A DNA stretch of 64,000 bases, from positions 251,840 through 315,839 of the forward strand of contig JACPBB010000001.1 in the NCBI GenBank assembly GCA_016180525.1, in the 5' to 3' direction. Positions 1-64,000 of the stretch are shown piece after piece (positions within the stretch are counted from its first letter, which is position 1; each line of letters starts with the position of its first letter). The translations under genes were made by a program, and so were the position numbers. The notes beneath the pieces were generated by a model, which did not search any database, had not been told where the DNA came from, and worked only from the letters and a program-made list of their open reading frames with translations. This stretch comes from Parcubacteria group bacterium (GTDB taxonomy: Bacteria > Patescibacteriota > Minisyncoccia > Phycocordibacterales > UBA2135).

Positions 1-543
1 CCGGAGCATCAGTTGTCTAATGCCTAGCGATTTGGCAAGGCAATACACAACATACTTATATGACATGTGTGGCGGATCATTAAAAAGAATAATGTCCGGC
101 TTAAGCGTCGTAAGCACTCCATACCAGTATTTAAGATAAACATGATAGAGGTGCATTTTTTTGCTGAGTGGTGTTTGGGTCCAATCAGTGCTATCCATCA
201 TAATGAGCGACGAAATTTCACATTCAAAAAAGCTTTTGATAAATGTTGGGTCTAGGGGTTTAAAAAATGAAACATCTATCCCTTCCGCGGGTATCCCCAA
301 AACAGCATCGTTGGAATTATGAAAAATGGTATTCGGGAATAATGCTTTGTTATTAAATACGTCGCTCATAAAATCACGCTTCCCCGCAGTCCAATACGCG
401 ATATCCAAAGGCAGAGACTTTATAACTTCGGTCAGCATTTTTGAATGAAAATCAAAAATCATTGCACGCATCTTTTTAGATGTTGAGCTTTGATGACTCC
501 GATTATTCTGTATTTTGTTCTGATTTTTTGTTTTATAACTCAT
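1..543 (-). CDS. partial CDS (runs off window start); hypothetical, possibly another TagF-like/GT-B glycopolymer protein
   Basis: Minus-strand ORF from ATG at 541-543 (MSYKTKNQN...KPDIILFNDPPHMSYKYVVYCLAKSLGI...) with no stop before position 1. Absent from the supplied track because it is truncated. Weak KPDxxF... resemblance to the 4810-6222 and 20288-21661 paralogs. Confidence 0.35.
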   Translation of the reverse strand, partial: MSYKTKNQNKIQNNRSHQSSTSKKMRAMIFDFHSKMLTEVIKSLPLDIAYWTAGKRDFMSDVFNNKALFPNTIFHNSNDAVLGIPAEGIDVSFFKPLDPTFIKSFFECEISSLIMMDSTDWTQTPLSKKMHLYHVYLKYWYGVLTTLKPDIILFNDPPHMSYKYVVYCLAKSLGIRQLMLR

Positions 544-576
544 AATAACAGATATTAATATAAAAATATTTTGCCG

Positions 577-620
577 TATCTATTGGTATCATTCGTATTC
601 ATAGTATATTGATATCTATA
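577..620. repeat. second copy of the GTATCATTCGTAT-type palindromic promoter-region element
   Basis: TATCTATTGGTATCATTCGTATTCATAGTATATTGATATCTATA lies upstream of the partial gene starting at 543. Related to 29041-29085 in reverse-complement orientation. Confidence 0.5.
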
Positions 621-654
621 TTTATTTTTTAAAATTATACCTCGTAAGAAGTAC

Positions 655-2106
655 TTATCGCAGCTCATAAATTTCAAAACCGTATGCGGGTTCGGCGGGA
701 ATATACTGACCTTCTATAATCTCGGCGCCTTCTTTAAAAAATCGGCTTCCTGGCGGCGCCACAACCACTTCGGGTAAGGACAGAGACAGCAGAGGGTTGG
801 AGCCCAAAACAGATGAGCCAATTGCCTCTATGACGACGCTGCGTTTCGGGTTTTGTAAAAGAGTATATACACTGATGTCGCCTAACACCGCGACGCTCTT
901 TTCAGCATACTCTTCATCCAAGTATTGTGCAGTCTTAATAGCGCTGTCTCCTGAAGAAATATCGGCTCCGGTGAATAAATGAATAAAGTGGACCCCGGAG
1001 AGAAGGGCAACAAAAAGAAGAGCGGCTACTTCAGCAGAGACTTTCGGCAACAGCGCAATGCGATTTTTAAATGCTTCAAACAGTAAAAGGAGCGCGTACG
1101 GGGAGAGCATCAGTATAAAAAGTTCCGCTGGGAAAATATACCGTAAATAGCCCGGGCTCCGAAGATAATACACGAATGCAAACAATGAATATATAAGAAC
1201 GAAGCGATACAAAAACGATATACGGGGCTGCCTCACTAGAAAACTGCCCGCAAGAAGCAAAAGCCACAAGAAAGAAAAATATATAAGTGTTGTTGCTTCA
1301 AAAAAATGGGAAAGATTTGAAGCCATGTTGAGCGCTGGATCTGAACCGAAAAAAGGATTTCTATAAAAATTTAGAACGTCTGTCCACAGCATAGGGTCAA
1401 GTGGGTTTGTCCGGATAAATAAGAAAGAAAAAAAGGCAGGGGGAAACATTCCGATTGCTATTAAACTCAAATCGGTAAAAGAAATGCCGCGTCTCATAAA
1501 AAAGAGAACGATGAGCGTCGGAATGAGCAGTAAAAACACGGACGGCTTCGCAACTGCCGCAAGACCAAACATAGCGCCCGCGGCAATTGAATTTTTCTTC
1601 TCAAGAAACAGATAAAGACCAAGGAGTGTAAGCGCAAACCCGGGAACTTCACCGAGCACGGTTCTCCCGACTCCATACACTGTTGGAAATCCGGTAAGAA
1701 GAAGAACCGCCCCTGCGGCAAGTTTTTCGTTGAAAAATTTCCGGATAAACCAAAAAGACAAAAGCACGGCCGCAAAGAGCCAAATTACCATATACACACG
1801 AGCAACGGTAAAAGAGCTCCCTAGCAGCTTAAATGCCCCCGCAAGGGGCAAGAGTACGGGGTATCCGGTCGCTTGCAAAAGATATGGCCTGCCTCCCCAG
1901 ATATCCGGAGCAAGTTCTATGTCAAGTACGCCATGCCGTGCAAAATTCTGTGCCAATCCAATACTCATCGCTTCGTCCGTCCATATACGAGGCTTAGTCG
2001 TCAAATAAAAAAATGAATATAATATTATAAAAACAAGTGAGCCGACAAGTACGGCCTTCGGGAACCACGTAACTGTTTTTAGATTTTGGAAAAAAGAGAA
2101 ATTCAT
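655..2106 (-). CDS. polytopic membrane glycosyltransferase, GT-C fold (PMT/ArnT-like, GT39/GT83-type)
   Basis: 483 aa with about 10 predicted TM segments at the N-terminus and a soluble C-terminal domain. WTDEA (DE-type) motif in the first loop as in PMT_2/ArnT-type polyprenyl-phosphate-sugar-dependent transferases. AAAGGA Shine-Dalgarno 5 nt upstream of the start. Confidence 0.5.
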   Translation of the reverse strand: MNFSFFQNLKTVTWFPKAVLVGSLVFIILYSFFYLTTKPRIWTDEAMSIGLAQNFARHGVLDIELAPDIWGGRPYLLQATGYPVLLPLAGAFKLLGSSFTVARVYMVIWLFAAVLLSFWFIRKFFNEKLAAGAVLLLTGFPTVYGVGRTVLGEVPGFALTLLGLYLFLEKKNSIAAGAMFGLAAVAKPSVFLLLIPTLIVLFFMRRGISFTDLSLIAIGMFPPAFFSFLFIRTNPLDPMLWTDVLNFYRNPFFGSDPALNMASNLSHFFEATTLIYFSFLWLLLLAGSFLVRQPRISFLYRFVLIYSLFAFVYYLRSPGYLRYIFPAELFILMLSPYALLLLFEAFKNRIALLPKVSAEVAALLFVALLSGVHFIHLFTGADISSGDSAIKTAQYLDEEYAEKSVAVLGDISVYTLLQNPKRSVVIEAIGSSVLGSNPLLSLSLPEVVVAPPGSRFFKEGAEIIEGQYIPAEPAYGFEIYELR

Positions 2107-2115
2107 TTTTCCTTT

Positions 2116-2814
2116 TTACTCCACAAAACGATGTTTAATTAAAACCCAGACCGCCTGCACTCCGTCACGCCACGCAATCTTTTTGCCTTCTTTTTTTGTG
2201 CGCGGGTAATACAATATGGGAACTTCTTCTATTTTTATTTTTCTTCTTCCAATTTTGGCGGTTACTTCCGGGCAAAATTCAAATCTGTTACAGGTGAGGC
2301 TCAGATTTTTTAAAAGATCCGCTTTAAATACTTTGTAACACGTTGGCTCATCAGTGATCTTAAGACCATATAATATATTTGCCAAAAAGCTTAAAAAAAC
2401 ACCGCCTAAATAAAACAAAGGACCAGCACTTTTTTTATTTAACGCGTTGAGATTACGCGAGCCATACACCACATCTACGCGACTGGACACAATGGGTTCT
2501 ATAAGTTTCTTGTAATCATTTGGGTCATATTCCAAGTCAGCGTCTTGAATAAGAATAATGTCTCCTGTTGCAGATTTAATCCCCTGCCGTATTGCGTAAC
2601 CCTTGCCATAATTCCGCTCTAAATTAATTATTCTTAGTTCTCTATATTTATAATTGCTTTTTACAAGTATTTGAGGCGTACGGTCAGTGCTTCCGTCGTT
2701 TATAACAATAACCTCTTTTTCTACATCAGAAAGTGGGGCCGCATAAACCAAAGAAAGAATTTTCTCCATTGTTTTTTCTTCATTATATGCAGGAATAATA
2801 ATAGAAAGTTTCAT
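2116..2814 (-). CDS. GT2 family glycosyltransferase, polyprenyl-phosphate sugar synthase type (DPM1/GtrB/ArnC-like)
   Basis: MKLSIIIPAYNEE...VIVINDGSTDRT...DADLEYDP signature of GT2 dolichyl/undecaprenyl-phosphate glycosyltransferases. Confidence 0.85.
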   Translation of the reverse strand: MKLSIIIPAYNEEKTMEKILSLVYAAPLSDVEKEVIVINDGSTDRTPQILVKSNYKYRELRIINLERNYGKGYAIRQGIKSATGDIILIQDADLEYDPNDYKKLIEPIVSSRVDVVYGSRNLNALNKKSAGPLFYLGGVFLSFLANILYGLKITDEPTCYKVFKADLLKNLSLTCNRFEFCPEVTAKIGRRKIKIEEVPILYYPRTKKEGKKIAWRDGVQAVWVLIKHRFVE

Positions 2815-2916
2815 ATTAATTAAATGAAAAATATAAAATGAAAAGCGAAAAATAAATCAAAACTACTTTTAATTTTGCATCGTTATTTTGCGTTTTGCGC
2901 TGTAAGTTTTGCGTTC
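2815..2916 (-). promoter_or_regulatory. conserved upstream element (AAAATGAAAAGCGAAAA ... TTTTGCGTTTTGC), copy upstream of the GT2 gene
   Basis: About 80 nt highly similar to 20243-20330. In gene orientation: GCAAAACGCAAAA...TTTTCGCTTTTCATTTTATATTTTTC then ATG. Confidence 0.6.
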
Positions 2917-4698
2917 CTATTGCCTAATATTATACATCTTGAAGAAGTAGGAGTCTTTCTTTTGGAGAAGATCGCCCGGCTTCCCAATTTCGGTTATTTT
3001 TCCATTATCTAAAACGAGAAGTGTGTCGCAATTCATAACAGTCCCCAAGCGGTGCGCAATGGCCAAAACCGTTATCTTTCCTTTTAAATTTTCTATGACT
3101 TCCTGCACCCGTTTTTCAGATTCGTTATCCAGTGCACTCGTCGCTTCGTCAAGAATGAGTAGTTGTGGATTTCGTGCCAACACTCTGGCAATAACGATTC
3201 TTTGCCGTTGTCCTGCCGACAAGCGGATGCCGCGCTCTCCTATTACCGAATCCCATTTTTTGGGTAATACTTCTATCGTCTCATAAATATTCGCCTGTTT
3301 CGCGGCGTATCTAATTTGTTCATCAGTGATGGTATCGTCAAAAAAACGAATGTTATTTGCTACTGTATCATTTATTAAATGAATATCTTGAGAAACATAC
3401 CCCACATTTCTACGAAATTCATGCAGATCAATTTCTGAGATTAAGGCTCTGTCTAAGAGAATGTCTCCTTTAGTCGGTTTAAATAAACGAAGCACGAGGT
3501 CAACAATCGTTGTTTTCCCCGCGCCAGAGGGGCCGATAAGCCCCACGAGTGACCCTTTGGGAACAGAAAAGGAAACTCCCGAGAGTATTTTTTTGTCTTC
3601 AGTATATCCAAATGACACATTGATAAATGAGAACTTTTCTTTAAACACAAACGCCTGCCCTCCCCTGTCTTCCTCTTCGTTTTTAAGCGCCCTTTTTTGA
3701 TATGAAAGCACGTGCTCAAGATATGGAATCATTCTAAATATGGTTTGAAGATGGGTCTGGAAACTTTGCACTTGAGAAAAAATTCTTTGAATCAAGTATA
3801 CAATGGCTATAAACGCGGGAAGATTAAAGTCTCCCGTTTTATAAGAAAAGGAAAAAAGCAGAAGAATAAAGATGACCCCGAACGGCTGAAAAAAGGAACC
3901 GAATACAGTGCTGATGAGCGCCCTCTTTATTTGAAGTTTCCGCAACGTTTCAAAATATTTTTCACCGACCTCTTCCACCGAATCGGTAACAGACATTGCT
4001 TTTACCGTTTTCATTCCAAGAACGTTTTCATTAACGAAGTGGGCGACACTTCGTGTTTTTTCGGCAACCTCTTGGCTTATCCTGCGCATTGTATTCACAA
4101 TCGGCTGAAATCCGATCGTAATAATAACACCCACACCCATAGTCAAAAGAGTTATGAAGAAAGAGATATTAACCGCGACAATAATATATACCAAAAGGCT
4201 CGTAAGAATGAGAATAAAAGAACTTAATGTCTCCAGAAGCTTTCTCACGTACGCAATTTCAACCGAAAGAACTTTTTCCAAGTGTCCTATTTTTTGATCC
4301 AGAAGGTGCCCCCATTTGGAACGCAGAGATTTTACAAAAAGCTCATCACGAATATTTTTTTCATAGCCATATGCTATTTTGAATTGAACGTATGACCCGA
4401 TAAACAGGACAGCGGCCTTTATGATAAAGAGAACCGCAATAAAAATAAGAAGATAATGTAAAGTAAAATCGGCTCCCAAAAACCCAAATAAACGTTCAAT
4501 AGCTTGTGAAATAAAATCATCTGCCGGACCAGCGTCTGTAATAAAAGAAAAAAGAGGAATCAGGGCATTAGCGCCCACACCCTCAAGAAGGCCGCTTAAA
4601 AAACCGATGCCGGTTAACGCCAGGATTTGTAATTTATAATCGCCAAACGCATCTTTCAACAAAGATAGGCCGCGAATGATTTTTTTAATAATATTCAT
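2917..4698 (-). CDS. ABC transporter, fused permease/ATP-binding protein (MsbA-like exporter)
   Basis: Six N-terminal TM helices. Walker A GPSGAGKTT, ABC signature LSAGQRQR, Walker B ILDEATSALD. Confidence 0.9.
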   Translation of the reverse strand: MNIIKKIIRGLSLLKDAFGDYKLQILALTGIGFLSGLLEGVGANALIPLFSFITDAGPADDFISQAIERLFGFLGADFTLHYLLIFIAVLFIIKAAVLFIGSYVQFKIAYGYEKNIRDELFVKSLRSKWGHLLDQKIGHLEKVLSVEIAYVRKLLETLSSFILILTSLLVYIIVAVNISFFITLLTMGVGVIITIGFQPIVNTMRRISQEVAEKTRSVAHFVNENVLGMKTVKAMSVTDSVEEVGEKYFETLRKLQIKRALISTVFGSFFQPFGVIFILLLFSFSYKTGDFNLPAFIAIVYLIQRIFSQVQSFQTHLQTIFRMIPYLEHVLSYQKRALKNEEEDRGGQAFVFKEKFSFINVSFGYTEDKKILSGVSFSVPKGSLVGLIGPSGAGKTTIVDLVLRLFKPTKGDILLDRALISEIDLHEFRRNVGYVSQDIHLINDTVANNIRFFDDTITDEQIRYAAKQANIYETIEVLPKKWDSVIGERGIRLSAGQRQRIVIARVLARNPQLLILDEATSALDNESEKRVQEVIENLKGKITVLAIAHRLGTVMNCDTLLVLDNGKITEIGKPGDLLQKKDSYFFKMYNIRQ

Positions 4699-4809
4699 AA
4701 TAATCCAGATAACCCAAATTATTTATCCGAATAACCCGGATATAATACTAGATATAATAATTTTGACATATAATTATCTGGGTTATTCGGATACATTTAT
4801 ATATTCGGA
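4699..4809. repeat. intergenic palindromic element, family 'AATAATCC / CCGAATAACCC', copy 1
   Basis: CCGAATAACCCGGATATAAT (about 4727-4746) versus the reverse complement of ATTATCTGGGTTATTCGG (about 4773-4790). Shares ACCCAAATTATTTATCCGAATAACCCGGATATAAT core with 9283-9417. Fills the whole gap upstream of the ABC transporter gene. Confidence 0.75.
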
Positions 4810-6222
4810 TTATGATGACATTTCTCCATTGGCGGTTTGTATCAGAATTTTCGCGATTCGCTCTGACGATTTTCCGTCAACTTTATAACACAGTTTTTGA
4901 AGTAATTGCTTTCGCTCCTCTCGCTTGTAACTTGGGTCAAGAAGGTAGGTATTAATACTTGCCTTAAGTTCATCTTCCGAGCGAGCCAAGTCAACAGCCC
5001 CTGTTTCAAGCACCCACTCCATATGGTCCTGCGTATAGAGCAAGGAAGAGACATCTTTTTTTGTGTGCGGGTGATGGAGAACGTTAAACGCAACATTTAT
5101 AAGCGGCTTGTCAAAGCACACACAATCAAGATTGAGCGTTGAAGCAACAGCAACCAATACGTCACAGTGATATATAAGGTTTGTAAATTTCTTTATCTCA
5201 TCCACGCCCGGGTCCCAATTATCTCCAAAAAAGTCTGAGAGAGTAAAATTTTTATCAACAACTACGTTAGACTCTCCTTCAAAGGCGGTAAGTCGCTTTG
5301 TTCTTGCGTCAGTATAATGCGGACGTATAAAAAGCTGAGCTGGAAGAGATAAAGCTCCTGGGGTGTTTACTAAGCGGACGAAGAACGAGACGACGCGCGC
5401 ATCGTCGGGTGCCCACGCTCCTTCAGAGCCATAAAAAATAATTTTTTTCTTCGGATCAAGCCCTACGGAGCGGCAATACTCCTCTCTGCTTACTAAAATC
5501 TCCGGCCTTCTGTACCAGTCAAATTGCGGAAAGCCTGTAACCACAATCTGCTCGAGCGGCATGGCCTGCACTCGAACAGCTTCTTTCTTCATGCGTTCGG
5601 CTTGCACAATAAGAACATCAGGAATGACGCGATATAACAATTGAGTTATGTTATCCCACCCCTTCGGCATTGCCACCGTTTTAACGCCACGCTTCTCTGC
5701 CTCTTTCATCATGTCTATGTCAAGATGGGCCTGTATTGAAGTAGAAAAAACAAGTGACGGTTTATATTTTTCAAAATATGAAGCATACGTATTGTGACTA
5801 AACACGCGTTTTTCTATAAAACGCGCGAATTTTTTGAGAAGAGGAATTTTGCTTGCGATTGAAAAAAGAATTAAATCTACATATTTCCAAAAAAATGCGC
5901 GCTCCCTCTTTTTGTCTGGCATGAATTGACTGTACATCCACCGAGACTTACTTGAAATAAGGAGTGGCGTTAACTTCGCAAATCGCGAATGTCCCCGTAA
6001 ATGTATACTCGGTGCGACTTCAAGAACGACCTGCTCGTCTTCAAGTTCTTTTTTTAAATATTCCGGAATTGATAGTAAACGATGGGTATCAAAAAAAATC
6101 ACAACGCGGAAACCAGCGTCTTTAAGATGCTTGAGAGTCCCGCTTCGCAGAATATTTCTTACGATAAAACCGCGGGTAATTATAATAAAAATTGTTTTTA
6201 GTTTTGCATTATTATTTTGCAT
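4810..6222 (-). CDS. GT-B fold, TagF-like (CDP-alcohol glycerophosphotransferase-like) surface glycopolymer protein, paralog A
   Basis: TIFIIITRGFIVRN N-terminus, IRPHY and HCDVLVAVASTLNLD...KPLINV C-terminal motifs resembling the TagF kpHP / ...DYSSV...KPiif motifs. Clear paralog of 20288-21661. The annotated ATG sits inside a conserved upstream promoter-like motif, so the true start is uncertain. Confidence 0.4.
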   Translation of the reverse strand: MQNNNAKLKTIFIIITRGFIVRNILRSGTLKHLKDAGFRVVIFFDTHRLLSIPEYLKKELEDEQVVLEVAPSIHLRGHSRFAKLTPLLISSKSRWMYSQFMPDKKRERAFFWKYVDLILFSIASKIPLLKKFARFIEKRVFSHNTYASYFEKYKPSLVFSTSIQAHLDIDMMKEAEKRGVKTVAMPKGWDNITQLLYRVIPDVLIVQAERMKKEAVRVQAMPLEQIVVTGFPQFDWYRRPEILVSREEYCRSVGLDPKKKIIFYGSEGAWAPDDARVVSFFVRLVNTPGALSLPAQLFIRPHYTDARTKRLTAFEGESNVVVDKNFTLSDFFGDNWDPGVDEIKKFTNLIYHCDVLVAVASTLNLDCVCFDKPLINVAFNVLHHPHTKKDVSSLLYTQDHMEWVLETGAVDLARSEDELKASINTYLLDPSYKREERKQLLQKLCYKVDGKSSERIAKILIQTANGEMSS

Positions 6223-6284
6223 TTTTCGTTTTAAGTTTTACGTTTATCTTACAACCTATAACCTAATACCTAGAACCTTGTTTT

Positions 6285-7568
6285 TTATTTATTTATAAAC
6301 TCTATTGTCTTATCAACTGATTTTAAATTAATGCCCGCATTGTCATATTGCTTTGGAAGTATTCCGCTTTTAAATTGACGTAATGTTTCTATAAATTCAT
6401 TTTCGTTAGCAACAACGTGTTTAATATAAAAATGTTTGGCGTTATCATTCAGTTTCCTAAAATTTGAAAAATTGGTAAATAGTGCCGGTACGCCGCTTGC
6501 GAGTACCATGTAATTCACGCTTGATGTCGGATCGCCAATGTATATATCGGACAAACACAAAAGTTCATCCGTCCTTGATTCATTGTGGTATATTTTAATA
6601 TCAAATTTTTTATATGATTCATATATCGTTTTTGTTTTGACCTCCGACGGATGAATTTTTAAAATAATATCCGCTGTTTCTGTCGGAAACACCGTCTGTA
6701 TCATTTTAAAAAGAGAGCTATGGTGAGTAACGTGCTCTTCTGGGGTCATGGTGTACCCCTCCGGAATAGGGAGAACGTGAAAACGAAACAGATTTACAAA
6801 AATTTTTATTTTATCTTCGGATAATCCGTATTTACTGAGAAGCTCTGTGCGAAAAAGATGATTTGAATCAATTTTCTGTTTTAGCTCATTTGTAATCTGG
6901 AAATCGAGAGGGCCGACAACGTGCACTGTCCTGAAATCATGTCCTTTTTCAACAGAATCTTGCGCTTCTTTTTTTGTAAACACACCGATTTTATTAGGGA
7001 TCGCTGGGGTGAATCCAAACCGTGGCTCTTTATAAAACAAATCCAATATCCAAAATAAAATTCCCAAAAGGCGGTAATATATATTTCGTGCAAATGTTTT
7101 TTCCTTCGCAGCAACACCGAAACTCTGCCTGGTAAGCAGTGCTGACCCCCATTGCAGCGTAATGGTTTCAATTCCCATCCGATTGGCCTCTTTAAAAATT
7201 GTATCATACGGGTACCTTGATTTTACGGCAATAATTTTTGCCGGCTTAATGGTCTTTAAAAAAGTACGGCACTCTATGCTGTGCGCGTACCTGTTCTTAA
7301 CCGGAGTAAAAAAAGGAATATGAAATTTAGAACTGCCCTTGAGACCTTTTTCAAGAATGTAATATGTATAGTGCTTGTGTTTGCAGTACTCAATAAGTTC
7401 TCTTCGACGGGAGTCATCTCCGCTTATAAATAAAAAACCGACATCGTAGGTATTTTTAAGATGCGGAATGAGCCGCTCATAGTGCTTGAGCGGCCCTATG
7501 TATTGCGGTATAAAATAAATTTTTTGTTTCGTATGCATATGCGCATTCATCAAAAACTCCTTACACAA
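6285..7568 (-). CDS. TagF-like CDP-glycerol/ribitol glycerophosphotransferase family protein (putative)
   Basis: LKIHPSE and LSDIYIGDPTSSVNYMVLASGVPALF motifs resembling the TagF/TagB C-terminal catalytic-domain motifs. Confidence 0.4.
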   Translation of the reverse strand: MCKEFLMNAHMHTKQKIYFIPQYIGPLKHYERLIPHLKNTYDVGFLFISGDDSRRRELIEYCKHKHYTYYILEKGLKGSSKFHIPFFTPVKNRYAHSIECRTFLKTIKPAKIIAVKSRYPYDTIFKEANRMGIETITLQWGSALLTRQSFGVAAKEKTFARNIYYRLLGILFWILDLFYKEPRFGFTPAIPNKIGVFTKKEAQDSVEKGHDFRTVHVVGPLDFQITNELKQKIDSNHLFRTELLSKYGLSEDKIKIFVNLFRFHVLPIPEGYTMTPEEHVTHHSSLFKMIQTVFPTETADIILKIHPSEVKTKTIYESYKKFDIKIYHNESRTDELLCLSDIYIGDPTSSVNYMVLASGVPALFTNFSNFRKLNDNAKHFYIKHVVANENEFIETLRQFKSGILPKQYDNAGINLKSVDKTIEFINK

Positions 7569-7605
7569 TCAATACTTTTAACCAATTTGTCCTTATTAAA
7601 GTTGT

Positions 7606-8463
7606 GTGGTTTCCGTCCTCTGTGCAAATCTTGTGCGCGAGAGAGCACGATGTTATATTGTACCAATGACAATGCGAGACAACAAAAAATGGCAAAAAAA
7701 TTGGCAGCAGGATAAGTTGTATGCCGATATTTTTAAAAAACGGGCAACAGGAGAGCTTCCCGAAATGGAATCGAGCAGGGCGGCGGCAAAAAAAATTCTA
7801 AAATATTTTAAATCCGGGTATTCAATGCTTGATGTCGGCTGCGGAGCCGGGCACTATCTTAACTCCTATGACAGACAACTGAAGGGCAAAAAATACACGT
7901 ATGTCGGCATTGACGCCTCAAAACGATATGTTGATATTGCAAAAAAGGTCTACGCAGAGAGGGGCAACGTGTCATTTCGTGTCGGCTCTATTTATAAATT
8001 GCCGTTTAAGAATAAGTCATTTGATATCGTGGTGTGCAACAATGTGCTCCTGCATCTACCCGAAATTAAACAAGCGATAAAAGAACTTAATCGGGTTGCC
8101 AAAAAAGTGGTGATTATAAGAACGCTTGTCGGCTACAAGTCGTATTATATTAAAAACGTCTGCACCAAAAGCGATTTTGAATATATTAATGTCCCCGACA
8201 ATGACCCGTTTTATAAAGACGGTAGCCCAAAGAATTTTTTCTATTTCAACATTTACAGCAAGCCATATATAGAGGCCGTGGTAAAAAAATATTCACCCAA
8301 AGCAAAGGTAAAAATAGAAGAAGACCGTGATTTTGACGTCAAGAATCTTGCCAAAAACAAAAAAGATTTCCGGGGCAGAATAAATGCCACGGAACTTGCC
8401 GGGAGCATGCAGGCATCAGGTTATATATTATTGCCATGGGCTTTCGTTACTATAGAAAAATAG
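7606..8463 (+). CDS. class I SAM-dependent methyltransferase
   Basis: LDVGCGAGHY (motif I), VGID, FDIVVCNNVLLHLPE (post-I/II). True start may be the internal Met at about 7666-7672. Confidence 0.85.
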   Translation: MVSVLCANLVRERARCYIVPMTMRDNKKWQKNWQQDKLYADIFKKRATGELPEMESSRAAAKKILKYFKSGYSMLDVGCGAGHYLNSYDRQLKGKKYTYVGIDASKRYVDIAKKVYAERGNVSFRVGSIYKLPFKNKSFDIVVCNNVLLHLPEIKQAIKELNRVAKKVVIIRTLVGYKSYYIKNVCTKSDFEYINVPDNDPFYKDGSPKNFFYFNIYSKPYIEAVVKKYSPKAKVKIEEDRDFDVKNLAKNKKDFRGRINATELAGSMQASGYILLPWAFVTIEK

Positions 8464-8481
8464 TCGCCAGTGGGAATTGTA

Positions 8482-9282
8482 TTACATCCGCTCTTTCTCA
8501 ACCCTAAGAAAAGTAATGTACATTTTGATGAAATTTGAGACGAGAAATCCAAAATTATAGAGCAAAATAAGTAACAGGTACCCCGCAAGAAATTCCCATT
8601 TTCCAAAAAGAACAAAGATAGAAAACCACAAAATAAGACCCGGTTCTGAAAAAAAATTATCTTTAATAAGCACATGTCGATATAATTTTGCCATGTGAAA
8701 GAAAACGCTCATACTTCTGCCCGCCTCTTTCCTCACGAAAGAAGCCGTTTCCATATCATCTCCTCGGTGATGGCCCATTAAAAAATTAATTCTCTTTATG
8801 TTAATCGTTCTGTAGAGCAGAAAAAAAAGTGACGCGCTGATAGCTGCTATGAAAATAATTTCGGGAGATAGGGGCCCTACGGTGACTCCCTTTGAAAATA
8901 AAAGATAGCCGATTGATGAGGGTATAAATGTGTAGAAAAAATCGGCGCCCAACGCATCAAGCGCACCCCCGTACGTGGTTCTTCCGTGAACGCGCGCGAC
9001 ATCTCCGTCAGTTGAGTCAAGAACGCCAAAAATAAATATTCCAATAATTCCCGCGATGGCATATCCAAGTATAAATAAAATCGCGCTTGTTATAATTGCC
9101 ACTAAACTTAAAAAAGTTACAACATCCGCTGAAATGCCGAGATTTAAGAATATAAATGCAGAGTATGGGGAAAGCGCTTTTGTAATAATGTTTATTGGAA
9201 CAAACCGCTCCGCCAATCTCCGTGCTACAGGACGATTGGGATCGTAGCGAGTATCAAAAATTTGTTTTAGTGAGTATCTCAT
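8482..9282 (-). CDS. CDP-alcohol phosphatidyltransferase family membrane protein
   Basis: DSTDGDVARVHGRTTYGGALDALGAD matches the D-G-x2-A-R...G-x3-D-x3-D signature. Multiple TM helices. Confidence 0.75.
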   Translation of the reverse strand: MRYSLKQIFDTRYDPNRPVARRLAERFVPINIITKALSPYSAFIFLNLGISADVVTFLSLVAIITSAILFILGYAIAGIIGIFIFGVLDSTDGDVARVHGRTTYGGALDALGADFFYTFIPSSIGYLLFSKGVTVGPLSPEIIFIAAISASLFFLLYRTINIKRINFLMGHHRGDDMETASFVRKEAGRSMSVFFHMAKLYRHVLIKDNFFSEPGLILWFSIFVLFGKWEFLAGYLLLILLYNFGFLVSNFIKMYITFLRVEKERM

Positions 9283-9417
9283 AAATAAAATAATAACCCA
9301 AATAATCCGAATTATTTACTCGAAAATCCCGAATAAAATTGTGAATTAATAACTCTTTGGGGAATGTCATATAATACATTCGTGATTTTCGGGTATATTC
9401 GTAGATTCGGGTTATTG
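9283..9417. repeat. intergenic palindromic element, same family, copy 2
   Basis: AATAACCCAAATAATCCGAATTATTTACTCGAAAATCCCGAATAAAAT ... GATTTTCGGGTATATTCG ... ATTCGGGTTATTG. Fills the gap upstream of the CDP-alcohol phosphatidyltransferase gene. Confidence 0.75.
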
Positions 9418-10299
9418 CTAATAATGTTTAAACCAAACATCAAAAAGACTTGCTTCTTTAGGAAAATACGCCTTTTGTGCTTTTATGAGACGCTGATCCC
9501 CAAACATTGCCCCGAGGTCAAACAGCGCAAATAGATTATTTACCCATCGCGGGAGCTTAACCGTATTATACGGCCGATAATCAAAAAATTCCCCCATGCG
9601 ATGTTTTGTAATTTCCAGTGTCGGAAATTGATGAAATAGTTTTTGCACCTCCCGCTTTGTAAATATGGCCGTCTTTGGAGTCCCGCCATGGACTTCCGTC
9701 ACTTCATTATATACTTTCTGCCAATCAAGCCCATATCTAAACCACTTTCCCCGCAAAATACCATGAATGAAACATCGTTTTATGTAGTGCTTCCAGCCGC
9801 GCGCATAGACCGTTACAATCGCCTTTCCGTCTGGTTTTAAAACGCGAAACATTTCATTAACCGCTTTTTGGGTGTCTGGAGTATGGTGAATTACTCCAAG
9901 ACAAACAACAAGGTCAAATGTTCCGTCTTTAAATGGAAGCGCCTCTACGTTTGCTTCTCGAACTTCTTTATACGGCAAGTTTCTTAAATTAAAATTAAGT
10001 TTCGTAAGCATTACTTGGTCCGGCCCTAAATCAGTTGCGGTTACATTCGCGCCATACTTTGCATATTCAACCGAATCGGTCCCGATACCGCATCCTATTT
10101 CAAGTACATCCTCTCCCCGATGATATTCAAACTCCATCTCGTTTTTTATGTATTCGTAATATATTTTATATCGCTTATAGGCAAGTTCATTAAACCACGG
10201 GAGTGTAAACGGCGTTCTTTTTGAATACCACTGCTGGGGAATATTTTTCTTTCCCCAATATTGTTTTACTTCATCAATGGTTATTGCTTTCTTGTCCAT
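9418..10299 (-). CDS. class I SAM-dependent methyltransferase
   Basis: LEIGCGIGTD, ATDLGP, FDLVVCLGVIHHTPD, LKPDGKAIV motifs. Confidence 0.85.
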   Translation of the reverse strand: MDKKAITIDEVKQYWGKKNIPQQWYSKRTPFTLPWFNELAYKRYKIYYEYIKNEMEFEYHRGEDVLEIGCGIGTDSVEYAKYGANVTATDLGPDQVMLTKLNFNLRNLPYKEVREANVEALPFKDGTFDLVVCLGVIHHTPDTQKAVNEMFRVLKPDGKAIVTVYARGWKHYIKRCFIHGILRGKWFRYGLDWQKVYNEVTEVHGGTPKTAIFTKREVQKLFHQFPTLEITKHRMGEFFDYRPYNTVKLPRWVNNLFALFDLGAMFGDQRLIKAQKAYFPKEASLFDVWFKHY

Positions 10300-10347
10300 G
10301 AGTTTGATAGTAAATTAAAACAGGAATAAAGACAAGAATGTTGCCTA

Positions 10348-10381
10348 AAGAAAAAACGGGCATGCGCAATGCGCGTGCCCG
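10348..10381 (-). terminator. rho-independent terminator after gene 10391-10867
   Basis: 11-bp GC-rich stem CGGGCATGCGC/GCGCGTGCCCG (one G:U) with AAT loop at about 10357-10381. On the minus strand it is followed by a TTTTTTCTTT tract (plus-strand A-run about 10351-10356). Confidence 0.7.
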
Positions 10382-10390
10382 TAAAACGTT

Positions 10391-10867
10391 TTATGCGAGG
10401 AGCCGTCTGACTTCCTCACCAATATCTCTCGGTGCCTCTGATTCCGGAATAGGAACGGCATCTCCTTTAACCGACGGAAGCCGAAACGAAAACCATCTCG
10501 TCCCATCCTCAAGGGCAAGCCACGTGTGCCAAACTCCGGGTCCATAAAAAATAACATCCGATTGCCTATCCATGATAACCGTTTGCCTAGGAAGGAAGAC
10601 TGCCAAGCGACCGCTTACCAAAAACGAGAACGTGGAAACTGTTTTGTAATCAACCCATGAGGCATTCGGGTTGCCGTTACCCCATTTTGAAAATCCGCGA
10701 TTTGCTTCAGTATATGCAGTCTCAAAGTCAGTCCGATGTTGCAAGCTGCCATCGGGCATAAAATTGCCGATAAACCAGTTCGGGCCCTTTGCCTTATCCA
10801 TAATTTGTTTCGCGACAATTTCTGCCGCATTGCCGGTAAAGAAAGCAGGCTTCCCACAACAGGACAT
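10391..10867 (-). CDS. hypothetical protein (possible cupin-like fold)
   Basis: 158-aa ORF in a locally GC-richer block with its own terminator. Weak G...P.G..H cupin-like motif (VIFYGPGVWHTW). No confident family assignment. Confidence 0.4.
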   Translation of the reverse strand: MSCCGKPAFFTGNAAEIVAKQIMDKAKGPNWFIGNFMPDGSLQHRTDFETAYTEANRGFSKWGNGNPNASWVDYKTVSTFSFLVSGRLAVFLPRQTVIMDRQSDVIFYGPGVWHTWLALEDGTRWFSFRLPSVKGDAVPIPESEAPRDIGEEVRRLLA

Positions 10868-10985
10868 TTTCGTCCTCCACGGTTGTTCCTGTGAAAAGAC
10901 TACACTATTTATTAAATAATGTCAAGTTTGACAAAATATTTTAATATGATAAAAAACAAAAAGCATTTAAAACAGGGCGATAAGA

Positions 10986-11396
10986 ATGGGTGTAGAAAAC
11001 AAGGTGGAAGTGGTAGTCGGAACTATCGTTGATGGTAAAACAGTAGCCGAAATTGGGAATATATTTTACAAAACAGAAGAAAAAATAGATTGGCGAAAAG
11101 ATGTTCCGGCTAAGTTTACTGATGGAACTTGCGGCGTAGTCATATTTTTCCCCGAGGACGGCCGAATGTCACTGCGTACGTTAAGATCTCCTGAGGGAAG
11201 GAGACTCCTTGAGACGTCTACGGAAGTCCCGACCATATGGCACGTTGACGGTGGACTACACGTCGTGGTCACAGCGCCAAAAACAAAAAAGGGGTTTTCT
11301 AAAACAGTTCGCATTGAATATTCGTGGATGGATGTAGATAGTATGGGTCAGCCATCAGAGGGAATTTGTTATTTTGCCAAAGCCGATAGGTGGTAA
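10986..11396 (+). CDS. hypothetical protein
   Basis: 136-aa ORF. It is one of only three plus-strand genes in the window, divergent from 10391-10867 and followed by a bidirectional terminator. No recognisable domain. Confidence 0.45.
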   Translation: MGVENKVEVVVGTIVDGKTVAEIGNIFYKTEEKIDWRKDVPAKFTDGTCGVVIFFPEDGRMSLRTLRSPEGRRLLETSTEVPTIWHVDGGLHVVVTAPKTKKGFSKTVRIEYSWMDVDSMGQPSEGICYFAKADRW

Positions 11397-11400
11397 TATA

Positions 11401-11434
11401 AAACATCTCGTTTTTTAAAACGAGGTGTTTTTTC
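11401..11434. terminator. bidirectional rho-independent terminator between convergent genes
   Basis: CATCTCGTTTT TT AAAACGAGGTG hairpin flanked by an A-run upstream and TTTTTTC downstream. Lies between the stop of 10986-11396 (+) and the stop of 11444-13486 (-). Confidence 0.65.
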
Positions 11435-11443
11435 TTTCTAATA

Positions 11444-13486
11444 TCAGTTGCGACTCGCTTCAATACTTATTGGAAAAGAAAATTTTCTGCCCGCGCGCTG
11501 TTCAGCAAGAAAGCTTGTTTCATTGAATTCTCCGAGAGAATATAAAACACGCAAAAGAAAGGTCTCTTCCCGTGGCATGTCGTTAAATTGGAGCATCGGG
11601 AGTCCCGCGACTTGTGCCATATCAGTTTTCAGCACAAAGTGTTTTTCTTTATCACCAATCACAAAAATTCCTTCGGTGTTACCGAGCGCGGTACGAGAAG
11701 AAACAAGTGAAGAAACCGGGGTCAGATTAATATTTTTGCTTTGTGAGAGAGAAAAACGCTCAATATCTAGTCCCCCGTTATGACAGCCGTAATAGAGCGT
11801 TTCACGGTCAAATGATTCTGGAATGAATGTAAAAATTCCCGAACGAAACGAAGACGGTGAAACTCCCTTTAAATCAAAAGAAAAAATATAATCAATCTTT
11901 GGCTTTCGTTTATGCACTCGTATTGTTTTATGTATTATTCCCGCGTCAATAGACACGTTGCCGGAAATCTCAATATATAAAGGCTCGTTTTTTACGTGGG
12001 CATTAGAAAGATTCATCAAATCAGTCATTTCTGGCCGCATGGGAATATCAATTGAAGTGTGGCCACTTAAAAAGTCATCTCCGAGAGTTATGTCATCATA
12101 ATAACCATGTGGAACGGTGCCCACAATGGGCTTATGATAAACCTTCGGAAATAGGAGGGACTCAACGGCAAGCCCTCTCTTTGTATTAAAAATTGCGTGC
12201 ACATCTGGCGTTTTAACAATAAGTCGTCCCCGCTCCTCATGCCACGTACCTTCTGTATTGCTCTCAAAGAAGGCGCCGTCTATCTGTGCATTATCCGCTG
12301 GGTGGACAATACTCAATGCAGTTTTTCGTGCATTTTCAAGTTTGTTTAAAAATTTTTTATACCGCTCCTCTTCAATGTGCGTCCTAAAATCGCTGCCCCA
12401 CAAATAGCAGAGCTCTTTCCAGGTGTCGCCGGACACACTATTTCCTCCGCGCGCATTTTCAATGGCATTTAGATGATTAAAAATTTTAAAACATTTTGAA
12501 TTTATTTTTACATTATCACGTCCGGTGAGAGCCCAACGAGTAATGTTATATTTCAACTGTTTTTTAACCGGAATGGGCTGGTCAGAAGATTCAAGCGACA
12601 GAGCATGAAACGCGTGTGGTGATTTTATTTCCAAGATATTTTCGGAAAACACGAGGTGCGTGTTATCCTCTTCCCGTAGATGCTCAAAAAGAGTTCGAAT
12701 GCGCTCCCACTCTCCCGCATCTTCGGAGAGCGCCTCTTCCTTATATCGGCCTGGTCTAAAATCAAAAATTTCAACATCACTGCCATACAGCGGAAATGCG
12801 CGTTCAGCTTCTCCTCTATGAGAGCGAATGTATGCAAGATATTCGTCTAAATCAAGTTCATTGTGCGCATATTGCTGAAACTTTTGAAAGGCAATGGAGT
12901 TATTCCAAATGACCGGAAGCGAATTATTATTATGGTCTATTGCGTGGTGGGAATAATACTGAAACTCTTCCGGCCACTCCGGATGAGAAAGACGAGGATT
13001 ATTCCACTCCATAATAATTGCCGCATATCCCGCTTTCTTATAGTGCGCGATGAGACTGCGCGAATACGCCTGTTCGTTTACATACGCAATAGTCGGCTTA
13101 ATGCCCAATAAGGATTCATATATCTGATTACCGATTTTTAAATTTTCCTCATTCACGCGAGAGGGTACGAGAGGCCCAATAATTTGCGCATAGCCGCTTC
13201 CGACGAATGTAACCACACCACGCTTCAATAAATCACGAAATAAAGAAATCCAGCTGGGATCAAGCTCTTGTATGCGCTCCAAAGTATATCCGCTTGCCTC
13301 AATGGTAATAGCACCCGGGAAATCATTCGCAAGGTTAAGAAGCGGCCAATAGCAACGTTTAATAACAACGCCCCTGAATTTCTCCGGGATTGAGGAATAC
13401 GAAAGATTTAAGTGAAAAACCGAATATATATTAAGTTTTCCCTTTTGTGGTGATCCTGTCGAACTACGTTTTTGATTTATATCCAT
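11444..13486 (-). CDS. glycoside hydrolase family 57 protein (alpha-glucan acting)
   Basis: FHLNLSY (cf. GH57 HxHxPY), AYVNEQAY (cf. nucleophile motif WLPECAY) and YGSDVEIFDF (cf. acid/base motif YDAELFGHW). 680 aa. Confidence 0.6.
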   Translation of the reverse strand: MDINQKRSSTGSPQKGKLNIYSVFHLNLSYSSIPEKFRGVVIKRCYWPLLNLANDFPGAITIEASGYTLERIQELDPSWISLFRDLLKRGVVTFVGSGYAQIIGPLVPSRVNEENLKIGNQIYESLLGIKPTIAYVNEQAYSRSLIAHYKKAGYAAIIMEWNNPRLSHPEWPEEFQYYSHHAIDHNNNSLPVIWNNSIAFQKFQQYAHNELDLDEYLAYIRSHRGEAERAFPLYGSDVEIFDFRPGRYKEEALSEDAGEWERIRTLFEHLREEDNTHLVFSENILEIKSPHAFHALSLESSDQPIPVKKQLKYNITRWALTGRDNVKINSKCFKIFNHLNAIENARGGNSVSGDTWKELCYLWGSDFRTHIEEERYKKFLNKLENARKTALSIVHPADNAQIDGAFFESNTEGTWHEERGRLIVKTPDVHAIFNTKRGLAVESLLFPKVYHKPIVGTVPHGYYDDITLGDDFLSGHTSIDIPMRPEMTDLMNLSNAHVKNEPLYIEISGNVSIDAGIIHKTIRVHKRKPKIDYIFSFDLKGVSPSSFRSGIFTFIPESFDRETLYYGCHNGGLDIERFSLSQSKNINLTPVSSLVSSRTALGNTEGIFVIGDKEKHFVLKTDMAQVAGLPMLQFNDMPREETFLLRVLYSLGEFNETSFLAEQRAGRKFSFPISIEASRN

Positions 13487-13530
13487 GTCGAATATATAAC
13501 CTATATTACATTACTTAGGTTAGTTTCATG

Positions 13531-13568
13531 TAAAGATAAAGGCTGTCCCAAGGACAGCCTTTGTGTTT
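13531..13568. terminator. rho-independent terminator downstream of the SDR gene (minus-strand operon end)
   Basis: Perfect hairpin GGCTGTCC-CAA-GGACAGCC at about 13541-13559 with T-rich runs on both sides (TTTATCTTTA on the minus side, TTTGTGTTT on the plus side). Confidence 0.7.
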
Positions 13569-13573
13569 AATTT

Positions 13574-14257
13574 TTATATCAGTGGATTTCTGTTAATCAT
13601 ATATGCGGGATCAAAATCAATGACACTCCCCGAAACCGCTTTCGCGCCCCCTTCCGCAAGCCATATTACATAGGAAGCCACATCTTCTGGTTCAATGAAA
13701 CGACCAGAGGGAATTTTTTGAGAAACAGCCTTCAGAAATTCCGGATTAGGCGGAGTTGCTTTCATGAATTTGGAAAGATGCCCGAGCCGAATACAATGAG
13801 TTGCAATGCCAAATTGGCCCCACTCAACAGCAAGCTCTCGCGTAAGGCCTTCTAAGCCAGCTTTTGAAGCCACATAGGCAACACGCCTAGGATACGGATG
13901 CGTAACATTGATAGAAGAAATTGTAATAAATGTGGAATGACCCGCCTTTTTCATTCTAGGAAACGCGGCGCGTGCAAATAAAAATGCTCCTGTCAAATTT
14001 ACGGCAAGGACATGATTCCATTCATCAAGAGAAAGTGATTCTGTTTCCTTAACAATGTTAGCCCCTGGACAATATATAGCGACATGAATCGTGTTGGGCA
14101 AGTCTTGATATGATTCTTCTTTGGTTGCGTCTGGATGATCTTCCGTGAGCCATGTCGGATGAACCGAGTACCCTGCATGAGTGAGCGTTTTAGCAATAGC
14201 CCCACCAAGATTCCCTGTCGCACCAACAACAACCGCATTTTTATTTTGTGTGTTCAT
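13574..14257 (-). CDS. SDR family NAD(P)-dependent oxidoreductase
   Basis: VVGATGNLGGAIA Rossmann motif and YVASK catalytic YxxxK. Start moved to the internal ATG (MNTQNKN), which has an AAGGTG Shine-Dalgarno 8 nt upstream. The longer track ORF overlaps the upstream gene. Confidence 0.85.
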   Translation of the reverse strand: MNTQNKNAVVVGATGNLGGAIAKTLTHAGYSVHPTWLTEDHPDATKEESYQDLPNTIHVAIYCPGANIVKETESLSLDEWNHVLAVNLTGAFLFARAAFPRMKKAGHSTFITISSINVTHPYPRRVAYVASKAGLEGLTRELAVEWGQFGIATHCIRLGHLSKFMKATPPNPEFLKAVSQKIPSGRFIEPEDVASYVIWLAEGGAKAVSGSVIDFDPAYMINRNPLI

Positions 14258-14259
14258 TG

Positions 14260-14859
14260 TTATTTCACCTTTTCCCAATGAGCGTGCTTTGCTAAGTATA
14301 CCCAAACATACGAAACGTGCACACCCGGCTCTCCAACCACGGGATGGTACCCCATGGGGATTGTGCTAAACGTGTGGCTCTTCACGGGCCACATCTCATC
14401 AACCGGTTTGCCATCATGCCAAACACCCTTTCCTCTCTGCCAGGCAACAGGCTCTCTGCCACGCACCCCACCCGTTAAAATGTGGAAAAAGACTTCTTCA
14501 AATCCTACTTCAGGATTCAATTCAAAATCATGCGGAAGAGACGACCATGTTCCAAAACCACGATGTTTTGTAATACCAAGACGCATTGTGGGAGCTGGCC
14601 CCCCTGGTTTTAAAAAATGATACACGTCTCTTTCTGCGTTTCCTTCCCCAACAACAATGCGATGCGCTTCCTCGGCTTTAACCAAAATAGGTTTTTGATT
14701 ACCGCTTTCCGTAAAAACTACTTCTTTTATATCACCCCCATCAAGAACTACCCGCGCACGTTCAATATTGGTCTTAAAAATCAAAACGCTCGGATTGCCC
14801 GGAAGATGTGATGCCGTAAGCGAGTCTAATTTTGGTGTATTGCTCCATTGTGCAAGCAT
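14260..14859 (-). CDS. KduI/IolB-family cupin sugar isomerase (5-keto-4-deoxyuronate / 5-deoxyglucuronate isomerase-like)
   Basis: EEVFFHILTGG...IPMGYHPVVGEPGVHVSYVWVYLA resembles IolB EEIYYHE...VPKGYHPVGVPDGYDSYYLNVMAG. Start placed at the internal Met (MLAQW), which has an AAGGAAAA Shine-Dalgarno upstream. The track ORF (to 14979) overlaps the neighbouring gene. Confidence 0.45.
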   Translation of the reverse strand: MLAQWSNTPKLDSLTASHLPGNPSVLIFKTNIERARVVLDGGDIKEVVFTESGNQKPILVKAEEAHRIVVGEGNAERDVYHFLKPGGPAPTMRLGITKHRGFGTWSSLPHDFELNPEVGFEEVFFHILTGGVRGREPVAWQRGKGVWHDGKPVDEMWPVKSHTFSTIPMGYHPVVGEPGVHVSYVWVYLAKHAHWEKVK

Positions 14860-14938
14860 ATTATTTTCCTTATGCATTATTCTTTTGTATCTAACATTAA
14901 TAGTGCACAATAAGTTGTTGCCACCTAAGAAAAATTTC

Positions 14939-16258
14939 TCATGATGTCCATGCTTTTCCTTGCGGAAATTCAAATTCATTTAAACTTTTTTGATACATTT
15001 CCGAACTATATCCAGCTTTTTCAGGAACAAGATAGCGGCCATTTTTTATGGTAACAGGATCAAGAAAGTGTTCGTGGAGATGTCCGACATATTCAAGTAT
15101 TCTATTTTCAAGTGAGCCACTTACACAAATATAATCAAAAAGTGAAATGTGAAGCGCTGATTCAGAAAGGCCAACACCTCCACCGTGCGGACATACGGGA
15201 ATTTTAAATTTTGCTGCCATAAGTATTACTGCAAGAACTTCGTTTACCCCTCCAAGACGAAACGTGTCCAGTTGGCAAAATTTCATAGCATCCGTTTGAA
15301 AAAATTGCTTAAACATCACTCTGTTGTGGCAGTGCTCACCGGTTGCAACTCCTATTGGAGTAATTGCTTTTGAAATCGCTGCGTGCCCCAAAATATCATC
15401 GGGGTTTGTCGGTTCTTCAATCCAATACGGGTTATATTCAGCAAGTATGTGCATATTTTTTATCGCGTCGGTAACCCCCCACACCTGGTTGGCATCAACC
15501 ATAAGTTTTCGATTTGGTCCAATTTCTTCGCGAATAATTTTTGCCCGACGTATGTCGTCTTTAATATCCGCGCCAACCTTTAATTTAAAATCATTCCAGC
15601 CGTGTGCCATCGCCTCTCGGCACAATGTTCGAATTTTTTCATCAGAATAGCCAAGCCACCCAGCCGCGGTTGTGTAGGCAGGAAACCCAACTTTTTTAAT
15701 TTCTGTCTCACGCATATTCCGAGTTCCCTGTAATTTTTTAAGCATTTTTAGCGTCTCCTCCTGTGTAAGGGCATCTTCAATGTAACGAAAAGGAACGCAC
15801 GCGACGAGCTCTTCGGGTGTCATGTCTACAAGTAATTTCCACAGTGGTTTATGTTCCGCTTTTGCATACAAATCCCACAGAGCATTCACCACGGCCGCCG
15901 TGGAGAGATGCATAACTCCTTTTTCAGGCCCAAGCCACCGTAGCTGACTATCACCCACAAGCTCATACCACAATCCACCCATATCAGAAGCAATTGAATC
16001 AAACGTCCTGCCAACAACCTTTTGCGCAATTTCCTTTATCGCCGCAACGCATAAATCATTGCCTCTACCTATTGTGAATGTAAGTCCATGGCCCTCTAAT
16101 CCACTTGAACTATCGGTATAAAAAATAACATATGCCGCCGAGTAATCGGGGGCTGTATTCATTGCATCTGATCCATCAAGATTGCGCGATGTTGGAAAAC
16201 GAATATCCTTTACGGTAAAACCCGTTATAACAAAATTGTGACTATTGCCTGTGGTCAT
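14939..16258 (-). CDS. fucD: L-fuconate dehydratase-family acid-sugar dehydratase (enolase superfamily, FucD subgroup)
   Basis: Near-full-length motif-by-motif match to FucD: DIRFPTSR, DGSDAMN, DYSAAYV, GRGND, DSQLRWLGPEKGVMH, GWLGYSDEK, KLKVGA, DDIRR, DANQ.WGV, EEPTNPDD, GEH..NRV.FKQ, GGVNE, AAKF, PHGGGVGL, HLHEHFLDPV. Confidence 0.8.
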   Translation of the reverse strand: MTTGNSHNFVITGFTVKDIRFPTSRNLDGSDAMNTAPDYSAAYVIFYTDSSSGLEGHGLTFTIGRGNDLCVAAIKEIAQKVVGRTFDSIASDMGGLWYELVGDSQLRWLGPEKGVMHLSTAAVVNALWDLYAKAEHKPLWKLLVDMTPEELVACVPFRYIEDALTQEETLKMLKKLQGTRNMRETEIKKVGFPAYTTAAGWLGYSDEKIRTLCREAMAHGWNDFKLKVGADIKDDIRRAKIIREEIGPNRKLMVDANQVWGVTDAIKNMHILAEYNPYWIEEPTNPDDILGHAAISKAITPIGVATGEHCHNRVMFKQFFQTDAMKFCQLDTFRLGGVNEVLAVILMAAKFKIPVCPHGGGVGLSESALHISLFDYICVSGSLENRILEYVGHLHEHFLDPVTIKNGRYLVPEKAGYSSEMYQKSLNEFEFPQGKAWTS

Positions 16259-17601
16259 GGTGATACGTAAAACAATATTATATCTCCGACATTTGTTCCC
16301 GTTGGCCCTCCAGTATCTATGTTTGAATTTATTGGCCGAAGTAAACTGCCAGTTTTATGCACTTCCAAAAAAGAAGCAATGGAATTTGTAAGCTCTTTTT
16401 CCTCTATTACACGAAGAGTGTCCGCGTCAATAATTGCTCCAGCGGACTCGGCTATAAAATCTACCCCATCGGTTGCAATAGATGCAATACACCAATTGCC
16501 CGGCAATGGCCTTAATGAAGCAAGATGAAGACAGGTAGCTATAAATTCCTGATTTCTGCCGCCTTTTTTATGAGGATAATCAAGCGTCACAGTTGTTTCG
16601 CCGCCATAGAGAAATAGAGTTGGTTTTGTAATAAGACGCGCTCTAGTATCTTCATATATGCGACGCGCGACTTCTTTTGCTTCCCCTTGTATGCGCGGCT
16701 CCACAACGGTCGCAATACTAAGCCTTTCTGCTTCTTTTTTTACTGCGCTTAAGAGAGTTTCGTTATGAGCAACAATATACTGATGAACTGCTGGCGGTTT
16801 ATCTGGCAAAGAAATTTTTTGTTCAGATTTTTTCAGAAAAGAAGTGATGGCAGAAGGAACGTCTTTGAGTAATTTTAAATTTTCAAATATACGCAATACA
16901 TCTTCACGCGTTGTTTGATTTCTTGAAAACGGTCCCGACGCTGTCATTCCGTGTCCAGCCCCTCCATTATCATCAGAAATAATGAAAGAAAGGATTGACG
17001 CTGGAGCAAAGTGTTCGGCCAATTTTCCCCCCTTTACGCGCGAAAGGTGTGACTTAATAGTGGTATTTTCATACCCGCTTGCGCTACGAGAGATGAGCAG
17101 CTCCGTCATCTTTTGCTTATCGGCAAGCGTTATTTCCGGGACAGGACAAACAAGCATTGAAGACCCTCCCCCTGAAATAAGCCCTATTATCAAATCATTT
17201 TCAGCAATATTATATTCTTCCTTAAGGGCAAGTATTCGCTTTGTGGCGCTTACGTTTTTTTCTGAAGGAACTGGGTGATCTGCCAATAAAAGCTTAATTT
17301 TTTTTGTTTTCGCGTTTTTATCATTTGACAGCACAATCCCAGCCGTAATTCTATTTGCCCCAATCATATCTTCAAGTGTTTCTGCCATTGCCGCAGATGC
17401 TTTTCCGGCGCCAATGACAAAAATTCTCTTGCCAAGAATATTATATTGTCCATTCGGAGTAAAAAGTGTGTCTCCTGTGAGGTTCAGCGCTTGTTTTAAT
17501 GCCTGACGGGGTAAAACGCTTTTAATTCCCGCTTCTGCAAGAGACAGCACGATTTTTCGCTCTGAAGTCGTCGCGAGTAAATTAAAATTTTTAATAATCA
17601 T
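16255..17601 (-). CDS. glycerate 2-kinase, MOFRL family (GckA/TtuD-like)
   Basis: 448 aa with the FVIGAGKASAAMA N-terminal domain and a C-terminal domain typical of the DUF4147+MOFRL architecture. Confidence 0.55.
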   Translation of the reverse strand: MIIKNFNLLATTSERKIVLSLAEAGIKSVLPRQALKQALNLTGDTLFTPNGQYNILGKRIFVIGAGKASAAMAETLEDMIGANRITAGIVLSNDKNAKTKKIKLLLADHPVPSEKNVSATKRILALKEEYNIAENDLIIGLISGGGSSMLVCPVPEITLADKQKMTELLISRSASGYENTTIKSHLSRVKGGKLAEHFAPASILSFIISDDNGGAGHGMTASGPFSRNQTTREDVLRIFENLKLLKDVPSAITSFLKKSEQKISLPDKPPAVHQYIVAHNETLLSAVKKEAERLSIATVVEPRIQGEAKEVARRIYEDTRARLITKPTLFLYGGETTVTLDYPHKKGGRNQEFIATCLHLASLRPLPGNWCIASIATDGVDFIAESAGAIIDADTLRVIEEKELTNSIASFLEVHKTGSLLRPINSNIDTGGPTGTNVGDIILFYVSP

Positions 17602-18314
17602 AATAGTTTGTCGCCGAAAATACTCTGCGCGTTTCTATAATCTTTCTCAATATTAATATTCACCCAGCGAGGATCATCTGAAAAAAACGGCTCTATTTTA
17701 ATTTCTTCAGATATTTTTGGGAGTGGCATAAAAAAACCTCCTCTCTGCGGAGCATCTCTAAACATTTCTTCGGCGATAGAAAAATAACGCTCACTTGCTG
17801 ATTGTGAAAGTTTGTAAATTCCAAACGCGCTACCGTGCGATAATTGTTCTATATCGTGTCCAATCTCTACAATGCTCTTATCAGAAACATGAACCAAAAC
17901 GGGGTGGGCTTCCGTATTAACAGGGTCTACCACAACTGCGTTATCTAATCCCGAGGCAAGAAAATTTTTTAGGATATCTGAATGAAAGATGGTGTCTCCA
18001 TTCAAAAAAAGCATTCCGTTAGTAACGTGTTCGCGCGCAAGAAACATTGAGTAAAGATTGTCGGTATTTTCAAAATCCTCATTAATAACAAACGAAAGAG
18101 AGCAGCCGTGAGAATTTTTTTTAAGAAAATCCATAACAGTTTCTGCTTCATAGCCAAGAACAACCGTAACTTTTTTTATTCCATTTTCAAAAAGACTCAA
18201 AAGTATGTGCTCAATGACTCGCTTGTCGCCCAGGGGCAAAAGCGCCTTCGGGTATTTCTCCGTCAGGTTTGCAATTCTTTTTCCGCGTCCCGCTGCGCAA
18301 ATTATTGCTCTCAT
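17598..18314 (-). CDS. LicC-like nucleotidyltransferase (CTP:phospho-alcohol/sugar-phosphate cytidylyltransferase family)
   Basis: MRAIICAAGRGKRIANLTEKYPKALLPLGDKRVIEHILLSLFENGIKKVTVVLGY...NTDNLYSMFL aligns closely with S. pneumoniae LicC (MKAIILAAGLGTRL..TENTPKALV...PLIEYQIEFLKEKGI...VGY...NNFYSLYL). Confidence 0.8.
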   Translation of the reverse strand: MRAIICAAGRGKRIANLTEKYPKALLPLGDKRVIEHILLSLFENGIKKVTVVLGYEAETVMDFLKKNSHGCSLSFVINEDFENTDNLYSMFLAREHVTNGMLFLNGDTIFHSDILKNFLASGLDNAVVVDPVNTEAHPVLVHVSDKSIVEIGHDIEQLSHGSAFGIYKLSQSASERYFSIAEEMFRDAPQRGGFFMPLPKISEEIKIEPFFSDDPRWVNINIEKDYRNAQSIFGDKLL

Positions 18315-18334
18315 TATCTATATAAAACACACTT

Positions 18335-20242
18335 TTAAAGAGAAATGTTGTATTCTCTCATCCACAACTCAAGGGTTGTGAGCATCCACACATTAAGCCC
18401 TTGTCGGCTATTCGGACCTTTGGGCACGCGCTCTAAAAATTGCGCAAGGTATTTTTCATTAAACAAGGACTTTGATTTTGAATTATTTCCGAGAAGGAGC
18501 TCTTTTGCCGAGGAATTAAACTCTCCGGCAAACCAATCGTTGAGGGGCGCTGGAGGACCGAGTTTCTTTCGATCAACAATTTCGCTAGGCAAATACTCGC
18601 GAGCTATCTCCTTTAGGAGATATTTAGAAATATCGTGTGTCTCGCTTATCTGGTCGCTATTTAAAATTTCTGCTTTCCTTTTGTCTTTTTCAGACTTCCA
18701 TCTCATTTTATACGAAAGCGGAAGTGAAGAAACATATTCAATTAAACGATGATCAACATACGGCTCACGCGCTTCCACAGAAAATGCCATTGAGTCCGTA
18801 TCGAGTCGGTGTAAAAGACCCAAAAGATGAGAGCGTTCAAAAACATGCATAATTTGTTCCTCATATGAAAGTCCTGACACTTCTTTAAACACTGCCTCAA
18901 AAAAAATTTTGTTAAGAAAATCACTACTATATTTTTCTACAACGCCCTGCTTAATAAGTTCTTTTTTTTCATTTTCTGGAAAATAAGAATAAAGCGATAG
19001 AAAATGGTCAACAATGGTTTTTTTATTCAAATCGCTATATTTCTTCAAGAGGTTTTTCTCAAGAGTTCCTGCCACCCCTTTGTGTATTCTTTCAAGATCA
19101 TATCCGCTTCTAAAAATTCTCCCATACCCGCCGAAAAGCTCATCGGCACCTTCTCCTGCAAGTACAACAGTAATGTGTTTTTTTAACTCTTTTGAGAGCA
19201 ACGTTCCAGAAACTTCAAATGGCACTGCGAGTGGAGCGTCTTTAAAGCGTATTGTCTCTCTCGCCGCATCAAGATATGTTTTGCCGTCAAGCAAAAGTTC
19301 ATGGTGTTCCGTATTAAAAAGTTTTGCCACCTTCCTGGCATATTTAAATTCATTAAAAGATTCTCCTTTAAAACCAACAGAAAATGTTTTAACTGGCTTT
19401 GGAGAAAGCAACGCCATGAGTACCGTTATTAAGCTTGAATCAAGACCCCCGCTTAAATAAGTACCAACGGGAACATCGCTTATCATTCTATATTTAATTG
19501 ACGAAAGAAGCAGTTCTTTTGTTTTTTCTTTTGCTTCTTTTTCTCCAGGATCTTTTTTATTGACAATCGCTGGCAATTTCCAGTAAGAAATCGGCTCGTT
19601 AACGGCTTTTGAAGTTACCGCAAGATAATGTCCCGGTAAAAGAGACAAAACCCCCTCAAACATTGTCTTTGCTCCTAATGGATACCGGTAGCTTAAAAAG
19701 TCCAAAAAACTCTCATAATTGAGTTTTTTTTGCAGGTCAGACATAGACAATATACCCTTTATCTCTGAAGAAAAATAAAATGTTCCTCTGTAAAAGGAGT
19801 AATAAAATGGTTTGACGCCCAATCGATCTCGGGCGCAAAAAAGTTCTTTTTTTTGTCTATCCCATATTGCGAAGGCAAACATACCGTTTAATTTTTGAAG
19901 AGACCGTGGCCCCCAGATTATGTAGGCGGCAAGGAGCACTTCAGTATCAGTTTGAGTTTTAAACGGGTATTTGTCCTTGAGCTCGCTTTTCAGTTCGCGA
20001 TAATTGTAAATTTCACCGTTGAAAACAATAGCGTATCTGCCGTCATGAGAGTAAAACGGTTGGCGGCCATCAGTAGAAAGATCAATAATTGAAAGTCTCC
20101 GATGTCCCAGCGCGATTCCCTCTTCCGGAGCATAGTAAATACCCGCATCGTCTGGCCCGCGATGAATCATCGTATCTCTCGCTTTTTTGAATTGTTCTTG
20201 GCTCGGCAAATGTTTGCCTAAAACGCCGATGATTGCGCACAT
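18335..20242 (-). CDS. asnB: asparagine synthase (glutamine-hydrolysing)
   Basis: N-terminal MCAIIG Ntn-glutaminase start, HRGPDD, and SGGLDSS PP-loop. 635 aa. Confidence 0.92.
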   Translation of the reverse strand: MCAIIGVLGKHLPSQEQFKKARDTMIHRGPDDAGIYYAPEEGIALGHRRLSIIDLSTDGRQPFYSHDGRYAIVFNGEIYNYRELKSELKDKYPFKTQTDTEVLLAAYIIWGPRSLQKLNGMFAFAIWDRQKKELFCARDRLGVKPFYYSFYRGTFYFSSEIKGILSMSDLQKKLNYESFLDFLSYRYPLGAKTMFEGVLSLLPGHYLAVTSKAVNEPISYWKLPAIVNKKDPGEKEAKEKTKELLLSSIKYRMISDVPVGTYLSGGLDSSLITVLMALLSPKPVKTFSVGFKGESFNEFKYARKVAKLFNTEHHELLLDGKTYLDAARETIRFKDAPLAVPFEVSGTLLSKELKKHITVVLAGEGADELFGGYGRIFRSGYDLERIHKGVAGTLEKNLLKKYSDLNKKTIVDHFLSLYSYFPENEKKELIKQGVVEKYSSDFLNKIFFEAVFKEVSGLSYEEQIMHVFERSHLLGLLHRLDTDSMAFSVEAREPYVDHRLIEYVSSLPLSYKMRWKSEKDKRKAEILNSDQISETHDISKYLLKEIAREYLPSEIVDRKKLGPPAPLNDWFAGEFNSSAKELLLGNNSKSKSLFNEKYLAQFLERVPKGPNSRQGLNVWMLTTLELWMREYNISL

Positions 20243-20330
20243 AAAAATTTAAAATGAAAAGCGAAAACGTAAAATAATTTTGAATTGTTATTTTAAGTTT
20301 TGCGTTTTGCTTTTTGCATTTAGAATTCCT
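20243..20330 (-). promoter_or_regulatory. conserved upstream element, copy upstream of asnB
   Basis: In gene orientation: GCAAAACGCAAAACTTAAAATAAC...TTTTCGCTTTTCATTTTAAATTTTT then ATG. A third, more divergent copy lies at about 6211-6260 upstream of (and overlapping the annotated start of) gene 4810-6222. Confidence 0.6.
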
Positions 20331-21661
20331 GTCAGGAATTCGTTGATTCTTTCGGCTGACTTCCCATCAAGTTTATATATAAATTGACTAATCATATTTT
20401 GCACATCCCTTTGTTGATTTTCTTCCAAAATATTCTTCAAAAATTTTAAAAATTCCTCCTCGCTTCTCGCAAGCCATGTTCCGCGAGATTCCATTAAATG
20501 CCTTACGTAATCGCTTATGAATAGTCGTTTTACCGACGCGCTCTCCGGAGTAGCAGTGACATCAAAGTTAAAGTTTACAACGGGAGTTCCGCACGCAATG
20601 GCGTCAAGCGAAAGCGTGGAGGCAACGTTCACGCACACATCCGCGTGATAGAGAGAGTTGAAAAGATTATACACGTGTTCTATTGAAGTATCATAATGAT
20701 CTCGAAGAGCGTGATTTTGTTTATCGCTCGTGTCAACAGCCATTCCTTTTTGCCCGCGTAAGGATAAAAACCGCTCCGCATCTCCCTTATAACCCAAGTG
20801 CGGGCGTATGAGTATGTTTGCCTCCGCAAGTTTTCCTTCATCCATAAATTTCCTGATTAAAAGAACGTGCTTTGATTCATCAAATAGTTTCGCCCCAGCT
20901 GAACCATAAAGAATTATTTTCTTTTTTGGATCAAAGTTGTGCTTTTTACAAAAATCTTCCCGTGAGAGTAATCCCTCTTTCCGCGCATAGAAATCAAACT
21001 GCGGAATGCCCGTAACGATGATTTCAGTATCAGAATATCCTTGGAGTGTAATCGCCTTCTCGCGCATAAAATTATTCCACACAATAAGAAAATCCGCCTT
21101 GGAGGAAAAAAGCGCCTGAGATACATTGTCCCATGTTTTGGGCATATCAACCGTTATTACACCAAAACGCCGTGCGCTTTCAATTACGCCACAATCACCG
21201 CCCGCTGCTGTATTAAAAACTAAATCAGGTTTATATTTTTCAAAAAGATAATCGTGGGCCAGAAGCGGATTTATAAATGAATGTACGGCGCGAATGATCC
21301 ATTTTGCGAAAGGCACATACCGCAGTGGCGCAAAAAAAATCATCCGAAGCGGAAAAAGAACGGTGCTCGGATTTTGTGGAGTTCCGATACTATACCGATA
21401 TCGGGCATATACACTACTGTTAAAAACAGCCCCCTTATAAAGCTCTTTAAAAAATCTTCTAAATTTTTCTTTTTGGTCCCAATGCAGGGGTTCTAATATT
21501 AAATTTTTATGAGCAAAACTGGAAAACAGTTCTGGCATTTTATAATATGGGGTCAAAACCACAACATGAAAACCGCTCTCAAGGAGACGGGAAACCACTC
21601 CAGTGTGAAACATATTGCGAATGATTCCTCCACGAGAAACAGTGATGAAAATTGTTTTCAT
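20288..21661 (-). CDS. GT-B fold, TagF-like surface glycopolymer protein, paralog B
   Basis: MKTIFITVSRGGIIRN, KYKPDLVF, IRPHL and HADVCVNVASTLSLDAIACGTPVVNF motifs. Paralog of 4810-6222. Confidence 0.4.
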   Translation of the reverse strand: MKTIFITVSRGGIIRNMFHTGVVSRLLESGFHVVVLTPYYKMPELFSSFAHKNLILEPLHWDQKEKFRRFFKELYKGAVFNSSVYARYRYSIGTPQNPSTVLFPLRMIFFAPLRYVPFAKWIIRAVHSFINPLLAHDYLFEKYKPDLVFNTAAGGDCGVIESARRFGVITVDMPKTWDNVSQALFSSKADFLIVWNNFMREKAITLQGYSDTEIIVTGIPQFDFYARKEGLLSREDFCKKHNFDPKKKIILYGSAGAKLFDESKHVLLIRKFMDEGKLAEANILIRPHLGYKGDAERFLSLRGQKGMAVDTSDKQNHALRDHYDTSIEHVYNLFNSLYHADVCVNVASTLSLDAIACGTPVVNFNFDVTATPESASVKRLFISDYVRHLMESRGTWLARSEEEFLKFLKNILEENQQRDVQNMISQFIYKLDGKSAERINEFLTGILNAKSKTQNLK

Positions 21662-21772
21662 AAGTAAGTAATAACCAGAATAATCCAGATTTTTTACCCT
21701 AATAACTAACTCAAACGTATGCTGTATCCGGCTTATTCGAGCAATCTATATGTCCGGATTATTATTATAACC
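21662..21772. repeat. intergenic palindromic element, same family, copy 3
   Basis: AATAACCAGAATAATCCAGAT (about 21670-21690) versus the reverse complement of GTCCGGATTATTATTATAACC (about 21752-21772); also CCGGCTTATTCGAG. Fills the gap upstream of gene 20288-21661. Confidence 0.7.
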
Positions 21773-22939
21773 TTATTGTTTTTCTTTAAGTTCTGACAGA
21801 GCAATCTTTAAAAACGAACCGGGACGCAAAAGTTCAAACGCTTCTCGAGCCATTTTTTGCCTCTCTTGGAATTCTTTATTATCTAAAGCATTATAAAAAT
21901 CAAGGATTGCCTGTTCAGTATCTTTAATACGAGTGTAGTCAACTGTAACGACAAATTTATCATAATCAATAAAATCTTTGAGTGGCAGTTCGCAATCCGT
22001 ATTAATGAGTACCGGAAATCTGCCGAGGGACAATGTTTCAAAAAAACGAACAGAGGCATTTCCGTTTCCTTTTGGGGCAAGCACAAAATCAGTGTGTAGT
22101 ATGCTTTCAACATATTCTTTTTCACCCTTTTCGTATCCAATTTGTTTTTTCCCATCAAACCCGCTTTGCGCGTTGAAAGACCTTCGTAATATAAAATTCG
22201 TATTTAAACGAGTTGACCCGCTAAGAACCTGTACGGCCTTTCTTCTAAAAAAAATGCCTCGCTTATGAAGTTCTGCATATTTGTCTTGAAAAACATATTT
22301 CTTTACATCAGAAAGCAGCGCTCTGCCCGCATATGTAATTCTTCGATAGAAACTCGGAAAGTTCGCCCATCCACAAAAACTGACTGTCGGTTTTTCATTT
22401 TTTTCACGCAAAAAAATGCTTTTCCATATTTTTTTTCTATATTCAGAAAGTTCCGGTGGCCTAAAGTGAAGCGGGTACGGCGGTGTTATTATTTCATTTT
22501 CTTTTTGTTTATATTTATATTGAGAATATCTGAAAATAATAGAATGCGGAATTGAAATATCTTCGTCGGAATCCGTCATCGAGAATACAAGTATCTTCTT
22601 TTTATATTTTTCAGCAAGTGAAATAAAATGCGCAAGAAGAGCCTCCGACTTTCGTAACGCACTCATTTTGTCTTCTTGGTTTTTTTTATTATATGGATAA
22701 CGCAATACCGCGTAGTTGTGTGGTAATAGTAAAAAATCGGCATCCTCTGGATTGCTAACAATTCGTAAAAAATCAAAAGACGCTTCACTGGAAGATCCTT
22801 GAAACATGTTCCACAAATTCGGCTCTATCTCTTTGTTTTTATGCAAAACTTTTTCAAGAAAAAAAACGAGTGGAGCATTTTTAAGAGGTGCCCCTATATA
22901 TACAGATATAACATTATTATTCATATTGTTTTTTAACAA
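21773..22939 (-). CDS. GT47 (exostosin-like) family glycosyltransferase, paralog 1
   Basis: C-terminal FVLAPKGNGNASVRFFETLSLGRFPVLINTDCELP...DYDKFVV matches the exostosin/GT47 motif F.L.PRG.G..S.R..EA...GCIPV.ISD...P....I.W..F.V. Confidence 0.55.
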   Translation of the reverse strand: MLKNNMNNNVISVYIGAPLKNAPLVFFLEKVLHKNKEIEPNLWNMFQGSSSEASFDFLRIVSNPEDADFLLLPHNYAVLRYPYNKKNQEDKMSALRKSEALLAHFISLAEKYKKKILVFSMTDSDEDISIPHSIIFRYSQYKYKQKENEIITPPYPLHFRPPELSEYRKKIWKSIFLREKNEKPTVSFCGWANFPSFYRRITYAGRALLSDVKKYVFQDKYAELHKRGIFFRRKAVQVLSGSTRLNTNFILRRSFNAQSGFDGKKQIGYEKGEKEYVESILHTDFVLAPKGNGNASVRFFETLSLGRFPVLINTDCELPLKDFIDYDKFVVTVDYTRIKDTEQAILDFYNALDNKEFQERQKMAREAFELLRPGSFLKIALSELKEKQ

Positions 22940-23627
22940 AAATTAAAGACATGCCAACAAAAGCATACAGGGTGTATGACCTCTCTGAAAGAAACGCGTA
23001 TATCTCATTTTCGCGCGGAACATCAGGATTAAATCTTGTGCTTTCAACGACGACAACGCGTGGAGCATATTTCCCCCAGTCGTTTGACTCCAAAACCTCT
23101 AAGTCCATTCCCTCCGCGTCTACATTTAACAAATCTATAGCCGTTCCTAGTGGAACATAATGCTTTAAAATTTCTCTAAGCGAGACACACGATATTTTTT
23201 GTTCACCGATAAAATTGACTCCAGATTTTTGTCTCCACATTTCTGCTTTTTCTTTTGAAAATGTATTCCAATTTGAGTGAGAAAATGTATAGTATGTTAA
23301 ATTTTTTCTTTCATTTGAAATGCCGGTTTGTATATTTGTGTCGTTGCGCCGGCAGAGATCAAAAAGTTTGATTGTTTCCGGATTTGGGTCTATATTTATC
23401 CCCCCCCACCCCTTTTTGTGTAAAAGATATGTGTTTGAATAGTGTTTCGGGTGATATGCCCCAACATCAACATAAAAACCGTTTTTTTTCTTGAGAAGCT
23501 TCTGGAGAATAACGTCTTCACCAAATTGTGAATAAGATTTTTGAGGATTGCTAAAAAAAGTATTTTTAAAAAAAGATATGCGTGGAAAATATGAACGAGG
23601 GATGAGTCGTTTTAATTGTTTTATCAT
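22917..23627 (-). CDS. FkbM-family methyltransferase
   Basis: YSQFGEDVILQKLL...GFYVDVGAYHPKHYSNT and NVDAEGMDLEVL are typical of the Methyltransf_21/FkbM domain. Confidence 0.75.
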   Translation of the reverse strand: MIKQLKRLIPRSYFPRISFFKNTFFSNPQKSYSQFGEDVILQKLLKKKNGFYVDVGAYHPKHYSNTYLLHKKGWGGINIDPNPETIKLFDLCRRNDTNIQTGISNERKNLTYYTFSHSNWNTFSKEKAEMWRQKSGVNFIGEQKISCVSLREILKHYVPLGTAIDLLNVDAEGMDLEVLESNDWGKYAPRVVVVESTRFNPDVPRENEIYAFLSERSYTLYAFVGMSLIFVKKQYE

Positions 23628-23688
23628 GTATCTTGTAATTTCAATTAAATAAATAGGGACGTGCTCAATAAAATTTAATTTACATTGA

Positions 23689-24615
23689 TCACTTATTTTC
23701 TATAACTATTTTTATAATGTAGGGGGTGCTTCCTTTGTTTTCATAATAAATACGAAGAATTATTTCAGCGAGAAAGCCCATCATGATGAGAAGTACCCCC
23801 ACAACGACAAAAAGCGCCGCAAGCGTCGGTAGAGGAGTTTGAGATAAATGAAAAAGTCCCAGCAATTTAAGAACAACGGACGAGGCGGCAGAGACAATTC
23901 CGAGAAAAATAGAAACAAGTCCCCATCCACCAAAAAATAAAAAGGGGCGCGCCAAGTAGTCAGACATAAACTTTATGACCAAGAGATCCGCGAAGCTTTT
24001 CATAAGCTTTGTGAGGTGGTATTTTGATACTCCTGACTTTCTGTATGCATGGCTAACAGGAACTTCGGCAACTCGCGCTCCACGAGCATATAAAATAGCA
24101 GGCAAAAAAGAGTGCATTTCCCCATATAAATGTAATCCCGCAAGGACTTCTTTGCGAATTGCTTTAAGAGGCGCCGCGGAATCGTGGAGCGGTAATCCGG
24201 TAATAGCGCTAGTAAGATTATTCGCCATGCGAGAAATCATCTTTCGCGTGAAACCATCGTGACGATTGGCGCGCCAACCTGAGACAACATCATATCCCTC
24301 GCGCAACTTTTGAATAAGGAGTGGAATATCTTCTGGGTTATTTTGTAAATCTGCGTCAATCGTCACAATAACATCGCCCCCGGCTTTCTTTATTCCGGCA
24401 TCAAGAGCCGCCGACTGTCCTTTATTTTTAGCTAAAGAAATTATTGTTAGTGGATAAAGTTTTTTAAGCGCCGCGAGAGTTTCGTCTGTTGACCCGTCAT
24501 CAACCGCAATAATTTCAAAATCCTCTGAAAGCCCCTCAAGCGATTGCCGTATGCGAAGGTGAAGTTCTTCAATATTCTTTTCTTCGTTATATGCGGGGAA
24601 AATAACCGAGATCAT
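23689..24615 (-). CDS. GT2 polyprenyl-phosphate glycosyltransferase with C-terminal TM helices (GtrB/ArnC-like)
   Basis: MISVIFPAYNEE, IIAVDDGSTDET, DADLQNNPEDIP and two C-terminal TM helices. Confidence 0.85.
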   Translation of the reverse strand: MISVIFPAYNEEKNIEELHLRIRQSLEGLSEDFEIIAVDDGSTDETLAALKKLYPLTIISLAKNKGQSAALDAGIKKAGGDVIVTIDADLQNNPEDIPLLIQKLREGYDVVSGWRANRHDGFTRKMISRMANNLTSAITGLPLHDSAAPLKAIRKEVLAGLHLYGEMHSFLPAILYARGARVAEVPVSHAYRKSGVSKYHLTKLMKSFADLLVIKFMSDYLARPFLFFGGWGLVSIFLGIVSAASSVVLKLLGLFHLSQTPLPTLAALFVVVGVLLIMMGFLAEIILRIYYENKGSTPYIIKIVIENK

Positions 24616-24687
24616 AAAAGCTAAATTAAAAATGAAAAATAATCTTAATATGACTATAACATCAAAAATAACAAAAAAGTAATTGTT

Positions 24688-25431
24688 TTATAATGATTTT
24701 TGCGCGACAACCAAAATAGAACTTCCCCAGGGAATAGGTATTATTTTCATCAAAATCCGCTCCATGGTAAGCCAGAATATTAAAAGTGAGTTCAAAAATG
24801 TGGGAAGTATAATGTCATCAGTTTTCGGCTGATTATTTTTTCTAGAAAAACGGAATGCCTTTCCCGCAAAAAATTTTAGTGCTCTAAACGGAATTGATAA
24901 AAAAACAAAGTGACTTGATTCTTTAATTATAAAGCCGGCCATCATTATTTTTTCAAGCAATTCTTTCTTTGCATATCGTCGCTTATGATGGAGCGCGATA
25001 TCGTGCTCCGACCACATCCATTTATACGCTGGAACGGTCAACAAAAAAAATCCACCGGGCTTTAAAATTCTAAATATTTCATGAAGTGCCCTCACGTCAT
25101 CATCAATGTGCTCAATAACATCAAGCGCGGATGCCCCATCAAAACAATTGTTCGGGAATGGAAGTTCTGTTGCAGAGCCTCGAACTATTTTTTTATATCC
25201 TTCTGCCTCTGCATATCGAAGCGCCTCATCATTTGAATCAACCCCCACCACTTCTCCAAATTCTCTGAGAAAAAGAATGTTTCCTCCGGGGCCGCATCCC
25301 ACATCAAGAATATTTCCCGTCTTTAAACGTGCGTGGCGCCTAAGCGCGTCTTTCAAGATGCGTCGCCTACCAACATTCCACCAAAAAAACCGCTCTCGGT
25401 CCTTTAAAAGTTTATATTCTTTATGTTCCAT
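24688..25431 (-). CDS. class I SAM-dependent methyltransferase
   Basis: LDVGCGPGGN, VGVDSN, FDGASALDVIEHIDDD, LKPGGFFLLTVP motifs. Confidence 0.85.
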   Translation of the reverse strand: MEHKEYKLLKDRERFFWWNVGRRRILKDALRRHARLKTGNILDVGCGPGGNILFLREFGEVVGVDSNDEALRYAEAEGYKKIVRGSATELPFPNNCFDGASALDVIEHIDDDVRALHEIFRILKPGGFFLLTVPAYKWMWSEHDIALHHKRRYAKKELLEKIMMAGFIIKESSHFVFLSIPFRALKFFAGKAFRFSRKNNQPKTDDIILPTFLNSLLIFWLTMERILMKIIPIPWGSSILVVAQKSL

Positions 25432-26053
25432 TGCGTTTATGCAGATAGACTTTGTTCAAAACATGAAATAATTTTGTGATAAAAGAGTTTTCAAAAAGAT
25501 TGTCGCTGTGAATAAGGATGCTTCGGCGCATTCCAGAGGCAATAGGGAGATTTCCGTGATATGTTGTTGACCCGTCGAAAACCATAACATCGCCTGCCTT
25601 AAGGGAAACTCGTGTAAAAAATTTGTCTCGTATCGATTTCCTGGGAAGAATAAGCCATGAAATAGGGTTTGTCCAAAATAATTTCGTAAGAGTATATATG
25701 AGTGAGGATTTGGTATGGCGGCGAAGATTCGGACGTATCAGTATGTCTCCATTCTCTTCTCCCAGAACAGAGCGAAGAACAATGAGTATTGTTTTTCTCT
25801 GATTATCAAAATGCCAACATTGTGATGCCCTGTTTCCTTTTTCTGTTACAGATCGTATTACGGTATATGCATTTTCCCCAAACTTGATGTTATCGCACTC
25901 TGCAAAAAGCTTATCTTTAAAGTCAGCTAATATTGTTTCACTGTGGGGAGGAGGTATAATTTCAAAACTCTCCCCACTGCTTGCGGCATCAATTTTTTTA
26001 TTTATCGCATCCAAAACCTCATTACTTATTGCTTGTTTTAAAATTGTATGCAT
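25421..26053 (-). CDS. hypothetical protein, possible 2OG-Fe(II) oxygenase/PhyH-like fold
   Basis: WHFD (HxD) followed about 75 aa later by TYHG is compatible with the HxD...H facial triad. Weak. Confidence 0.3.
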   Translation of the reverse strand: MHTILKQAISNEVLDAINKKIDAASSGESFEIIPPPHSETILADFKDKLFAECDNIKFGENAYTVIRSVTEKGNRASQCWHFDNQRKTILIVLRSVLGEENGDILIRPNLRRHTKSSLIYTLTKLFWTNPISWLILPRKSIRDKFFTRVSLKAGDVMVFDGSTTYHGNLPIASGMRRSILIHSDNLFENSFITKLFHVLNKVYLHKRNGT

Positions 26054-26086
26054 AAAAGCAACGTGTCATAGATATTATATAGAAAG

Positions 26087-27907
26087 TTATCTTGTTTGGT
26101 ATCTATAAATAATAACCACGCCCGTATCATATAATTTTTCATACCTTTCTAAAAATGTTCTGTTCATGGCAATTTTTTCCTCACGCGGACCTACAAAAAT
26201 ATAATCAAGGTGATACGGAATTTCTTGTGGCACTATGAATGTTTCATACTCGTGAATATACAACGTGGATACATCAGGCGGAAGTTTGTATACAGGATAC
26301 TTATATGGCCGTAATGCTGAATCAAGTGCTCTGCTATTATATTCCGCGGTAAAAAAATTAAAAACACCGCGTTCTGACTCAATAGTTTCGGCAAACACAG
26401 CAGGAGAAATACCTAAAAACTTATATGTAATAAAAAAACGGTCAAGAACCTCTACTTTTGAAAGAAGGTTGTTTTGAGATCGCGCCTGAAAGATTCTGTT
26501 GTGCGTATATGCCGCGAGCTCAATGTTTGTCTCAATCGATGGGGTCATGACAACACTGTCTTTGGGCGTATTTTTATTAAGCCATTCATATGCCTCCATA
26601 AGAGCCGGGGCAACGGTATAATTGGCGGCATATTTTATATTTTCCTTAATTGTGCTTTCTAGAACGTGCGTCGTCAAAAACAAAATGGAAATGAGCGCAA
26701 GGACTGAAAATATTTTTCTCAAATACAAAGATCGCGACTTGAGCAATGGATTCACAAGAACCCATCCATAATATGCAAGCGTCGGCAATATCATTCCGTT
26801 AACAATTAAAAAAACCTTATTCCCCCAATGGTCAGACTGAAGTGAAAAACCGGTAATGACATTTATGTTATACACGATAATCCCCGTCACAGACAACGCG
26901 GCAAGAAAAAAACCAAGGGTTTTTTTAGAAAGTTTTTGTCCGATGTAAAGAGCCGCTCCCGCCATAAACGTGTGCAGGATATAAGTCTTCCATAAAAACC
27001 ATCGTACGCCATACTCCTCTTCAATACCCATACGAGCCATAATATCATCGTAGGAAGGAAGTTGAGAAAGATTATATTGATTTATCCAGAACGGAACGGA
27101 GACAATGACTCCGATAATGCCAGATAAAAAAACGGTTTTAGCGAAGGAGTAATTTTTTGTTAATACAAAAAACAAAAAAAGAACGCCGAGAAAAATTGTT
27201 GCAAACACCCAGAAATAAAAATAGAGATAAAAGAGCAGCCCATAAAAGATTCCTCCTAAAACAATGAAGGTTTTTTGTCTTGATTCTTCAGTAAGCGCTC
27301 TATACACAAAATAAAACATCAATACAAAAAATGGACCGCTCGGAATGTATGAATCTCTCGCTAAGAAATTAAGTTCAGAAGTTGTGACTCCTGAAAACGG
27401 AATAAATTGAAATATAAGCGCCTTCAGCTCGGTTAAAGACGAGGGAGGCAGGAGGGTCGACAATTGTGGAAAAAGCATAACCGCGTATGCGGAAACAAGA
27501 GAGAAGAATCTATGCTGTGTAAATCTATAGAGAACTAAAAAGAGTGATATGAAAATAAGTATTGGAAAAATAAATTCTGTTATTATGATTCCGGGAAAGA
27601 TTGACTCAAATGGCAAGAAAAATGGAAAAAGAATTGTAGCTGATAAAATTGGCCATAAAATAGGGCCGCCTTTGTGCTCATATGTGTCCATTTCGCCAGG
27701 AATAAACGCCCCGTCGACAATGTCTCGATAACGAGCGGCGTGAATGTTAATGTGGTCAAATGTTGAAGTAATGGTAAGCGGAATATAACGTTCTCCACGA
27801 TCTGTGAGTGTTTCATAACGGACAAAATGCGGCAAAACAGAATAAACGATGCCGATCATAAGAACAGCAAAGAAAAAAAGGATCTTAAACGAAAACAATT
27901 TTTGCAT
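26087..27907 (-). CDS. large polytopic membrane protein (putative GT-C-type glycosyltransferase or polymerase)
   Basis: 606 aa with at least 12 hydrophobic segments plus a soluble C-terminal domain. Sits in glycan-locus context. No precise family match. Confidence 0.4.
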   Translation of the reverse strand: MQKLFSFKILFFFAVLMIGIVYSVLPHFVRYETLTDRGERYIPLTITSTFDHINIHAARYRDIVDGAFIPGEMDTYEHKGGPILWPILSATILFPFFLPFESIFPGIIITEFIFPILIFISLFLVLYRFTQHRFFSLVSAYAVMLFPQLSTLLPPSSLTELKALIFQFIPFSGVTTSELNFLARDSYIPSGPFFVLMFYFVYRALTEESRQKTFIVLGGIFYGLLFYLYFYFWVFATIFLGVLFLFFVLTKNYSFAKTVFLSGIIGVIVSVPFWINQYNLSQLPSYDDIMARMGIEEEYGVRWFLWKTYILHTFMAGAALYIGQKLSKKTLGFFLAALSVTGIIVYNINVITGFSLQSDHWGNKVFLIVNGMILPTLAYYGWVLVNPLLKSRSLYLRKIFSVLALISILFLTTHVLESTIKENIKYAANYTVAPALMEAYEWLNKNTPKDSVVMTPSIETNIELAAYTHNRIFQARSQNNLLSKVEVLDRFFITYKFLGISPAVFAETIESERGVFNFFTAEYNSRALDSALRPYKYPVYKLPPDVSTLYIHEYETFIVPQEIPYHLDYIFVGPREEKIAMNRTFLERYEKLYDTGVVIIYRYQTR

Positions 27908-27918
27908 AAAAAATTCTG

Positions 27919-29037
27919 TTAGGTTAATTTCTGAACTACATTAAGTAGTTCGCGACCTGCTTTATTCCACGAAAACTTTTTTGCGTGTTCGCGCCCTTTT
28001 TTGATTAAATTTTCACGCAAACCCTTTTCGCTTACTACTCTCTCCATCGCATTTGCAATTTCATTTATCTGAAGCGGGTTAATAAGAAGTGCCGCATCTT
28101 TTACTGTCTCTTCAAGTGATTCATACGGCCCTTGCCCAGATGTAATAACCGGAAGCCCGCAATCCATTGCCTCAAAGACAGGAAGAGCAAAGCCGCCTTC
28201 AAAAATACTTGGAAATACGAGCGCAAATGCCCGCTTATACATATATGATAATTGATTGTCTGTAATAAAGCCCGTAAATTTGACTGCCTGTTCGATACCG
28301 TGGTCTCTTATATATTTACGCATTTCTTCATAATACGGACCTCCTCCTTTCCCAGCGACAACCAACATGTATCCAGGATTATTTTTATAAAATTGAGTAA
28401 AGGCCTTTATGGCGACGAGGGGATTTTTGCGCGGCTTTAATACCCCTACAAAAAGAAAAAACTTTTCCGGAAGTCCCGCCTTCGCTCCACTGCGGCGAGG
28501 TAAGTCTATTTTTTCTTCAGGCAACTGACAAATAGAATCAAAGCCCATGTATACGACAGAAATTTTATCCGGCGAAATGCCGTATAGTTTTATAATTTCA
28601 TCCTTCGTCGTTTGTGATATAGAAACGATATGCCTTGCTCTTTTGAGCGATACTCCGTGATAAAAGCCGAGTATTTTATTGTGTATCGCTGTGCGCAGAT
28701 TCTCCGTTGGTAAATACTGATACGCAAAATCAAGTGCTATAACAATAGATTTTGGCGGCTGCCAAAAAAACGGCATGACGGGGGTGTGAAAAATATAGAT
28801 GTCGGCAGAAGGAGCGTGCCGCATCCTATCAAGCCAAAATGTCCCCTCTCCTAAAACGTGAAGCTTCCAATTTTTTCCGGGGAGCTGCGGGTTTTCCCGT
28901 GGTCTTTTTTTAACAAAAATAATATATTCGTTTTCTGAATCAGCCTCAAGCATTCCTGTCACAAATCCTAAAATCGTGCGGCCGAGCCCAGCCGGTTTGT
29001 CTTCGTCGTAAGGATGTAAGAGGATACCAATGCGCAT
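27919..29037 (-). CDS. GT4 (group 1) glycosyltransferase
   Basis: MRIGILLHPYD N-terminus and the GT-B C-terminal motif FPSIFEGGFALPVFEAMDCGLPVITS. The track ORF extends 45 codons further (to 29172), but that extension is encoded by a palindromic hairpin in the intergenic region, so the start is placed at the internal ATG. Confidence 0.85.
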   Translation of the reverse strand: MRIGILLHPYDEDKPAGLGRTILGFVTGMLEADSENEYIIFVKKRPRENPQLPGKNWKLHVLGEGTFWLDRMRHAPSADIYIFHTPVMPFFWQPPKSIVIALDFAYQYLPTENLRTAIHNKILGFYHGVSLKRARHIVSISQTTKDEIIKLYGISPDKISVVYMGFDSICQLPEEKIDLPRRSGAKAGLPEKFFLFVGVLKPRKNPLVAIKAFTQFYKNNPGYMLVVAGKGGGPYYEEMRKYIRDHGIEQAVKFTGFITDNQLSYMYKRAFALVFPSIFEGGFALPVFEAMDCGLPVITSGQGPYESLEETVKDAALLINPLQINEIANAMERVVSEKGLRENLIKKGREHAKKFSWNKAGRELLNVVQKLT

Positions 29038-29040
29038 AAT

Positions 29041-29140
29041 ATAGATACCAATATACCAATGATTACGAATGATGCTAATAAATACTAATGTAGCGTATTC
29101 GTATCCATTTGTATCATTAGTACAATTCGTATATTGACAA
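29041..29140. repeat. imperfect palindromic promoter-region element built from GTATCATTCGTAT / ATACGAATGATAC modules
   Basis: ATAGATACCAATATACCAATGATTACGAATGAT ... GTATCATTAGTACAATTCGTATATTGAC. About 38 of 45 positions match the reverse complement of 577-620. Confidence 0.5.
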
Positions 29141-29148
29141 GCGAGGAG

Positions 29149-29176
29149 CGAAATGAAAATTGCGATTTTCATTTCG
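29149..29176. other. perfect 12-bp-stem hairpin/palindrome (CGAAATGAAAAT-TGCG-ATTTTCATTTCG)
   Basis: Seen directly in the sequence. Flanked by an outer imperfect inverted repeat TTGACAAGCG...CGCTGTCAA. It explains the spurious MKIAIFIS N-terminal extension of ORF 27919-29172. Confidence 0.7.
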
Positions 29177-29228
29177 TCCGAGCGCTGTCAATATATAAGA
29201 CACAGTGCTTTTATATTAGTACCTGTTA

Positions 29229-29828
29229 TCATTTCTTGATTTCTAACTCCCACACGAGTATTTTAACTGGAATAAGCAGTGACAGATATTGGTCATAAAA
29301 CTTCGAATATTGATGTATAAACGCCTTAAACAGGCGCGTGAGGGGGTTCTGCGACAATTGTGGCCATCCATACCAAAAACCTATTTTTTTAAATTTGTGT
29401 TTTGTATATTGATACCCCGAAAAATGACTGTCTGTATCTAAAAAATAATCCATTGAAGATGAAGTAAAAAAGTGCTTCATCGTGGGATCTGAAAATGCGT
29501 CAATGGAACGAAAATATGGTGTAGATATTATAATGCGGGAACCATTCTTTCCCACGCGAGAAACCTCATTAAAAAAATCAACAAGAGAAGAAAGATGTCC
29601 GATAACACTGTGCGCAAAAAAAACATCAACACTGTTCGCCTCAAGTGGCCACGGCGTTAAATCAAGATTGTGCACGACGTCAACAGACGGAAATGTAAGC
29701 ATATCAATGCCTACTGCTCCCGCTAATTTTGAATTACCGCAACCAAGGTGAAGAACCTTTTTATCAGGAAAAAGATGTTCCTTTGAAACACCTCGATGAG
29801 TGTAAATTTGTAGAGCAATGCTTTGCAT
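29229..29828 (-). CDS. class I SAM-dependent methyltransferase (small)
   Basis: VLHLGCGNSKLAGAVGID, VDVFFAHSVIGHL, GKNGSRIIISTP motifs. Confidence 0.8.
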   Translation of the reverse strand: MQSIALQIYTHRGVSKEHLFPDKKVLHLGCGNSKLAGAVGIDMLTFPSVDVVHNLDLTPWPLEANSVDVFFAHSVIGHLSSLVDFFNEVSRVGKNGSRIIISTPYFRSIDAFSDPTMKHFFTSSSMDYFLDTDSHFSGYQYTKHKFKKIGFWYGWPQLSQNPLTRLFKAFIHQYSKFYDQYLSLLIPVKILVWELEIKK

Positions 29829-29838
29829 AAATATATAT

Positions 29839-29926
29839 GATGCGAAAATAGCGAAATCTATGCGAAATGTGCGAAATTATGAATTTTCTTTTCGTGGCTT
29901 TCGCATACTTTTTGTGGATTTCGTAT
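29839..29926. repeat. about 90-bp repeat element, copy A (GCGAAAT x4 followed by inverted TTTCG(C/T) x3)
   Basis: GATGCGAAAATAGCGAAATCTATGCGAAATGTGCGAAATTATGAATTTTCTTTTCGTGGCTTTCGCATACTTTTTGTGGATTTCGTATC. Copy B at 31625-31713 differs at about 5 positions. It lies immediately upstream of the methyltransferase ATG (29828) and overlaps the last ~17 codons of the aminotransferase ORF. Confidence 0.85.
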
Positions 29927-31040
29927 CGTGTTGTTTACTAAAAAATTCTTTTACCGCCGCAATAACTTTGTCTTTATCTTTTTTGCTCAAATGAGATGAG
30001 GATGGGAGATAGAGACCATTCCACCCCAAATATTCTGAAACTGGAAACAATCCATTTTGTCTATGAGACGGCTGAAGGTGCATCGGTATAAAAAATGCTC
30101 GCGATTCTATCCCTTTTTTTGCGAGAAAATCGATAAGCTTGTCTCTCTCCCCCGGTTTTTTGAGCAGAATCCCGTACATCCAAAAGACCGAGCGAATTCG
30201 AGACTTTTCCGCAGGAAATATCAGGCGGTCTTTAAGAACTGAAAGATTTTTTGTGTAATATTTAGCATTTGCTCGTCTTTTATTTACTAATTCCTCTAGT
30301 CGTTCAAGCTGGGCAAGTCCGAGCGCCGCAAGAAGCGAACTTAACTTCATATTCCACGCAACTTTTTTATGATAATAACGATTTTTACCCTTTCCGGACC
30401 AATAGTGGTCTCTGAATTTTGACACCTCCTCTGCCAATTTTTTATCATTCGTCGCGACCATCCCTCCCTCGCCGGTCGTCACTAATTTATTCGCGTAAAA
30501 ACTAAAACATGCCGCGTCTCCCAATGCTCCCACCTTTTTCCCTTTGTATAAAGCGCCTTGCGCCTCCGCCGCGTCTTCTAAAATAAATAATTTATGTTTT
30601 CGCGCGATTTTTTTTATTTCATCCATATCGCACGGGTGTCCGTAAATATGAACAGGCATAATTGCTTTTGTCCGTTTCGTAATCTTTTTTTCTATTTGGG
30701 TAACGTCAATATTTCCATTTGGCTCACAGTCTACAAAAACAGATTTTGCGCCGCATTGTGCAACCGCGTTTGCGCACGCCGCCATGGTAAATGTAGGAAC
30801 GATGACCTCGTCCCCTTTACGAATACCGAGCGCCCAAAGCGCGAGAAATAAGGCAGAGGCACCGGAGTTTACGGTAATCGCGTATTTCACGCCTGTCTTT
30901 TTTGCAAACGCTTTTTCAAATAACCCAACATATTTAGCCATACCGGAAATGTGCCCTGTTTTAATGGCGTCCATGACATAGCGTATCTCCCGTTGTGTTA
31001 TGTCCGGCTCGCAGACACGAATAATATTCTTAGGTTTCAT
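29877..31040 (-). CDS. DegT/DnrJ/EryC1/StrS-family PLP-dependent sugar aminotransferase
   Basis: GDEVIVPTFTMAACANAV, SFYANKLVTTGEGGMV, AIMPVHIYGHPCDMD. The last ~17 codons are encoded by repeat element A. Confidence 0.9.
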   Translation of the reverse strand: MKPKNIIRVCEPDITQREIRYVMDAIKTGHISGMAKYVGLFEKAFAKKTGVKYAITVNSGASALFLALWALGIRKGDEVIVPTFTMAACANAVAQCGAKSVFVDCEPNGNIDVTQIEKKITKRTKAIMPVHIYGHPCDMDEIKKIARKHKLFILEDAAEAQGALYKGKKVGALGDAACFSFYANKLVTTGEGGMVATNDKKLAEEVSKFRDHYWSGKGKNRYYHKKVAWNMKLSSLLAALGLAQLERLEELVNKRRANAKYYTKNLSVLKDRLIFPAEKSRIRSVFWMYGILLKKPGERDKLIDFLAKKGIESRAFFIPMHLQPSHRQNGLFPVSEYLGWNGLYLPSSSHLSKKDKDKVIAAVKEFFSKQHDTKSTKSMRKPRKENS

Positions 31041-31227
31041 TTTTAAAATTTCTAATTAATCTAATTACTCTAATTATTCTAATCAAATCCCAATTAATTA
31101 AATCCTAAATTAGAAATCCTAAATCCTAAACAAATACAAAATTCAAATGAAAAAATTATTAAGTGTTTTTATTTTTTGAATTTTTGATTTCGATATTGTT
31201 TAGAGTTTAGATATTAGGATTTAGAAT
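31041..31227. repeat. structured 187-bp intercistronic spacer: degenerate about 9-bp tandem repeat (TCTAATTAN x4) plus long imperfect inverted repeat
   Basis: TCTAATTAATCTAATTACTCTAATTATTCTAATCAAA..., AAATCCTAAATTAGAAATCCTAAATCCTAAAC versus the reverse complement of GTTTAGAGTTTAGATATTAGGATTTAGAATTT, and a nested inverted repeat CAAAATTCAAA / TTTGAATTTTG. Confidence 0.6.
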
Positions 31228-31611
31228 TTAAAGAATCTTTACTCTCACCGTATCATCTTCATATCCCTTCACGCCCCTAGCGAGTGTCGTCATGTCAAGC
31301 ATTGCCGCTGGAGAAAGCGCTTTATACGCGTGCACAATATTTGACGGAATACGACTGAACATTCCTTCTTTCAAAATAAATTTTTTCTTATTTTTTCCAT
31401 TTTTGTCTGAGACAACAAAAATGATTTTTCCTTTTAAAATATATGTATATTGTATAGATTTTTTGTGGTAGTGATTACCGCGCACCGCGCCTTTTTTAAA
31501 CGTAATGAGTCCCACATGAGAAAGCGGCTCTTCCACAATATCAAAAATATGCCCACGCGCATCCGTAAACGCGGGCTTAATCATATAATTTTCAACAACA
31601 GATTTTTTCAT
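31228..31611 (-). CDS. cupin-fold sugar nucleotide 3,4-ketoisomerase-like protein (FdtA/WxcM C-terminal-domain-like)
   Basis: 127 aa. GAVRGNHYHKK...NIVHAY His-containing cupin motifs similar to FdtA/QdtA. Context: next to a DegT aminotransferase and a C-methyltransferase. Confidence 0.5.
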   Translation of the reverse strand: MKKSVVENYMIKPAFTDARGHIFDIVEEPLSHVGLITFKKGAVRGNHYHKKSIQYTYILKGKIIFVVSDKNGKNKKKFILKEGMFSRIPSNIVHAYKALSPAAMLDMTTLARGVKGYEDDTVRVKIL

Positions 31612-31624
31612 AAAATAAATACAC

Positions 31625-31713
31625 GATGCGAAAACAGCGAAATCTATGCGAAATGTGCGAAATTATGAATTTTCTTTTCGCGGTTTTCGCATGCTTTTTG
31701 TGGATTTCGCATC
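31625..31713. repeat. about 90-bp repeat element, copy B
   Basis: GATGCGAAAACAGCGAAATCTATGCGAAATGTGCGAAATTATGAATTTTCTTTTCGCGGTTTTCGCATGCTTTTTGTGGATTTCGCATC. Immediately upstream of the ATG of the cupin gene (31611) and just past the stop of the C-methyltransferase gene. Confidence 0.85.
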
Positions 31714-32968
31714 ATACTATTTTTGGTTTGGGTATCGGAATAATAAACTTTCCACCCCGTTTTTTAAATTCCTCCAGATTTTTCATAATCTCTGTCGCGA
31801 AATTCCATGCAAGCAAGAGCGCGTAATCAGGTTGTTCCTTGAGAAGCGTCGCGTCATCATAAATCGGAATAAATGTTCCCGGAGTAAAACGACCAACCTT
31901 CAGTGGATTTTTTTCTGTAATAAAATCAAGAAACGTCTTGTCAATACTGCAGTAATTAAGCAAGGTGTTTCCTTTAGCGGGAGCAGAAATACCCGCGATT
32001 TTTTTACCCTCCCGCTTTAATTGTAGCAGAAGTGAGAGCATATCTCTTTTGTGCCGCTCCACATCCTCTGCAAATTTTTTAAGCCGTGATAAAGAATAGA
32101 TTCCAAATGTTTTTTCTTCTTCAATATAACGAGCAATATCCGGAGATACTTCGTGTTTTCCTTTATGCCCCACATAGTATCGCATACTTCCTCCGAAGTA
32201 ATCGCTTTTTTTAAGGCCAAATAATTCCAATCCGAGACGTTCAAAATATGCCGCCATCGGCTTTACCGATAAGTATCCGACATGTGAATGATAAATAGTG
32301 TCGTATTGAAATTCTTTAATTAAATCAATTACATACGGAGCCTCAACCGCGATAACGCCGTCATCCGCAAGAAGCGTTTTCATTCCTAAAACCGCGTCAT
32401 CAATATCATGCAGATGTGCAAAAACATTCGTCCCGGTAATAACGTGCGCCTTCCCATGCTCTTTTACAATGTCTACGGCAACATTTGTGCTGAAGAAATC
32501 AAGAATGGTCGGGATTCCGTTTTCAATCGCTTTTTTTGCGACATCCGCCGGGTCAACGCCGAGCACCCGCAACCCCTCTTCTTTAAATGAGTGGAGTAGC
32601 GCTCCGACATTGCTGCCGATATCTACCGCGAGGGCGTTTTTGGGAATATTGTGAACAGAACATATATCGTGAGCCATTTCCTTAAAATGTCCGCCGCCTG
32701 TTTTTGTTGTTGCCGCTGATTGATACAGATAATCTGTTTGATACAGAATTTTTGGATTCACCAGATAATCAATTTGAAGGAGCCCACAATCAAGACATGC
32801 AACAAGCCGAAGCGGATATCGTTCTTCGTGCTCGTTTAATTGCTCCTTTGTTGGAAAATGGTCCGAATGGGGCTGATGACTAAGGTCAAGAACTTGCGTT
32901 AAAGAATTACCCTTGCACATGTGACACCGCTCTACCATTTTCCCTCTTTGTGCTTCGCTCATAGCCAT
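31712..32968 (-). CDS. NDP-hexose C-methyltransferase-like (TylCIII/Methyltransf_13+12+14 architecture), paralog 1
   Basis: N-terminal Zn-ribbon CHMCKGNS...CLDCGL, a class I methyltransferase core (VDIGSNVGAL) and a C-terminal C-methyltransferase domain. Paralog of 54519-55757. Confidence 0.7.
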   Translation of the reverse strand: MAMSEAQRGKMVERCHMCKGNSLTQVLDLSHQPHSDHFPTKEQLNEHEERYPLRLVACLDCGLLQIDYLVNPKILYQTDYLYQSAATTKTGGGHFKEMAHDICSVHNIPKNALAVDIGSNVGALLHSFKEEGLRVLGVDPADVAKKAIENGIPTILDFFSTNVAVDIVKEHGKAHVITGTNVFAHLHDIDDAVLGMKTLLADDGVIAVEAPYVIDLIKEFQYDTIYHSHVGYLSVKPMAAYFERLGLELFGLKKSDYFGGSMRYYVGHKGKHEVSPDIARYIEEEKTFGIYSLSRLKKFAEDVERHKRDMLSLLLQLKREGKKIAGISAPAKGNTLLNYCSIDKTFLDFITEKNPLKVGRFTPGTFIPIYDDATLLKEQPDYALLLAWNFATEIMKNLEEFKKRGGKFIIPIPKPKIV

Positions 32969-33084
32969 AGTTGAGATTTATATAGTATTTAACACATTAT
33001 ACAGAAAAAAGTTAATATAGGAGTTCTATAACTAACTATTGACAAAATTTTTATTTACATTAGTGTAAAAATCAGTTTACGGGG

Positions 33085-33465
33085 ATGGAGGCTGTTTTGA
33101 AGGCTCTTTGGCACATTGCTTTGATTTCATTTAGGCCCGATGCGCCTGAGGAGATTCGTAAAGAAATTTTTGATCAATATCAGACCCTGGCAGAAGATTG
33201 CGGGGGCAGAGATACCGGTATTCTTTTTTGGAAAGTAGCCCACAATTTAGATCTACGAAAAAACGTGCATTTGGTGGAAATTGCCGTATTTAAAGACGAT
33301 GCCGCTCTGCAGGCGTTCAGAGGACACCCCAAACACAAAGAATTGACTGATGTGCTTTCAAAAGTTGCCGACTGGTGGGTCGGCGATGTATACCAGACTC
33401 TTCCTAATGATTTAATTACCGAAACCCCTTCGCATGAGGCGGCACTTTTAGATGGAGTTGATTAA
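33085..33465 (+). CDS. Dabb-type (stress-responsive dimeric alpha+beta barrel) domain protein
   Basis: 126 aa. VHLVEIAVFKDDAALQAFRGHPKH is typical of Dabb/EthD-like proteins. Confidence 0.45.
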   Translation: MEAVLKALWHIALISFRPDAPEEIRKEIFDQYQTLAEDCGGRDTGILFWKVAHNLDLRKNVHLVEIAVFKDDAALQAFRGHPKHKELTDVLSKVADWWVGDVYQTLPNDLITETPSHEAALLDGVD

Positions 33466-34190
33466 TGAAAAAACTAGAAATGAGAATTTGGGAGCGATTT
33501 CCAGAGCTCGTTCAGGCAGTAAAACTTGACCACGACAAAGCAGATCTCTTTCGAGTACACGACATTTTCCACGCACTACGCGTTGGAGAATGGGCATACA
33601 GAATTGCATATTCTGAATGGGGAGATGTGCGACTTGCAGAGCTCGCTGGAATAGCGGGAATCTGCCACAATGCTGACCACATGCTCTTTAAAAAAGACGG
33701 ACCGGATGAGCGTAGTGTAAAACACGATCGCATACGAACAGTGATTAAAAGGTGGCTTATATACACTGACACAAAATCAAACGAGCAAGAGTTAATTATA
33801 CAGGCAGTTATAAACCATACGAACAAAAACAGCGATTTTGATCCGAAGATACTGATAGCGCTTATGGACGCAGATCGTGTTGTAAATGCTGAAGCTGACG
33901 TCATTATGAGATCAGCACAATTTCGCAATTTGCCACCAATTGATTACAAACACTTCTTGAAAGATCCTAGTGCGACATACTGGAATCCAAAGACTGTAAT
34001 CTATGACCTGTCTGGGTGCCTTGACTGGTTTGAGGAAGGATGTCCGGTTTGTGTAAGAACACAGCTGGCAAAGCAAGAAGGAGGGTTTCTTGCGGCATAT
34101 CTTAAAAGATACCTAGATACAGTAGAACAACAGCTTAAAGATATAGGGCTTCTACCATGTCCGTTTGATGAAACATGGAAGGTGTCATAA
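33465..34190 (+). CDS. HD-domain-like phosphohydrolase (putative)
   Basis: RVHDIFHALRV (H...HD) then CHNADH and KHD motifs. Start overlaps the upstream stop (TAATG). Confidence 0.4.
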   Translation: MKKLEMRIWERFPELVQAVKLDHDKADLFRVHDIFHALRVGEWAYRIAYSEWGDVRLAELAGIAGICHNADHMLFKKDGPDERSVKHDRIRTVIKRWLIYTDTKSNEQELIIQAVINHTNKNSDFDPKILIALMDADRVVNAEADVIMRSAQFRNLPPIDYKHFLKDPSATYWNPKTVIYDLSGCLDWFEEGCPVCVRTQLAKQEGGFLAAYLKRYLDTVEQQLKDIGLLPCPFDETWKVS

Positions 34191-34200
34191 GTTTGCCTTT

Positions 34201-34228
34201 GCGGATGATTTTAATCATCCGCTTTTTT
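34201..34228 (+). terminator. rho-independent terminator of the plus-strand two-gene unit (also abuts the convergent GT4 gene end)
   Basis: GCGGATGATT-TT-AATCATCCGC perfect hairpin followed by TTTTTTATT. Confidence 0.7.
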
Positions 34229-35368
34229 ATTAATGAACGCAATAATTTTTTCCGCCCGCTTGTCCCATGTATATTCTTTCGCGTCTTCTAACGCTTGTCT
34301 TGAAATCTGCTCCGCTGTTTTTTTATCATTTAAAATTTTTTCAATTCCTCTCTTTAAATCTTCGGGGCTATCTGATTTTACAAGTACCGCATTTTTTTCA
34401 TTTAAAATTTCTCGGACAGATGGCATGTCAGAAGCCACTATGGGCACACCACTTGCCATATACTCAAACATCTTAATCGGCGACGTATCATGACGGGCAA
34501 ACACGGAAAAACGAGGGTCTTTGAGCGCCGCTTCGGAGTGCGACAAGACAAGCGCATCGGCCGCTTTTAAGTAGAGTGGTATTTCTTTATATGGTTTTTG
34601 CCCCAAAACAAGCACATTAGAAAGCCCTCCAGCATCTCTTTTAAATTTCTCCACATCCCATGGAGTGCCGCCAACAAAAACAAATAAAGATATTTGGAAA
34701 TTGCGCGCCACTTCAAGCAACACGTTCACGCCTTTCCAGTCATAGAGATGTCCTGTGTAGAGAACGATGGGCTTGTCGCTCGGCAGATTTATTTTTTTTC
34801 TCAATTCTTCCTTGCCATTCTGAATATCAAAAAGGTCCGGATCAAATCCGTTCCTTGCTACAATTATTTTTTCTTTAGATATGCCGAGACTTTTGTTGCA
34901 TTGCTCAACTTTCCAATAATTCGTCGCGATAATTCCTGAAAGCGGCCGCAGGAGCATTTTCCAGAGCCATACAAGCCGCTCCGGAAATCCATGTATATCA
35001 TAATATACCTGAACACCGGCAAGCCGTAGTAAAAATCCAGACACTTCATCGCGTGTGAGGAGGATAAAATTTCGTTTTTTCAAGAAAAATAATAAAAAAA
35101 CAGCAACGCCAAATGAAATTTGATTGATAACAAACCCGTAACGCCACCCCCATTTTACAGCATCAAAAGTGGGAACGTACCGAACAGAAAAATTTTTCTG
35201 AATGTTATAATATGAAAAAACATCGTCTCCAAACGGATTTGCAATTTTAGGCGCAAGAAGAAGCACTTGTGCGCCATTTTTCGCAAGCGCTTCACACGTT
35301 TTTACGATACTTACTCCGTACGCTTTGTCCGTCGGAATACGGGAATTGCAAATGTAAATGATTTTCAT
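34211..35368 (-). CDS. GT4 (group 1) glycosyltransferase
   Basis: MKIIYICNSRIPTDKAYGVSIV N-terminal domain. C-terminal GT-B motif FEYMASGVPIVASD. Confidence 0.85.
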   Translation of the reverse strand: MKIIYICNSRIPTDKAYGVSIVKTCEALAKNGAQVLLLAPKIANPFGDDVFSYYNIQKNFSVRYVPTFDAVKWGWRYGFVINQISFGVAVFLLFFLKKRNFILLTRDEVSGFLLRLAGVQVYYDIHGFPERLVWLWKMLLRPLSGIIATNYWKVEQCNKSLGISKEKIIVARNGFDPDLFDIQNGKEELRKKINLPSDKPIVLYTGHLYDWKGVNVLLEVARNFQISLFVFVGGTPWDVEKFKRDAGGLSNVLVLGQKPYKEIPLYLKAADALVLSHSEAALKDPRFSVFARHDTSPIKMFEYMASGVPIVASDMPSVREILNEKNAVLVKSDSPEDLKRGIEKILNDKKTAEQISRQALEDAKEYTWDKRAEKIIAFINKKADD

Positions 35369-36366
35369 TATGCGGGGTCAGGATGTGCCATATACCAATC
35401 ATGTGTAATCCTTAACCCTTCATCTAAAGAGACTTCCGGTGTCCACTCAACAAAAGCCCGAAGTTTTGAAGTGTCTGCAAGCCTGCGCTTTACGCTTCCT
35501 ATCGGTCCATTTTGTATATCAAGTTTTTTAGGGCGCCAGTCAACTACATCAAACATTCTTTCAGCCAATTCCTTCATGGTAATTTCCAGAGCGTCCCCAA
35601 TGTGTACCGTTTCAATTGGTTGGCTATCCGTTTTCTTCGAATCCATAAGCATAGACATCGCCCTCACAGCGTCACCAATATAACAAAATGTTCTTGTGTC
35701 ATCTGCCCCATAAATAGGAAATGGATCAGCGCGTGCCATGATTCTCTCCGAAAAGTCTGGTATAACATGGCCCTTATATCCAGCACGAGGACCATAAAAA
35801 TTGTGCGGCCGGACAATAAGCGCCTTAAAATTATGCATTTTCGCGTAATTGATGACAAAAAGCTCCCCCACAAGCTTTGTAGCAGCGTATGACCAGCGGG
35901 GATTATGCGTGTCGTGAATTACAAGCGGAACCTTCTCGGGAGTAGGAATAGGAAGCTGATTAAACGCATTAAGTCCTCCGGCATACGCTTCATTTGAGGA
36001 AGTAAAACAAAACTTACCCTCCTTGTTTTTCTCACGAAACCACTCGAGCATATAGATAAGCGAGAGTGTGTTAACACGCAGTACTTCATGCGGCATTTCA
36101 TAAAATAATTTTGTTCCGTTTACGGCCGCGAGATGATATACGTGGTTATAGCCACTACCTAATTTTTCATAAGAATCTGGCTTGGTGAGATCAAGGGCTA
36201 AAAATTTCACGCGCGGATTATCCAAAACATTTTGAAAATCCGCGTCTATCCTGCCACGCCTCAAATTATCAACTAAAACTAGTTCCACATCGGAATTTTG
36301 CAATAAATGTTGTGCTAGGTGATATCCAATAAATCCCGCACCGCCAGTTATAAGTATTTTTCTCAT
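35368..36366 (-). CDS. NAD-dependent nucleotide-sugar epimerase/dehydratase (extended SDR)
   Basis: ILITGGAGFIGYHL Rossmann motif and catalytic YAATK (YxxxK). Confidence 0.85.
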   Translation of the reverse strand: MRKILITGGAGFIGYHLAQHLLQNSDVELVLVDNLRRGRIDADFQNVLDNPRVKFLALDLTKPDSYEKLGSGYNHVYHLAAVNGTKLFYEMPHEVLRVNTLSLIYMLEWFREKNKEGKFCFTSSNEAYAGGLNAFNQLPIPTPEKVPLVIHDTHNPRWSYAATKLVGELFVINYAKMHNFKALIVRPHNFYGPRAGYKGHVIPDFSERIMARADPFPIYGADDTRTFCYIGDAVRAMSMLMDSKKTDSQPIETVHIGDALEITMKELAERMFDVVDWRPKKLDIQNGPIGSVKRRLADTSKLRAFVEWTPEVSLDEGLRITHDWYMAHPDPA

Positions 36367-36479
36367 AATAAAAAATTAAAGCTTAAAACAAAAAGTGCAA
36401 AATAGCAATGTAATAAAGCAGAATATTTTGAACTTTGAGTTGTTATTTTAACTTCTGTGTTTTTACATTTTAATTTTAT

Positions 36480-37832
36480 TTATATCGTATCGTATCCAAG
36501 ATTGCTATAATGCAATCCTTTTATATTAACAATCTCTTCTTTGGGCAACATAGACCATGTATCAAAAATAAGAGCTGGTTTTGCCATCTCACGGACATGC
36601 TCAATTTCTAAATTTTTATATTCTGGATGGTTAGTCATGATCACTATGGCATGCTTGTCCTTGAAGATGGCTTTTCCATCCGCAATCGGTTTTGCACCAT
36701 GTTTTGCAATTACATCGTCCGCAACAACAAAGTCGTGGCCGTGTATATGTATATTTGGATTACCTTTCAAGAACTTTAAAACATCAAGTGTCGGAGAAAA
36801 TCGCATATCCGACGTCGGCGGCTTGCCTTTAAACGCAAACCCTAAAATTGCCACGTGTTTTACGGCTGTTTCTTTGTGGTGCGTATTTAAAAATTTCATA
36901 ATTTGCCCGTAGACATACTCAGGCATTGCTTCATTCACACTTCTCCCCACTGCAGGAAGCTTCATCTCATATCCACGCTGCCGCGCGCTGTATTGCAATA
37001 TGTATGGATCCTTTGAAAGACAATATCCACCGACGCCTGGACTGGGAACGGGAATTTTGTCTCGAGTATATGCCTCGTTTGCAGCGTGTACTATTTTGTT
37101 TGTATCAAGATTAAACACGTCACATGCTCTCGCAAATTCATTTGCAAATGCAAAATTAAAATCACGAAACGTATTATTGAGAAGTTTTACCATTTCCGCC
37201 TCTTCAAGAAAATCAAGCATGATAGATTGGGGAGCAAAATGCTCAAAAAGTGCCTGTGTCAATGTCGCGCTTCTTTTATCAATACCCGCAATCACTTGCG
37301 GCAAGGTTCGTAATTCCTGAAGCGCGTCTCCTTCCACTGTCCGCTCGGGTGCAAATGCGACAGAAAAATCGGGTCCTGCTGTAAGGCCGGAACATTTTTC
37401 TAAAATTGGAATAACAAAATCACGGGTTGTGCCAACTGGCACTGTTGAGCGCAAAATTACCAAGTCTCCTCTTTTGAGCACTGCTCCAATATGCCTCGCG
37501 GAGTTTTCAAGATCTCTGAAAACGGGAGTATAGTTTAGAACTGGTGTCCCCACCGCGATAATATAGGTCGTTATGAGGTCATCGCGAGGAATAGTATCAA
37601 AACATTCAAATCCTTCGCGCTGCTGTTTTTCCAAAAGAGGCCTGAGACCTTTTTCATAAAAATGTGGCTGTAGATTGTTTATGCCATCAACAACCGTTCG
37701 GTTTATGTCAACCCCGTATACGCGCTTGCCACATTCATAAAGCGTTACTGCGAGAGTCAGGCCAACATACCCGAGCCCAAGAACACAAACGCTATTATTG
37801 GGAGCTGATTTTTTTGTTCTAAATGAATTCAT
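36480..37832 (-). CDS. nucleotide-sugar 6-dehydrogenase (UDP-glucose/GDP-mannose dehydrogenase family)
   Basis: VCVLGLGYVGLTLAV NAD-binding N-terminus and catalytic Cys motif GGYCLSKDP. 450 aa. Confidence 0.85.
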   Translation of the reverse strand: MNSFRTKKSAPNNSVCVLGLGYVGLTLAVTLYECGKRVYGVDINRTVVDGINNLQPHFYEKGLRPLLEKQQREGFECFDTIPRDDLITTYIIAVGTPVLNYTPVFRDLENSARHIGAVLKRGDLVILRSTVPVGTTRDFVIPILEKCSGLTAGPDFSVAFAPERTVEGDALQELRTLPQVIAGIDKRSATLTQALFEHFAPQSIMLDFLEEAEMVKLLNNTFRDFNFAFANEFARACDVFNLDTNKIVHAANEAYTRDKIPVPSPGVGGYCLSKDPYILQYSARQRGYEMKLPAVGRSVNEAMPEYVYGQIMKFLNTHHKETAVKHVAILGFAFKGKPPTSDMRFSPTLDVLKFLKGNPNIHIHGHDFVVADDVIAKHGAKPIADGKAIFKDKHAIVIMTNHPEYKNLEIEHVREMAKPALIFDTWSMLPKEEIVNIKGLHYSNLGYDTI

Positions 37833-37983
37833 CTATGCCTTGTATTATATAATTACTCAAACATAAAATCCCTTGCGACATAAGAACTAATGATGACACA
37901 TAGTGTAACAATGCATTCTATCTGCTTTAGTAATAACTAAAATGAACGAAAGAGAGTCACGGCTAAAAAGTATGAGAAAATTT

Positions 37984-39795
37984 TTAAAGATGCGACATTT
38001 TTTTTACAAGATAATCCTCCAATACCAAGTAGTCCATTTTTGTTTTCAAGAAACAGTTAAGAGCATCTTCAGGTGTCTCAACAATTGGATCCCCGCCCAA
38101 ATTAAAGGAGGTATTCAAAACAAGAGGAACCCCCGTTATTTTTAAAAATTCATCGAGTAGCTGCGCGTAGCGCTTGTTTGATTCTGGGGTCACCGATTGA
38201 ATGCGCGATGTATTATCAACATGCAACACAGCTGGTATGCGTTCTGCTTTATCCTTTCGCACACTAGCAGCAAGAAGCATAAAGGGACTTGGAACGTCAA
38301 TGTCAAACCACTCTCCAAGGTGCTCTTCCAGAATTGACGTCGCAAAAGGTCTCCATGGCTCACGGTGTTTTACCTTAATGTTTAAGATATCTTTCATTTT
38401 TTGGTCTCTCGCGTCACAGAGAATGGAACGGTTTCCCAGCGAGCGCGGGCCGTATTCAGAGCCGCCATGAAACCATCCAATTATATTCCCGTTCGCTATA
38501 AGCTCCGCTGTTTCTTTGCAAATATTCTTTGATTTAGAAACAACAATAAGATCCTTCTTTTTTCCAAGAGCATTTTGTATTTCATTATCGGTATAGGAAC
38601 GTCCAAGAGAAGCGCTCTTCATTCTCCACCAACGTGGCTCACCCGCTATAACATGCACACCATAGAGCGCGCATCCAAGCGGAACGCCCGTATCGGAAGC
38701 GCCCGGCTGAACAAATAATTGTTTAAATCCAACTTTGTCCAAATAGTTTCTGTTCGCATCTATATTGAGACCGACACCGCCAGCAACGCAAAGATTTTCT
38801 GAGCGAGCAATCTCTTTAAGCCTATTACCCCATCGAATTGAAATTTCTTCAAGAAGCTTCTGCCCCGCGTATGCGACTGAAGCATAATATGGATCTGGAA
38901 GCGGCTCATTTGTCCGTGCTACCTTATCAAATATAATATCCTGAAACAAAGTCGGCTCACTGAAAAAACGATATTTCCCTTGTGAAGCAAGGGTAAGAAT
39001 GTGTACCCCAAATGCTAAAATAGCTTCTCTGATTATCTTGCGTACCTTCTCTCTAAAAGAGATTTGCGGAGCGGAATTGTTCACCACATGCCCGCGCTTT
39101 GGTTTTGGGAATCGAATGCGTGGGTTACAAAAAAAATGGCCGTGGATTTCTTTAAACCATTGTTCCATCGGGTATTGTTTAATGATCCGGTCGTCACCAT
39201 ACGTGGCGAGCCCCATCATTTTTCCTTCGTTGTATTTTCCCAGCCCAAGATACTCACGGCATAAATATGTATAAAGATTCCCAACGCCTATGGTATAAAT
39301 AAATCCGATGCCGTTACGAAGATGGGTTGTTTTTTGAATCTCAACAAGACGATTTTTTTCTCCAAAATAAAGAGTTTCCGTTTCCCGAATGGGAATGCCG
39401 TAGTGACTGAAGAATTTCTCACCGTGTCCGTCATACACAAGCACCGCGGCTTCATCAAATGGGGAGCAAAAAAACGCAGAGGCGGCATGGGCATCATGAT
39501 GATTAATAATTTCAAGCCGTGCAGCCGCAAAAGCATGTTTACTGTCCCACTCACGGAAAATTTTTGCTGTTGGATATTCAACTTCTGAATTAAATTGGTC
39601 TATAACAATAAGATCAATGTCTTTTGGCTGTAACCCAAATGCGTCAAGACAATATTGTATGGAAAGTTCCGGAAACATGTATTGCGAATGCTTCACGCGG
39701 TTTAAGCGCTCTTCGGCTATTGCTATGATACGTTTCCCTGAAATAAGGGCCGCACCGGTATCATGCCCCGTCGCTTTTAATCCAAGAATATTCAT
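37984..39795 (-). CDS. carbamoyltransferase (NodU/CmcH/TobZ family)
   Basis: N-terminus MNILGLKATGHDTGAALI...ERLNRVKH (Carbam_trans_N) and a full-length 603-aa architecture with the C-terminal domain. Confidence 0.85.
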   Translation of the reverse strand: MNILGLKATGHDTGAALISGKRIIAIAEERLNRVKHSQYMFPELSIQYCLDAFGLQPKDIDLIVIDQFNSEVEYPTAKIFREWDSKHAFAAARLEIINHHDAHAASAFFCSPFDEAAVLVYDGHGEKFFSHYGIPIRETETLYFGEKNRLVEIQKTTHLRNGIGFIYTIGVGNLYTYLCREYLGLGKYNEGKMMGLATYGDDRIIKQYPMEQWFKEIHGHFFCNPRIRFPKPKRGHVVNNSAPQISFREKVRKIIREAILAFGVHILTLASQGKYRFFSEPTLFQDIIFDKVARTNEPLPDPYYASVAYAGQKLLEEISIRWGNRLKEIARSENLCVAGGVGLNIDANRNYLDKVGFKQLFVQPGASDTGVPLGCALYGVHVIAGEPRWWRMKSASLGRSYTDNEIQNALGKKKDLIVVSKSKNICKETAELIANGNIIGWFHGGSEYGPRSLGNRSILCDARDQKMKDILNIKVKHREPWRPFATSILEEHLGEWFDIDVPSPFMLLAASVRKDKAERIPAVLHVDNTSRIQSVTPESNKRYAQLLDEFLKITGVPLVLNTSFNLGGDPIVETPEDALNCFLKTKMDYLVLEDYLVKKMSHL

Positions 39796-39804
39796 AAAAA
39801 ACTA

Positions 39805-40959
39805 CTATTGAAAACTGTGGTACATAGTAATGTGTCTTTCTGTTGATTTACGCCAATTAAATTTTTCACGCACAAAGAGTTTCGCGCGCTCGCCCATTTT
39901 TTTTCGCACAATAGGATTATTGTAAAGAAAAACTATTTTCTCCGCAAGCGCACGAGAATCTCTTTCTTGTACTAAAAAACCAGATTTTCCATCTTCAACT
40001 GCCTCCGGTATACCACCACTGTGTGTTCCTAAGACTGGAACGCCATACTGTTGTGCTTCGAGATACGCGATGCCAAGACCTTCAATGTCCCCCTCTTCTG
40101 TATAGAAAAAAGACGGCATTGAGAAAAGATTTGAAATATTGTAAAAAACGGACACATCGGGAACCTTTCCCGCAAAAATAACCAGATCTGTAGCTCCGAG
40201 CGAGCGCGCCAATGTTTCAAAGTTTTTCCTCTCTGGACCATCTCCCACAAACATAAGTTTTATATGAAAATTTTTAATATTAGCGATTGCTTGAATTAAA
40301 TATTCTCCCCCTTTCCGCTTCACTAAGTGCCCGACATAAAGAACAAGAAAGTCAGCAGGTGTAATTTTGTATTTTTCTCTTATTGTCCGGGCGTCATCTT
40401 GAGAAACCTCCGGTGGAGTATCTCTAAGTGGATAATATATAACCGAGAGCTGTGACGCCAAAATACCATAGCGCTTTATTATTTCGTTTCGTGTTGAATT
40501 GCTAACCGCTATCGCGCGCGTCGCATGCCTTAATGTCCACTCTTTGGCAAAACGAGTCTTTCCGCTTCCTCGTCTCTCTAGTATGTCTGTTCCGTGAAAA
40601 GTAACAAAAACAGGCTTACGAAAAATATATCTTCCAATAAGTACTGCGAGGAATCCCATTGGAAAAACGTGTGTCGCGTGAAAAACATCATACTTCCTAT
40701 ACTTAAACGCGTAATAGCAGATGCTAAAAAAAATAGCGGCAAAAGACTTTTTATCGTCTCGAATAATTAATAATTTTTCATTTTCATATTCTTCACCCTT
40801 TTCCTGATTTTTAAGCGCAACAACGCTGACATAAGTGACGCTCGGTGATTGTGCCATGTAAAAGGAGAGACTGTGCGTAAATTCCGATATGCCTCCAACT
40901 GTCGGAGGAAAATCGGTTGTAAAAAAAACAATTTTTAGTTTTTTATTTTTTTGCTGCAT
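39805..40959 (-). CDS. GT4 (group 1) glycosyltransferase
   Basis: KLKIVFFTTDFPPTVGGISEF and EGLGIAYLEAQQYGVPVLGTHSGG. The track ORF begins at a GTG 10 codons upstream, so the start is placed at the ATG (MQQKNKKLKIVFF). Confidence 0.85.
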   Translation of the reverse strand: MQQKNKKLKIVFFTTDFPPTVGGISEFTHSLSFYMAQSPSVTYVSVVALKNQEKGEEYENEKLLIIRDDKKSFAAIFFSICYYAFKYRKYDVFHATHVFPMGFLAVLIGRYIFRKPVFVTFHGTDILERRGSGKTRFAKEWTLRHATRAIAVSNSTRNEIIKRYGILASQLSVIYYPLRDTPPEVSQDDARTIREKYKITPADFLVLYVGHLVKRKGGEYLIQAIANIKNFHIKLMFVGDGPERKNFETLARSLGATDLVIFAGKVPDVSVFYNISNLFSMPSFFYTEEGDIEGLGIAYLEAQQYGVPVLGTHSGGIPEAVEDGKSGFLVQERDSRALAEKIVFLYNNPIVRKKMGERAKLFVREKFNWRKSTERHITMYHSFQ

Positions 40960-41828
40960 AGTATCATTCCAAAATCTTTTTCCTTCCACGGTGTTATAAG
41001 AATATCAAGAACATATAATTTCACATACGCCCCGAAGGCAAAAAACATGAAAAAGAAATTCTTAAGCGTTTTTTGCCGTTTCCATTTTCCCCATAAGTGA
41101 AGTGAGCCAAGTTCATATAATAATGTCGGTGGACGACGAAACCACGCAGTCATGGGCGTAAATCCATTTTGTGTTAAAAATTGTTTCAAATTATCTTCAG
41201 AAAATTGAAATAAGTGGTGAGGCGGGGTCAGCACAGACCATGAAATATTAAACCGTTTGTAGAGTTTAAATGTTGTTTTAGCCCAAAAAGAATCGAGATT
41301 TGGTGTTGAAATAACAAGCACTCCAGTACTCTTTAGGACTCTGTGAGATTCAACAAGCAGTTCTTTGGGATTTTTCACGTGCTCAATAATGTCACCCAAG
41401 AAAACAGTGTCAAAAAAATTATCTGCATAGTGAGCATCTTTGAGTGTCCCCTGTTTTACATTGAGTTCGCGTGACCGCGCGATCTCCGCGGTCAATTCAT
41501 TTATTTCCACTCCATACGTCTCAAATCCTCTTTGTTTCGCGAAAAATAAAAAGTCGCCATTTGAGCAGCCGACATCGAGTAGTTTTCCATTTGAAACTGT
41601 CTTCTGTAAATAATTAAGTATTTTTTTAATATGCCGACTTTCTTTTACCGCAAGTTTTTTTCTATGCTTTTGATACCCGGCTTTTTTTGAATAAACCTCC
41701 TCTTGTAAATGCCGCTCATCGGGTTGCGGATTTACAAAAACAAGCCCGCATGCGGGACATTTTTGGTAGCCATACCTGTCTTTTTCAACGAAAAAGGCTG
41801 TTTTATTATTGCATATGAGACAGTTCAT
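40935..41828 (-). CDS. class I SAM-dependent methyltransferase with N-terminal Zn-ribbon
   Basis: CLICNN...CPACG zinc ribbon. LLDVGCSNGDF, VEINE, FDTVFLGDIIEHVKNP, LKSTGVLVIS motifs. Confidence 0.85.
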   Translation of the reverse strand: MNCLICNNKTAFFVEKDRYGYQKCPACGLVFVNPQPDERHLQEEVYSKKAGYQKHRKKLAVKESRHIKKILNYLQKTVSNGKLLDVGCSNGDFLFFAKQRGFETYGVEINELTAEIARSRELNVKQGTLKDAHYADNFFDTVFLGDIIEHVKNPKELLVESHRVLKSTGVLVISTPNLDSFWAKTTFKLYKRFNISWSVLTPPHHLFQFSEDNLKQFLTQNGFTPMTAWFRRPPTLLYELGSLHLWGKWKRQKTLKNFFFMFFAFGAYVKLYVLDILITPWKEKDFGMILCSKKIKN

Positions 41829-42847
41829 GAAAGAAGGCCTATTTTTTGTGCTTCGTTAATAATAGTAAGCACGCGCGCCTTTGTGGAGTGCCGTTTTAAA
41901 ATTTCTTGATATTCTTCTTCTAAATCTTTTTGATTATACCCATTTCGTAAAAACTCTCCCGCTTTTTTGAGTTGATATTCAAAATCATACAAATTATTGT
42001 ATTGAAAAATTCTTTTGTAATTCATCGCGTCGCTGTCAAGCTCAAACAAATCAAAGCGCTCCGCGATAATGAGACAGTTATTTCCTAAGATTTCCCAGAA
42101 GCGGCGCGAGTCATACCCTGCAGCGCCCGTTGAAACGCCGACTTTCGTGCGTGCCCAGATTTCATATGATTTATCGGGTGAATACGGACCCTTATGTATA
42201 AGCGGCAATTTGTATGTTTTCTTTGTGTGACACGTAAATCCATTCTCTGTGCAAAATTTTTGAGTTAACTCCGGAGCATAGCGCCGCGTTAGAGGGTAAA
42301 GCTCTTGCCCAAAAAAACAACTAAAATCAATGTCTTTCTCCTTGTTGGAGTCGTAATATTTCATAAACCGAGATTCAATGCCAAGCGGAAAAGGAATCAT
42401 GCCGTTTGTATATGGCTTTTCGCGCCTGAAATACAGCCGACATTTTTTTTGCATGTCTTTATTTGGGGCACCGAGCCCTTCGTATGCGCCTTTGATTATT
42501 TCGTACTGGATTTTTAGATCGCGCCATCTGTCTTTCCCAATTTCAGAACCGTCAACATAGACTGTCTTTCCCCACCCGTTTAGTTCGTCAATAAACGCTG
42601 TATCGGTGCCATATTTTCCGTACGAGAAAATAATCAGGTCAGCGCCCTTAGCAAACTCCGCCAGTTGTTTTTTGGAAACTCCAAACTGTTTTGTAAAAGC
42701 TTCTCCAAACGGGTGCGGATAATAATCGGGGTAAAAAAATTCAAGTTCTGGATTTTCTTTTTTTAATAAAAACAACCCGTCCAGGACAGTGTCGCAATAA
42801 AAATCATCTCTTTCTGTCGGCGTTACGACCGCAATTTTATACCGCAT
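41825..42847 (-). CDS. hypothetical protein, possible GT-B-like glycosyltransferase (CgeB/DUF-type)
   Basis: 340 aa with a two-domain alpha/beta-looking composition in a tightly overlapping GT operon. No confident motif. Confidence 0.3.
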   Translation of the reverse strand: MRYKIAVVTPTERDDFYCDTVLDGLFLLKKENPELEFFYPDYYPHPFGEAFTKQFGVSKKQLAEFAKGADLIIFSYGKYGTDTAFIDELNGWGKTVYVDGSEIGKDRWRDLKIQYEIIKGAYEGLGAPNKDMQKKCRLYFRREKPYTNGMIPFPLGIESRFMKYYDSNKEKDIDFSCFFGQELYPLTRRYAPELTQKFCTENGFTCHTKKTYKLPLIHKGPYSPDKSYEIWARTKVGVSTGAAGYDSRRFWEILGNNCLIIAERFDLFELDSDAMNYKRIFQYNNLYDFEYQLKKAGEFLRNGYNQKDLEEEYQEILKRHSTKARVLTIINEAQKIGLLS

Positions 42848-43895
42848 GTAATAATTGTGTTATGCGTTTAATAAGATTTTTTAAATCAAAATTTTGTTTT
42901 ACTTGATTATATAAATATTCCTGGATATTCAAAACCTCTTCTTCGCCCTTTATGCAGAGCGAATTTATTTTTTGAGCAAGATCGTTCGCGTCACGCTCCT
43001 TATAGAGCAAAGATTTGCCGTGTATACCAAAAACTTCAGAGAATGCTTTATTTGCCGAAAGCGCCATGGTCCCGCACGCGATACTCTCAAGCACCGCCTT
43101 ATCCATACCACCCGTTGGGGTCAAATTAACCGATATATCTGCTTCTTTATAATAGTCGAGCATGTCGGTATATGAAATTGCACCCTTAAAAAAAACTGAT
43201 TCTGATATGTTTTTTTCTTTAACTAGGGTTTTAAGTTTTTTAAAATACTCAACATCTGTTTTGTACACCGGAGCGCCGATGCACGTAATCATCGCATGAA
43301 TATTGTATTTCCTTTCTAGTGCGTGTGCTGCCTCAAACAAAATCTCTAAATTTTTAATAGGGGTAATTCTGCCGACATGAAGAATCCGAAGCGGCGTATG
43401 AAGTGGCTCATCTTTTTTACGCGTGAAGTGCGCAAAATCAATGCCGTGCCCCAAAAAGTTGACTTTTTTACTTTTAAGACGAAACGCCTCCGGGGTCGTG
43501 CTAAAAACAACGTGCGCTAACTTTTCTGCAATTCGCAATTTCATATTAACCTGTCGGTGCACGTACCACAGTCCAATTTTTTTATTCCACAGTCGCCACA
43601 AGAGTCCGCCGAGAATAATATATTCTGGATTCATATGAACAAAAACAGCATCGTAGCGATTTTTCAAATTCCAAATATATTTATAAAAATTAAAAATGTA
43701 TGAGATTCTTGATGTGCCCCGCTCTTTTCCTAAAGAAAAAATCCCTACGTTGTTGGGTAGAGTATGCACTCCTTTTTCAAGACAAATAACCGTCACGCCT
43801 TCACAGTATTGCGCAAACCGATGGATCCACGGATGAAAAAAGCCGAGGACATCATCTGCCGCATCAACTTTTTGAGTGAGTATTAGAATTCGCAT
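42837..43895 (-). CDS. GT4-like (group 1) glycosyltransferase
   Basis: MRILILTQKVDAADDVLGFFHPW N-terminal domain and C-terminal ...DKAVLESIACGTMALSA GT-B motif. Confidence 0.7.
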   Translation of the reverse strand: MRILILTQKVDAADDVLGFFHPWIHRFAQYCEGVTVICLEKGVHTLPNNVGIFSLGKERGTSRISYIFNFYKYIWNLKNRYDAVFVHMNPEYIILGGLLWRLWNKKIGLWYVHRQVNMKLRIAEKLAHVVFSTTPEAFRLKSKKVNFLGHGIDFAHFTRKKDEPLHTPLRILHVGRITPIKNLEILFEAAHALERKYNIHAMITCIGAPVYKTDVEYFKKLKTLVKEKNISESVFFKGAISYTDMLDYYKEADISVNLTPTGGMDKAVLESIACGTMALSANKAFSEVFGIHGKSLLYKERDANDLAQKINSLCIKGEEEVLNIQEYLYNQVKQNFDLKNLIKRITQLLHAV

Positions 43896-44839
43896 TATGA
43901 AACATCATCGTTCGCACTATTTAAAATCGTGTCTCCATACACCCCGCGCAATAAATCAAGGTCCTTGTTGCTTGAAACGAGCAAGTCAATATTTTTATTC
44001 TTCAGCGCGTCTAAAACCATATGCCCAAACGGGTCATCAATTTCTTTTTTATATATTTCGCTAAAAGCGGCAAAATCTTTTATGAAACAGTGTCCTCCCG
44101 CCCCGCGCCCGCTTTTGTGAACCGGCTCCATATGAAGTTCATACAAAGGAAGCGTTCGTTCCGCCTCGCCGCCTAGAGTTCCGCTTTTGTGGACCGGGTT
44201 CATATGAGATGTCCCGATTCTTGGGTCAGCAATCATTGCATCCCGAATTACCTCCCAGTCGCAGCCAATTTTGTTGGCTAAATCATAAAGCAAATTTATA
44301 TAAATTACTTTAAAATAAAACCAGTTGTTCCCGCCGTATTTAATAAGTTCAGCTTCTTTTGCTTTGCAGACTAAATCAAACTGTGCCTTTGGCAACACAG
44401 ACAAAACCTCTTTTGCTTTTTGTCTGTACTCATCACTCTCTTCTGAAATTCCAATAATATTGCGAAATGGTTGAGACGCGTCTTGCCTCGCGGTGGATTC
44501 GGTTAAAAATTCCGGAGAATGGAAAACAAAGATACCCGGATTCTCTTTTTGTATTGATTCGGTGGTTCCAGGGATAACGGTTGATTTAATAACCGCAATC
44601 TTTCCTTTTCCCACGAGCTTTACCACTTCACGTACGATGCTGTCGTCAAATTTTTGATTGCGAGTAGGAGTCGGAACGGCAATAAACACAATGTCGCAAT
44701 CTCGCACCTTCTCTCTATTTCCGGCATATTCCCTTTCCTGCGCGTAGCGAGTTACCCCATACCCCCTTCGTTCAAAATCATCGGCATAATTTTTGCCTAT
44801 CCAACCCTGTCCTATAAAGCCTATGTGTTGCTTCTGCAT
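43895..44839 (-). CDS. short UDP-glucose/GDP-mannose dehydrogenase-family protein carrying an internal duplication
   Basis: IGFIGQGWIGKNYA NAD-binding start, SPEFLTEST, and catalytic-Cys motif GGHCFIKD. Only 314 aa. Contains a 24-aa internal repeat HMNPVHKSGTLGG / HMEPVHKSGRGAGG. Confidence 0.55.
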   Translation of the reverse strand: MQKQHIGFIGQGWIGKNYADDFERRGYGVTRYAQEREYAGNREKVRDCDIVFIAVPTPTRNQKFDDSIVREVVKLVGKGKIAVIKSTVIPGTTESIQKENPGIFVFHSPEFLTESTARQDASQPFRNIIGISEESDEYRQKAKEVLSVLPKAQFDLVCKAKEAELIKYGGNNWFYFKVIYINLLYDLANKIGCDWEVIRDAMIADPRIGTSHMNPVHKSGTLGGEAERTLPLYELHMEPVHKSGRGAGGHCFIKDFAAFSEIYKKEIDDPFGHMVLDALKNKNIDLLVSSNKDLDLLRGVYGDTILNSANDDVS

Positions 44840-44914
44840 ATGAGTAGTAATTCTTCAGATTATATACTGTATATAAACAAAATACACGCTATTGAGTTGC
44901 ATAGTGGATGTATT

Positions 44915-45433
44915 TTAAAACGATGCCAGGAGTTGTGCAAATTCGTTTAAATTTGAAACTTCCGGAAACTCTGTTTGCTTGATATCGCTGCCGTATTTCA
45001 TTTCTTTCCGTCGCATACGAATCCCGACAATGTGTGGACATTGTTTTTTCATGTTTTGCAGTTGCGCAAAATCGTCATCAAGAAAAATTATTTTTTCTTC
45101 TGCGTGCTTAAATATGCGCTTGATTATATCCCCCTTCATTTCAGTACCGGTAAATATAGATTCTGAAAATAAGTTGAGGATTCCACTTTGTTGAACTTTA
45201 GCTTTTTGATATTTTTTATCGCCAAATGTCACCAAAATGAGACGGTGCTGTGAATGGTTTTTTAAAAAATCCACCGTGTCGGGAAACAAGAACATACCCG
45301 CTTTCCCGTGCTCTTTAAGAATTTTAAGACAGCGGTTGCTGTGTTCAACGCATGAGATATTCTCTAGCCCCATTTCTTTTTTATACTGCTCCGTATTAAA
45401 AAGTGTCCAATCAAAATCCAATAAAATGCGCAT
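44915..45433 (-). CDS. HAD-superfamily hydrolase
   Basis: Motif I DFDWTL (DxDxT) and motif IV FLDDD. Confidence 0.6.
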   Translation of the reverse strand: MRILLDFDWTLFNTEQYKKEMGLENISCVEHSNRCLKILKEHGKAGMFLFPDTVDFLKNHSQHRLILVTFGDKKYQKAKVQQSGILNLFSESIFTGTEMKGDIIKRIFKHAEEKIIFLDDDFAQLQNMKKQCPHIVGIRMRRKEMKYGSDIKQTEFPEVSNLNEFAQLLASF

Positions 45434-45440
45434 ATCAATT

Positions 45441-46448
45441 TTACATTATCTCAATAATAGCCCGCGCGAGCTTGTCCGGGTCATGCCTGATTAAACTCCT
45501 TCGGAGTGTGTCTCCTGATTTTTTCTTCACCTCTTCCGAAGCAAGGAAATCATTTCTAATAATAGCAGCGCTCCCCTCCTCTAAATCATCCGCGATGGGA
45601 AATTCTTTCTGCGCGTAGTATGCCTCAAGAATATCCTCCGGCAGATTATTATTATTTACAAGGACATAGTCTGGGTTTCGACCTGTATACTGTATCAGTT
45701 CAGTGAGGTGGTCATTTGCAGTAAAATTATGCGTTTGTCCGTACTTGCTCATAAGGTTCAAAACAAAAAGTAATTTTCCTTTTGAGCTCACGAGCGCTTC
45801 TTTTGTCCCTGGCACCACAACGCTCGCAAGAATGCTCGTATAAAGGTCCCCAGGACCCATAATGATAAGGTCTGCGCTTGCTATTGCCTCGCGTGCCCTT
45901 TCCGATATGCGCGCTTCCGGCTCTATCCAGAGGCGTTTAATTTTTTGCGTTCCGTCATGGCTCTCGGGCGGCTCATCAATGTAGGTCTCCCCTTTTACCG
46001 TATGGCCGCTTTCATACTCCGCGGCCAAAGTAATTTTTTCACTGGTAACCGGAAGCACTCTGCCACGCACGCGAAGCATTTGGGAGGCATATTCAATCGC
46101 GCGCTCTTCTGAGCCGAAAATATCGGTGAGAGCAACTAAAAATAAATTGCCGAAATTGTGTCCCTTGAGCCCCTCCCCTTTATCAAAACGGTGGAGAAAA
46201 AGCGAGCGTAGGGCATTTCCCACCTCGCTGTCGTCAGCAAGCGCGACAAGCGCCATGCGAAAATCGCCAACGGGCAAGTACCCGAATTCATCCCGCAGTC
46301 GCCCCGTAGAGCCTCCACTGTCAGCAACGGTTACAATCGCCGTTAAATCAAAAAGGTCTGGAGGGTATTTTTTTAATCCGGACAAAACAGTGTATGTCCC
46401 CGTCCCCCCTCCAATAACCACTATATTTTTTTGTCTTTTCGTAAACAT
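45441..46448 (-). CDS. YvcK/gluconeogenesis-factor family protein (UPF0052, CofD-like, UDP-sugar binding)
   Basis: IVVIGGGTGTYTVLSGLK...TAIVTVADSGGSTGRLRDEFGYLPVGD is typical of YvcK. Confidence 0.85.
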   Translation of the reverse strand: MFTKRQKNIVVIGGGTGTYTVLSGLKKYPPDLFDLTAIVTVADSGGSTGRLRDEFGYLPVGDFRMALVALADDSEVGNALRSLFLHRFDKGEGLKGHNFGNLFLVALTDIFGSEERAIEYASQMLRVRGRVLPVTSEKITLAAEYESGHTVKGETYIDEPPESHDGTQKIKRLWIEPEARISERAREAIASADLIIMGPGDLYTSILASVVVPGTKEALVSSKGKLLFVLNLMSKYGQTHNFTANDHLTELIQYTGRNPDYVLVNNNNLPEDILEAYYAQKEFPIADDLEEGSAAIIRNDFLASEEVKKKSGDTLRRSLIRHDPDKLARAIIEIM

Positions 46449-46500
46449 ATCTTGTATTCATCATAACTCTTTATGCTTACAAAAAGTACCTGACACAATT

Positions 46501-47337
46501 TTATATTTGCTTTCCTATTATCGATTCTAATTTTGAAGTGTAGCCTTGTTTTTCGATCGAAATAATTCCATCCGAATAAACTGGGTCGGAGCACTTAAGA
46601 GGAAGCCATATATAACTTTTAGTATCCAATCTATAGCATTTAAAATCTGAAGATTTTTCTAATGGAGGTAACGGTCTTTTAATATCATCAATCATTAAAG
46701 TGAAATCATTATAAAAATCTGGGAAGACGTAGATGGCTTGAGCATTAATATAGTCAACGACAGAGCAATATTTATTGCTACCGCCAACAGAGCATTGAGA
46801 ACTAAATTCGTTACTAGTAGCTAAATACATTAACAAAATTTCATCCCCTTCTCCTAGTTGTGTAAGGTTAAGTGTGCATTTACGGTTGACACAATTATTA
46901 AATTCTGCGCTTTTCAATATTTTTTCTTCGGCTTTTAATTCAATTGGGCCCTCTTGAATCAATCCATTCATAAATTCTAATTTGATGTTTTTTGCTTTTC
47001 TCGGGCTAGAGTTTGTTATGTATATAGAATATGCTGAGCAACTACCTTCACATAATATAAAATCAGGGTTGATTATCCCTTTTCCAGACTTATTTTTGTC
47101 CACATTTTGTATTGCCGTCAAAGTGCCATAACCATATTGAGTGGTGAATAGATAATTTACATCGTTGATCGTTGAATTCTCTACTAATTTTGTTTCGGTA
47201 ACAGATATTTCAATCGCAGGGTCTGCAAAAAATTTTCCTAGAAAATTTTTTGTCTTTGAGTTTATCGGATCTTCAAATACTGCATAGAGTGCTATTGTAA
47301 CGATAACCCCGATAATAAAATATAGCGCATTTCTCAT
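46501..47337 (-). CDS. hypothetical membrane-anchored/secreted Cys-rich protein
   Basis: N-terminal TM anchor (ALYFIIGVIVTIALYAV), then a Cys/Asn/Ser-rich domain. The gene is visibly AT-richer than its flanks. Confidence 0.5.
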   Translation of the reverse strand: MRNALYFIIGVIVTIALYAVFEDPINSKTKNFLGKFFADPAIEISVTETKLVENSTINDVNYLFTTQYGYGTLTAIQNVDKNKSGKGIINPDFILCEGSCSAYSIYITNSSPRKAKNIKLEFMNGLIQEGPIELKAEEKILKSAEFNNCVNRKCTLNLTQLGEGDEILLMYLATSNEFSSQCSVGGSNKYCSVVDYINAQAIYVFPDFYNDFTLMIDDIKRPLPPLEKSSDFKCYRLDTKSYIWLPLKCSDPVYSDGIISIEKQGYTSKLESIIGKQI

Positions 47338-47377
47338 ATTATTTTAAAAAATTGGTGCCAGGTACCTTTTTCATTTT

Positions 47378-48445
47378 CTATTTTCTGTGGTTTAACAGGC
47401 ATTGTTCAAAAGATTGTTTATACAAACGCAAATATTCTTCTTTATCTTTATAAGGATACTTGTATTCTAAAGGTTTGGGAAGTTCTTTTTTATAAAGCCG
47501 CAGGAGTATCTCTCCCAGTGACTGCGGGGTGTGTTCCGCGATATACGCCCCGACTTCATGGGCAACGCCTACATCAGTAGCAACAACTGGAATACCGGCA
47601 ACTCGCGCCTCAACCATCTGCAATCCATACCCTTCATACCACGAGGTTACAAGAAGCGCATCCGCGCCTTTATAATATCCCGCGACATCATTTTGCCAAC
47701 CGAGAAAAAGAACGTTATTTTGTAACTTGTAACGTGTAACTTGTAACTCAGGGTCGTTACGCTCCGAGCCGTCGCCGATGATGACAAGGCAAGAATTTGG
47801 AACATGCCTTTGGAATATATTAAACGCTTCTAGCGCAAGCATCGGATTTTTTTCTTTTTCAAGCCGCCCCACCCAGAGAATCGTGAAATCGTACCGTTTT
47901 GGTAAAGATGTTGGTTGCGCATTTTTAATTTTTTCTGCGTCTATCCAAATAGGCAGGACCGCGCAGCTTGTAGCTTGTAGCTTGTAGCTTGTAGCAAGAG
48001 AATTTTTTATTTTTTCACTAACCACGCGAATGCAATCCGCCCTCAAAAGAGTGCGCCGCAAAAACATTTTTCGGATGAAATTTTTTATGCTCGCCCTGGC
48101 AAAATACGGAGAGAAAACATCCGTATGAACTTGCAGTTGTAATTTTGCGTTTAAAGCTGACGCAAGGCGTGAGGCAATGAACCCTGTTTCAAACGGGTCT
48201 TGCGCTGTCACAATATCAATATCGCCCCGCACTCGTTTAACAATATTACCAATACCCCACAAAGAACTAAGCGGCTCATGAAAAACAAAAACGTTTGGAG
48301 AGATGCGTTCTTCTTTATATTTTCCAATCGAAATTACACAAATATAAAGATTTTCAAATAATTTCCCATATTCAACCATCCGCGCACGCACAGCGCTTCC
48401 TTTGTCAAAAATCTTCGCATCCCGTGAGAGCATTAAAACTTTCAT
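47378..48445 (-). CDS. GT4 (group 1) glycosyltransferase containing two heptanucleotide repeat tracts
   Basis: GRLEKEKNPMLALEAF...GDGSERNDPE...YEGYGLQMVEARVAGIPVVATDVG. Carries (TTGTAAC)x4 at about 47720-47747 and (CTTGTAG)x4 at about 47967-47994. Confidence 0.85.
   Translation of the reverse strand: MKVLMLSRDAKIFDKGSAVRARMVEYGKLFENLYICVISIGKYKEERISPNVFVFHEPLSSLWGIGNIVKRVRGDIDIVTAQDPFETGFIASRLASALNAKLQLQVHTDVFSPYFARASIKNFIRKMFLRRTLLRADCIRVVSEKIKNSLATSYKLQATSCAVLPIWIDAEKIKNAQPTSLPKRYDFTILWVGRLEKEKNPMLALEAFNIFQRHVPNSCLVIIGDGSERNDPELQVTRYKLQNNVLFLGWQNDVAGYYKGADALLVTSWYEGYGLQMVEARVAGIPVVATDVGVAHEVGAYIAEHTPQSLGEILLRLYKKELPKPLEYKYPYKDKEEYLRLYKQSFEQCLLNHRK
47720..47747. repeat. heptanucleotide tandem repeat TTGTAAC x4 (third unit GTGTAAC) inside a GT4 coding sequence
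   Basis: ttgtaacttgtaacgtgtaacttgtaac encodes LQVTRYKLQ. Confidence 0.9.
47967..47994. repeat. heptanucleotide tandem repeat CTTGTAG x4 inside the same GT4 coding sequence
   Basis: cttgtagcttgtagcttgtagcttgtag encodes ATSYKLQATS. Confidence 0.9.
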
Positions 48446-49494
48446 TATTTTAGTTTATTCTCAAATACATATTTCAGAAATGAATCAAATTTGAGATATT
48501 TCATGAACGTATCGCGAGCTAATGTTTGCTTCTTTTTAAATTCTTCGTCTGACATACCGTCCCAGAATTTCCTTATATATTTGTCCGTGTTTTTAATATC
48601 GGTATACGGCACAAACACAACAAATTTTTTATAATCTATTTCGCCTTCGCTGGGCAGCATCCATTCGGTATCAATTAAAACGGGAATTCTTCCTAATGCC
48701 AGTGTCTCATAAAACCGAACCGCCATATTCGCATCTCCGCGAACTATGAGTACAAAGTCAGAATTCCTGATGTTCCCAATATATTCTTTCCGTAATACCA
48801 TTGGGTCGCCTTGTACCGTATTTTTATTTGCTGAATAAAAGTTTCTTATCAAAAAAGAGGTTTTGATAAGCCGTGAATTTTGTAAGGCGGCAATTGCCCT
48901 TTTCCTCCAATAAATTCCTTGCTTGTGAACTTCGGCGTATCGGCTGCGAAAAATATATTTTTTCACATCAAGAGGAATTGTTTTTGAAAGATATTTTAAT
49001 CTCTGCCGCAGAGAATTGAGCTCAGCCCAGCCACAAAAACTCACTACAGGTATTTCTTTTTTATTACGAAGATAAAATAAATCATTTGCGAGGATATCGC
49101 TCGCGTAGATTTGTGTCGGGGTGATAATTTCATTTTCCGCTGCCCCCCGATATCTATATCCGGCATATCGGAAAAAAAGCGTATGCGGTAAATAAAATTG
49201 CTCGTCAGAATCAACGAGGGCAAACGCAAGAATCTTTTTATTGTGTCTCTGCGCAAGCTCAACAAAATGGCTGATATATGTCTTATTGTTTCTGAGCGTG
49301 GGATATGTATAGGGAATGAGGATAAAATCAGCACCTTCCGGTTTGCTTACAACTGTTATAAAACTGAAATCCATCTCATCAAAAATCGCCCTATACGGCT
49401 TCTTGCCTTCATACGGAGGAATTTTAAGCTCGCGGTTCAAGAACCGCAACGGCTTGCCGCCGGGAAATAGTTCACCAATATAGACCTTGGCCAT
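48445..49494 (-). CDS. GT47 (exostosin-like) family glycosyltransferase, paralog 2
   Basis: FVLIVRGDANMAVRFYETLALGRIPVLIDTEWMLPSEGEIDYKKFVVFVPY matches the exostosin motif. Collinear similarity to 21773-22939 throughout (ADFILIPY / ILAFALVDSDE / FFRYAGYRY...ENEIITP). Confidence 0.55.
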   Translation of the reverse strand: MAKVYIGELFPGGKPLRFLNRELKIPPYEGKKPYRAIFDEMDFSFITVVSKPEGADFILIPYTYPTLRNNKTYISHFVELAQRHNKKILAFALVDSDEQFYLPHTLFFRYAGYRYRGAAENEIITPTQIYASDILANDLFYLRNKKEIPVVSFCGWAELNSLRQRLKYLSKTIPLDVKKYIFRSRYAEVHKQGIYWRKRAIAALQNSRLIKTSFLIRNFYSANKNTVQGDPMVLRKEYIGNIRNSDFVLIVRGDANMAVRFYETLALGRIPVLIDTEWMLPSEGEIDYKKFVVFVPYTDIKNTDKYIRKFWDGMSDEEFKKKQTLARDTFMKYLKFDSFLKYVFENKLK

Positions 49495-49538
49495 ATAAAG
49501 AATTTCTAATTCACCTAATAAAATGTTTAACGCAAAAA

Positions 49539-51071
49539 TTAGAGCAATGTAACCAGTGATTCTATCGCTTTTTCTTTTGAAAACGATTTTGCCTTTTCTA
49601 TCCCGTTTTTTATCAGGTCGTTTCGCATGGCCCCATTCTTAAGAAGAGTTTTGACAGCGTTTTTGATTTCACTCTTGTCATTATATGAAACAAGCAGGCC
49701 CTCTTTTTGGTTCTCTATAAGCTCCGAGTTTCCTCCGATATTAGTCGTAATAATAGGGGTTCCGAGCGCCATTACTTCAAGCAATTGATGAGAAAACCCC
49801 TCATAGCCGGTATTGAGCACAAAGATATCGGCGGCTCGTATATATTCCGTAAGCATGCCAGATGACAATCTGCCGACTAAAAAAACTACATCTTGTAACT
49901 TGTAACTTGTAACTTGTAACTTGAGTGTTTCCCGCTCCGGTCCGTCTCCGGCTATATATAATTTAATATCGGGAATTTCTTTTTTTAGTTCAGCGATAAC
50001 GTCAATGAGCGCGGAAAATCCTTTCCACGGCACAAGCCGCCCCGCAGAAAAAATTACTGTTCCGTGCATTCCCAATTTTTCCCTTACGTTTTCTTTGGGC
50101 GCTAACGAAGCCGAAAACTCAAACGAATTATAAATGACTTTGATTTTCAGGCCTTCAATTCCCCACTGTTGTACGATTTTTTTGAGATATTCACTCGGCA
50201 CAACAATATGGCCTGCGTTTCGCGCGACAAGATGCTCAATTTTTCTCCGAGCTTCCGTCACGAAATCAAATTTTCTTTCTTGAAACTCCTCTGGCGTAAT
50301 AAATTTTCCATCGGTGTTTTTCATTTTTCGCTTTTCATTTTGCACTTGATACTGTTCCCACGCGTAGTCTCCCGCGATGCGTAACAAAAATTTTTTTCTA
50401 AGCAGTTTGGACACAATAAGCGCGGGAAATCCAACGCTTACCGGGTCAAGTGCGTATATAATTTCAGCTTCTGTGGCCCTAAAGCAAATAATTAAAAAAT
50501 AAACGAGGTGTCGAATAATTTTAGGCAGCTTGCGAACACTGCTAAAAGATACAATCGTAATGTGAATATTGCGACTTGGAAGCTCTGTTTCAAGAAGTTT
50601 TGCGTACGTAGCCGGGCCACCGATATCAGGAGGATAGAGCGGAGTGGCTAGGAGGACTCTCCCTTTCTGAGTGTGATTAAAAATAATATTTCCATATATA
50701 AAAAATGTTACGACCGCGATGGCGCCTGAAGAAAATACCTGCGCAAGCATGTACCAGAGGCCTGCAACAGAAACAAGTACGTACATAAAAAGGGCGTTCG
50801 CGGCAAGCCCCGTGAGCGCGGTTATAAGATATAGGGCGACTTGCCGTGAAATATCGTGCGTATGAGTATTTTTAAATGTCCATAATTTCTGCAACAGAAA
50901 GCTCGCAAAAAACGCGAAAACAAACGCAATCGTTGAGGAGAGAAGATACCACAGACCAACGATGTCAGTAAGCACATATAAAAAACTAAGCGATACAAAG
51001 GCCGCTATTCCTCCCGCAATTAGATATCGCGCGATTTTATTTTGAATAAATTTTAAAAACATAATTTTCAT
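49539..51071 (-). CDS. GtrA-like membrane domain fused to a GT4 glycosyltransferase; contains a heptanucleotide repeat tract
   Basis: N-terminal 4-TM GtrA-like segment (IARYLIAGGIAAFVSLSFLYVL...) followed by a GT4 domain (...GDGPERETL...GFSHQLLEVMALGTPIITTNIGG). (CTTGTAA)x4 at about 49892-49919 encodes KLQVTSYKLQ. Confidence 0.75.
   Translation of the reverse strand: MKIMFLKFIQNKIARYLIAGGIAAFVSLSFLYVLTDIVGLWYLLSSTIAFVFAFFASFLLQKLWTFKNTHTHDISRQVALYLITALTGLAANALFMYVLVSVAGLWYMLAQVFSSGAIAVVTFFIYGNIIFNHTQKGRVLLATPLYPPDIGGPATYAKLLETELPSRNIHITIVSFSSVRKLPKIIRHLVYFLIICFRATEAEIIYALDPVSVGFPALIVSKLLRKKFLLRIAGDYAWEQYQVQNEKRKMKNTDGKFITPEEFQERKFDFVTEARRKIEHLVARNAGHIVVPSEYLKKIVQQWGIEGLKIKVIYNSFEFSASLAPKENVREKLGMHGTVIFSAGRLVPWKGFSALIDVIAELKKEIPDIKLYIAGDGPERETLKLQVTSYKLQDVVFLVGRLSSGMLTEYIRAADIFVLNTGYEGFSHQLLEVMALGTPIITTNIGGNSELIENQKEGLLVSYNDKSEIKNAVKTLLKNGAMRNDLIKNGIEKAKSFSKEKAIESLVTLL
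49892..49919. repeat. heptanucleotide tandem repeat CTTGTAA x4 inside a GT4 coding sequence
   Basis: cttgtaacttgtaacttgtaacttgtaa. Same unit as in gene 47378-48445. Confidence 0.9.
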
Positions 51072-52258
51072 GATGCTGTTTCAAAAATATGTTTCATTGT
51101 GTTAGCAATTTTATTCCAATCGTGTTTTTCTGTAGCAACTTCACGAGCATTTTTAACAATAGTACTTATCGCTTCTTTGTGCTTCGGATTGATAATAAAA
51201 TCTACTTGATCTGCAACGCTTTTGGGGTCTTTTACTCCGCATATAAACCCGGTTTCTCTGTCTTTTAGAAAGTCTACTATGCCGCCAACGGCTGTTCCGA
51301 TAACCGGAATTCCCGCGGCCATCGCCTCAATAAAAGAATTGCCCATACCCTCCGAAAGAGAGGGACGAACAAAAATATCCGAAGATTTAAGATATGGTGG
51401 AACTTTTTTCCCGTCAATAAATCCCAAAAAATGAACTCTGCGCGAAACACCCACATCTTCCGCGAGTTTTTTGAGCATCCGCTCATCAGGCCCAACCCCG
51501 AGTACAATAAAATGAACGGTTTCTGGTAAATATCTAAGCGCCTTTATAACATCATCAACGGCGTTCTTCTTCACCAGCCGTGATGTCGTAATTAAAGCCT
51601 TATCTTTTTCCTGTATTTTTAAACTTTTTCGTAGCTCCTCTGTTTTATGTTTTTCGATTTGCGTTTTGAATTTTTCTACATCTACCCCATTCGGCACAAC
51701 GGAGCTCTTCCCTTTAAACCCCATTTTCCTTCCCCATTTTTCAAGAAACGAAGATTCGCCGACGAGATGGTCGGCAAGCGCAAATCCCCTTACAAACAAA
51801 GGCCATGCAGGCAACATTGTGCGTTCTATGTATTCGGGAGGATCTCCCTCTTGAAGCGTTAGAACATAAAAAACGTCTCTATAAAATGTTTTAAAAAGAC
51901 CGGCAGGAATTCCTGCAGAGTGTGCCATCATAGCCCACATGCCGTCAAAGTGGTGTGTGCGATGAAGCGCGGCCCCTTTTAAAAAAGCGAGAATCTGAAA
52001 AATATATTTGTTGAGGTGCAAAGGAAATAGGCGGAAATCGGCAGAGTTTGGACTCATTTTTGCAAAACCGATGCGATGCACAAAAACATTTCCAACCTTT
52101 TCTGATTTTGGCAGTGCCTTGTCAAACCGCGCAGTCACCATGTGAAACTCAAATTCATCAGGAGAAATTCTGTCCGTGATTTCTTTTATGGCGACTTCCG
52201 CACCCCCCACAAACGGATAATACGCAAGAGAAAATATAAGAACTTTCTTTGGTGTCAT
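51068..52258 (-). CDS. GT4 (group 1) glycosyltransferase
   Basis: VLIFSLAYYPFVGGAEVAI N-terminus and C-terminal EGMGNSFIEAMAAGIPVIGTAVGG. Confidence 0.85.
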   Translation of the reverse strand: MTPKKVLIFSLAYYPFVGGAEVAIKEITDRISPDEFEFHMVTARFDKALPKSEKVGNVFVHRIGFAKMSPNSADFRLFPLHLNKYIFQILAFLKGAALHRTHHFDGMWAMMAHSAGIPAGLFKTFYRDVFYVLTLQEGDPPEYIERTMLPAWPLFVRGFALADHLVGESSFLEKWGRKMGFKGKSSVVPNGVDVEKFKTQIEKHKTEELRKSLKIQEKDKALITTSRLVKKNAVDDVIKALRYLPETVHFIVLGVGPDERMLKKLAEDVGVSRRVHFLGFIDGKKVPPYLKSSDIFVRPSLSEGMGNSFIEAMAAGIPVIGTAVGGIVDFLKDRETGFICGVKDPKSVADQVDFIINPKHKEAISTIVKNAREVATEKHDWNKIANTMKHIFETAS

Positions 52259-52357
52259 TGATTAATGATAACACGACTGTATTCTATAACGTTTTCTGTT
52301 GCTGCTCATTGTTATCAATACTATTTTTAAAGAATGACCCACTTTGAGTAAGTAATT

Positions 52358-53317
52358 TTAACGAATCCACTGTAACTTTTTTATAAAAATAGAGCGGCTA
52401 TTTGCGCTGATGGATCGTTCTATGGCCTCAAGGACCCTTACTGTTGCAATCCCGTTTTTTATATCCGTTTTTGGTTTTTTGTTTGTTTTTATCATTGTGA
52501 GAAACGCTTTGAGTTCAGCTGTAAGCGGAAGGATTTTATTGTATGACGGGTGCGTAATGATTTCTTTTCCTTGTTTTGTGACATTATTTCTTTTTTTTAG
52601 CCCAACGTTTTTGTATACAGTTATTTTTTTCTTCGCCATTTCATCAAAAACAATCGTGCTTTTTTCTCCAACAATCGTCATTCGTTTTCTTTTTTCAGGA
52701 AACATCCAAGAGTTAAACATAAACGCTATTGTGCCGTTTTTAAAATATAGTTTGGCATATGTCGTATCATACAACGTACTTTTTGAACGCATATGCGACA
52801 CCTCCCAACCTAGAACGCGTATCGGGCTTTCCAGAAGTAAATCCAAAAGCATGTAAACATCGTGCGAGCCCCAATCCCACAAAACTGATACATCCTCGCG
52901 AACGGGTCCGCTGCTACAACCCTCGCTAAAAATATATCTTATTTTACCAATATGTTTTGCAAGCTGTTTTGTTTTAAGGTATGCCGGGTTGTAGAGATGT
53001 AGATGCCCTACAAATACACGCGCGCCGCTTTTACGCGCGGCGCGCGCAAGCACTAGTGCCTCCGCAACGTTTGTCACCATCGGTTTTTCAATAAAAACCG
53101 AAAGACCTTTTTTAATAAACGGGAGCGCGACTTTTGCGTGAGTAGCGGCAGGAGTTGCCACAATAACCGCATCAATGTCTTCCTTGTTTAAAAGAGTACT
53201 ATAATCGTATTCTGCTATATATGAAACAGTAACACTCTCTAATATTTTGAGGGTGCCAATGATCTTTTTTCCCCAGCGTCCCGCTCCAATAACCGCGACC
53301 CTTGTTCGTTTTATCAT
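52358..53317 (-). CDS. Gfo/Idh/MocA-family NAD(P)-dependent oxidoreductase (sugar-nucleotide dehydrogenase-like)
   Basis: RVAVIGAGRWGKK Rossmann N-terminus, ...DAVIVATPAATH..., EKPM motif. Confidence 0.85.
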   Translation of the reverse strand: MIKRTRVAVIGAGRWGKKIIGTLKILESVTVSYIAEYDYSTLLNKEDIDAVIVATPAATHAKVALPFIKKGLSVFIEKPMVTNVAEALVLARAARKSGARVFVGHLHLYNPAYLKTKQLAKHIGKIRYIFSEGCSSGPVREDVSVLWDWGSHDVYMLLDLLLESPIRVLGWEVSHMRSKSTLYDTTYAKLYFKNGTIAFMFNSWMFPEKRKRMTIVGEKSTIVFDEMAKKKITVYKNVGLKKRNNVTKQGKEIITHPSYNKILPLTAELKAFLTMIKTNKKPKTDIKNGIATVRVLEAIERSISANSRSIFIKKLQWIR

Positions 53318-53361
53318 TGAGGATTATTATCCCAATTCTTGCCTCTTATACAAAGCGTGTG

Positions 53362-54441
53362 TTAATTACCCTGAGTATAACTTGGATCATTTTTGCACCA
53401 CTCTATAAACTGCTCAAGTCCTTCCTTAAGAGAAACGTGTGGGGTAAAGCCAAGGTCATTCCGCGCTTTAGAAACATCCGGGCAGCGTCTCTGGGGTTCC
53501 CCCGCGGGGTAAGTTTCCGGATATGCTATAAGGTCATAAGAAATTTTGTTATCAAAAAGAGAAGTGAACAGCTCGGCGAGGTCTTTCATGCTTATTTCAT
53601 TTTCATCATTACCAATATTATATGGATGTCCCGGTTTGCCCTTAAGAAGTACGAGCAAAAATCCGGTAATCGCGTCCGTAATATAACAAAAAGTGCGCGT
53701 CTGATGTCCGTCTCCGTGTACCGGTAGGGGCTCGTTATTAAGGGCTCGGAACGCGAACATCGGAAGCACTCGGTGATCGTTATGAGACATGCCTGGGCCA
53801 AAGACGTTAAATGGCCGAACGATTGTTGTGGGAATACCGTATTGCTGCTCATAAATTGTGGCAATGGTCTCGCCGAGACGCTTTGATTCATCGTAGCAGG
53901 CCCGCGGACCAACTGACGAAACATACCCATGATATGTCTCCTGTGTCGGAACAGCTTTCGGGTCCGGGTCTCCGTATATTTCACTTGAACTGAAAAAAAG
54001 AAATCCCTCAAGGTGGTCTTTATTTTTTCGCGCAAGCTCAAGCAGATTCTTTACTCCGAAAACAGTGCCTTCAATCGTTTCAAGCGGATATTTTTTGTAA
54101 TACACGGGAGAAGCAAGGCCGGCCCCGTTTATTATAAAGTGAACATCCTCCCTCACCGGAAGCGGGTAGGTGACATCTGCCCATACCTCAAGAACGTCAG
54201 GTCGACCCTGATAATTAAAATGCGGATGGCGAGCCCCCGTAATATAGTTATCAACAGAAATAACGCGACACGGTTTAGAAAAAACGTTGTCATTCAAATA
54301 GGCAAGTGTGCCAACGATGTACTTTCCGAGAAAACCGCCACCGCCACTCATGAGAATTGTTTTCCCTTCAAACTTTTTTGCTTCTTCTCCAAGATTTTTC
54401 GCAATAGTCGCTATATCTTTTTTTACGATTTCTTGAGACAT
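53362..54441 (-). CDS. UDP-glucuronate decarboxylase / UXS-like extended SDR (ArnA-dehydrogenase-like)
   Basis: ILMSGGGGFLG; ETIEGTVFGVKNLLELARK, SSEIYGDP, GPRACYDESKRLGE and RPFNVFGPGM closely parallel UXS motifs (KTIKTNVIGT..., STSEVYGDP, GPRACYDEGKRVAE, RIFNTYGPRM). Start placed at ATG (MSQEIV); the track start is a GTG. Confidence 0.8.
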   Translation of the reverse strand: MSQEIVKKDIATIAKNLGEEAKKFEGKTILMSGGGGFLGKYIVGTLAYLNDNVFSKPCRVISVDNYITGARHPHFNYQGRPDVLEVWADVTYPLPVREDVHFIINGAGLASPVYYKKYPLETIEGTVFGVKNLLELARKNKDHLEGFLFFSSSEIYGDPDPKAVPTQETYHGYVSSVGPRACYDESKRLGETIATIYEQQYGIPTTIVRPFNVFGPGMSHNDHRVLPMFAFRALNNEPLPVHGDGHQTRTFCYITDAITGFLLVLLKGKPGHPYNIGNDENEISMKDLAELFTSLFDNKISYDLIAYPETYPAGEPQRRCPDVSKARNDLGFTPHVSLKEGLEQFIEWCKNDPSYTQGN

Positions 54442-54518
54442 ATGTTTAGAAAAAATTAAATGGAATAATATACAATACTGTAACTGGAAAATGCCCACAA
54501 AAGCAACTTTGCCGCGCG

Positions 54519-55706
54519 CTAAGAAACCTCTCGTGGTGGTATGGGTATTAGGTAGGTGTATTTTCCATTACGTGTTTTTTCCTTGATATCAGTAAAATAT
54601 TCATACGCAAACACGACAAGCACATCTATCTTATGCGTGTCTAAATGCGTTCTGGGAAAAATCGGTATATGAGTGCCAGGGCTAAACTTGTTCTGCTTTA
54701 ACGGACTGTCATCAATAATGAATTCAATAAGCTCGGGGCCAATATTACCGAAATTACAAATAGTGGCAACCCGCGCAGGAGAACCATATCCGGCAACTCT
54801 ACGGCCGGCATTTTTGTATTCTACGAGCTTATCTTTAAATGCGCCAATATATGCGTCAACTTTTTGACCAAACTCTTTCAGCGATTCCACGTGCAAATTT
54901 TCTTCTTCCTCTCTCAAAAAATTTTTTACACGCTCGCTTACGGGGGCAGCGTGTTTTGTATTCTGCGCATAAATCCTGATAGACCCTCCGTGTGGCTGAA
55001 TGTTTTCAACATCAGTAACAATCATGCCATGAGAAGCAAATAAATCTCTTAGTGAAGTAAGTGAGTAATAAAATATCCTATCAAGATAGAATCGTTCAAA
55101 TTGAACATCCCGTATGATATTTCCGATATATTCAACCTCAACAATAAAAACCCCTTGTGGCGCCATCACTTTTTTCACGTCGTCAATAAACTGATGCGGG
55201 TCATCCAGGTGGGTAAATATACTGCTTGCAACAATGACATCAGGAGCTCCGTATTTTTCCTTAACTTCACGTGCGGATTTTTCATTAAAAAAGGATGTTA
55301 CCGTAGTAAGCCCCTCATCGTTTGCGATTTTTGAAACATTAATAGACGGGTCAATGCCGACGGCCTTAACTCCTAATTTTTTAAGGGGGCGGAGCAATAT
55401 GCCGTCATTTGAGCCAACATCAAGAACAAACTGCGCCGATGTCAATTTACCCGCTAATTCTTCAAAATGTCTCACAAGGCCTGGGTTTACGGAAGAAAGA
55501 TAATAATAATCTTCAAACATTCTTTCACGAGATACAAATGTTCCAAGCTGAACATTTTTACACCCACCTTCACAGAAAAAAACCGAGAGTGGAAAAAAAT
55601 CTTCGCCCGAAAACTGATTCCTGGTCGGGTATTTGTTCGCAAGCGGCTGCTTGCCAAGATTGAGAAATTCTATTGAATTGTTTTTAAAACATAAACTACA
55701 TTTCAT
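54519..55706 (-). CDS. NDP-hexose C-methyltransferase-like (TylCIII-type), paralog 2
   Basis: Zn-ribbon CSLCF...CEGGCKN, methyltransferase core LDVGSNDGIL and a C-terminal C-methyltransferase domain. Paralog of 31712-32968. Start placed at the internal ATG (MKCSLCF); the track start is a TTG. Confidence 0.7.
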   Translation of the reverse strand: MKCSLCFKNNSIEFLNLGKQPLANKYPTRNQFSGEDFFPLSVFFCEGGCKNVQLGTFVSRERMFEDYYYLSSVNPGLVRHFEELAGKLTSAQFVLDVGSNDGILLRPLKKLGVKAVGIDPSINVSKIANDEGLTTVTSFFNEKSAREVKEKYGAPDVIVASSIFTHLDDPHQFIDDVKKVMAPQGVFIVEVEYIGNIIRDVQFERFYLDRIFYYSLTSLRDLFASHGMIVTDVENIQPHGGSIRIYAQNTKHAAPVSERVKNFLREEEENLHVESLKEFGQKVDAYIGAFKDKLVEYKNAGRRVAGYGSPARVATICNFGNIGPELIEFIIDDSPLKQNKFSPGTHIPIFPRTHLDTHKIDVLVVFAYEYFTDIKEKTRNGKYTYLIPIPPREVS

Positions 55707-55757
55707 ATAAATACAACAATACCATTCAAGCAGATGTCCGCCAAGACACCCACGCAA

Positions 55758-57170
55758 TTATTCCTTTTCTTCAAGAATTGTAAAGTCCTCTGCCGTAACA
55801 GTCTCGCCTGACTCTTCTAGCAAAGGAGCGCGAAAAACGAAAAAGAAGCCGAGAAACCCCATAAGCATGAGCCCCGCGAATCCGAAAAGCCATTTCATTA
55901 TGGAATTGTTTTGGCTATGTGCTCCTACGGCTGCCGCAACTTGTGTCTTTTCCGAAGCTGATTCTTCATTATTTAAAACAGGCTTTTCTTTTAATGCTTT
56001 GGTATCTGCATCTTTAGAGACGGTTACAACTATTGGAAGTGGAGATGCAATTGGGGGCACAGGAATATAAGCAGAAGCAATGTTTCCATTTGGATAAAGA
56101 AGGGCAACATCGCCACTAAAAGCAAGTCCGGTTACTTGCGGAGCAAATCGCAATGTTTTTCCTGAAGCGATAAGCGTATTTGCTGGAACCATAAAATGCC
56201 CACCTTCCGAGCGCAATACCCACCCTTCAAGATTGACTTCGTATTTTGTGTTGTTTGTAACTGCTATAAAAAAATCCTGAGGTGTGCCGATACCACTTAC
56301 CGCAATGTCAGAGGGAACAGTCATCACATTTATTTTTGCTGACGCGGCGTATCCGCCGGAACTCCCCTCAAGAACAACTATATATTCCCCGGGATAGCGA
56401 TATGTGTGAGAAACTGCCGAGCCCTCTCCCCTTTCACCGTCTCCGAAACTCCACAGAAAGCGGACGTTCTCTATGGGCTCACTCTTAAGGCCAAGAGCAG
56501 AGCCGCGAAAGGCAATTGGAGCGCCCACAAGCGCGACACGCCTTACCTGCCCCGCGCTCACAGTAATTGTTTGCTTTGGTTCTGGCGCATAAATACTTTC
56601 CGAGTTTCCTACAACTGGCCCTTCAAGTGTCTCACCCGCTGTCTCTTGGTTATTTCCTCCACCTTCATCATTTGTCACCCCAGGAGTTGGTAGTGCGGCA
56701 ATCCATTGTCCCTGTATTAATTGAATTGATAAGCCGTTTTTTTGTGCGCCAGCATTTTCCCCATATGAAACTGAGCCAACGGTCACACCACTTTCATTAG
56801 CCAGAGATAAAATATCGCCAATATCAGTGAGAGAAAAAGAGCCGTCAATCACAGTGCCAGAAAATCCTTGGTGCGTATTTAAAAATGTATCGGCCTCTTT
56901 GGCGATAATAGCATATGCGTTGGGAGACACGGTAAGAGTTCCTTGTCCCCCGTTCTTAGGCGGCTTTTCAAAAACGTGATTTGTTCCATCATTAAATCGC
57001 CATTCTGTGAGATCAACTGATTCACTTCCCTCATTTAAAATCTCAAACCATTCGTAGGCAACACCCTCTTCCGGAGCATACATTATTTCGGTAATTACTA
57101 CTTGCGCATGCGAAAAGACCGGAAAAAGAAAGAGAAATAAAGCTAATAATAAAGCAGCATGTCGTTTCAT
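55758..57170 (-). CDS. secreted/membrane-anchored surface protein with lamin-tail domains (LTD)
   Basis: Signal peptide MKRHAALLLALFLFLFPVFSHA. VVITEIMYAPEEGVAYEWFEILNEGSESVDLTEWRF is a classic LTD. A second LTD-like segment follows, then a C-terminal TM anchor. The track start is a TTG. Confidence 0.7.
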   Translation of the reverse strand: MKRHAALLLALFLFLFPVFSHAQVVITEIMYAPEEGVAYEWFEILNEGSESVDLTEWRFNDGTNHVFEKPPKNGGQGTLTVSPNAYAIIAKEADTFLNTHQGFSGTVIDGSFSLTDIGDILSLANESGVTVGSVSYGENAGAQKNGLSIQLIQGQWIAALPTPGVTNDEGGGNNQETAGETLEGPVVGNSESIYAPEPKQTITVSAGQVRRVALVGAPIAFRGSALGLKSEPIENVRFLWSFGDGERGEGSAVSHTYRYPGEYIVVLEGSSGGYAASAKINVMTVPSDIAVSGIGTPQDFFIAVTNNTKYEVNLEGWVLRSEGGHFMVPANTLIASGKTLRFAPQVTGLAFSGDVALLYPNGNIASAYIPVPPIASPLPIVVTVSKDADTKALKEKPVLNNEESASEKTQVAAAVGAHSQNNSIMKWLFGFAGLMLMGFLGFFFVFRAPLLEESGETVTAEDFTILEEKE

Positions 57171-57204
57171 TGAACTAGATTCTAGCAAACTATGTATTAT
57201 TTTC

Positions 57205-57238
57205 AAGAAAAAACGTCTGAAGAAATTACTTCAGACGT
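57205..57238 (-). terminator. rho-independent terminator after the NYN-domain gene
   Basis: ACGTCTGAAG-AAATTA-CTTCAGACGT 10-bp stem. On the minus strand it is followed by TTTTTTCTTG. Confidence 0.7.
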
Positions 57239-57255
57239 TTATGAAAAACTTTAAA

Positions 57256-58833
57256 TTATTGTGTGCGTGTCATTCTTCCGAATCGTGCTCCGTATCCGTG
57301 AACTCTTTGGTGATTCTTTTGAAACACCGTGAGATGTTTTGGTTCAACAAACAAAACAGAATCTGCCATGTTGTGTGATTTCTGATTTAAATGACCATGC
57401 TGTGCGATAAAGGCAATAGTTAATTTCGTATTCGTCTCTCTGGCCGCATGCCGCAAATGATGGAGCGTATGGTTGTAATCGCCGTCTCCCGTAACAAGAA
57501 TAACGTGAACGGTTGTATATTTTTCCATCGCGTCCCGCACAAAGAATCCTATGTCGCCAGACATGACTACGTCAGTATCCTTTTTCGGATGCCGAATAAT
57601 CGTAAATCCTTCCTGCTTTGCATTAAATTCAACATCACTCGCCAAAACTCCCGTCCACACATACGCGTATAAGCCCTGTATTCTTTCACGCGCGGATGGT
57701 TCTTGCATAATTGCAAGACGTAGAGCGTGCCAGTTGAGATTTTGAATGGAAAGTATTCTTCTCCCACATTCCTTTCCGTCTCCATCTACACCCTCTCGCG
57801 CTCCTGTAAGATTGCCGACATCAACGAAGATGAATGTTATCGGCTCCGTGCTTCTTTCGTCCTTCTTTTCGGCACGTTTTTTCAGGTCTTTAAGCGTTTC
57901 TGTCCTTACTAATTGAAATCCATCAGGCACTTGAAGCAATCCGACGGGCTTTTGTTCCGGCTTTTTAGGAAAAGAAACATATTTTTTGGGAATATCATTC
58001 CTTAAAATCTTTACCCGTTGAATACTCTGCCTACCACGGCCTTCTAAATCGTACACAAGCTGTATACATCCACGGTCATTGAGGTCTATTAAATAGGCCC
58101 GATATGCAACCTTGTACCGCCCGAGTTGTTTTTCTTCCACAACACCGAGAATTGCGATGCGACAGAGTTCTTCAAGTAGTGCAGAGAGATTTTTCCTCCT
58201 CGCCTCTTCGCCAGAGCCCCGGTGGGATGCAATGGGCCGCAAATTTGATAATACAGCACGATTTCTATCACTCTCATGAAGAGCGATAAAATCCATTTGA
58301 ACTTCTGTCACCGCGAAGTGCGCCGGTGTGTCCGACTGAAAAAGATTTGGCTTAAAAGGTTTTGTGGATGCCACCACTTCTTTATTGAATCCAGCACTCC
58401 CCGATAACTTCTTTTTTTGAATGGCCTGTATATCCTCCTCTGTACACTCAAGAAGCGTAAGCATTTGAGTCCAGCTCAGTGATAACGCAGTGCAAGCAAC
58501 CTTAAGTGCCGCGACAATATTTCCTTGAATTAATTCAACGTATTCTATTTTACCTCCATGCCGACGATCAATTACATCAGTTTCATACCTTACCTTAAGA
58601 CATGAACCATTGAACGGAATTTTTGACTTTTCTTTTGCGTCAAGAGCAAATAGGAATTCGTATCGCGCAGGATTTTCAAAAAACGGAGAAAGCTGAGCGC
58701 GCGGAACCCTATTCCCTAAAGAAATTGAATGCAGGTACACAAGAACGCCCGGGAGCTTCATTTCCCGCCCAAGACCCTTCTTTTTCATAGACAACACATG
58801 TTCCAGATATGCGACACTGCCTAGAGTGTGCAT
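57256..58833 (-). CDS. NYN/LabA-like (PIN-fold) domain protein with a large uncharacterised N-terminal domain
   Basis: C-terminal ITFIFVDVGNL...VHVILVTGDGDYNHTLHHLR matches the NYN/LabA catalytic signature. About 330-aa N-terminal region of unknown function. Strong GGAAGGAG Shine-Dalgarno upstream. Confidence 0.55.
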   Translation of the reverse strand: MHTLGSVAYLEHVLSMKKKGLGREMKLPGVLVYLHSISLGNRVPRAQLSPFFENPARYEFLFALDAKEKSKIPFNGSCLKVRYETDVIDRRHGGKIEYVELIQGNIVAALKVACTALSLSWTQMLTLLECTEEDIQAIQKKKLSGSAGFNKEVVASTKPFKPNLFQSDTPAHFAVTEVQMDFIALHESDRNRAVLSNLRPIASHRGSGEEARRKNLSALLEELCRIAILGVVEEKQLGRYKVAYRAYLIDLNDRGCIQLVYDLEGRGRQSIQRVKILRNDIPKKYVSFPKKPEQKPVGLLQVPDGFQLVRTETLKDLKKRAEKKDERSTEPITFIFVDVGNLTGAREGVDGDGKECGRRILSIQNLNWHALRLAIMQEPSARERIQGLYAYVWTGVLASDVEFNAKQEGFTIIRHPKKDTDVVMSGDIGFFVRDAMEKYTTVHVILVTGDGDYNHTLHHLRHAARETNTKLTIAFIAQHGHLNQKSHNMADSVLFVEPKHLTVFQKNHQRVHGYGARFGRMTRTQ

Positions 58834-58887
58834 GTTTCAACCGCTCCTTCCGTGGTTGCATTCCGGTGGAAATACTACCATATTTCA

Positions 58888-58913
58888 ATAAAAAAGCAAG
58901 TTTTAAAACTTGC
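58888..58913 (-). terminator. rho-independent terminator after gene 58970-60169 (perfect palindrome GCAAGTTTTAAAACTTGC + T-tract)
   Basis: 18-bp perfect palindrome at about 58896-58913, followed on the minus strand by TTTTTTAT. Confidence 0.6.
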
Positions 58914-58930
58914 ACATGTTTTTAGTGTAG

Positions 58931-58956
58931 AACTATTCCAGTATACTGGAATAGTT
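58931..58956. promoter_or_regulatory. perfect 26-bp palindrome AACTATTCCAGTA|TACTGGAATAGTT (candidate operator)
   Basis: Seen directly. Lies between the stop of 58970-60169 and the terminator, about 100 bp upstream of the NYN gene start. Confidence 0.5.
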
Positions 58957-58969
58957 TATGTTGGATTTT

Positions 58970-60169
58970 TTATTTTTGTAAAGAAGACAGCACTGTGTTT
59001 ACTAACTTATTTTTTTCTTCTTCGCTTAGAAATTGCTCCGGACCGCCAGACGGCTTTCCTGCAAGAAGCCATTGCTTAAAACAATCTTTGTATGTAGTAA
59101 GCGGTACCGAGACAAGCACAATATCGTCAACTTTTCTTTTGACATATTTGTTAAATCTTTCTTCATCTATTTTCCCCCGCGCTTCTTTTATCTGGTGCTT
59201 CTTCTTTATCAAGTTTGCACCTATGCTAGAAATCGTAAATTGAATGCCCACTATTCGCTTGTTTTTTACAAACTCATCTCTTGACATATCCGTACCCTCT
59301 ACAGCAACACCGAGAACTTTTTGGAGTATATAGACCTTAAAATCGTATTTTAATTCTGTATCTTCAATTGCGTTTGCCGACTCTACCTTAAATAGTATTT
59401 CCGGATTATTATATGACATTCTTATTAAAATATTTTTTGCCATTTTCTCTCCAATAGCACCAACTATAATCGTTCCTTGGAAGTGTTTTTCTATAAATTC
59501 TTCGTCTATATTTGTTCCCCCATGTGTTATTCCTTCAACAACAACAATTTCATCATTAAAAATTGCACCAATCTTCTGTCGCGCTTCTGATAAATCAGAT
59601 AATTTTCTTATTTTGCGCCAAACATCACGAGGGCACGATTCATCAGGCCTATATAAAATCCCCCAGTCCATGTCTGCTACGACATCACCGAATGTAATTT
59701 GTTTTTTCTTTCCATTTACATTTACAAAAATGCCCTTGTTCTCTTCGTTAAAAAAGACGACGCGCCTCCTTACTCTTTCCTCTTCAGGATAATCAATATG
59801 AGAATCAATGTCTTTAAGCCGTTTCTTTAATACATTCATTTCAATTCTTTTATCCGCGACAAAACCAGCCCGCTGAATATTTGAAGCTTCTTTTTGTTGT
59901 TTTTGTTTTTCCTTAATGCTTCTTTTGACTCTTATGCCATATTGAGGCGCGAATACACCTCTTTTTGTTTTCTTTGCTTTTTGAGAAGTTTTTTTTTCTT
60001 GTATTTCTTGAGTTGTTTTTATTTGTGACTGCTCTTTACTAAAATCATTTTTTGGAACTTCAACAGCCCTTGTCGCGTCTAACATCTCCTCTAGCTGCTC
60101 CGCGGCGATTGCTTCAGCCGCAAGTTTTTCCATCGGTGGTTTTAAATTTTCTGGTAAAAAATGCTCCAT
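58970..60169 (-). CDS. hypothetical protein with Lys/Glu-rich N-terminal low-complexity region
   Basis: 399 aa with no recognisable domain. Sits immediately downstream of the T4CP-like ATPase, separated from it by a 5-nt gap. Confidence 0.5.
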   Translation of the reverse strand: MEHFLPENLKPPMEKLAAEAIAAEQLEEMLDATRAVEVPKNDFSKEQSQIKTTQEIQEKKTSQKAKKTKRGVFAPQYGIRVKRSIKEKQKQQKEASNIQRAGFVADKRIEMNVLKKRLKDIDSHIDYPEEERVRRRVVFFNEENKGIFVNVNGKKKQITFGDVVADMDWGILYRPDESCPRDVWRKIRKLSDLSEARQKIGAIFNDEIVVVEGITHGGTNIDEEFIEKHFQGTIIVGAIGEKMAKNILIRMSYNNPEILFKVESANAIEDTELKYDFKVYILQKVLGVAVEGTDMSRDEFVKNKRIVGIQFTISSIGANLIKKKHQIKEARGKIDEERFNKYVKRKVDDIVLVSVPLTTYKDCFKQWLLAGKPSGGPEQFLSEEEKNKLVNTVLSSLQK

Positions 60170-60174
60170 AAATA

Positions 60175-62229
60175 TTATTTGGGATTTCTTTCATCGCCCG
60201 AGCTCATATCTAACATTTTTTTAAGCTCATCTTCAGGAATTTCCGGAATATTTTTTGGTTCTTCTTTTTTGGCCTCTTGAACATTTGGTTTTTGCTGCAC
60301 ATCGTTTGTTATTGGCTCCTTGTCATTTGCCGTCTCTTGTCTGTTGTTTCTTGCTCCGCGCGCTTCACTTCCCGAGGTTGGGATTTCTTGTTCCTTCGCC
60401 TGAAGAGCTTCTTTGAGCGTTTTCCGCAACTCATCCGCGTTTTGAGAGACCGATTCTTTTTGAGGAGAATTGGGACGAAGCGAACTTAATGAGACGGGCT
60501 GCTCTACGCGCTCTCTCGGCCATCGGTTTGACGAAGTTAGATCTTGAGAAGACGTAATCGGCTCCTGCCTTTTTTCATATATCCTCTGTGACGTTGGCCT
60601 TTCTCCCCTCAAGGTTCTTTCTGTTCTCGGAGGTCTGCCGTCGTTCCTCCTGTCAACATAAGTAGCATTAAATGCTTTTTTAAATGGCTGATGAACTGGC
60701 TGTTCATCCACCCGTCCGCCCCTTTGAGAGCGCTCGCCTACCCATGCGTTGCGCGCAGGTGGGCGAAGAGGCGCGGCAACAGCGGGCTCCCGCATAGGCG
60801 CCCTTTTTTGTTCATCTACTTGAGGAGAGCGAAATTCTCTTTCTCTTTCAGGTGGCCTTTGAAAATCTTTGCGTGGAGTGTCAAGCCGACTTTCTCTATA
60901 AGGCTTTTCCTTCTTTGACTGCTTTTCCGGAGGAGGTGCGGAGAGGTGCCGCTCTAAAATTTTAGATTCTACCTCCGCACGCGGGCGTGCGTATGTCTCC
61001 CGTGAATGGACGAGCACTTCTTCTTTCCATGACCGCGCCGGTTTTTCAATCGGAGGAAGAGTCACTGAAGAGAATGGTTTTGAGGCAAGTCCATCAATCA
61101 TTAACTTTAAATAAATTTGGTAGTATCCGAGGTTTACCAAATCCTCCGCCATAAAAGTCGGAGAAAATTCTTTCTCTAAAACCTCTGCGTCTTCAGCGCC
61201 GACCCGAAACACAATCGTGGTGCCCACGTTTCCAAAGACCGCCTCACGCACTTCATCAGGCATCTGACCTATATATTGGTGTGCAATAGTAAGAGATAAT
61301 TTATATTTACGCGATTCAGACAAAATATCGGCAAATGTTTCGTTCGCAAATGACTGGAATTCATCAACAAAAAAATAAAACGGGGGGAGTTTATTAAGTT
61401 CTGCGGCGGTTGTGTCAGCCCGAGACATTGCCGCAAGATAGATTTTAATAATGAGCATGCTCCCAATCAGTTTCGCGTTCGTGTCTCCAATTCTTCCTTT
61501 TGATAAGTTGATAATAAGAATCTTCTTCCCGTCCATCGCCTCTCTGAAATCAAATGAGGATTTTGGTTGACCTATAATATTTCTAATAAGCGGGTTTGAG
61601 ACGAATTGCCCGATTTTATTTTGAATTGCGGGAGTCGCTTCTTGTGTATATCTATCGGTATATTTTGCAAATTCATCAACCCAAAATGATTTGATAACTG
61701 GATCAGTAATATGGTCAACGACATCCTTGCGAAATTCTTTATTTACGAGCATGCGATTCACGTCAAGAAGCGTTGAATCCGGATATTCCAAAAGCGCAAA
61801 GAGCGTATTGCTTAAAATGTATTCCATTCTCGCCGACCATACATCGGGCCAGATTTTTTTAAACGTACTGATGAGACCGCTCACGACGAGGTGGCGTTTG
61901 TCATATCCCACATCTTCCATCACATTAAATGAAATAGGGAAATTTGCGTCAAAAGGTGCGAAGTGAATAACATCGTTTACGCGCTCTTCGGGAACATAAT
62001 CAAGAAGCGCGGCAGTTACTTCTCCGTGTGGGTCAATAAAGGCCATGCCATTCCCGTTTTGAATATCTTGCACTGCCATATTTTGTAAAAGTACCGTTTT
62101 CCCCATCCCCGTTTTTCCAATAACGTAGATGTGTTTACTGCGATCAAGCGCCTTAATGCCGAACACTTGTTCTTTCCCCCGATAATCCGCTTTTGCAAAA
62201 TATGTTTTTCTGCTTGTATCTTCTTTCAT
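60175..62229 (-). CDS. P-loop NTPase of the TraD/TrwB/VirD4 (type IV coupling protein) / HerA-FtsK superfamily, no TM segments, about 270-aa disordered C-terminal tail
   Basis: DRSKHIYVIGKTGMGKTVLL (Walker A), AFIDPHGE (cf. DPKGE of T4CPs), FYFFVDEFQSF (Walker B). The C-terminal about 270 aa are low complexity, rich in R/E/P/K/Q. Confidence 0.6.
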   Translation of the reverse strand: MKEDTSRKTYFAKADYRGKEQVFGIKALDRSKHIYVIGKTGMGKTVLLQNMAVQDIQNGNGMAFIDPHGEVTAALLDYVPEERVNDVIHFAPFDANFPISFNVMEDVGYDKRHLVVSGLISTFKKIWPDVWSARMEYILSNTLFALLEYPDSTLLDVNRMLVNKEFRKDVVDHITDPVIKSFWVDEFAKYTDRYTQEATPAIQNKIGQFVSNPLIRNIIGQPKSSFDFREAMDGKKILIINLSKGRIGDTNAKLIGSMLIIKIYLAAMSRADTTAAELNKLPPFYFFVDEFQSFANETFADILSESRKYKLSLTIAHQYIGQMPDEVREAVFGNVGTTIVFRVGAEDAEVLEKEFSPTFMAEDLVNLGYYQIYLKLMIDGLASKPFSSVTLPPIEKPARSWKEEVLVHSRETYARPRAEVESKILERHLSAPPPEKQSKKEKPYRESRLDTPRKDFQRPPEREREFRSPQVDEQKRAPMREPAVAAPLRPPARNAWVGERSQRGGRVDEQPVHQPFKKAFNATYVDRRNDGRPPRTERTLRGERPTSQRIYEKRQEPITSSQDLTSSNRWPRERVEQPVSLSSLRPNSPQKESVSQNADELRKTLKEALQAKEQEIPTSGSEARGARNNRQETANDKEPITNDVQQKPNVQEAKKEEPKNIPEIPEDELKKMLDMSSGDERNPK

Positions 62230-62253
62230 AGATTGAATTTTAACACAAATTTA

Positions 62254-63456
62254 CTATTCAGTCAAATCACCTAAAAGAGCCTCACGAGTATATTGATTTG
62301 AAGGATCCCACAACATCCAGCTATCCAGGCCGGCATCATAAACAGCCTGCATTTGTGTTTTAACCATATCTACTGTATAGGGTACTGGGTAATCAAAGTC
62401 CTGAAGCCATGGACGGAGTTTCTCTGGCGTTGAGCTTGCCGCGGTCAATCGCGCTGCCGCTCTATCCATTGAAAACTTGACGATTTCATACGGATACGCA
62501 TTTACGTTCTGGTATCCATTAAATCCCTTTGGATAATGAGACGGGTATACCATTGGTGCAATATAATCAAAATACGGCTCTGCAAACTCAAGTACCTGTC
62601 CGATGTTTAAATCGTCTGTGTTTGTGGAGGCCATTCCAAACAAATCAGCCGAAAGAATCACTCCGCTCTTTTTCAGCCCTTCGTAGAGATGGGCGAAAAA
62701 TTCTTTAAGCGTATGCGCTTTGCCAAATGCGGGGTCGGCAATAATACGCGCCTCACTCCATGGATAATAAATATCACGCATATTTCCGTCTGACGGGAAG
62801 CGAATGTAATCGTAGTTCAGTTCGTCAAAACCGATTTGGTAAGATTCCAAAGAAAGGTCAATTATATAACTCCAATATTCTTGCGCGCCAGCGTCTATAA
62901 AACTGATACCTTTATAATCTTTCCAAATTGTTTTGTCGGATTCTTTCTGCACAGCAAGGTCAGGTCGTTTTTTCGCAAAAAAGGGGTCTTGAAACACCGT
63001 AATCCGCCCAATGACATAAATATTTTTTTCGTGAAGCGTACGTATAAACTCTTTCATGTCCTGTACGCGACAGGTAATGCCGAGTGCTTCATTTAAATGA
63101 GAATTTTTAGTTTCAAACGCTATATTACCGCTGTAATCCTTGATGTCTATAATAATTGAGTTTAATTTTGTCTCCTCAATCAATTTTACCAGCCGACTGC
63201 GGATACTTGGGGTTCCCGCGACACAACTTGTCATGTAGATGCCATATACGGATTTCGGCGTTTTTATGTGAGTAACGGGTGGCTCCTTTATTTCTTCCGC
63301 AGCCTCTTCAAGCGCCGCAAGATAACTATCTCCATTGCCCGGCTCATAGACCGTTCTCACAAAAAAAGGTACGGTAAAAAATGCTACGGCGGCAAATAAA
63401 AAAAAGCCGACGCCCATAAGTATGTATCTTCTACTTATTGTTTTCATGTGGGACAT
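62254..63456 (-). CDS. putative glycoside hydrolase-like TIM-barrel protein (GHL/DUF4015-like) with N-terminal TM anchor
   Basis: TM anchor YILMGVGFFLFAAVAFF, then VYGIYMTSCVAG...IIIDIKDYSG...DELNYDYIRFP is typical of uncharacterised GH-like families. Confidence 0.35.
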   Translation of the reverse strand: MSHMKTISRRYILMGVGFFLFAAVAFFTVPFFVRTVYEPGNGDSYLAALEEAAEEIKEPPVTHIKTPKSVYGIYMTSCVAGTPSIRSRLVKLIEETKLNSIIIDIKDYSGNIAFETKNSHLNEALGITCRVQDMKEFIRTLHEKNIYVIGRITVFQDPFFAKKRPDLAVQKESDKTIWKDYKGISFIDAGAQEYWSYIIDLSLESYQIGFDELNYDYIRFPSDGNMRDIYYPWSEARIIADPAFGKAHTLKEFFAHLYEGLKKSGVILSADLFGMASTNTDDLNIGQVLEFAEPYFDYIAPMVYPSHYPKGFNGYQNVNAYPYEIVKFSMDRAAARLTAASSTPEKLRPWLQDFDYPVPYTVDMVKTQMQAVYDAGLDSWMLWDPSNQYTREALLGDLTE

Positions 63457-63640
63457 GCGCTTGGTGCGTAATATATGACTGATTTTCTTTTCTCTTTCTT
63501 AAGATCTGTAAAAAAGCAAACGATGCAACATATATTCCTGCGATAAACAAAAATACGGTTTTCCACGAGGGCGGAAAACCTAAAAACGGCAGAAAAAAAA
63601 TAAGCACCCCAAATACAAATAATGTCCAATATTGTCTCAT
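63431..63640 (-). CDS. small hydrophobic membrane protein (hypothetical)
   Basis: Two predicted TM helices (LFVFGVLIFFLPFLGF / VFLFIAGIYVASFAFLQIL). Start uncertain. Confidence 0.3.
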   Translation of the reverse strand: MRQYWTLFVFGVLIFFLPFLGFPPSWKTVFLFIAGIYVASFAFLQILRKRKENQSYITHQAHVPHENNK

Positions 63641-63668
63641 TAAAATAATTATAGCATACAAAACACTA

Positions 63669-64000
63669 TCACAGAGGCTCCACAAGTACCACAAATTCGC
63701 CCCTTATTTTTTCTTTGTTTTTTTCAAAATACGCGATAAGTTCATCTGCCGTGCCCAAAACCCCCTCCTCATATATTTTAGTAAGCTCGCGCGCAACAAA
63801 TATTTTCCTCCCCGAAGTAAGAAATTTTTTTAATGAGATAAGCGCTTTCATAATGCGATGCGGAGATTCATAAAAAACGACAGTTCGTTTTAATGCAGCA
63901 ATTTCTTTAAAAAGCGTTTCTCTTCCTTTTTTGTGCGGCAAAAATCCTAAAAATAAAAAATCGGATGAAGGAAGCCCACTTATTGAAAGTGCCGCAATCG
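63669..64000 (-). CDS. rsmI: 16S rRNA (cytidine1402-2'-O)-methyltransferase RsmI, partial (N-terminus beyond window end)
   Basis: ...SDFLFLGFLPHKKGRETLFKEI...VFYESPHR...RELTKIYEE matches the RsmI C-terminal half (GFLP.K...R, RELTK.FEE). The reading frame stays open to position 64000. Confidence 0.75.
   Translation of the reverse strand, partial: IAALSISGLPSSDFLFLGFLPHKKGRETLFKEIAALKRTVVFYESPHRIMKALISLKKFLTSGRKIFVARELTKIYEEGVLGTADELIAYFEKNKEKIRGEFVVLVEPL

What the first reader, a model, noticed from the sequence alone, without database searches (positions are those of the whole stretch)
2917..9282. Teichoic-acid-like polyol-phosphate / phospho-alcohol glycopolymer module: TagF-like paralogs, CDP-alcohol phosphatidyltransferase, LicC-like cytidylyltransferase, MsbA-like exporter
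Three to four GT-B proteins carry TagF-like C-terminal motifs (4810-6222, 6285-7568, 20288-21661, possibly the partial gene at 1-543). Near them lie a CDP-alcohol phosphatidyltransferase-family enzyme (8482-9282), a LicC-type CTP:phospho-alcohol cytidylyltransferase (17598-18314) and an ABC exporter (2917-4698). Together these could build a CDP-activated polyol- or choline-phosphate-containing polymer, or a Kennedy-pathway-like phospholipid head-group transfer, in an organism expected to have minimal lipid and wall biosynthesis. A CDP-alcohol phosphotransferase paired with LicC, rather than a LicD-type transferase, is an unusual combination.
Basis: inference. Interest (0 to 1): 0.6.

Follow-up and report, generated by a model that had tools for sequence, protein, structure and literature searches.

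The report
CDP-glycerate-type envelope polymer cassette
An ultrasmall Parcubacteria (CPR) bacterium carries a conserved gene set that most likely activates a small hydroxy-acid (probably glycerate) as a CDP-ester and attaches its phosphate form to a membrane-anchored surface polymer; it resembles teichoic-acid synthesis but uses a different building block, and its core genes also occur in DPANN archaea.

Summary
The genes are real, but two calls need correcting and the chemistry is probably not polyol or choline. 4810-6222 and 20288-21661 are TagF-family (Pfam above threshold; GT-B model). 6285-7568 is only a remote relative (profile-profile 98.8%). The partial gene 1-543 is not TagF-like: its full-length homologues carry a KpsC/S-type domain. 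8482-9282 is an atypical CDP-alcohol phosphotransferase. 17598-18314 is LicC-like, and 2917-4698 is an MsbA/PglK-like ABC exporter.

The LicC-like gene overlaps by 4 nt a glycerate-2-kinase homologue, not a choline kinase. No TagD, TarIJ, LicA or LicD was detected. The set TagF-like, AsnB, cytidylyltransferase, kinase, methyltransferase, CDP-OH transferase, TagF-like, ABC recurs in five other CPR loci. Its core (kinase, cytidylyltransferase, AsnB, methyltransferase, CDP-OH transferase) recurs in two Nanoarchaeota. In relatives an aminotransferase and a hydroxypyruvate-reductase-like gene precede the pair, pointing to D-glycerate.

The closest precedent is Caulobacter CpgD (LicC-like CDP-glycerate synthase) plus CpgA (CDP-alcohol transferase family).

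Best reading, at moderate confidence: a CDP-glycerate(-amide) phosphotransfer system that builds a lipid-anchored, ABC-exported glycopolymer. This is a new variant of known kinds. All chemistry is inferred.

The parts
20288..21661 (-). TagF3: TagF/TarL-family GT-B phosphotransferase. It is the first gene of the precursor operon and the proposed transferase of the CDP-activated phospho-acid onto a glycan or lipid-linked acceptor.
18335..20242 (-). AsnB-type glutamine-dependent amidotransferase; its proposed role is amidation of a carboxylate of the head group or polymer. The true start is at 20242 (MCAIIG..., Cys2 nucleophile).
   Evidence: Asn_synthase 273.8 bits plus GATase_7. TIGR01536 459 bits, cut-off 267. 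N-terminus read. It lies next to a TagF-like gene in L003, L087 and L088 and is present in both DPANN loci.
17598..18314 (-). LicC-like (COG1213-type) nucleotidyltransferase; proposed CTP:2-phospho-hydroxy-acid (2-phosphoglycerate) cytidylyltransferase.
   Evidence: NTP_transf_3 51.2 bits. Best PDB hits are LicC 1jyk 1.4e-14, then PntC 6pd1 and IPCT 2xme/4mnd; only residues 2-121 align to LicC. Its closest clade is tiny, 8 proteins at 62% identity or more. It overlaps the kinase gene by 4 nt. One homologue's ORF (P0005) continues in frame into a kinase N-terminus.
16255..17601 (-). DUF4147+MOFRL kinase, a homologue of glycerate 2-kinases; proposed to make the 2-phospho-acid substrate of the cytidylyltransferase.
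   Evidence: DUF4147 187.8 bits and MOFRL 70.7 bits. Best NCBIfam models are glycerate 2-kinases, 200.6 bits, below the 670 cut-off. PDB 1x3l 8e-58; TM1585 glycerate kinase 2b8n 3e-42.
14939..16258 (-). L-fuconate-dehydratase-type enolase-superfamily sugar-acid dehydratase, which makes a 2-keto-3-deoxy sugar acid. Its role in the cassette is unresolved.
   Evidence: PDB ENOSF1 4a35 4e-167; FucD 1yey 3e-161. It overlaps the kinase gene by 4 nt. 77% identical in L003. Absent from L087, L089, L007 and L008.
14260..14979 (-). KduI/IolB-type cupin (keto-deoxy-uronate isomerase family). The gene caller prefers the shorter 14260-14910.
   Evidence: KduI 48.8 bits. No PDB sequence hit. 58% identical in L003.
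13574..14257 (-). KduD-like short-chain dehydrogenase, the last gene of the precursor operon. A strong hairpin follows at 13536-13564.
   Evidence: adh_short_C2 112 bits. Best PDB hit is 2-deoxy-D-gluconate 3-dehydrogenase 1x1e, 1.4e-25. Terminator-like hairpin.
9418..10299 (-). Class I SAM methyltransferase. It lies just before the CDP-OH transferase gene in every CPR locus examined and close to the core genes in both archaeal loci. Its substrate is unknown.
   Evidence: Methyltransf_11 88 bits. 62-85% identical in L003, L087, L088, L089 and L090, and 41% in archaeal L008.
8482..9282 (-). Atypical integral-membrane CDP-alcohol phosphotransferase; proposed to transfer the phospho-acid from the CDP-donor to a membrane acceptor (priming or anchoring step).
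   Evidence: PF01066 24.7 bits, cut-off 22. PIP synthase 6h53 2.4e-5. Subfamily of 7 proteins with invariant D89 D92 G93 A96 R97 G105/106 D109 D114. AF2 pLDDT 79.8, and the Foldseek top 19 are all CDP-OH phosphotransferases.
7606..8463 (+). Second class I methyltransferase on the opposite strand. It is not conserved in relatives and its membership of the system is doubtful.
   Evidence: Methyltransf_11 79.3 bits. No orthologue at this position in L087-L090.
6285..7568 (-). TagF2: a divergent GT-B of the TagF/sialyltransferase-like superfamily (probable start 7550). It may use a CMP-ulosonic acid rather than a CDP-alcohol.
   Evidence: No Pfam hit of its own. 111 homologues. hhalign to the TagF3 clade gives 98.8%, E 1.3e-16. 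Family members hit Glyphos_transf (9/36), polysialyltransferase and GT52. Orthologues follow the ABC gene in L087 and L090.
4810..6222 (-). TagF1: a TagF-family GT-B transferase, paralogue of TagF3.
   Evidence: Glyphos_transf 29.4 bits. 32% identical to TagF3 over the full length. Orthologues (38-41%) lie next to CDPOH or ABC in L088 and L090. Weak hit to the BFO_1060 family, the Tannerella Pse/Leg transferases (PMC5420450).
2917..4698 (-). Fused TMD-NBD ABC exporter (MsbA/HepA/PglK type); proposed flippase or exporter of the lipid-linked product.
   Evidence: ABC_membrane plus ABC_tran. HepA family 333.7 bits, MsbA 303 bits and PglK 223.7 bits, all below their cut-offs. 53-56% identical orthologues sit after CDPOH or TagF in L087, L088 and L090.
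2116..2814 (-). GT2 polyprenyl-phosphate-sugar synthase-like enzyme (DPM1/GtrB/ArnC type).
   Evidence: Glycos_transf_2 116.5 bits. Best PDB hits are Dol-P-Man synthase 5mlz 1.3e-17, GtrB 5ekp and ArnC.
655..2106 (-). GT-C (PMT_2) membrane glycosyltransferase, 9 nt downstream of the GT2. Together they form an extracytoplasmic glycosylation pair.
   Evidence: PMT_2 32.2 bits, cut-off 26.1. Gap measured.
1..543 (-). N-terminal 181 aa of a 532-aa protein whose homologues carry a KpsC/KpsS-type Capsule_synth domain. It is not TagF-like.
   Evidence: No Pfam hit. No match to the TagF-like profiles. 37-47% identical to L087 14168-15751 (Capsule_synth 31.4 bits, cut-off 20) and L088 15807-17318. Full length seen in L091, followed by an HpcH aldolase and two CTP_transf_3 genes.
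21662..21772 (-). Repeated palindromic leader element, copy 1, upstream of TagF3.
9283..9417 (-). Repeated palindromic leader element, copy 2, upstream of the CDP-OH transferase.
4699..4809 (-). Repeated palindromic leader element, copy 3, upstream of the ABC exporter.

Best explanation
This is a conserved CPR envelope-glycoconjugate system. It works like a teichoic-acid or group-2-capsule pathway, but its activated building block is probably a CDP-linked 2-hydroxy-acid phosphate, most likely CDP-glycerate.

Proposed sequence of steps:
1. A glycerate-2-kinase homologue (16255-17601) phosphorylates D-glycerate or a close analogue at O-2.
2. The translationally coupled LicC-like enzyme (17598-18314) condenses the product with CTP to give the CDP-acid.
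3. The AsnB-type amidotransferase (18335-20242) converts a carboxylate to a carboxamide. This would give a glyceramide-2-phosphate-type group, and it is the weakest step.
4. The atypical membrane CDP-alcohol phosphotransferase (8482-9282), always paired with a methyltransferase (9418-10299), transfers the phospho-acid to a membrane acceptor.
5. TagF-family GT-B enzymes (20288-21661, 4810-6222) add further phospho-acid units or decorate a glycan.
6. An MsbA/PglK-like ABC protein (2917-4698) exports the lipid-linked product.
7. A polyprenyl-P-sugar synthase plus GT-C pair (2116-2814, 655-2106) modifies it outside the membrane.

What is shown: the gene families, the folds, the gene coupling and the conservation of the gene set. 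What is inferred: every substrate, the order of steps and the acceptor.
For: Family assignments:
- Pfam, NCBIfam and PDB hits for every component.
- The CDPOH model matches only CDP-alcohol phosphotransferases.

Coupling of cytidylyltransferase and kinase:
- The two genes overlap by 4 nt.
- In P0005 the cytidylyltransferase ORF reads in frame into a kinase N-terminus.
- The pair is adjacent in L003, L005, L087, L089, L007 and L008.

Conserved set:
- The window and marine Patescibacteria UBA2135 share the same order: TagF3, AsnB, CT, kinase, FucD, KduI, SDR, GH57, MTase, CDPOH, at 46-77% identity.
- L087, L088, L089 and L090 repeat the order MTase, CDPOH, TagF-like and/or ABC; TagF2 orthologues follow the ABC gene in L087 and L090.
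- Two Nanoarchaeota loci hold CT, kinase, AsnB, MTase and a CDP-OH_P_transf gene, with no TagF.
- In P0044 and P0052 a TagF3-like domain is fused to a CDP-OH-transferase-like membrane domain.

Glycerate specifically:
- The NCBIfam models and the named PDB relative that the kinase hits are all glycerate 2-kinases.
- In L087, L089 and L007 an aminotransferase and a glyoxylate/hydroxypyruvate-reductase-like 2-Hacid_dh (303-393 bits) sit directly upstream of the CT-kinase pair. This is the serine to hydroxypyruvate to D-glycerate to 2-PG logic.
- A LicC-like enzyme that makes CDP-glycerate from 2-phospho-D-glycerate, and a CDP-alcohol-transferase-family enzyme proposed to use it, are documented in Caulobacter (PMC12275187, PMC13228409, PMC9393093, PMC11324152).
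- Phospho-2-glyceramide groups exist in nature: Providencia alcalifaciens O22 O-antigen (cited in PMC6222762) and Thermus/Deinococcus phosphoglycolipids (PMC3398001).

Co-regulation: a repeated leader element precedes exactly TagF3, CDPOH and ABC.
Against: - No enzyme was assayed and no sequence comparison with CpgD or CpgA was possible.
- The kinase scores far below the glycerate-kinase equivalog cut-offs (200 vs 670 bits). 2-phosphoglycerate is also a glycolytic intermediate, so a dedicated kinase may mean a different acid (L-glycerate, lactate, glycolate, malate).
- In the window itself the aminotransferase/reductase pair is absent. A fuconate-dehydratase/KduI/KduD trio sits in its place, and that trio does not obviously yield glycerate.
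- In L088 the kinase/LicC pair is replaced by a TagD-like enzyme while AsnB is kept. AsnB is therefore not tied to a carboxylated donor, and the chassis can probably run on CDP-glycerol.
- The CDPOH signature deviates from canon: the last Asp is one residue out of register, and in the DPANN proteins it is replaced by N or H.
- TagF1 and TagF3 also weakly resemble CMP-nonulosonate transferases, and CMP-ulosonate synthetase genes lie just beyond the window.
Confidence: 0.45

Rival explanations
1. One reading: a classical poly(glycerol- or ribitol-phosphate) teichoic-acid-like polymer, or a phosphocholine decoration, built from CDP-glycerol, CDP-ribitol or CDP-choline.
For: - TagF-family hits sit above the Pfam threshold and NCBI names the proteins 'CDP-glycerol glycerophosphotransferase family'.
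- NCBI names the cytidylyltransferase 'phosphocholine cytidylyltransferase family' and LicC is its best PDB hit.
- In relative L088 the same MTase, CDPOH, TagF, ABC chassis sits next to a TagD-like cytidylyltransferase.
Against: - No TagD-type, TarI/TarJ-type, LicA, LicB or LicD gene was detected in the 64-kb window.
- The only CDP-type cytidylyltransferase is coupled to a glycerate-kinase homologue.
- Its alignment to LicC stops at residue 121, before the substrate-binding half.
- The exporter is not a TagGH-type ABC-2 transporter.
Confidence: 0.12
2. A Kennedy-type lipid re-heading pathway only. The CDP-acid is transferred by the membrane CDP-alcohol phosphotransferase onto diacylglycerol or archaeol scavenged from the host, making a new membrane phospholipid such as phosphatidyl-glycerate or -glyceramide. 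The TagF-like enzymes and the ABC protein belong to separate glycan pathways.
For: - The DPANN loci have kinase, CT, AsnB, MTase and CDP-OH transferase but no TagF-like gene.
- CPR and DPANN are generally held to lack de novo lipid synthesis (general knowledge, not tested here).
- CpgA adds phosphoglycerate to a lipid (PMC9393093).
- Thermus and Deinococcus have phosphatidyl-2-glyceramide-type lipids (PMC3398001).
Against: - In CPR the CDPOH gene is followed by TagF-like and/or ABC genes in L087, L088, L089 and L090.
- Fusion proteins join TagF3-like and CDP-OH-like domains.
- A shared leader element links TagF3, CDPOH and ABC.
- This reading also overlaps the priming step of the best explanation, so it is not fully exclusive.
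Confidence: 0.15
3. The TagF-like proteins are CMP-ulosonic or nonulosonic-acid glycosyltransferases. The dehydratase/KduI/SDR genes make an unusual 3-deoxy-2-ulosonic acid for a Kdo-like linker or cap, as in group-2 capsules. The LicC-like/kinase pair then serves only a minor decoration.
For: - TagF1 and TagF3 hit the BFO_1060 family (68 and 63 bits), whose founders are Pse/Leg transferases with a TagB-like domain (PMC5420450).
- TagF2 relatives hit polysialyltransferase and GT52 models.
- The partial gene is KpsC/S-like.
- An HpcH aldolase, two CTP_transf_3 genes and an ILVD_EDD dehydratase lie just past the window start.
- L087 and L090 carry CTP_transf_3, and L087 also NeuB, next to the module.
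- FucD yields a 2-keto-3-deoxy acid.
Against: - TagF3 heads the operon that encodes the CDP-type cytidylyltransferase and is 71% conserved there.
- The BFO_1060 hits are far below the cut-off of 200.
- TagF-CDP-OH-transferase fusions argue for a shared CDP-alcohol donor.
- This reading explains TagF2 and the partial gene better than it explains TagF3.
Confidence: 0.13
4. A catabolic sugar-acid island (an L-fuconate or hexonate pathway ending in glycerate kinase) that merely happens to lie inside a glycan cluster. There would be no functional link to the transferases.
For: Fuconate dehydratase, KduI, KduD-like SDR and a glycerate 2-kinase homologue are all enzymes of sugar-acid catabolism.
Against: - The kinase overlaps the cytidylyltransferase gene and, in P0005, its N-terminus continues the cytidylyltransferase ORF in frame.
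- The CT-kinase pair persists where the dehydratase trio is replaced by aminotransferase plus reductase.
- No transporter or aldolase is present in the operon.
Confidence: 0.04

Closest known systems
Caulobacter crescentus CpgD/CpgA (ceramide diphosphoglycerate pathway)
   Same: A LicC-like (COG1213) cytidylyltransferase makes a CDP-activated phospho-hydroxy-acid, CDP-glycerate, from 2-phospho-D-glycerate. A CDP-alcohol-phosphotransferase-family membrane enzyme is proposed to transfer it (PMC12275187, PMC13228409, PMC9393093, PMC11324152). The same two families are paired here.
   Different: - No ceramide kinase, spt or other sphingolipid genes were detected here.
- This locus has a dedicated kinase; the CpgD paper notes that none is known in Caulobacter.
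- AsnB, a methyltransferase, TagF-like GT-B enzymes and an ABC exporter are added here.
- The hosts are CPR bacteria and DPANN archaea.
- Sequence orthology to CpgD/CpgA was not tested.
Wall teichoic acid synthesis: TagB/TagF/TarL with TagD or TarIJ and TagGH
   Same: TagF-family GT-B enzymes above the Pfam threshold, with TarL and TagF among the best structural matches. The logic is the same: a CDP-activated donor, cytoplasmic assembly on a membrane acceptor, ABC export and extracytoplasmic glycosylation by a GT2 plus GT-C pair.
   Different: - There is no TagD/TarIJ donor synthesis and no TagO/TagA.
- The exporter is an MsbA/PglK-type half-transporter, not TagGH.
- A CDP-alcohol phosphotransferase is part of the set, which WTA pathways lack.
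- The donor is probably an acid, not a polyol.
Group-2-capsule-type systems with TagF-like polymerases (Bcs3, Cps3D) and KpsC/KpsS linkers
   Different: The organism is presumed monoderm, the exporter is not KpsMT-type, there are no multi-domain polymerases, and a CDP-OH transferase and a kinase/CT pair are added.
Pneumococcal Gtp1-3 (CDP-2-glycerol) and LicA/LicC/LicD (phosphocholine)
   Same: A small-molecule kinase plus a LicC-type cytidylyltransferase makes a CDP-activated substituent for a surface glycan. LicC is the best solved relative. Gtp2 is cited as a relative of CpgD in PMC11324152.
   Different: The kinase belongs to a different family (MOFRL, not choline-kinase or Gtp3 type). The transferases are CDP-OH-transferase and TagF-like, not LicD.
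IPCT-DIPPS (di-myo-inositol-phosphate synthesis)
   Same: It naturally pairs (as a fusion) an NTP_transf_3-type cytidylyltransferase with a CDP-alcohol phosphotransferase. Both window proteins hit it.
   Different: Its substrate is inositol-1-phosphate and both its substrates are soluble. Here the genes are 8 kb apart and sit in a glycan and export context.
Phospho-2-glyceramide groups: Providencia alcalifaciens O22 O-antigen; Thermus/Deinococcus phosphoglycolipid
   Same: These are natural products that carry a phosphate on O-2 of D-glyceric acid amide (PMC6222762 citing Ovchinnikova 2012; PMC3398001). That is the structure predicted by the kinase, CT, AsnB and phosphotransferase sequence.
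   Different: The papers read here give no biosynthetic genes for these groups. The link is by chemistry only.

Membership tests
TagF/TagB/TarL CDP-alcohol phosphotransferases (Pfam PF04464 Glyphos_transf) | Score above Pfam's gathering threshold | tested here: met
   4810-6222 scores 29.4 bits and 20288-21661 scores 34.9 bits, against a cut-off of 22.1. 6285-7568 does NOT meet it on its own; it is related only by hhalign at 98.8%.
TagF/TagB/TarL CDP-alcohol phosphotransferases (Pfam PF04464 Glyphos_transf) | GT-B (two Rossmann-like domains) fold resembling TagF/TarL | tested here: met
TagF/TagB/TarL CDP-alcohol phosphotransferases (Pfam PF04464 Glyphos_transf) | Catalytic histidines equivalent to those of TagF/TarL | tested here: inconclusive
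   R286 is invariant, and H288 and H339 are at least 90% conserved in the clade. An 'HP' motif aligns between the TagF2 and TagF3 clades. Structural equivalence to the TagF/TarL catalytic His was not mapped.
TagF/TagB/TarL CDP-alcohol phosphotransferases (Pfam PF04464 Glyphos_transf) | Cognate CDP-glycerol/CDP-ribitol synthesis genes (TagD, TarI/TarJ) nearby | tested here: not met
   No CTP_transf_like or TarJ-type hit in the window. A TagD-like gene is present only in relative L088.
CDP-alcohol phosphatidyltransferase (Pfam PF01066) | Score above Pfam's gathering threshold | tested here: met
   24.7 bits against a cut-off of 22, which is weak. NCBIfam equivalogs for AIP and PIP synthase score far below their cut-offs.
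CDP-alcohol phosphatidyltransferase (Pfam PF01066) | Signature D-x2-D-G-x2-A-R-x7/8-G-x3-D-x3-D | tested here: inconclusive
   D89, D92, G93, A96, R97, G105/106 and D109 are invariant in the 7-member subfamily. The last Asp (D114) is one residue later than canon, giving D-x4-D. The DPANN counterparts have N or H at the last position.
CDP-alcohol phosphatidyltransferase (Pfam PF01066) | Polytopic helical fold of solved family members | tested here: met
   AF2 model has pLDDT 79.8. The Foldseek top 19 PDB hits are all CDP-alcohol phosphotransferases (PIPS, AF2299, IPCT-DIPPS), with probability 1.00 but TM only 0.4-0.5.
LicC-type CTP:phosphocholine cytidylyltransferase | N-terminal nucleotide-binding half similar to LicC | tested here: met
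   1jyk is the best PDB hit, E 1.4e-14, aligned over residues 2-121.
LicC-type CTP:phosphocholine cytidylyltransferase | Conserved phosphocholine-binding C-terminal half | tested here: not met
   The alignment to LicC ends at residue 121 of 238. No NCBIfam equivalog cut-off is reached; the best is the archaeal GlmU N-domain at 88 vs 292 bits.
LicC-type CTP:phosphocholine cytidylyltransferase | Partner genes licA (choline kinase), licB, licD | tested here: not met
   None detected in the window. The adjacent kinase is DUF4147+MOFRL.
CpgD/CpgA CDP-glycerate pathway | COG1213/LicC-like cytidylyltransferase plus a CDP-alcohol-transferase-family partner | tested here: met
   Both families are present and co-conserved. 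The family assignment of CpgD and CpgA comes from PMC12275187 and PMC9393093.
CpgD/CpgA CDP-glycerate pathway | Sequence orthology to CCNA_01210 and CCNA_01217 | not testable with these tools
CpgD structures were not among the PDB hits.
CpgD/CpgA CDP-glycerate pathway | Ceramide acceptor machinery (spt, ceramide kinase CpgB, CpgC) | tested here: not met
   No such families among the window's Pfam hits.
MOFRL-type glycerate 2-kinase | DUF4147 plus MOFRL domain pair | tested here: met
   187.8 and 70.7 bits. PDB 1x3l 8e-58 and 2b8n 3e-42.
MOFRL-type glycerate 2-kinase | Reaches an NCBIfam glycerate-2-kinase equivalog cut-off | tested here: not met
   200.6 vs 670 bits and 167.8 vs 550 bits. It is a family member, but its substrate is not established.
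TagGH-type teichoic acid ABC exporter | Separate ABC-2 permease and ATPase | tested here: not met
   A single fused ABC_membrane+ABC_tran protein that resembles HepA, MsbA and PglK.

The most novel reading that the evidence does not exclude
CPR bacteria and DPANN archaea are the two radiations of ultrasmall episymbionts thought to live on scavenged lipids. They share a dedicated five-gene core: a glycerate-2-kinase-like kinase, a LicC-like cytidylyltransferase, an AsnB amidotransferase, a methyltransferase and an atypical CDP-alcohol phosphotransferase. In the most novel reading this core makes CDP-glycerate or CDP-glyceramide and installs it, Kennedy-style, on host-derived diacylglycerol or archaeol. 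The product would be an undescribed phosphatidyl- or archaetidyl-glyceramide lipid class. In CPR that lipid would also seed a poly(phospho-glycerate/glyceramide) 'teichoic acid' extended by TagF-like enzymes.
Probability: 0.2. Interest if true: 0.85.

Novelty: new variant of a known kind. Interest (0 to 1): 0.6.

Why it matters
Almost nothing is known experimentally about the envelope polymers and lipid head groups of CPR bacteria and DPANN archaea, although their lifestyle depends on surface contact with hosts.

- This locus gives a concrete, testable pathway. Two small soluble enzymes (kinase and cytidylyltransferase) can be expressed and assayed exactly as was done for CpgD.
- It supplies a candidate for the 'dedicated phosphoglycerate-producing enzyme' that the CpgD authors noted was missing.
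- It offers candidate genes for phospho-glyceramide substituents, for which the papers read here give no biosynthetic genes.
- It suggests that CDP-hydroxy-acid chemistry, so far documented only in a Caulobacter sphingolipid, is used more widely and across domains.
- It shows that proteins annotated 'CDP-glycerol glycerophosphotransferase' and 'phosphocholine cytidylyltransferase' in CPR genomes probably do something else.

Tried and rejected
- F420/LPPG-type lactyl chemistry. I considered it because fuconate dehydratase pathways yield L-lactate and a CofD-family gene lies at 45441-46448. Rejected: that gene is YvcK (TIGR01826 299.5 bits, cut-off 196; true CofD model only 32.6 bits).
- Phosphonate (PntC/AEP) activation. 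PntC 6pd1 is the second PDB hit. Rejected: no PEP-mutase-type family was found in the window.
- TagF-likeness of the partial gene 1-543 was rejected.
- KduI-like protein versus the PDB gave no hit.
- tRNA and Rfam scans of the window were empty.
- A literature search for teichoic acids in Patescibacteria found nothing specific.
- A literature search combining glycerate 2-kinase, cytidylyltransferase and O-antigen found no paper holding all three terms.
- The genome-contig scan with the cytidylyltransferase alignment mostly returned unrelated Saccharibacteria N-terminal matches. Only L006-L008 were informative.
- The covariance model of the leader element found only weak extra copies.

Full report
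**Source and setting**

The window has about 40% G+C, and almost all genes lie on the minus strand. It has no tRNA genes and no Rfam matches. Three window proteins are identical to proteins that NCBI assigns to a 'Parcubacteria group bacterium' MAG. Nearly the whole window, from position 1 to about 55 kb, is one very large glycan-biosynthesis region. It holds many GT4, GT2 and GT47 enzymes, methyltransferases, sugar-nucleotide modifying enzymes and a carbamoyltransferase.

**Checking the observation**

- Two ORFs are TagF-family by Pfam's own threshold: 4810-6222 (29.4 bits) and 20288-21661 (34.9 bits), against a cut-off of 22.1. They are full-length paralogues, 32% identical.
- 6285-7568 has no family hit of its own. 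A profile of its 36 homologues matches the TagF3 clade profile at 98.8% probability (E 1.3e-16). 9 of the 36 reach Glyphos_transf, and others reach sialyltransferase families. It is a remote relative that may use a CMP-sugar acid.
- The partial gene 1-543 encodes only an N-terminus and matches neither profile. Its full-length homologues carry a KpsC/KpsS-type Capsule_synth domain.
- 8482-9282 is a weak but consistent CDP-alcohol phosphotransferase. Pfam gives 24.7 bits against a cut-off of 22. PIP synthase is the best PDB sequence hit. The 19 best structural matches to its model are all members of that family.
- Its signature motif is conserved except that the last Asp is displaced by one residue.
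- 17598-18314 is closest to LicC among solved structures, but only over its N-terminal half.
- 2917-4698 is an MsbA/HepA/PglK-like half-transporter.

**What surrounds the cytidylyltransferase**

The LicC-like gene overlaps by 4 nt a DUF4147+MOFRL gene (16255-17601). That gene's best matches are glycerate 2-kinases. It in turn overlaps by 4 nt an enolase-superfamily dehydratase that is essentially an L-fuconate dehydratase (E 1e-161 to FucD). A KduI-type cupin and a KduD-like SDR follow, and a strong hairpin lies at the end. Upstream in the same operon are an intact AsnB-type amidotransferase with Cys2 and TagF3. No choline kinase, LicD, TagD or TarIJ was detected anywhere in the window.

**Conservation**

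The cytidylyltransferase belongs to a very small clade: 8 proteins at 62% identity or more, then a gap to 37%.

- In marine Patescibacteria UBA2135 (L003/L006) the gene order is identical, at 46-77% identity: TagF3, AsnB, CT, kinase, FucD, KduI, SDR, GH57, methyltransferase, CDP-OH transferase.
- In one homologue (P0005) the CT ORF continues in frame into a kinase N-terminus.
- The CDP-OH transferase subfamily has only 7 members. Their contexts are:
  - L087: TagF, AsnB, aminotransferase, 2-hydroxyacid dehydrogenase, CT, kinase, then NUDIX, MTase, CDPOH, ABC, TagF2-like, KpsC/S-like.
  - L089: AsnB, aminotransferase, dehydrogenase, CT, kinase, MTase, CDPOH, TagF.
  - L090: MTase, CDPOH, TagF1-like, ABC, TagF2-like.
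  - L088: AsnB, a TagD-like cytidylyltransferase, MTase, CDPOH, TagF, ABC, AsnB, TagF1-like, KpsC/S-like.
- Two TagF3 homologues (P0044, P0052) are fused to a CDP-OH-transferase-like membrane domain.
- A scan of 185,579 species genomes found, besides UBA2135, only two Nanoarchaeota (DPANN) loci with full-length relatives. Both hold CT, kinase, AsnB, a related methyltransferase and a CDP-OH_P_transf gene, but no TagF-like gene.

**Which molecule is activated?**

Four lines point to glycerate.

1. The kinase's NCBIfam and named PDB relatives are all glycerate 2-kinases.
2. In L087, L089 and archaeal L007, an aspartate-aminotransferase-like gene and a 2-hydroxyacid dehydrogenase sit directly in front of the CT-kinase pair. 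The dehydrogenase's best models are glyoxylate/hydroxypyruvate reductases (303-393 bits). Serine to hydroxypyruvate to D-glycerate to 2-phosphoglycerate is the established serine-cycle logic (established knowledge).
3. Caulobacter CpgD, a LicC-like COG1213 enzyme, makes CDP-glycerate and prefers 2-phospho-D-glycerate (PMC12275187, PMC13228409). CpgA, of the PgsA/CDP-alcohol transferase family, is needed to add the second phosphoglycerate to a ceramide lipid (PMC9393093, PMC11324152).
4. Phosphate on O-2 of D-glyceric acid amide occurs in the Providencia alcalifaciens O22 O-antigen (cited in PMC6222762) and in Thermus/Deinococcus phosphoglycolipids (PMC3398001). This matches what kinase, CT, AsnB and a phosphotransferase would make.

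There are caveats.

- The kinase scores far below the equivalog cut-offs.
- 2-PG is already a glycolytic metabolite, so a dedicated kinase may signal another acid.
- The window lacks the aminotransferase/reductase pair.
- L088 keeps AsnB while using a TagD-like enzyme. The amidation step is therefore the weakest inference, and the chassis appears flexible about its donor.

**The dehydratase trio**

FucD, KduI and KduD-type enzymes all act on 2-keto-3-deoxy sugar acids. Just past the window start, the same contig encodes the rest of the KpsC/S-like protein. After it come an HpcH/HpaI aldolase, two CTP_transf_3 (CMP-ulosonate synthetase family) genes, a Zn-ADH and an ILVD_EDD dehydratase. Two readings remain open.

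- The trio feeds a 3-deoxy-2-ulosonic acid branch: CMP-activated, then transferred by the KpsC/S-like and perhaps TagF2 proteins, as in group-2 capsule linkers.
- Together with the aldolase, the trio forms a non-phosphorylative Entner-Doudoroff/glucarate-like route to D-glycerate.

I could not decide between them.

**Export and later steps**

The ABC protein is of the MsbA/PglK/HepA type, not TagGH. The GT2 at 2116-2814 is closest to Dol-P-Man synthase, GtrB and ArnC. It lies 9 nt from a GT-C (PMT_2) gene. This pair resembles those that glycosylate teichoic acids outside the membrane (established knowledge).

**Co-regulation**

A repeated, internally palindromic element of 115-145 nt occupies exactly the three intergenic regions in front of TagF3, the CDP-OH transferase and the ABC exporter.

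- The 18-mer core occurs 4 times, only there, against 0.41 expected.
- Predicted RNA folds have z-scores of -3.0, -3.4 and -1.5.
- A covariance model recovers the three copies at 106-145 bits and finds only weak intergenic matches elsewhere.

Whether it is an operator, a leader RNA or a REP-like repeat is unknown.

**Verdict**

The system works like a teichoic-acid or capsule assembly line that runs on a CDP-activated phospho-compound. It fails the tests for classical CDP-glycerol/ribitol teichoic acid and for LicA/C/D phosphocholine decoration.

The best-supported mechanism is a CDP-glycerate-type (possibly amidated) phosphotransfer system. A membrane CDP-alcohol phosphotransferase primes it, TagF-like enzymes extend or decorate the product, and an ABC transporter exports it (confidence about 0.45). 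It is a new variant of known kinds. Its core is shared by CPR bacteria and DPANN archaea, which makes it worth an experiment.

Noticed in passing
window 4699-4809, 9283-9417, 21662-21772 (minus strand): Three paralogous, internally palindromic leader elements of about 115-145 nt lie immediately upstream of the ABC, CDP-OH transferase and TagF3 genes. Each has a tandem GGRTTATY pair next to the ATG and an inverted copy 75-110 nt upstream. The 18-mer core is found only here (4 matches against 0.41 expected). There is no Rfam family. Weak relatives occur at window 31606-31719 and L003 5422-5550.
   Followed up: partly
L007 (JBBSXG010000048, Nanoarchaeota) 2048-10447; L008 (DATDZA010000018, Nanoarchaeia) 9995-19371: DPANN archaea carry the same core: LicC-like CT at 33-36% id, MOFRL kinase at 37-43%, AsnB at 34%, a methyltransferase and a CDP-OH_P_transf gene. 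They have no TagF-like gene. This is a cross-domain distribution among ultrasmall episymbionts.
   Followed up: partly
P0044 (740 aa; locus L086 3838-6060) and P0052 (713 aa): Natural fusions of a TagF3-like GT-B domain (51-54% id) with a C-terminal CDP-OH-transferase-like membrane domain. In that domain the second half of the signature is also non-canonical (DGxDGxVAR-x8-G-x4-E-x4-D).
   Followed up: partly
L091 11564-18504 (same contig, beyond window position 1): After the KpsC/S-like gene come an HpcH/HpaI aldolase, two CTP_transf_3 genes, a Zn-ADH and, on the opposite strand, an ILVD_EDD dehydratase. This may be an aldolase-based route to a CMP-activated 3-deoxy-2-ulosonic acid.
   Followed up: no
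window 18335-20242: The public gene call for the AsnB homologue (611 aa) starts too late. The ORF from 20242 begins MCAIIG, which gives the Cys2 nucleophile required by class II amidotransferases.
   Followed up: yes
window 45441-46448: This CofD-family protein is a YvcK-type UDP-GlcNAc-binding protein (TIGR01826 299.5 bits), not an F420 enzyme. It is embedded in the glycan cluster.
   Followed up: yes
window 11444-13486: A GH57-family protein (680 aa) sits between the precursor operon and the methyltransferase/CDPOH unit. It is bracketed by hairpins at 13536-13564 and 11400-11431 and is conserved at the same place in UBA2135 (46% id). Its role is unknown.
   Followed up: no
window 22000-55000: The rest of the window is a very large glycan cluster. 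It holds several GT4 and GT47 enzymes, two sugar C-methyltransferases (31712-32968, 54519-55757), a DegT aminotransferase, a carbamoyltransferase (37984-39795), UDP-sugar dehydrogenases and a GtrA-GT4 fusion (49539-51071). This points to a heavily methylated and modified polysaccharide.
   Followed up: no
window 55758-57206 and 60175-62229: An LTD+PKD-domain surface protein and a TraG/VirD4-type coupling-protein homologue lie at the far end of the window.
   Followed up: no
L003 17101-17862, L087 7945-8688 (NUDIX); L007 7181-7804 (HIT): Nucleotide-hydrolase-family genes recur inside the cassette in relatives. They may act as proofreaders or regulators of CDP-donors. They are absent from the window.
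   Followed up: no

What the first reader, a model, noticed from the sequence alone, without database searches (positions are those of the whole stretch)
4699..4809. Family of about 110-135-bp palindromic intergenic elements filling three operon-internal gaps (4699-4809, 9283-9417, 21662-21772)
The three intergenic spacers share sequence modules (AATAATCC(A/G)GA, CCGAATAACCC / GGGTTATTCGG, and the ACCCAAATTATTTA(T/C)(C/T)CGAA core). Each forms a long imperfect inverted repeat. All three sit between co-directional minus-strand genes, immediately upstream of the ABC exporter, the CDP-alcohol phosphatidyltransferase and a TagF-like paralog respectively. They could be shared regulatory hairpins (terminator/antiterminator or operator), RNA-processing sites within polycistronic transcripts, or REP/MITE-like repeats.
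Basis: seen in the sequence. Interest (0 to 1): 0.55.

Follow-up and report, generated by a model that had tools for sequence, protein, structure and literature searches.

The report
Palindromic intergenic repeat family, Parcubacteria
Three gene-to-gene gaps in a sugar-polymer gene cluster of an uncultivated Parcubacteria bacterium hold related copies of a 110-135-base foldback repeat that was inserted into junctions which are tight in related genomes, so it is most likely a small selfish mobile-type repeat (MITE-like), not a dedicated regulatory switch.

Summary
Gaps 4699-4809, 9283-9417 and 21662-21772 are homologous over their full length, in one orientation only (local-alignment z 10.6, 5.8, 6.7 against shuffles). 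Each is built from a ~12-nt unit, AATAAYCCRRAT. On the mRNA strand there are 3-4 units, a 20-45-nt non-palindromic core, then 4 reversed units.

The copies share a 38-pair consensus hairpin with 7 compensatory pairs. IG3 is degraded. No further copy was found in the window, in 426 kb of Patescibacteria loci, or in public scans.

In related Parcubacteria the same gene junctions are tight (-8 to +11 nt), or hold an unrelated palindrome. The copies are therefore lineage-specific insertions.

At least four other gaps of the window have the same architecture with different units. Some of those families recur in other Parcubacteria genomes at other junctions and in either orientation. Assemblies break at them.

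Tests were negative for promoter or terminator signal, Rfam families, attC cores, TIGR boxes, REP heads, a nearby regulator or transposase, and folding bias towards the mRNA strand.

Best reading (about 0.55): a new family of MITE/foldback-like palindromic repeats, tolerated at operon junctions and co-transcribed as hairpins. The mobility mechanism is unknown and no target duplication was found.

The parts
4699..4809 (-). F1 copy IG1 (111 nt) between the TagF-like gene 4810-6222 and the ABC exporter 2917-4698. The palindrome extends over the stop codon (4810-4812) and the start codon (4696-4698).
   Evidence: CM 121 bits
9283..9417 (-). F1 copy IG2 (135 nt) between methyltransferase 9418-10299 and CDP-alcohol phosphatidyltransferase 8482-9282. 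It is the best-preserved 4+4 unit hairpin.
   Evidence: CM 138 bits
21662..21772 (-). F1 copy IG3 (111 nt) between GT47 exostosin-like 21773-22939 and TagF-like paralog 20288-21661. It is a degraded copy: ~30 nt of the centre are missing and only the outer helix is intact.
   Evidence: z -1.4; CM 101 bits
4699..4742 (+). IG1 arm proximal to the start codon. It has four units read on the + strand (4699, 4708, 4721, 4730), in two tandem pairs with 9-nt offset.
   Evidence: PWM hits 13.5-20.0 bits
4775..4814 (-). IG1 arm proximal to the stop codon. It has three units read on the - strand (4775, 4784, 4802).
4743..4774 (-). IG1 non-palindromic centre. It carries ATTATATGTCA...ATTATTA, shared with IG2.
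   Evidence: alignment
9292..9335 (+). IG2 start-proximal arm. Units at 9292, 9301 and 9323, plus a degenerate unit at ~9314.
9378..9416 (-). IG2 stop-proximal arm. Units at 9386 and 9404, plus degenerate units at ~9378 and 9395.
21670..21704 (+). IG3 start-proximal arm. Units at 21670, 21679 and 21692.
21725..21763 (-). IG3 stop-proximal arm. Units at 21725 and 21751.

Best explanation
IG1-IG3 are three diverged copies of one non-coding, AT-rich foldback repeat. It is a MITE-like or foldback-like dispersed palindromic element in the genome of an uncultivated Parcubacteria (CPR/Patescibacteria) bacterium.

Each arm is a short array of a ~12-nt sub-repeat (AATAAYCCRRAT), forward in one arm and reversed in the other, around a non-palindromic core.

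Shown: the copies were added to operon junctions that are tight in relatives. Inferred: in a gene-dense genome these junctions are almost the only places where an insertion survives, which is why each element runs from stop codon to start codon.

Inferred: the copies are co-transcribed with the glycan operon and fold into a long A-U-rich hairpin whose base holds the stop codon and lies 0-10 nt from the next start codon. This folding keeps the two codons close and probably lets translation of the downstream gene, which lacks a Shine-Dalgarno sequence, continue. That would explain why only foldback sequences are tolerated there. Side effects such as RNase III cleavage or altered mRNA stability are possible.

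Unknown: how the copies are made. No transposase and no target-site duplication were found.
For: Full-length, orientation-specific homology of the three copies, including the non-palindromic centre.

They share a 38-pair hairpin: 87.7% of cells paired, 7 compensatory pairs against 4.1+-1.5 in shuffles (31 of 500), and 0-1 in slid controls.

Insertion polymorphism. The TagF->ABC junction is +11 nt in L056 and a -8 nt overlap in L064, L065 and L066, against 111 nt here. The methyltransferase->CDP-OH junction is 1 nt in L056, although the protein ends are conserved (VWFKHY* / MKY(S/T)LKQI).

The same junction holds unrelated palindromes in L058 (126 nt) and L065 (93 nt).

Seven of 19 gaps >=60 nt in the window are multi-unit palindromes that run from A/C-rich to T/G-rich, against 1-2 of 49 in other CPR loci.

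Other families recur across genomes at non-orthologous junctions and in both orientations: 2815-2916 ~ L058:2670-2795 z 8.1; 36367-36479 ~ the same element reversed z 11.6; 31041-31227 ~ L065:20372-20435 z 9.3 and ~ L065:21393-21496 reversed z 8.8; 543-654 ~ L061 contig end z 14.2.

A solo-arm copy exists at 29829-29876.

The Logan contig begins and ends at such repeats.

There is no conserved ORF and no bias towards folding of the mRNA strand.

Reviews describe prokaryotic MITEs as AT-rich, intergenic and stem-loop-forming, with direct repeats that decay. One MITE (Chunjie) is known to have inserted into an operon without disrupting it (PMC10969869).
Against: Only three copies are known, all within 17 kb of one gene cluster and all in the same orientation. 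The rest of the genome could not be searched.

No target-site duplication is consistent across the copies.

No transposase or parent IS was seen (Pfam).

F1 itself was not found in any other genome.

The compensatory changes between arms and the position of the helix base at the stop and start codons are equally expected of a selected RNA hairpin.

Sub-repeated arms are not typical of described bacterial MITEs.
Confidence: 0.55

Rival explanations
1. Selected cis-acting RNA hairpins within the polycistronic mRNA. The helix would sequester the region just upstream of the start codon until a ribosome terminating on the stop codon at the helix base opens it (translational coupling by unmasking, or termination-reinitiation across the hairpin). 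Alternatively it would be an RNase III or stability determinant that sets relative expression of the ABC exporter, the CDP-OH transferase and TagF.
For: The first paired base is -9 to +2 nt from the stop codon and the last paired base is -4 to +10 nt from the start codon in all three copies.

There are 7 compensatory pairs.

Fold z is -3.5 for IG1 and -4.2 for IG2.

The downstream genes lack a Shine-Dalgarno sequence.

Unrelated hairpins occupy the same methyltransferase->CDP-OH junction in three lineages.
Against: The closest relative has no spacer at all at both junctions, so the hairpin is dispensable.

The antisense strand folds better than the mRNA strand in IG1 and IG2, and in 8 of 10 elements of this class.

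IG3 folds no better than shuffles.

Contact of the helix base with the stop and start codons follows trivially from insertion into a tight junction.

Other families occur in both orientations and as half-copies.
Confidence: 0.22
2. Arrays of operator sites for a DNA-binding protein (a regulator, a nucleoid protein or an iteron-binding protein) that recognises the 12-nt unit. This would create regulated internal promoters or roadblocks in front of three functionally linked genes of a teichoic-acid-like pathway.
For: There are seven to eight copies of a short unit per element, in tandem pairs offset by 9 nt and in both orientations.

The three downstream genes (exporter, CDP-alcohol transferase, TagF-like polymerase) could belong to one pathway.
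Against: Homology extends through the non-unit centre and the flanks.

Promoter-like sites are no more frequent than in shuffles and are not conserved among the copies.

No DNA-binding protein is encoded in the window.

The sites are absent from orthologous junctions.

At least four other unit types with the same architecture would each need their own protein.
Confidence: 0.08
3. Locally generated palindromes with no mobility. Slippage would create short tandem units, and intrastrand template switching (quasi-palindrome correction) would copy them into the opposite arm. The similarity of the three copies would come from gene conversion between spacers of one cluster.
For: The arms are made of tandem sub-repeats.

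The arms co-vary between copies.

All known copies lie within 17 kb.

Simple tandem 7-nt units are present at 6223-6284.
Against: The flanking genes are not paralogous, so there is no substrate for conversion.

Sister families are shared between different genomes at unrelated junctions.

Half-copies and assembly breaks suggest dispersed copies.
Confidence: 0.1

Closest known systems
Prokaryotic MITEs, e.g. Correia repeat-enclosed elements of Neisseria and the Chunjie MITE of Geobacter (PMC2649163, PMC10969869, PMC2229807)
   Same: They are 100-250 bp, non-coding, AT-rich and intergenic, with terminal inverted repeats. They are co-transcribed as stem-loops and show presence/absence between relatives. 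They can sit inside operons without breaking them.
   Different: No TA or other target duplication was found here, and no parent IS is known. The arms are arrays of 9-13-nt sub-repeats instead of a single 20-30-bp TIR. The copies run exactly from stop codon to start codon. There is no sequence similarity to any known element.
REP/BIME and ERIC (IRU) elements of enterobacteria (PMC3733652, PMC3184786; ERIC from my own knowledge)
   Same: Both are imperfect palindromes in transcribed intergenic regions of operons. BIMEs are mosaics of short units in both orientations. ERIC is ~127 bp.
   Different: REP units are themselves GC-rich 20-40-bp palindromes with GTAG/CGTC heads. The units here are 12 nt, AT-rich and not palindromic, and those heads are absent. 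No similarity to any E. coli genome was found.
Eukaryotic Foldback (FB) transposons (from my own knowledge)
   Same: They have long inverted arms composed of short tandem sub-repeats around a non-repetitive middle.
   Different: They are eukaryotic and kilobase-sized, with a different and partly known transposition machinery. The resemblance is architectural only.
Integron attC sites
   Same: They are 57-141-nt imperfect palindromes between co-directional genes. Their sequences vary while the architecture is constant.
   Different: The R''/R' core sites RYYYAAC / GTTRRRY are absent on both strands. No integrase is present. The flanking genes form a conserved syntenic pathway and are not cassettes.
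Stem-loop TIGR arrays of TIGR-Tas systems, common in CPR (PMC12045711; bioRxiv 10.64898/2026.09.09.750476)
   Same: They are variable palindromic stems around a ~36-nt interior. They are found in Patescibacteria, and their sequences are not conserved between units.
   Different: No Nop-domain Tas protein is encoded in the 64 kb. The box C (CCA) / box D (UG) pattern flanking two 8-12-nt spacers is absent on both strands. The elements are not in tandem arrays.

Membership tests
MITE (prokaryotic) | Small, non-coding, AT-rich | tested here: met
   111-135 nt; GC 0.26-0.32; no ORF shared by the copies
MITE (prokaryotic) | Terminal inverted repeats | tested here: met
   Outer helix AATAAYCCGRA / TYYGGRTTATT in all three copies; 38-pair consensus
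MITE (prokaryotic) | Several dispersed, related copies in one genome | tested here: inconclusive
   There are 3 copies at unrelated junctions within 17 kb. Only ~71 kb of the genome was available, so the genome-wide copy number is unknown.
MITE (prokaryotic) | Target-site duplication flanking the element | tested here: inconclusive
   No direct repeat is consistent across the copies. An 8-nt repeat flanks IG3, but an equally long chance repeat lies in the conserved coding flanks of IG2.
MITE (prokaryotic) | Empty orthologous sites in relatives | tested here: met
   TagF->ABC is +11 nt or a -8 nt overlap in L056, L064, L065 and L066. Methyltransferase->CDP-OH is 1 nt in L056.
MITE (prokaryotic) | Parent IS or transposase with the same ends | not testable with these tools
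   No transposase is encoded in the window. The rest of the MAG could not be fetched.
REP/BIME | GC-rich 20-40-bp palindromic unit with a GTAG or CGTC head | tested here: not met
   The units are AT-rich 12-mers and are not palindromic. GTAG occurs once, in IG2 only, and CGTC never.
ERIC/IRU | Sequence similarity to the enterobacterial element | tested here: not met
   blastn of IG2 against 5,426 E. coli genomes found no match.
Integron attC | R'' RYYYAAC and R' GTTRRRY core sites at the two ends; integrase nearby | tested here: not met
   Neither core occurs on either strand of any copy. No integrase is found among the window proteins (Pfam).
TIGR stem-loop array | Adjacent Tas (Nop-domain) gene; box C/D motifs flanking two 8-12-nt spacers; tandem units | tested here: not met
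   There is no Nop hit in any window protein. The pattern CCA-N8-12-TG...CCA-N8-12-TG is absent. The elements are single, not arrayed.
Intrinsic terminator | G+C-rich stem followed by a T run | tested here: not met
   No terminator-like site lies in any of the three gaps. Canonical terminators exist elsewhere in the window.
Any Rfam cis-regulatory RNA | Covariance-model match | tested here: not met
   No hit at gathering score in the whole window. No hit with E<=5 over 1-37000 apart from an unrelated weak L20-leader match.

The most novel reading that the evidence does not exclude
Parcubacteria carry a previously undescribed class of foldback elements with sub-repeated arms, in several sequence families that share one architecture. 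These elements colonise stop-start junctions of operons. They persist because their hairpin brings the stop codon and the next start codon together, so ribosomes reinitiate across 110-135 nt without a Shine-Dalgarno sequence. This would be a bacterial analogue of ribosome shunting.
Probability: 0.1. Interest if true: 0.7.

Novelty: new member of a known kind. Interest (0 to 1): 0.38.

Why it matters
Small palindromic repeats have hardly been catalogued in CPR/Patescibacteria. A 2024 MITE review (PMC10969869) mentions neither the phylum nor the candidate phyla radiation.

If the class is as common in this lineage as the window suggests (7 of 19 longer gaps), three consequences follow:
- It fragments metagenome assemblies.
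- It marks recent rearrangement and insertion in surface-glycan clusters that differ between related episymbionts.
- It offers natural test cases for how a 110-135-nt insertion between formerly overlapping genes is tolerated.

For annotation, these spacers should not be read as promoters, riboswitches or TIGR/CRISPR-like arrays.

Tried and rejected
(1) Public scans with the 27-mer AATAAYCMRRATAAYCCRRATTWTTTA. There were 0 hits in 185,579 species genomes. There were 4 metagenome loci. Three of these are one phage-like contig (ThyX, DnaB-like helicase) carrying 7 tandem 9-mers ATTCGGATT. One is a 2-unit tandem repeat. None is homologous to the window, so all were rejected as low-complexity look-alikes.

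(2) A 21-mer scan of viral contigs gave >=120 single matches. No match showed the two-orientation cluster, so they are chance hits.

(3) Sigma-70 promoter and intrinsic terminator scans were at shuffle level. A perfect TATAAT on the antisense strand of IG1 and IG2 is not conserved in IG3.

(4) Bacteroidota-type promoter motifs were considered while the taxon was unknown. They were dropped once the identical protein proved to be annotated as Parcubacteria and the relatives proved to be Patescibacteria.

(5) TIGR-Tas stem-loop guide or target, integron attC and REP heads all tested negative.

(6) Relay uORF through the element. L058:2670-2795 has a 38-codon ORF that starts right after the stop codon. 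IG3 has no ATG, and the ORFs of IG1 and IG2 differ. Rejected as a general feature.

(7) Target-site duplications were not consistent.

(8) Strand-specific RNA selection via G-U pairs. The antisense strand is more stable in 8 of 10 elements.

(9) Fetching the rest of the MAG. Look-ups returned only Logan contigs, which add about 6.6 kb on one side and about 0.4 kb on the other.

Full report
**1. What is there**

The window is a 64-kb, almost entirely minus-strand cluster of glycan and teichoic-acid-like biosynthesis genes: glycosyltransferases, methyltransferases, sugar-nucleotide enzymes, two TagF-like Glyphos_transf proteins, a CDP-alcohol phosphatidyltransferase and an ABC exporter (Pfam). 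It has no tRNA genes and no Rfam hit.

The ABC exporter is identical to an NCBI protein annotated 'MAG: Parcubacteria group bacterium'. The nearest genomes holding relatives are all Patescibacteria/CPR. The same DNA occurs in three Logan assemblies, so it is not an assembly artefact.

The three gaps named in the finding lie exactly between the stop codon of one minus-strand gene and the start codon of the next.

**2. Check of the observation**

All three gaps are made of one ~12-nt unit, AATAAYCCRRAT.
- At <=1 mismatch it occurs 18 times in the window, against 5.95+-2.0 in shuffles. 13 of the 18 lie in the three gaps.
- A PWM built from the units finds no other cluster in 64 kb.

Read on the mRNA (minus) strand, every copy has the same layout:
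- stop codon;
- 3-4 units;
- a 20-45-nt non-palindromic centre, with ATTATATGWCA and GTTATTA shared between copies;
- 4 reversed units in two tandem pairs offset by 9 nt;
- 0-9 nt;
- ATG.

The copies are similar far beyond composition. Local-alignment z is 10.6, 5.8 and 6.7 against dinucleotide shuffles. This holds only in the same orientation, and none of them resembles ten other gaps of the window.

IG1 and IG2 fold into long hairpins (z -3.5 and -4.2). IG3 does not clearly do so (z -1.4) and lacks ~30 nt of the centre.

An RNAalifold consensus has 38 pairs. 87.7% of cells are paired, and 7 pairs show changes on both sides, against 4.1+-1.5 in shuffles (31 of 500) and 0-1 when the partner is slid. 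With three sequences this is suggestive only.

**3. Is it conserved elsewhere?**

- A 27-nt degenerate pattern that matches all three copies has no hit in one genome for each of 185,579 species.
- It has four hits in JGI metagenomes, and these are unrelated tandem 9-mers, three of them on a phage-like contig.
- No unit cluster exists in ~2 Mb of fetched loci.
- A covariance model of the family (R1) finds only the three copies in 426 kb that include 20 other Patescibacteria loci.
- There is no BLAST similarity in E. coli genomes or plasmids.

**4. Orthologous junctions**

The closest relatives of the exporter are 67-69% identical and sit in syntenic clusters.

TagF-like gene -> exporter junction:
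- separated by 11 nt in L056;
- overlapping by 8 nt in L064, L065 and L066;
- separated by 111 nt in the window.

Methyltransferase -> CDP-alcohol transferase junction. The protein ends are conserved (…VWFKHY* and MKY(S/T)LKQI…), but the spacer differs:
- 1 nt in L056;
- 126 nt in L058;
- 93 nt in L065 and L064;
- 135 nt in the window.

The three long spacers are all long imperfect hairpins with no sequence similarity to one another. IG1 and IG2 are therefore lineage-specific additions to junctions that can be tight, and they are dispensable for the operon.

**5. The three copies are part of something wider**

Other gaps of the window have the same architecture with other units:
- 2815-2916 (CGCAAAAC / GTTTTGCG-type units);
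- 31612-31711 (TGCGAAAAYC x3, then ATTTCGCA x4);
- 31041-31227 (CTAAATCC / TTAGGATTT, AATTAGA);
- 36367-36479;
- 543-654.

There are also half-copies: 29829-29876 is nearly identical to the start-proximal arm of 31612-31711, and 20243-20287 matches part of 2815-2916.

All of these read A/C-rich then T/G-rich on either strand. Seven of 19 gaps >=60 nt in the window have this signature (dAC >= 0.21), against one or two of 49 gaps in 15 other CPR loci.

Several families recur in other Parcubacteria genomes at non-orthologous junctions and in either orientation:
- 2815-2916 ~ L058:2670-2795, z 8.1;
- 36367-36479 ~ the same L058 element reversed, z 11.6;
- 31041-31227 ~ L065:20372-20435, z 9.3;
- 31041-31227 ~ L065:21393-21496 reversed, z 8.8;
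- 543-654 ~ the end of Logan contig SRR12113430_1416, z 14.2.

That contig starts at window ~29879, next to the half-copy, and ends inside a repeat. This is the usual sign of dispersed repeats.

**6. What it is not**

- Promoter or terminator. Consensus promoter-like and terminator-like sites are at shuffle level and are not shared by the copies. Canonical G+C-rich terminators with T runs do occur in other gaps (10300-10390, 11397-11443, 13487-13573, 57207-57255, 58834-58969).
- Protein partner. No regulator, transposase, integrase or Nop-domain (Tas) protein is encoded in the window.
- Known element classes. attC core sites, the TIGR box C/D pattern and REP GTAG/CGTC heads are absent.
- Coding. 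No ORF is shared by the copies.
- Target duplication. No target-site duplication is consistent.
- Selected mRNA fold. If the mRNA hairpin were the selected object, imperfections should favour G-U pairs on the mRNA strand. Instead the antisense strand would fold more stably in IG1, in IG2, and in 8 of 10 elements of the class.

**7. Most likely explanation**

Shown:
- a three-member sequence family with terminal inverted repeats;
- insertion polymorphism against relatives;
- sister families dispersed among genomes in both orientations, with truncated copies.

Inferred: these are non-autonomous, MITE/foldback-like repeats. In a gene-dense CPR genome they survive essentially only at gene junctions, which explains why they run from stop to start.

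The helix base includes the stop codon (first paired base -9 to +2) and ends -4 to +10 nt from the start codon. This follows from insertion into a tight junction. It also means that the folded insertion keeps the stop and start codons close. I infer that this is why foldback sequences are tolerated in front of genes that lack a Shine-Dalgarno sequence.

Co-transcription and RNase III or stability effects, as documented for Correia elements (PMC2649163), are plausible but untested. The copying mechanism is unknown.

Confidence is about 0.55. The rivals are:
- a selected coupling or processing hairpin (0.22);
- locally generated palindromes homogenised by conversion (0.10);
- operator arrays (0.08).

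**8. Comparison and novelty**

The closest known kinds are bacterial MITEs (Correia, Chunjie), ERIC/BIME-type intergenic palindromes and, in architecture only, eukaryotic Foldback elements with sub-repeated arms.

The family is new in sequence, and I found no description of such repeats in Patescibacteria. The kind is known. The unusual points are:
- the sub-repeated arms;
- the coexistence of several families with one architecture;
- the exact stop-to-start placement.

I rate it a new member of a known kind, with moderate interest (0.38). There is a roughly 10% chance that the class has a real role in translation across operon junctions, which would be considerably more interesting.

Noticed in passing
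window 2815-2916, 31041-31227, 31612-31711, 36367-36479, 543-654; half-copies 29829-29876 and 20243-20287: Further palindromic spacers have the same design: short units forward, then reversed, running A/C-rich then T/G-rich. Their units differ (CGCAAAAC; CTAAATCC/AATTAGA; TGCGAAAAYC; ATAC-type). Several have relatives in other Parcubacteria loci (L058, L065, L008) at other junctions and in either orientation.
   Followed up: partly
L058:2670-2795 and L065:3149-3241 (also L064:2371-2463): The methyltransferase->CDP-alcohol transferase junction, which is 1 nt in L056, holds unrelated 126-nt and 93-nt hairpins in two other lineages. The L058 element starts with a duplicate of the gene's ATGAAA and carries a 38-codon ORF that ends 9 nt before the real start.
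   Followed up: partly
window 6223-6284: Four tandem 7-nt units (AGGTTCT AGGTATT AGGTTAT AGGTTGT) are followed by AAACGTAAAACTTAAAACGAAAA directly before the start codon. The second part is the reverse complement of the T-rich motif in 20243-20287.
   Followed up: no
window, upstream of most ORFs (e.g. 2917-4698, 8482-9282, 18335-20242): Most genes of the cluster have no Shine-Dalgarno-like sequence. A few do (10391-10867, 57256-58833, 33465-34190). Several genes have a TATA-like hexamer 4-11 nt before the ATG, which hints at leaderless or very short-leader mRNAs.
   Followed up: no
window 10300-10390, 11397-11443, 13487-13573, 57207-57255, 58834-58969: These gaps hold canonical intrinsic-terminator-like hairpins (G+C-rich stem plus T run). 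They divide the 64-kb co-directional cluster into several probable transcription units.
   Followed up: no
window 1-64000: A single glycan cluster of more than 64 kb would be several per cent of a typical ~1-Mb CPR genome. Its gene content between conserved anchors differs strongly among relatives (L056, L058, L064-L066). It includes GT47 exostosin-like proteins, carbamoyltransferase, CofD-like, GH57 and an LTD+PKD protein (55758-57206).
   Followed up: no
window 60175-62229 and 57256-58833: A TrwB/TraG-type coupling-protein homologue and a protein with a weak NYN-domain match lie at the upstream end of the cluster.
   Followed up: no
L004:4074-4140, L006:920-986, L007:3173-3245: Phage-like metagenome contigs (ThyX, DnaB-like helicase, DUF932) carry seven tandem 9-mers, ATTCGGATT, in a divergent intergenic region. 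The 9-mer is the same as the core of the F1 unit, but the contigs are otherwise unrelated to the window. It may be an iteron-type array.
   Followed up: partly

What the first reader, a model, noticed from the sequence alone, without database searches (positions are those of the whole stretch)
21773..22939. GT47 (exostosin-like) glycosyltransferase in a bacterial genome, paralog 1
The C-terminal catalytic region reproduces the GT47 hallmark motif seen in animal exostosins and plant MUR3/IRX10 (F-x-L-x-P-x-G-x-G/A-x-S-x-R-F-x-E-T-L-x-x-G-x-I/F-P-V-L-I-x-T/D, then a P...DY..F.V segment). GT47 is overwhelmingly eukaryotic, and bacterial members are rare. Two paralogs in one locus, together with UDP-GlcA/UDP-xylose-forming enzymes (UGDH and UXS-like), hint at a xylose- or uronic-acid-containing glycan reminiscent of plant cell-wall chemistry.
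Basis: partly seen in the sequence, partly recalled or inferred. Interest (0 to 1): 0.6.

Follow-up and report, generated by a model that had tools for sequence, protein, structure and literature searches.

The report
Exostosin-type glycosyltransferase in a Parcubacteria genome
The gene really does encode an exostosin-family (GT47-like) sugar-adding enzyme, but it belongs to a large subfamily that is common in tiny "candidate phyla radiation" bacteria and is already labelled this way in public databases, so it is a sound but fairly ordinary finding whose exact sugar chemistry is still unknown.

Summary

Paralog 2 (48445-49494) is real and 40% identical.

The genome is a Parcubacteria (CPR) MAG, and NCBI already names this exact protein "exostosin family protein". 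The subfamily is not rare. It has over 1000 clusters at 50% identity, and 345 relatives were found in species-representative genomes; the 80 best are nearly all labelled CPR.

Paralog 2 sits in a GT4-rich cluster conserved across CPR. Paralog 1 belongs to a sister clade with a changed sugar-binding loop. That clade lies next to TagF-like enzymes, ABC exporters and methyltransferases.

A true UXS homologue exists (53362-54498), but it is 30 kb away, next to paralog 2's cluster. The donor sugar is undetermined, and the "plant-like chemistry" idea is unsupported.

The parts
21773..22924 (-). GT47_1: exostosin-family GT-B glycosyltransferase, 383 aa, soluble (the finding)
21938..22087 (-). C-terminal exostosin motif, aa 280-329. 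It contains the sugar-reading loop G286-V292, R293 (= EXT1 R346) and E296 (= EXT1 E349).
   Evidence: Alignments to EXT1 are. Roles of the EXT1 residues come from PMC9675754. R293 is conserved in 84/84 and E296 in 81/84 CPR homologues.
22571..22573 (-). Codon of D118, an invariant Asp in the loop after N-domain strand 111-115. It is the candidate catalytic base (inferred).
   Evidence: D118 is invariant in 57/57 and 84/84. Equivalence to EXT1 D162/D164 is not shown by sequence.
22917..23627 (-). FkbM-family methyltransferase, translationally coupled to GT47_1 by an 8-nt overlap
   Evidence: PF05050 E 1e-21. Overlap seen. An FkbM gene is also adjacent to GT47 in L006 and L009.
20288..21661 (-). 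TagF-like (Glyphos_transf) enzyme immediately downstream of GT47_1
   Evidence: PF04464 E 1e-8, above the gathering score. It is syntenic at 71-72% identity next to GT47_1 orthologues in L010 and L083.
23689..27907 (-). Conserved upstream module: ArnC/GtrB-like polyprenyl-phosphate GT2 (23689-24615), methyltransferase (24688-25431), orf210 (25421-26053) and the multi-TM orf606 (26087-27907; possibly the GT-C partner, inferred)
   Evidence: searches (ArnC model E 5e-54, below its cut-off; TM-like segments), and synteny in L010 and L083.
48445..49494 (-). GT47_2: second exostosin paralog, 349 aa, inside a GT4-rich cluster conserved across CPR
   Evidence: PF03016 E 1e-16. It is 40% identical to GT47_1. 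Synteny is seen in L007, L011, L013, L014, L019 and L066.
39805..52258 (-). Conserved CPR core glycan cluster: five GT4 genes (one of them fused to GtrA), GT47_2, YvcK/CofD-like, HAD-like orf172, truncated NDP-sugar dehydrogenase, orf340, orf278 and a methyltransferase
   Evidence: At least one of the four core GT4 genes lies within 6.5 kb of the GT47 in 51 of 75 non-paralog-1 loci.
53362..54498 (-). UXS-like UDP-glucuronate decarboxylase homologue. It forms a trio with a GFO oxidoreductase (52358-53317) and a C-methyltransferase (54519-55757).
   Evidence: Human UXS1 E 2.2e-55. The trio is syntenic in L049 at 74/49/64% identity.
36480..37832 (-).
   Evidence: TIGR03026 subfamily E 1.5e-105. 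Best equivalog hits are UDP-ManNAc dehydrogenases, far below their cut-offs.
2917..6222 (-). HepA/MsbA/PglK-type ABC exporter (2917-4698) and a second TagF-like enzyme (4810-6222). This pair recurs next to paralog-1-clade GT47 genes elsewhere.
   Evidence: In L002, L005 and L008 the exporter is 62-68% identical and lies near the GT47.

Best explanation
The gene encodes a soluble, cytoplasmic GT-B glycosyltransferase of the exostosin (GT47) type. It belongs to a large subfamily found throughout Patescibacteria (CPR).

Proposed mechanism, inferred by analogy with EXT1: the C-terminal domain binds a UDP-sugar. R293 and one or both of the invariant R227/R247 sit on the diphosphate, E296 binds the ribose, and Y271 stacks on the uracil. 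The invariant D118 in the N-terminal domain deprotonates the acceptor hydroxyl. Transfer would be metal-independent and inverting, and would add one sugar to a membrane-anchored (polyprenyl-linked) glycan intermediate on the cytoplasmic face.

Paralog 2 is the 'core' copy, inside a GT4-rich envelope-glycan cluster conserved across CPR. Paralog 1 (the finding) belongs to a sister clade that arose by duplication. That clade carries a changed sugar-reading loop (GNGNAS instead of GDGN[YF]S). It has been recruited into variable accessory modules that combine TagF-like phosphotransferases, an MsbA/PglK-type ABC exporter, an ArnC-like GT2 and O-methyltransferases. These modules look like a teichoic-acid-like or O-antigen-like, heavily methylated surface polymer.

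Shown here: family, fold, conserved residues, duplication, and gene context. Inferred: the catalytic roles of the residues, the inverting mechanism, a UDP-sugar donor, a lipid-linked acceptor, and the kind of polymer. The identity of the sugar is unknown.
For: Family and fold:
- PF03016 is above threshold for this protein and for all 57 aligned homologues.
- A profile of the subfamily hits EXT1 at 8e-7, EXTL3 at 1e-4 and EXT2 at 1e-3, but A075L (GT114) only at 0.024.
- The AF2 model has pLDDT 90.6.
- The top 16 Foldseek hits are all EXT1/EXT2/EXTL3.

Active site:
- R293, E296, Y271 and loop 286-292 align with EXT1 R346, E349, Y324 and G339-F345. Their roles are described in PMC9675754 and PMC9178029.
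- D118, R227 and R293 are each conserved in 84/84 homologues, R247 in 83/84 and E296 in 81/84.

Location: no TM-like segment and no signal-like N-terminus.

Lineage: the exact protein is named as Parcubacteria, and the 80 best genomic relatives are almost all labelled CPR.

Duplication and context:
- An NJ tree places the paralog-1 clade as sister to the paralog-2 clade.
- Asn287 and Ala290 are specific to the paralog-1 clade.
- Synteny of orf606-MT-GT2-GT47-TagF-like-AsnB is seen in L010 and L083.
- A TagF-like gene or the ABC exporter lies within 6.5 kb in 5/7 paralog-1-clade loci against 2/75 others.
- The gene is translationally coupled to an FkbM methyltransferase gene.
Against: - No activity data exist for any member of this subfamily, and I found no paper on a bacterial GT47.
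- Sequence similarity to animal exostosins is confined to the C-terminal half. An N-domain-only profile finds no exostosin in the PDB even at E<=10. The assignment of D118 as base therefore rests on invariance and position only.
- The structure is a prediction.
- The NJ tree has no support values, and the context statistic is not corrected for relatedness of the genomes.
- CAZy split A075L out of GT47 into GT114 despite a PF03016 hit (PMC11571054). A Pfam hit alone therefore does not guarantee that CAZy would file this protein under GT47.
Confidence: 0.8

Rival explanations
1. One reading: a rare bacterial GT47 that, together with UGDH and UXS, makes a xylose- or glucuronate-containing glycan reminiscent of plant cell walls. 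The donor would be UDP-Xyl or UDP-GlcA.
For: A true UXS homologue is in the window, as is a nucleotide-sugar dehydrogenase. Characterised GT47, GT114 and RXYLT1 enzymes use UDP-GlcA, UDP-Xyl, UDP-Gal and similar donors (PMC9675754, PMC11571054). Of the 57 homologues, 51 show weak similarity to the RXYLT1 C-terminal domain.
Against: - The subfamily is common in CPR, not rare.
- UXS is 30 kb from paralog 1. It forms a trio with a GFO oxidoreductase and a C-methyltransferase, conserved in L049, which suggests a modified pentose rather than plain UDP-Xyl.
- A UXS at >=45% identity occurs near the GT47 in only 1 of 82 loci, although the flanks were only 6 kb.
- The dehydrogenase looks more like a UDP-ManNAc dehydrogenase than UGDH.
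- EXT1's R340/R341 in the GlcA-reading loop are Asn/Gly here and Asp/Gly in most of the family.
Confidence: 0.2
2. An RXYLT1-like role: paralog 1 glycosylates a polyol- or acid-phosphate unit laid down by the neighbouring TagF-like enzyme (or makes the acceptor for it). This would parallel the way mammalian RXYLT1 xylosylates ribitol-5-phosphate. It is a more specific version of the best explanation.
For: GT47_1 and a TagF-like gene are adjacent in the window, L010 and L083. TagF-like genes or the exporter are enriched around the paralog-1 clade. There are weak RXYLT1_C hits. A nucleotidyltransferase, a glycerate-2-kinase-like gene and a CDP-alcohol transferase are in the same locus.
Against: The RXYLT1_C match is below Pfam's threshold (20.1 against 27 bits) and covers only the motif shared by the whole exostosin superfamily. 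Adjacency does not give reaction order. L006 has a paralog-1-clade gene with no TagF-like neighbour within 10 kb.
Confidence: 0.15
3. It is really a GT114 (A075L-like) or other non-GT47 GT-B enzyme that only shares the C-terminal nucleotide-binding motif.
For: A075L also matched PF03016 and was once called GT47 (PMC11571054). The N-terminal domain shows no sequence similarity to EXT proteins.
Confidence: 0.07
4. It is a catalytically dead pseudo-glycosyltransferase, like the GT47 domains of EXT2 and EXTL3, with a scaffolding role.
For: Pseudo-GT47 domains exist in animals (PMC9675754, PMC9178029). The window has two copies.
Against: The residues lost in EXT2 (the R346 equivalent and the Asp pair) are present and conserved here: R293 and D118 in 84/84, E296 in 81/84. 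Orthologues retain 48-66% identity across genomes.
Confidence: 0.04
5. It is a recent horizontal acquisition from a eukaryote or a giant virus.
For: GT47 is best known from eukaryotes. Exostosin-like proteins occur in giant viruses and in a cyanophage.
Against: Identity to EXT1 is only 14-16%. The subfamily is deeply diversified (30-40% identity among members) across many CPR lineages and sits in conserved synteny. The local GC content is not anomalous.
Confidence: 0.03

Closest known systems
Animal exostosin EXT1, N-terminal GT47 domain (heparan sulfate beta-1,4-glucuronyltransferase; PDB 7ZAY, 7SCH)
   Different: Identity is only 14-16%. There is no GT64 second domain, no type II membrane anchor and no Golgi lumen setting; the protein is soluble and cytoplasmic. 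The N-domain is not alignable by sequence. The GlcA-reading loop lacks R340/R341.
Plant GT47 enzymes (MUR3, IRX10, XGD1, ARAD1; Golgi cell-wall glycosyltransferases)
   Same: They share the Pfam/CAZy family and the conserved C-alpha-4 Asp/Glu, for example IRX10 E293 (PMC9178029), which corresponds to E296 here.
   Different: They were not compared directly, because no plant sequences or structures were available to the tools. The plant enzymes are membrane-anchored, lumenal and act on wall polysaccharides. No evidence links this locus to such polymers.
A075L of chlorovirus PBCV-1 (CAZy GT114 beta-xylosyltransferase; PDB 8ASA, 8AVQ, 8Q8I)
   Same: It is also a small, soluble, cytosolic exostosin-like GT-B enzyme with an Asp base and two Arg on the phosphates, and it is metal-independent and inverting (PMC11571054). 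GT114 is reported to have bacterial members.
RXYLT1/TMEM5 (ribitol-5-phosphate beta-1,4-xylosyltransferase of the dystroglycan glycan)
   Same: It has an exostosin-like C-terminal domain, and 51 of 57 homologues give weak PF24785 hits. There is a conceptual parallel: an exostosin-like GT working next to a polyol-phosphate transferase.
   Different: The score is below Pfam's threshold for this protein (20.1 against 27 bits). No structure was available to compare. The parallel is an analogy, not a tested relationship.
Uncharacterised 'exostosin family protein' annotations in Patescibacteria MAGs (NCBI)
   Same: This exact sequence, and relatives at up to 66% identity, are already deposited under that name.
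   Different: None of them has an assigned substrate, product or pathway.

Membership tests
GT47 / Pfam Exostosin_GT47 (PF03016) | Significant match to the family HMM above its curated threshold | tested here: met
   56.3 bits against a gathering score of 33.4, E 4e-15, profile positions 41-286 of 293. All 57 aligned homologues match.
GT47 / Pfam Exostosin_GT47 (PF03016) | GT-B fold (two Rossmann-like domains) | tested here: met
   AF2 model with pLDDT 90.6 and pTM 0.90. All significant structural neighbours are GT-B enzymes. This is a prediction, not an experimental structure.
GT47 / Pfam Exostosin_GT47 (PF03016) | Closer to bona fide GT47 domains than to any other GT family | tested here: met
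GT47 / Pfam Exostosin_GT47 (PF03016) | Conserved donor-site residues: Arg on the diphosphate and Asp/Glu on helix C-alpha-4 (EXT1 R346/E349; IRX10 E293) | tested here: met
   R293 and E296 align to R346 and E349. They are conserved in 84/84 and 81/84 homologues. Residue roles come from PMC9675754 and PMC9178029.
GT47 / Pfam Exostosin_GT47 (PF03016) | Sequence similarity over the N-terminal (acceptor) subdomain, including the EXT1 D162/D164 site | tested here: inconclusive
GT47 / Pfam Exostosin_GT47 (PF03016) | Inverting, metal-independent transfer from a UDP-sugar | not testable with these tools
   This needs an enzyme assay and product NMR.
GT47 / Pfam Exostosin_GT47 (PF03016) | Assignment by CAZy or the dbCAN GT47 model | not tested
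   No dbCAN or CAZy resource is among the tools. This matters because CAZy moved A075L from GT47 to GT114 (PMC11571054).
GT114 (A075L-like) | Closer to A075L than to members of other GT families | tested here: not met
RXYLT1 C-terminal domain (PF24785) | Match above the Pfam gathering score | tested here: not met
   20.1 bits against 27, over aa 270-313 only.

The most novel reading that the evidence does not exclude
The CPR exostosin subfamily may be the first prokaryotic GT47 lineage with a definable role. The core copy (paralog 2) would help build an envelope glycopolymer conserved across Patescibacteria. The paralog-1 clade would be a neofunctionalised duplicate, with an altered sugar-reading loop, that decorates a TagF-made phosphodiester polymer in an RXYLT1-like manner. 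If so, these bacteria would offer a soluble, tractable model for exostosin catalysis and a deep bacterial branch for rooting the eukaryotic GT47 family.
Probability: 0.2. Interest if true: 0.6.

Novelty: new member of a known kind. Interest (0 to 1): 0.33.

Why it matters
In the literature searched here, GT47 enzymes have been studied only in animals (heparan sulfate, hereditary multiple exostoses) and plants (xylan, xyloglucan, pectin). There they are Golgi membrane proteins that are hard to produce. A soluble bacterial relative with the same donor-site residues could serve as a convenient model enzyme. A conserved GT4/GT47 cluster could also point to a still-unknown surface polymer of CPR bacteria, whose envelopes are barely characterised. 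As a genome annotation, however, the finding adds nothing new. The family label is already public and the substrate remains unknown.

Tried and rejected
1. Foldseek against afdb50, to find the nearest UniProt relatives and their taxa: the library was not available.
2. A second homologue search using the 57-sequence alignment, to reach non-CPR or eukaryotic relatives: it returned essentially the same CPR set.
3. A search with the 81-aa EXT1 fragment, to obtain full-length EXT1 sequences for a profile-profile alignment of the N-domain: only exon-sized fragments under 142 aa came back.
4. An N-domain-only profile against the PDB: no exostosin hit at E<=10. The mapping of D118 to EXT1 D162/D164 therefore stays an inference.
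5. Literature searches for bacterial or CPR GT47 enzymes found no characterised prokaryotic member. The GT47 review (doi 10.1042/EBC20220152) is not held.
6. NCBIfam has no model that matches either paralog.
7. Rejected readings: GT114 membership, pseudoenzyme, and recent transfer from a eukaryote (see the rival explanations).
8. The SDR at 35368-36366 was rejected as the UXS, because it is equally similar to dTDP-glucose dehydratases and epimerases.

Full report
**Observation**

The ORF reported at 21773-22939 lies on the minus strand. Its translation carries the quoted motif FVLAPKGNGNASVRFFETLSLGRFPVLINTDCELPLKDFIDYDKFVVTV at aa 280-329 of the 383-aa protein. The TTG at 22939 is only the first possible start. 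The ATG at 22924 gives a 383-aa protein identical to a deposited NCBI protein. It overlaps the stop codon of the upstream FkbM methyltransferase gene by 8 nt. I therefore take 21773-22924 as the gene.

Pfam PF03016 (Exostosin_GT47) matches at E 4.1e-15 and 56.3 bits, against a gathering score of 33.4. The match covers nearly the whole profile. The second paralog is at 48445-49494 (PF03016 E 9.8e-17). It is 40% identical to paralog 1 over aa 47-373.

**Family and fold**

PF03016 also used to capture chlorovirus A075L, which CAZy has since moved into a new family, GT114 (PMC11571054). I therefore tested which family this protein is closer to.

| Test | GT47 domains (EXT1 / EXT2 / EXTL3) | A075L (GT114) |
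|---|---|---|
| Profile of 57 homologues (A1) against PDB, E-value | 8.4e-7 / 1e-3 / 1.3e-4 | 0.024 |
| Foldseek on the AF2 model, E-value | top 16 hits, 6e-9 to 2e-6 | 1.3e-4 |

One caveat applies. A profile of the N-terminal domain alone finds no exostosin in the PDB even at E<=10. Sequence similarity to the animal enzymes is thus limited to the nucleotide-binding half, and the N-domain relationship is structural only. A dbCAN/CAZy assignment could not be run.

**Active site**

In EXT1, UDP is held by R280, R346, E349, Y319 and Y324. D162/D164 are the candidate base, loop G339-F345 is proposed to read the GlcA, and the reaction needs no metal (PMC9675754). E349 corresponds to the conserved C-alpha-4 acidic residue of the family (PMC9178029).

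The alignments give these equivalences:

- R293 = R346
- E296 = E349
- Y271 = Y324
- G286-V292 = G339-F345

Across 84 CPR homologues, conservation is as follows:

| Residue | Conservation |
|---|---|
| D118, R227, R293 | 84/84 each |
| K/R285 | 84/84 |
| R247 | 83/84 |
| E296 | 81/84 |
| Y/F271 | 81/84 |

D118 sits in the loop just after an N-domain strand and is my candidate base; this is an inference. The residues that are lost in the inactive EXT2 and EXTL3 domains are present here, so the enzyme is probably active. It has no TM-like segment. Unlike eukaryotic GT47 enzymes, it should therefore act in the cytoplasm.

**Organism and distribution**

The identical protein is labelled [quoted passage not shown] and is found on contigs up to 344 kb. 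All 104 homologues from that search carry PF03016. Those that carry a taxon label are Parcubacteria, Patescibacteria, Paceibacterota or Kaiserbacteria.

An exhaustive HMM search of 1.84 billion cluster representatives gives 1075 hits at E<=1e-30, 2301 at E<=1e-10 and 6084 at E<=1e-3. A scan of one genome per GTDB species finds 345 relatives. The 80 best are almost all labelled Patescibacteria (Paceibacterota, Peregrinibacteria/Peribacteria, Kaiser-, Zambryski-, Yonath-, Adler-, Vogel- and Taylorbacteria, and many MAGs labelled Saccharibacteria). A few small MAGs carry doubtful "Gammaproteobacteria" labels. That scan used motifs of this subfamily, so it does not measure GT47 in other bacteria.

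The claim that bacterial members are rare does not hold for this lineage. The deep divergence among members (about 30-40% identity) in conserved synteny also argues against recent transfer from eukaryotes.

**Context**

The window from 655 to about 57 kb is almost entirely one minus-strand glycan locus. It contains:

- seven GT4 genes, two GT2 genes, a PMT_2-type GT-C and two TagF-like genes
- two GT47 genes
- eight methyltransferases, two of them sugar C-methyltransferases
- a DegT aminotransferase, a cupin/FdtA-like protein, a carbamoyltransferase and AsnB
- nucleotide-sugar enzymes and an MsbA/PglK/HepA-type ABC exporter

I compared window proteins with the ORFs of 87 related loci. Most CPR GT47 genes sit in a conserved cluster: GT4 - GtrA-GT4 - GT47 - GT4 - YvcK - orf172 - truncated NDP-sugar dehydrogenase - GT4 - orf340 - methyltransferase - GT4. 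This is the window's 39805-52258 region and holds paralog 2. L007, L011, L013 and L066 are examples.

Paralog 1 belongs to a small clade (48-66% identity: L002, L005, L006, L008, L009, L010, L083). In an NJ tree this clade is sister to the paralog-2 clade (no support values). L010 and L083 reproduce the window's order orf606 - (orf210) - methyltransferase - ArnC-like GT2 - GT47 - TagF-like - (AsnB). L002, L005 and L008 place the gene near the same ABC exporter and a TagF-like enzyme. A TagF-like gene or the exporter lies within 6.5 kb in 5 of 7 paralog-1-clade loci against 2 of 75 others. The Fisher p of 1.5e-5 is not corrected for relatedness.

All eight paralog-1-clade members have Asn at position 287 and a small residue at 290 in the sugar-reading loop (GNGNAS). 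The rest of the family has Asp and an aromatic residue (GDGN[YF]S). This pattern fits a duplicate that changed specificity and was recruited to accessory, teichoic-acid-like or O-antigen-like modules.

The gene at 53362-54498 is a convincing UXS homologue (human UXS1 E 2.2e-55). It is 30 kb from paralog 1. It forms a trio with a GFO oxidoreductase and a C-methyltransferase, and this trio is conserved in L049 beside the core cluster.

The dehydrogenase at 36480-37832 scores best with UDP-ManNAc dehydrogenase models and is below every equivalog cut-off. The adjacent SDR at 35368-36366 is not specifically UXS.

EXT1's two arginines in the GlcA-reading loop are absent here, which is a weak argument against UDP-GlcA as donor. 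The donor sugar is unknown, and a plant-like glycan is not supported.

**Novelty and verdict**

The family assignment is correct but already public. No paper on a prokaryotic GT47 was found, so the function is uncharacterised. I rate it a new member of a known kind, with modest interest. Its value lies in offering a soluble model exostosin and in pointing to a conserved CPR envelope-glycan cluster.

Noticed in passing
window 39805-52258; also L007, L011, L013, L014, L019, L066: A GT4-rich gene cluster appears in many Patescibacteria genomes with preserved gene order. It comprises GT4, GtrA-GT4 fusion, GT47, GT4, YvcK/CofD-like, HAD-like orf172, truncated NDP-sugar dehydrogenase, GT4, orf340, methyltransferase and GT4. 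It may encode a core envelope glycopolymer of CPR bacteria.
   Followed up: partly
window 43895-44839: A 314-aa UDP-glucose/GDP-mannose dehydrogenase-like protein lacks the C-terminal UDP-binding domain. It is conserved at that length and at up to 77% identity in other CPR genomes (L007, L013), so it is not a pseudogene. Its function is unclear.
   Followed up: partly
window 13574-18314 (and 8482-9282): An operon segment holds an SDR, a KduI-like cupin, an enolase-superfamily acid-sugar dehydratase-like protein, a glycerate-2-kinase-like protein (DUF4147+MOFRL) and a nucleotidyltransferase. It lies just downstream of AsnB and a TagF-like gene, and a CDP-alcohol phosphatidyltransferase is nearby. 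It may make a nucleotide-activated acid or polyol phosphate for a TagF-type polymer.
   Followed up: no
window 52358-55757; L049: A UXS homologue, a GFO/IDH/MocA oxidoreductase and an NDP-hexose-type C-methyltransferase form a trio that is conserved in L049 (74/49/64% identity). This suggests a C-methylated or otherwise modified pentose rather than plain UDP-xylose.
   Followed up: partly
window 655-57206: About 57 kb, roughly 47 genes nearly all on one strand, is devoted to glycan synthesis in a genome of a lineage known for very small genomes. It includes eight methyltransferases, a carbamoyltransferase and two sugar C-methyltransferases, which implies a very heavily decorated surface glycan.
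   Followed up: partly
window 23689-27907: An ArnC/GtrB-like polyprenyl-phosphate glycosyltransferase (two C-terminal TM segments) lies near a 606-aa multi-TM protein with no family match. The pair may be a GtrB/GT-C type system for glycosylation outside the membrane. orf606 has homologues at 48-63% identity in L006, L010 and L083.
   Followed up: partly
window 55758-63456: Beyond the glycan locus lie a secreted-looking Lamin-tail/PKD-domain protein, a 525-aa protein with a weak NYN domain, a TrwB/VirD4-like type IV coupling ATPase (60175-62229) and a DUF4015 putative glycoside hydrolase.
   Followed up: no
L008 and L083 (same contig CAZNJQ010000007.1), L011 (same MAG); contig with P0015 and P0018: Other CPR MAGs also carry two or three exostosin paralogs, sometimes two paralog-1-clade copies about 10 kb apart. 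Repeated duplication of this gene seems to be a lineage habit.
   Followed up: partly
BFVD hits M4QPL1 (Synechococcus phage S-SKS1) and A0A2H4UTB8 (Bodo saltans virus): Exostosin-like GT-B proteins in a cyanophage and a giant virus are structural matches to the model, with Foldseek E-values (1e-8 and 7e-8) similar to those of the human EXT proteins.
   Followed up: no
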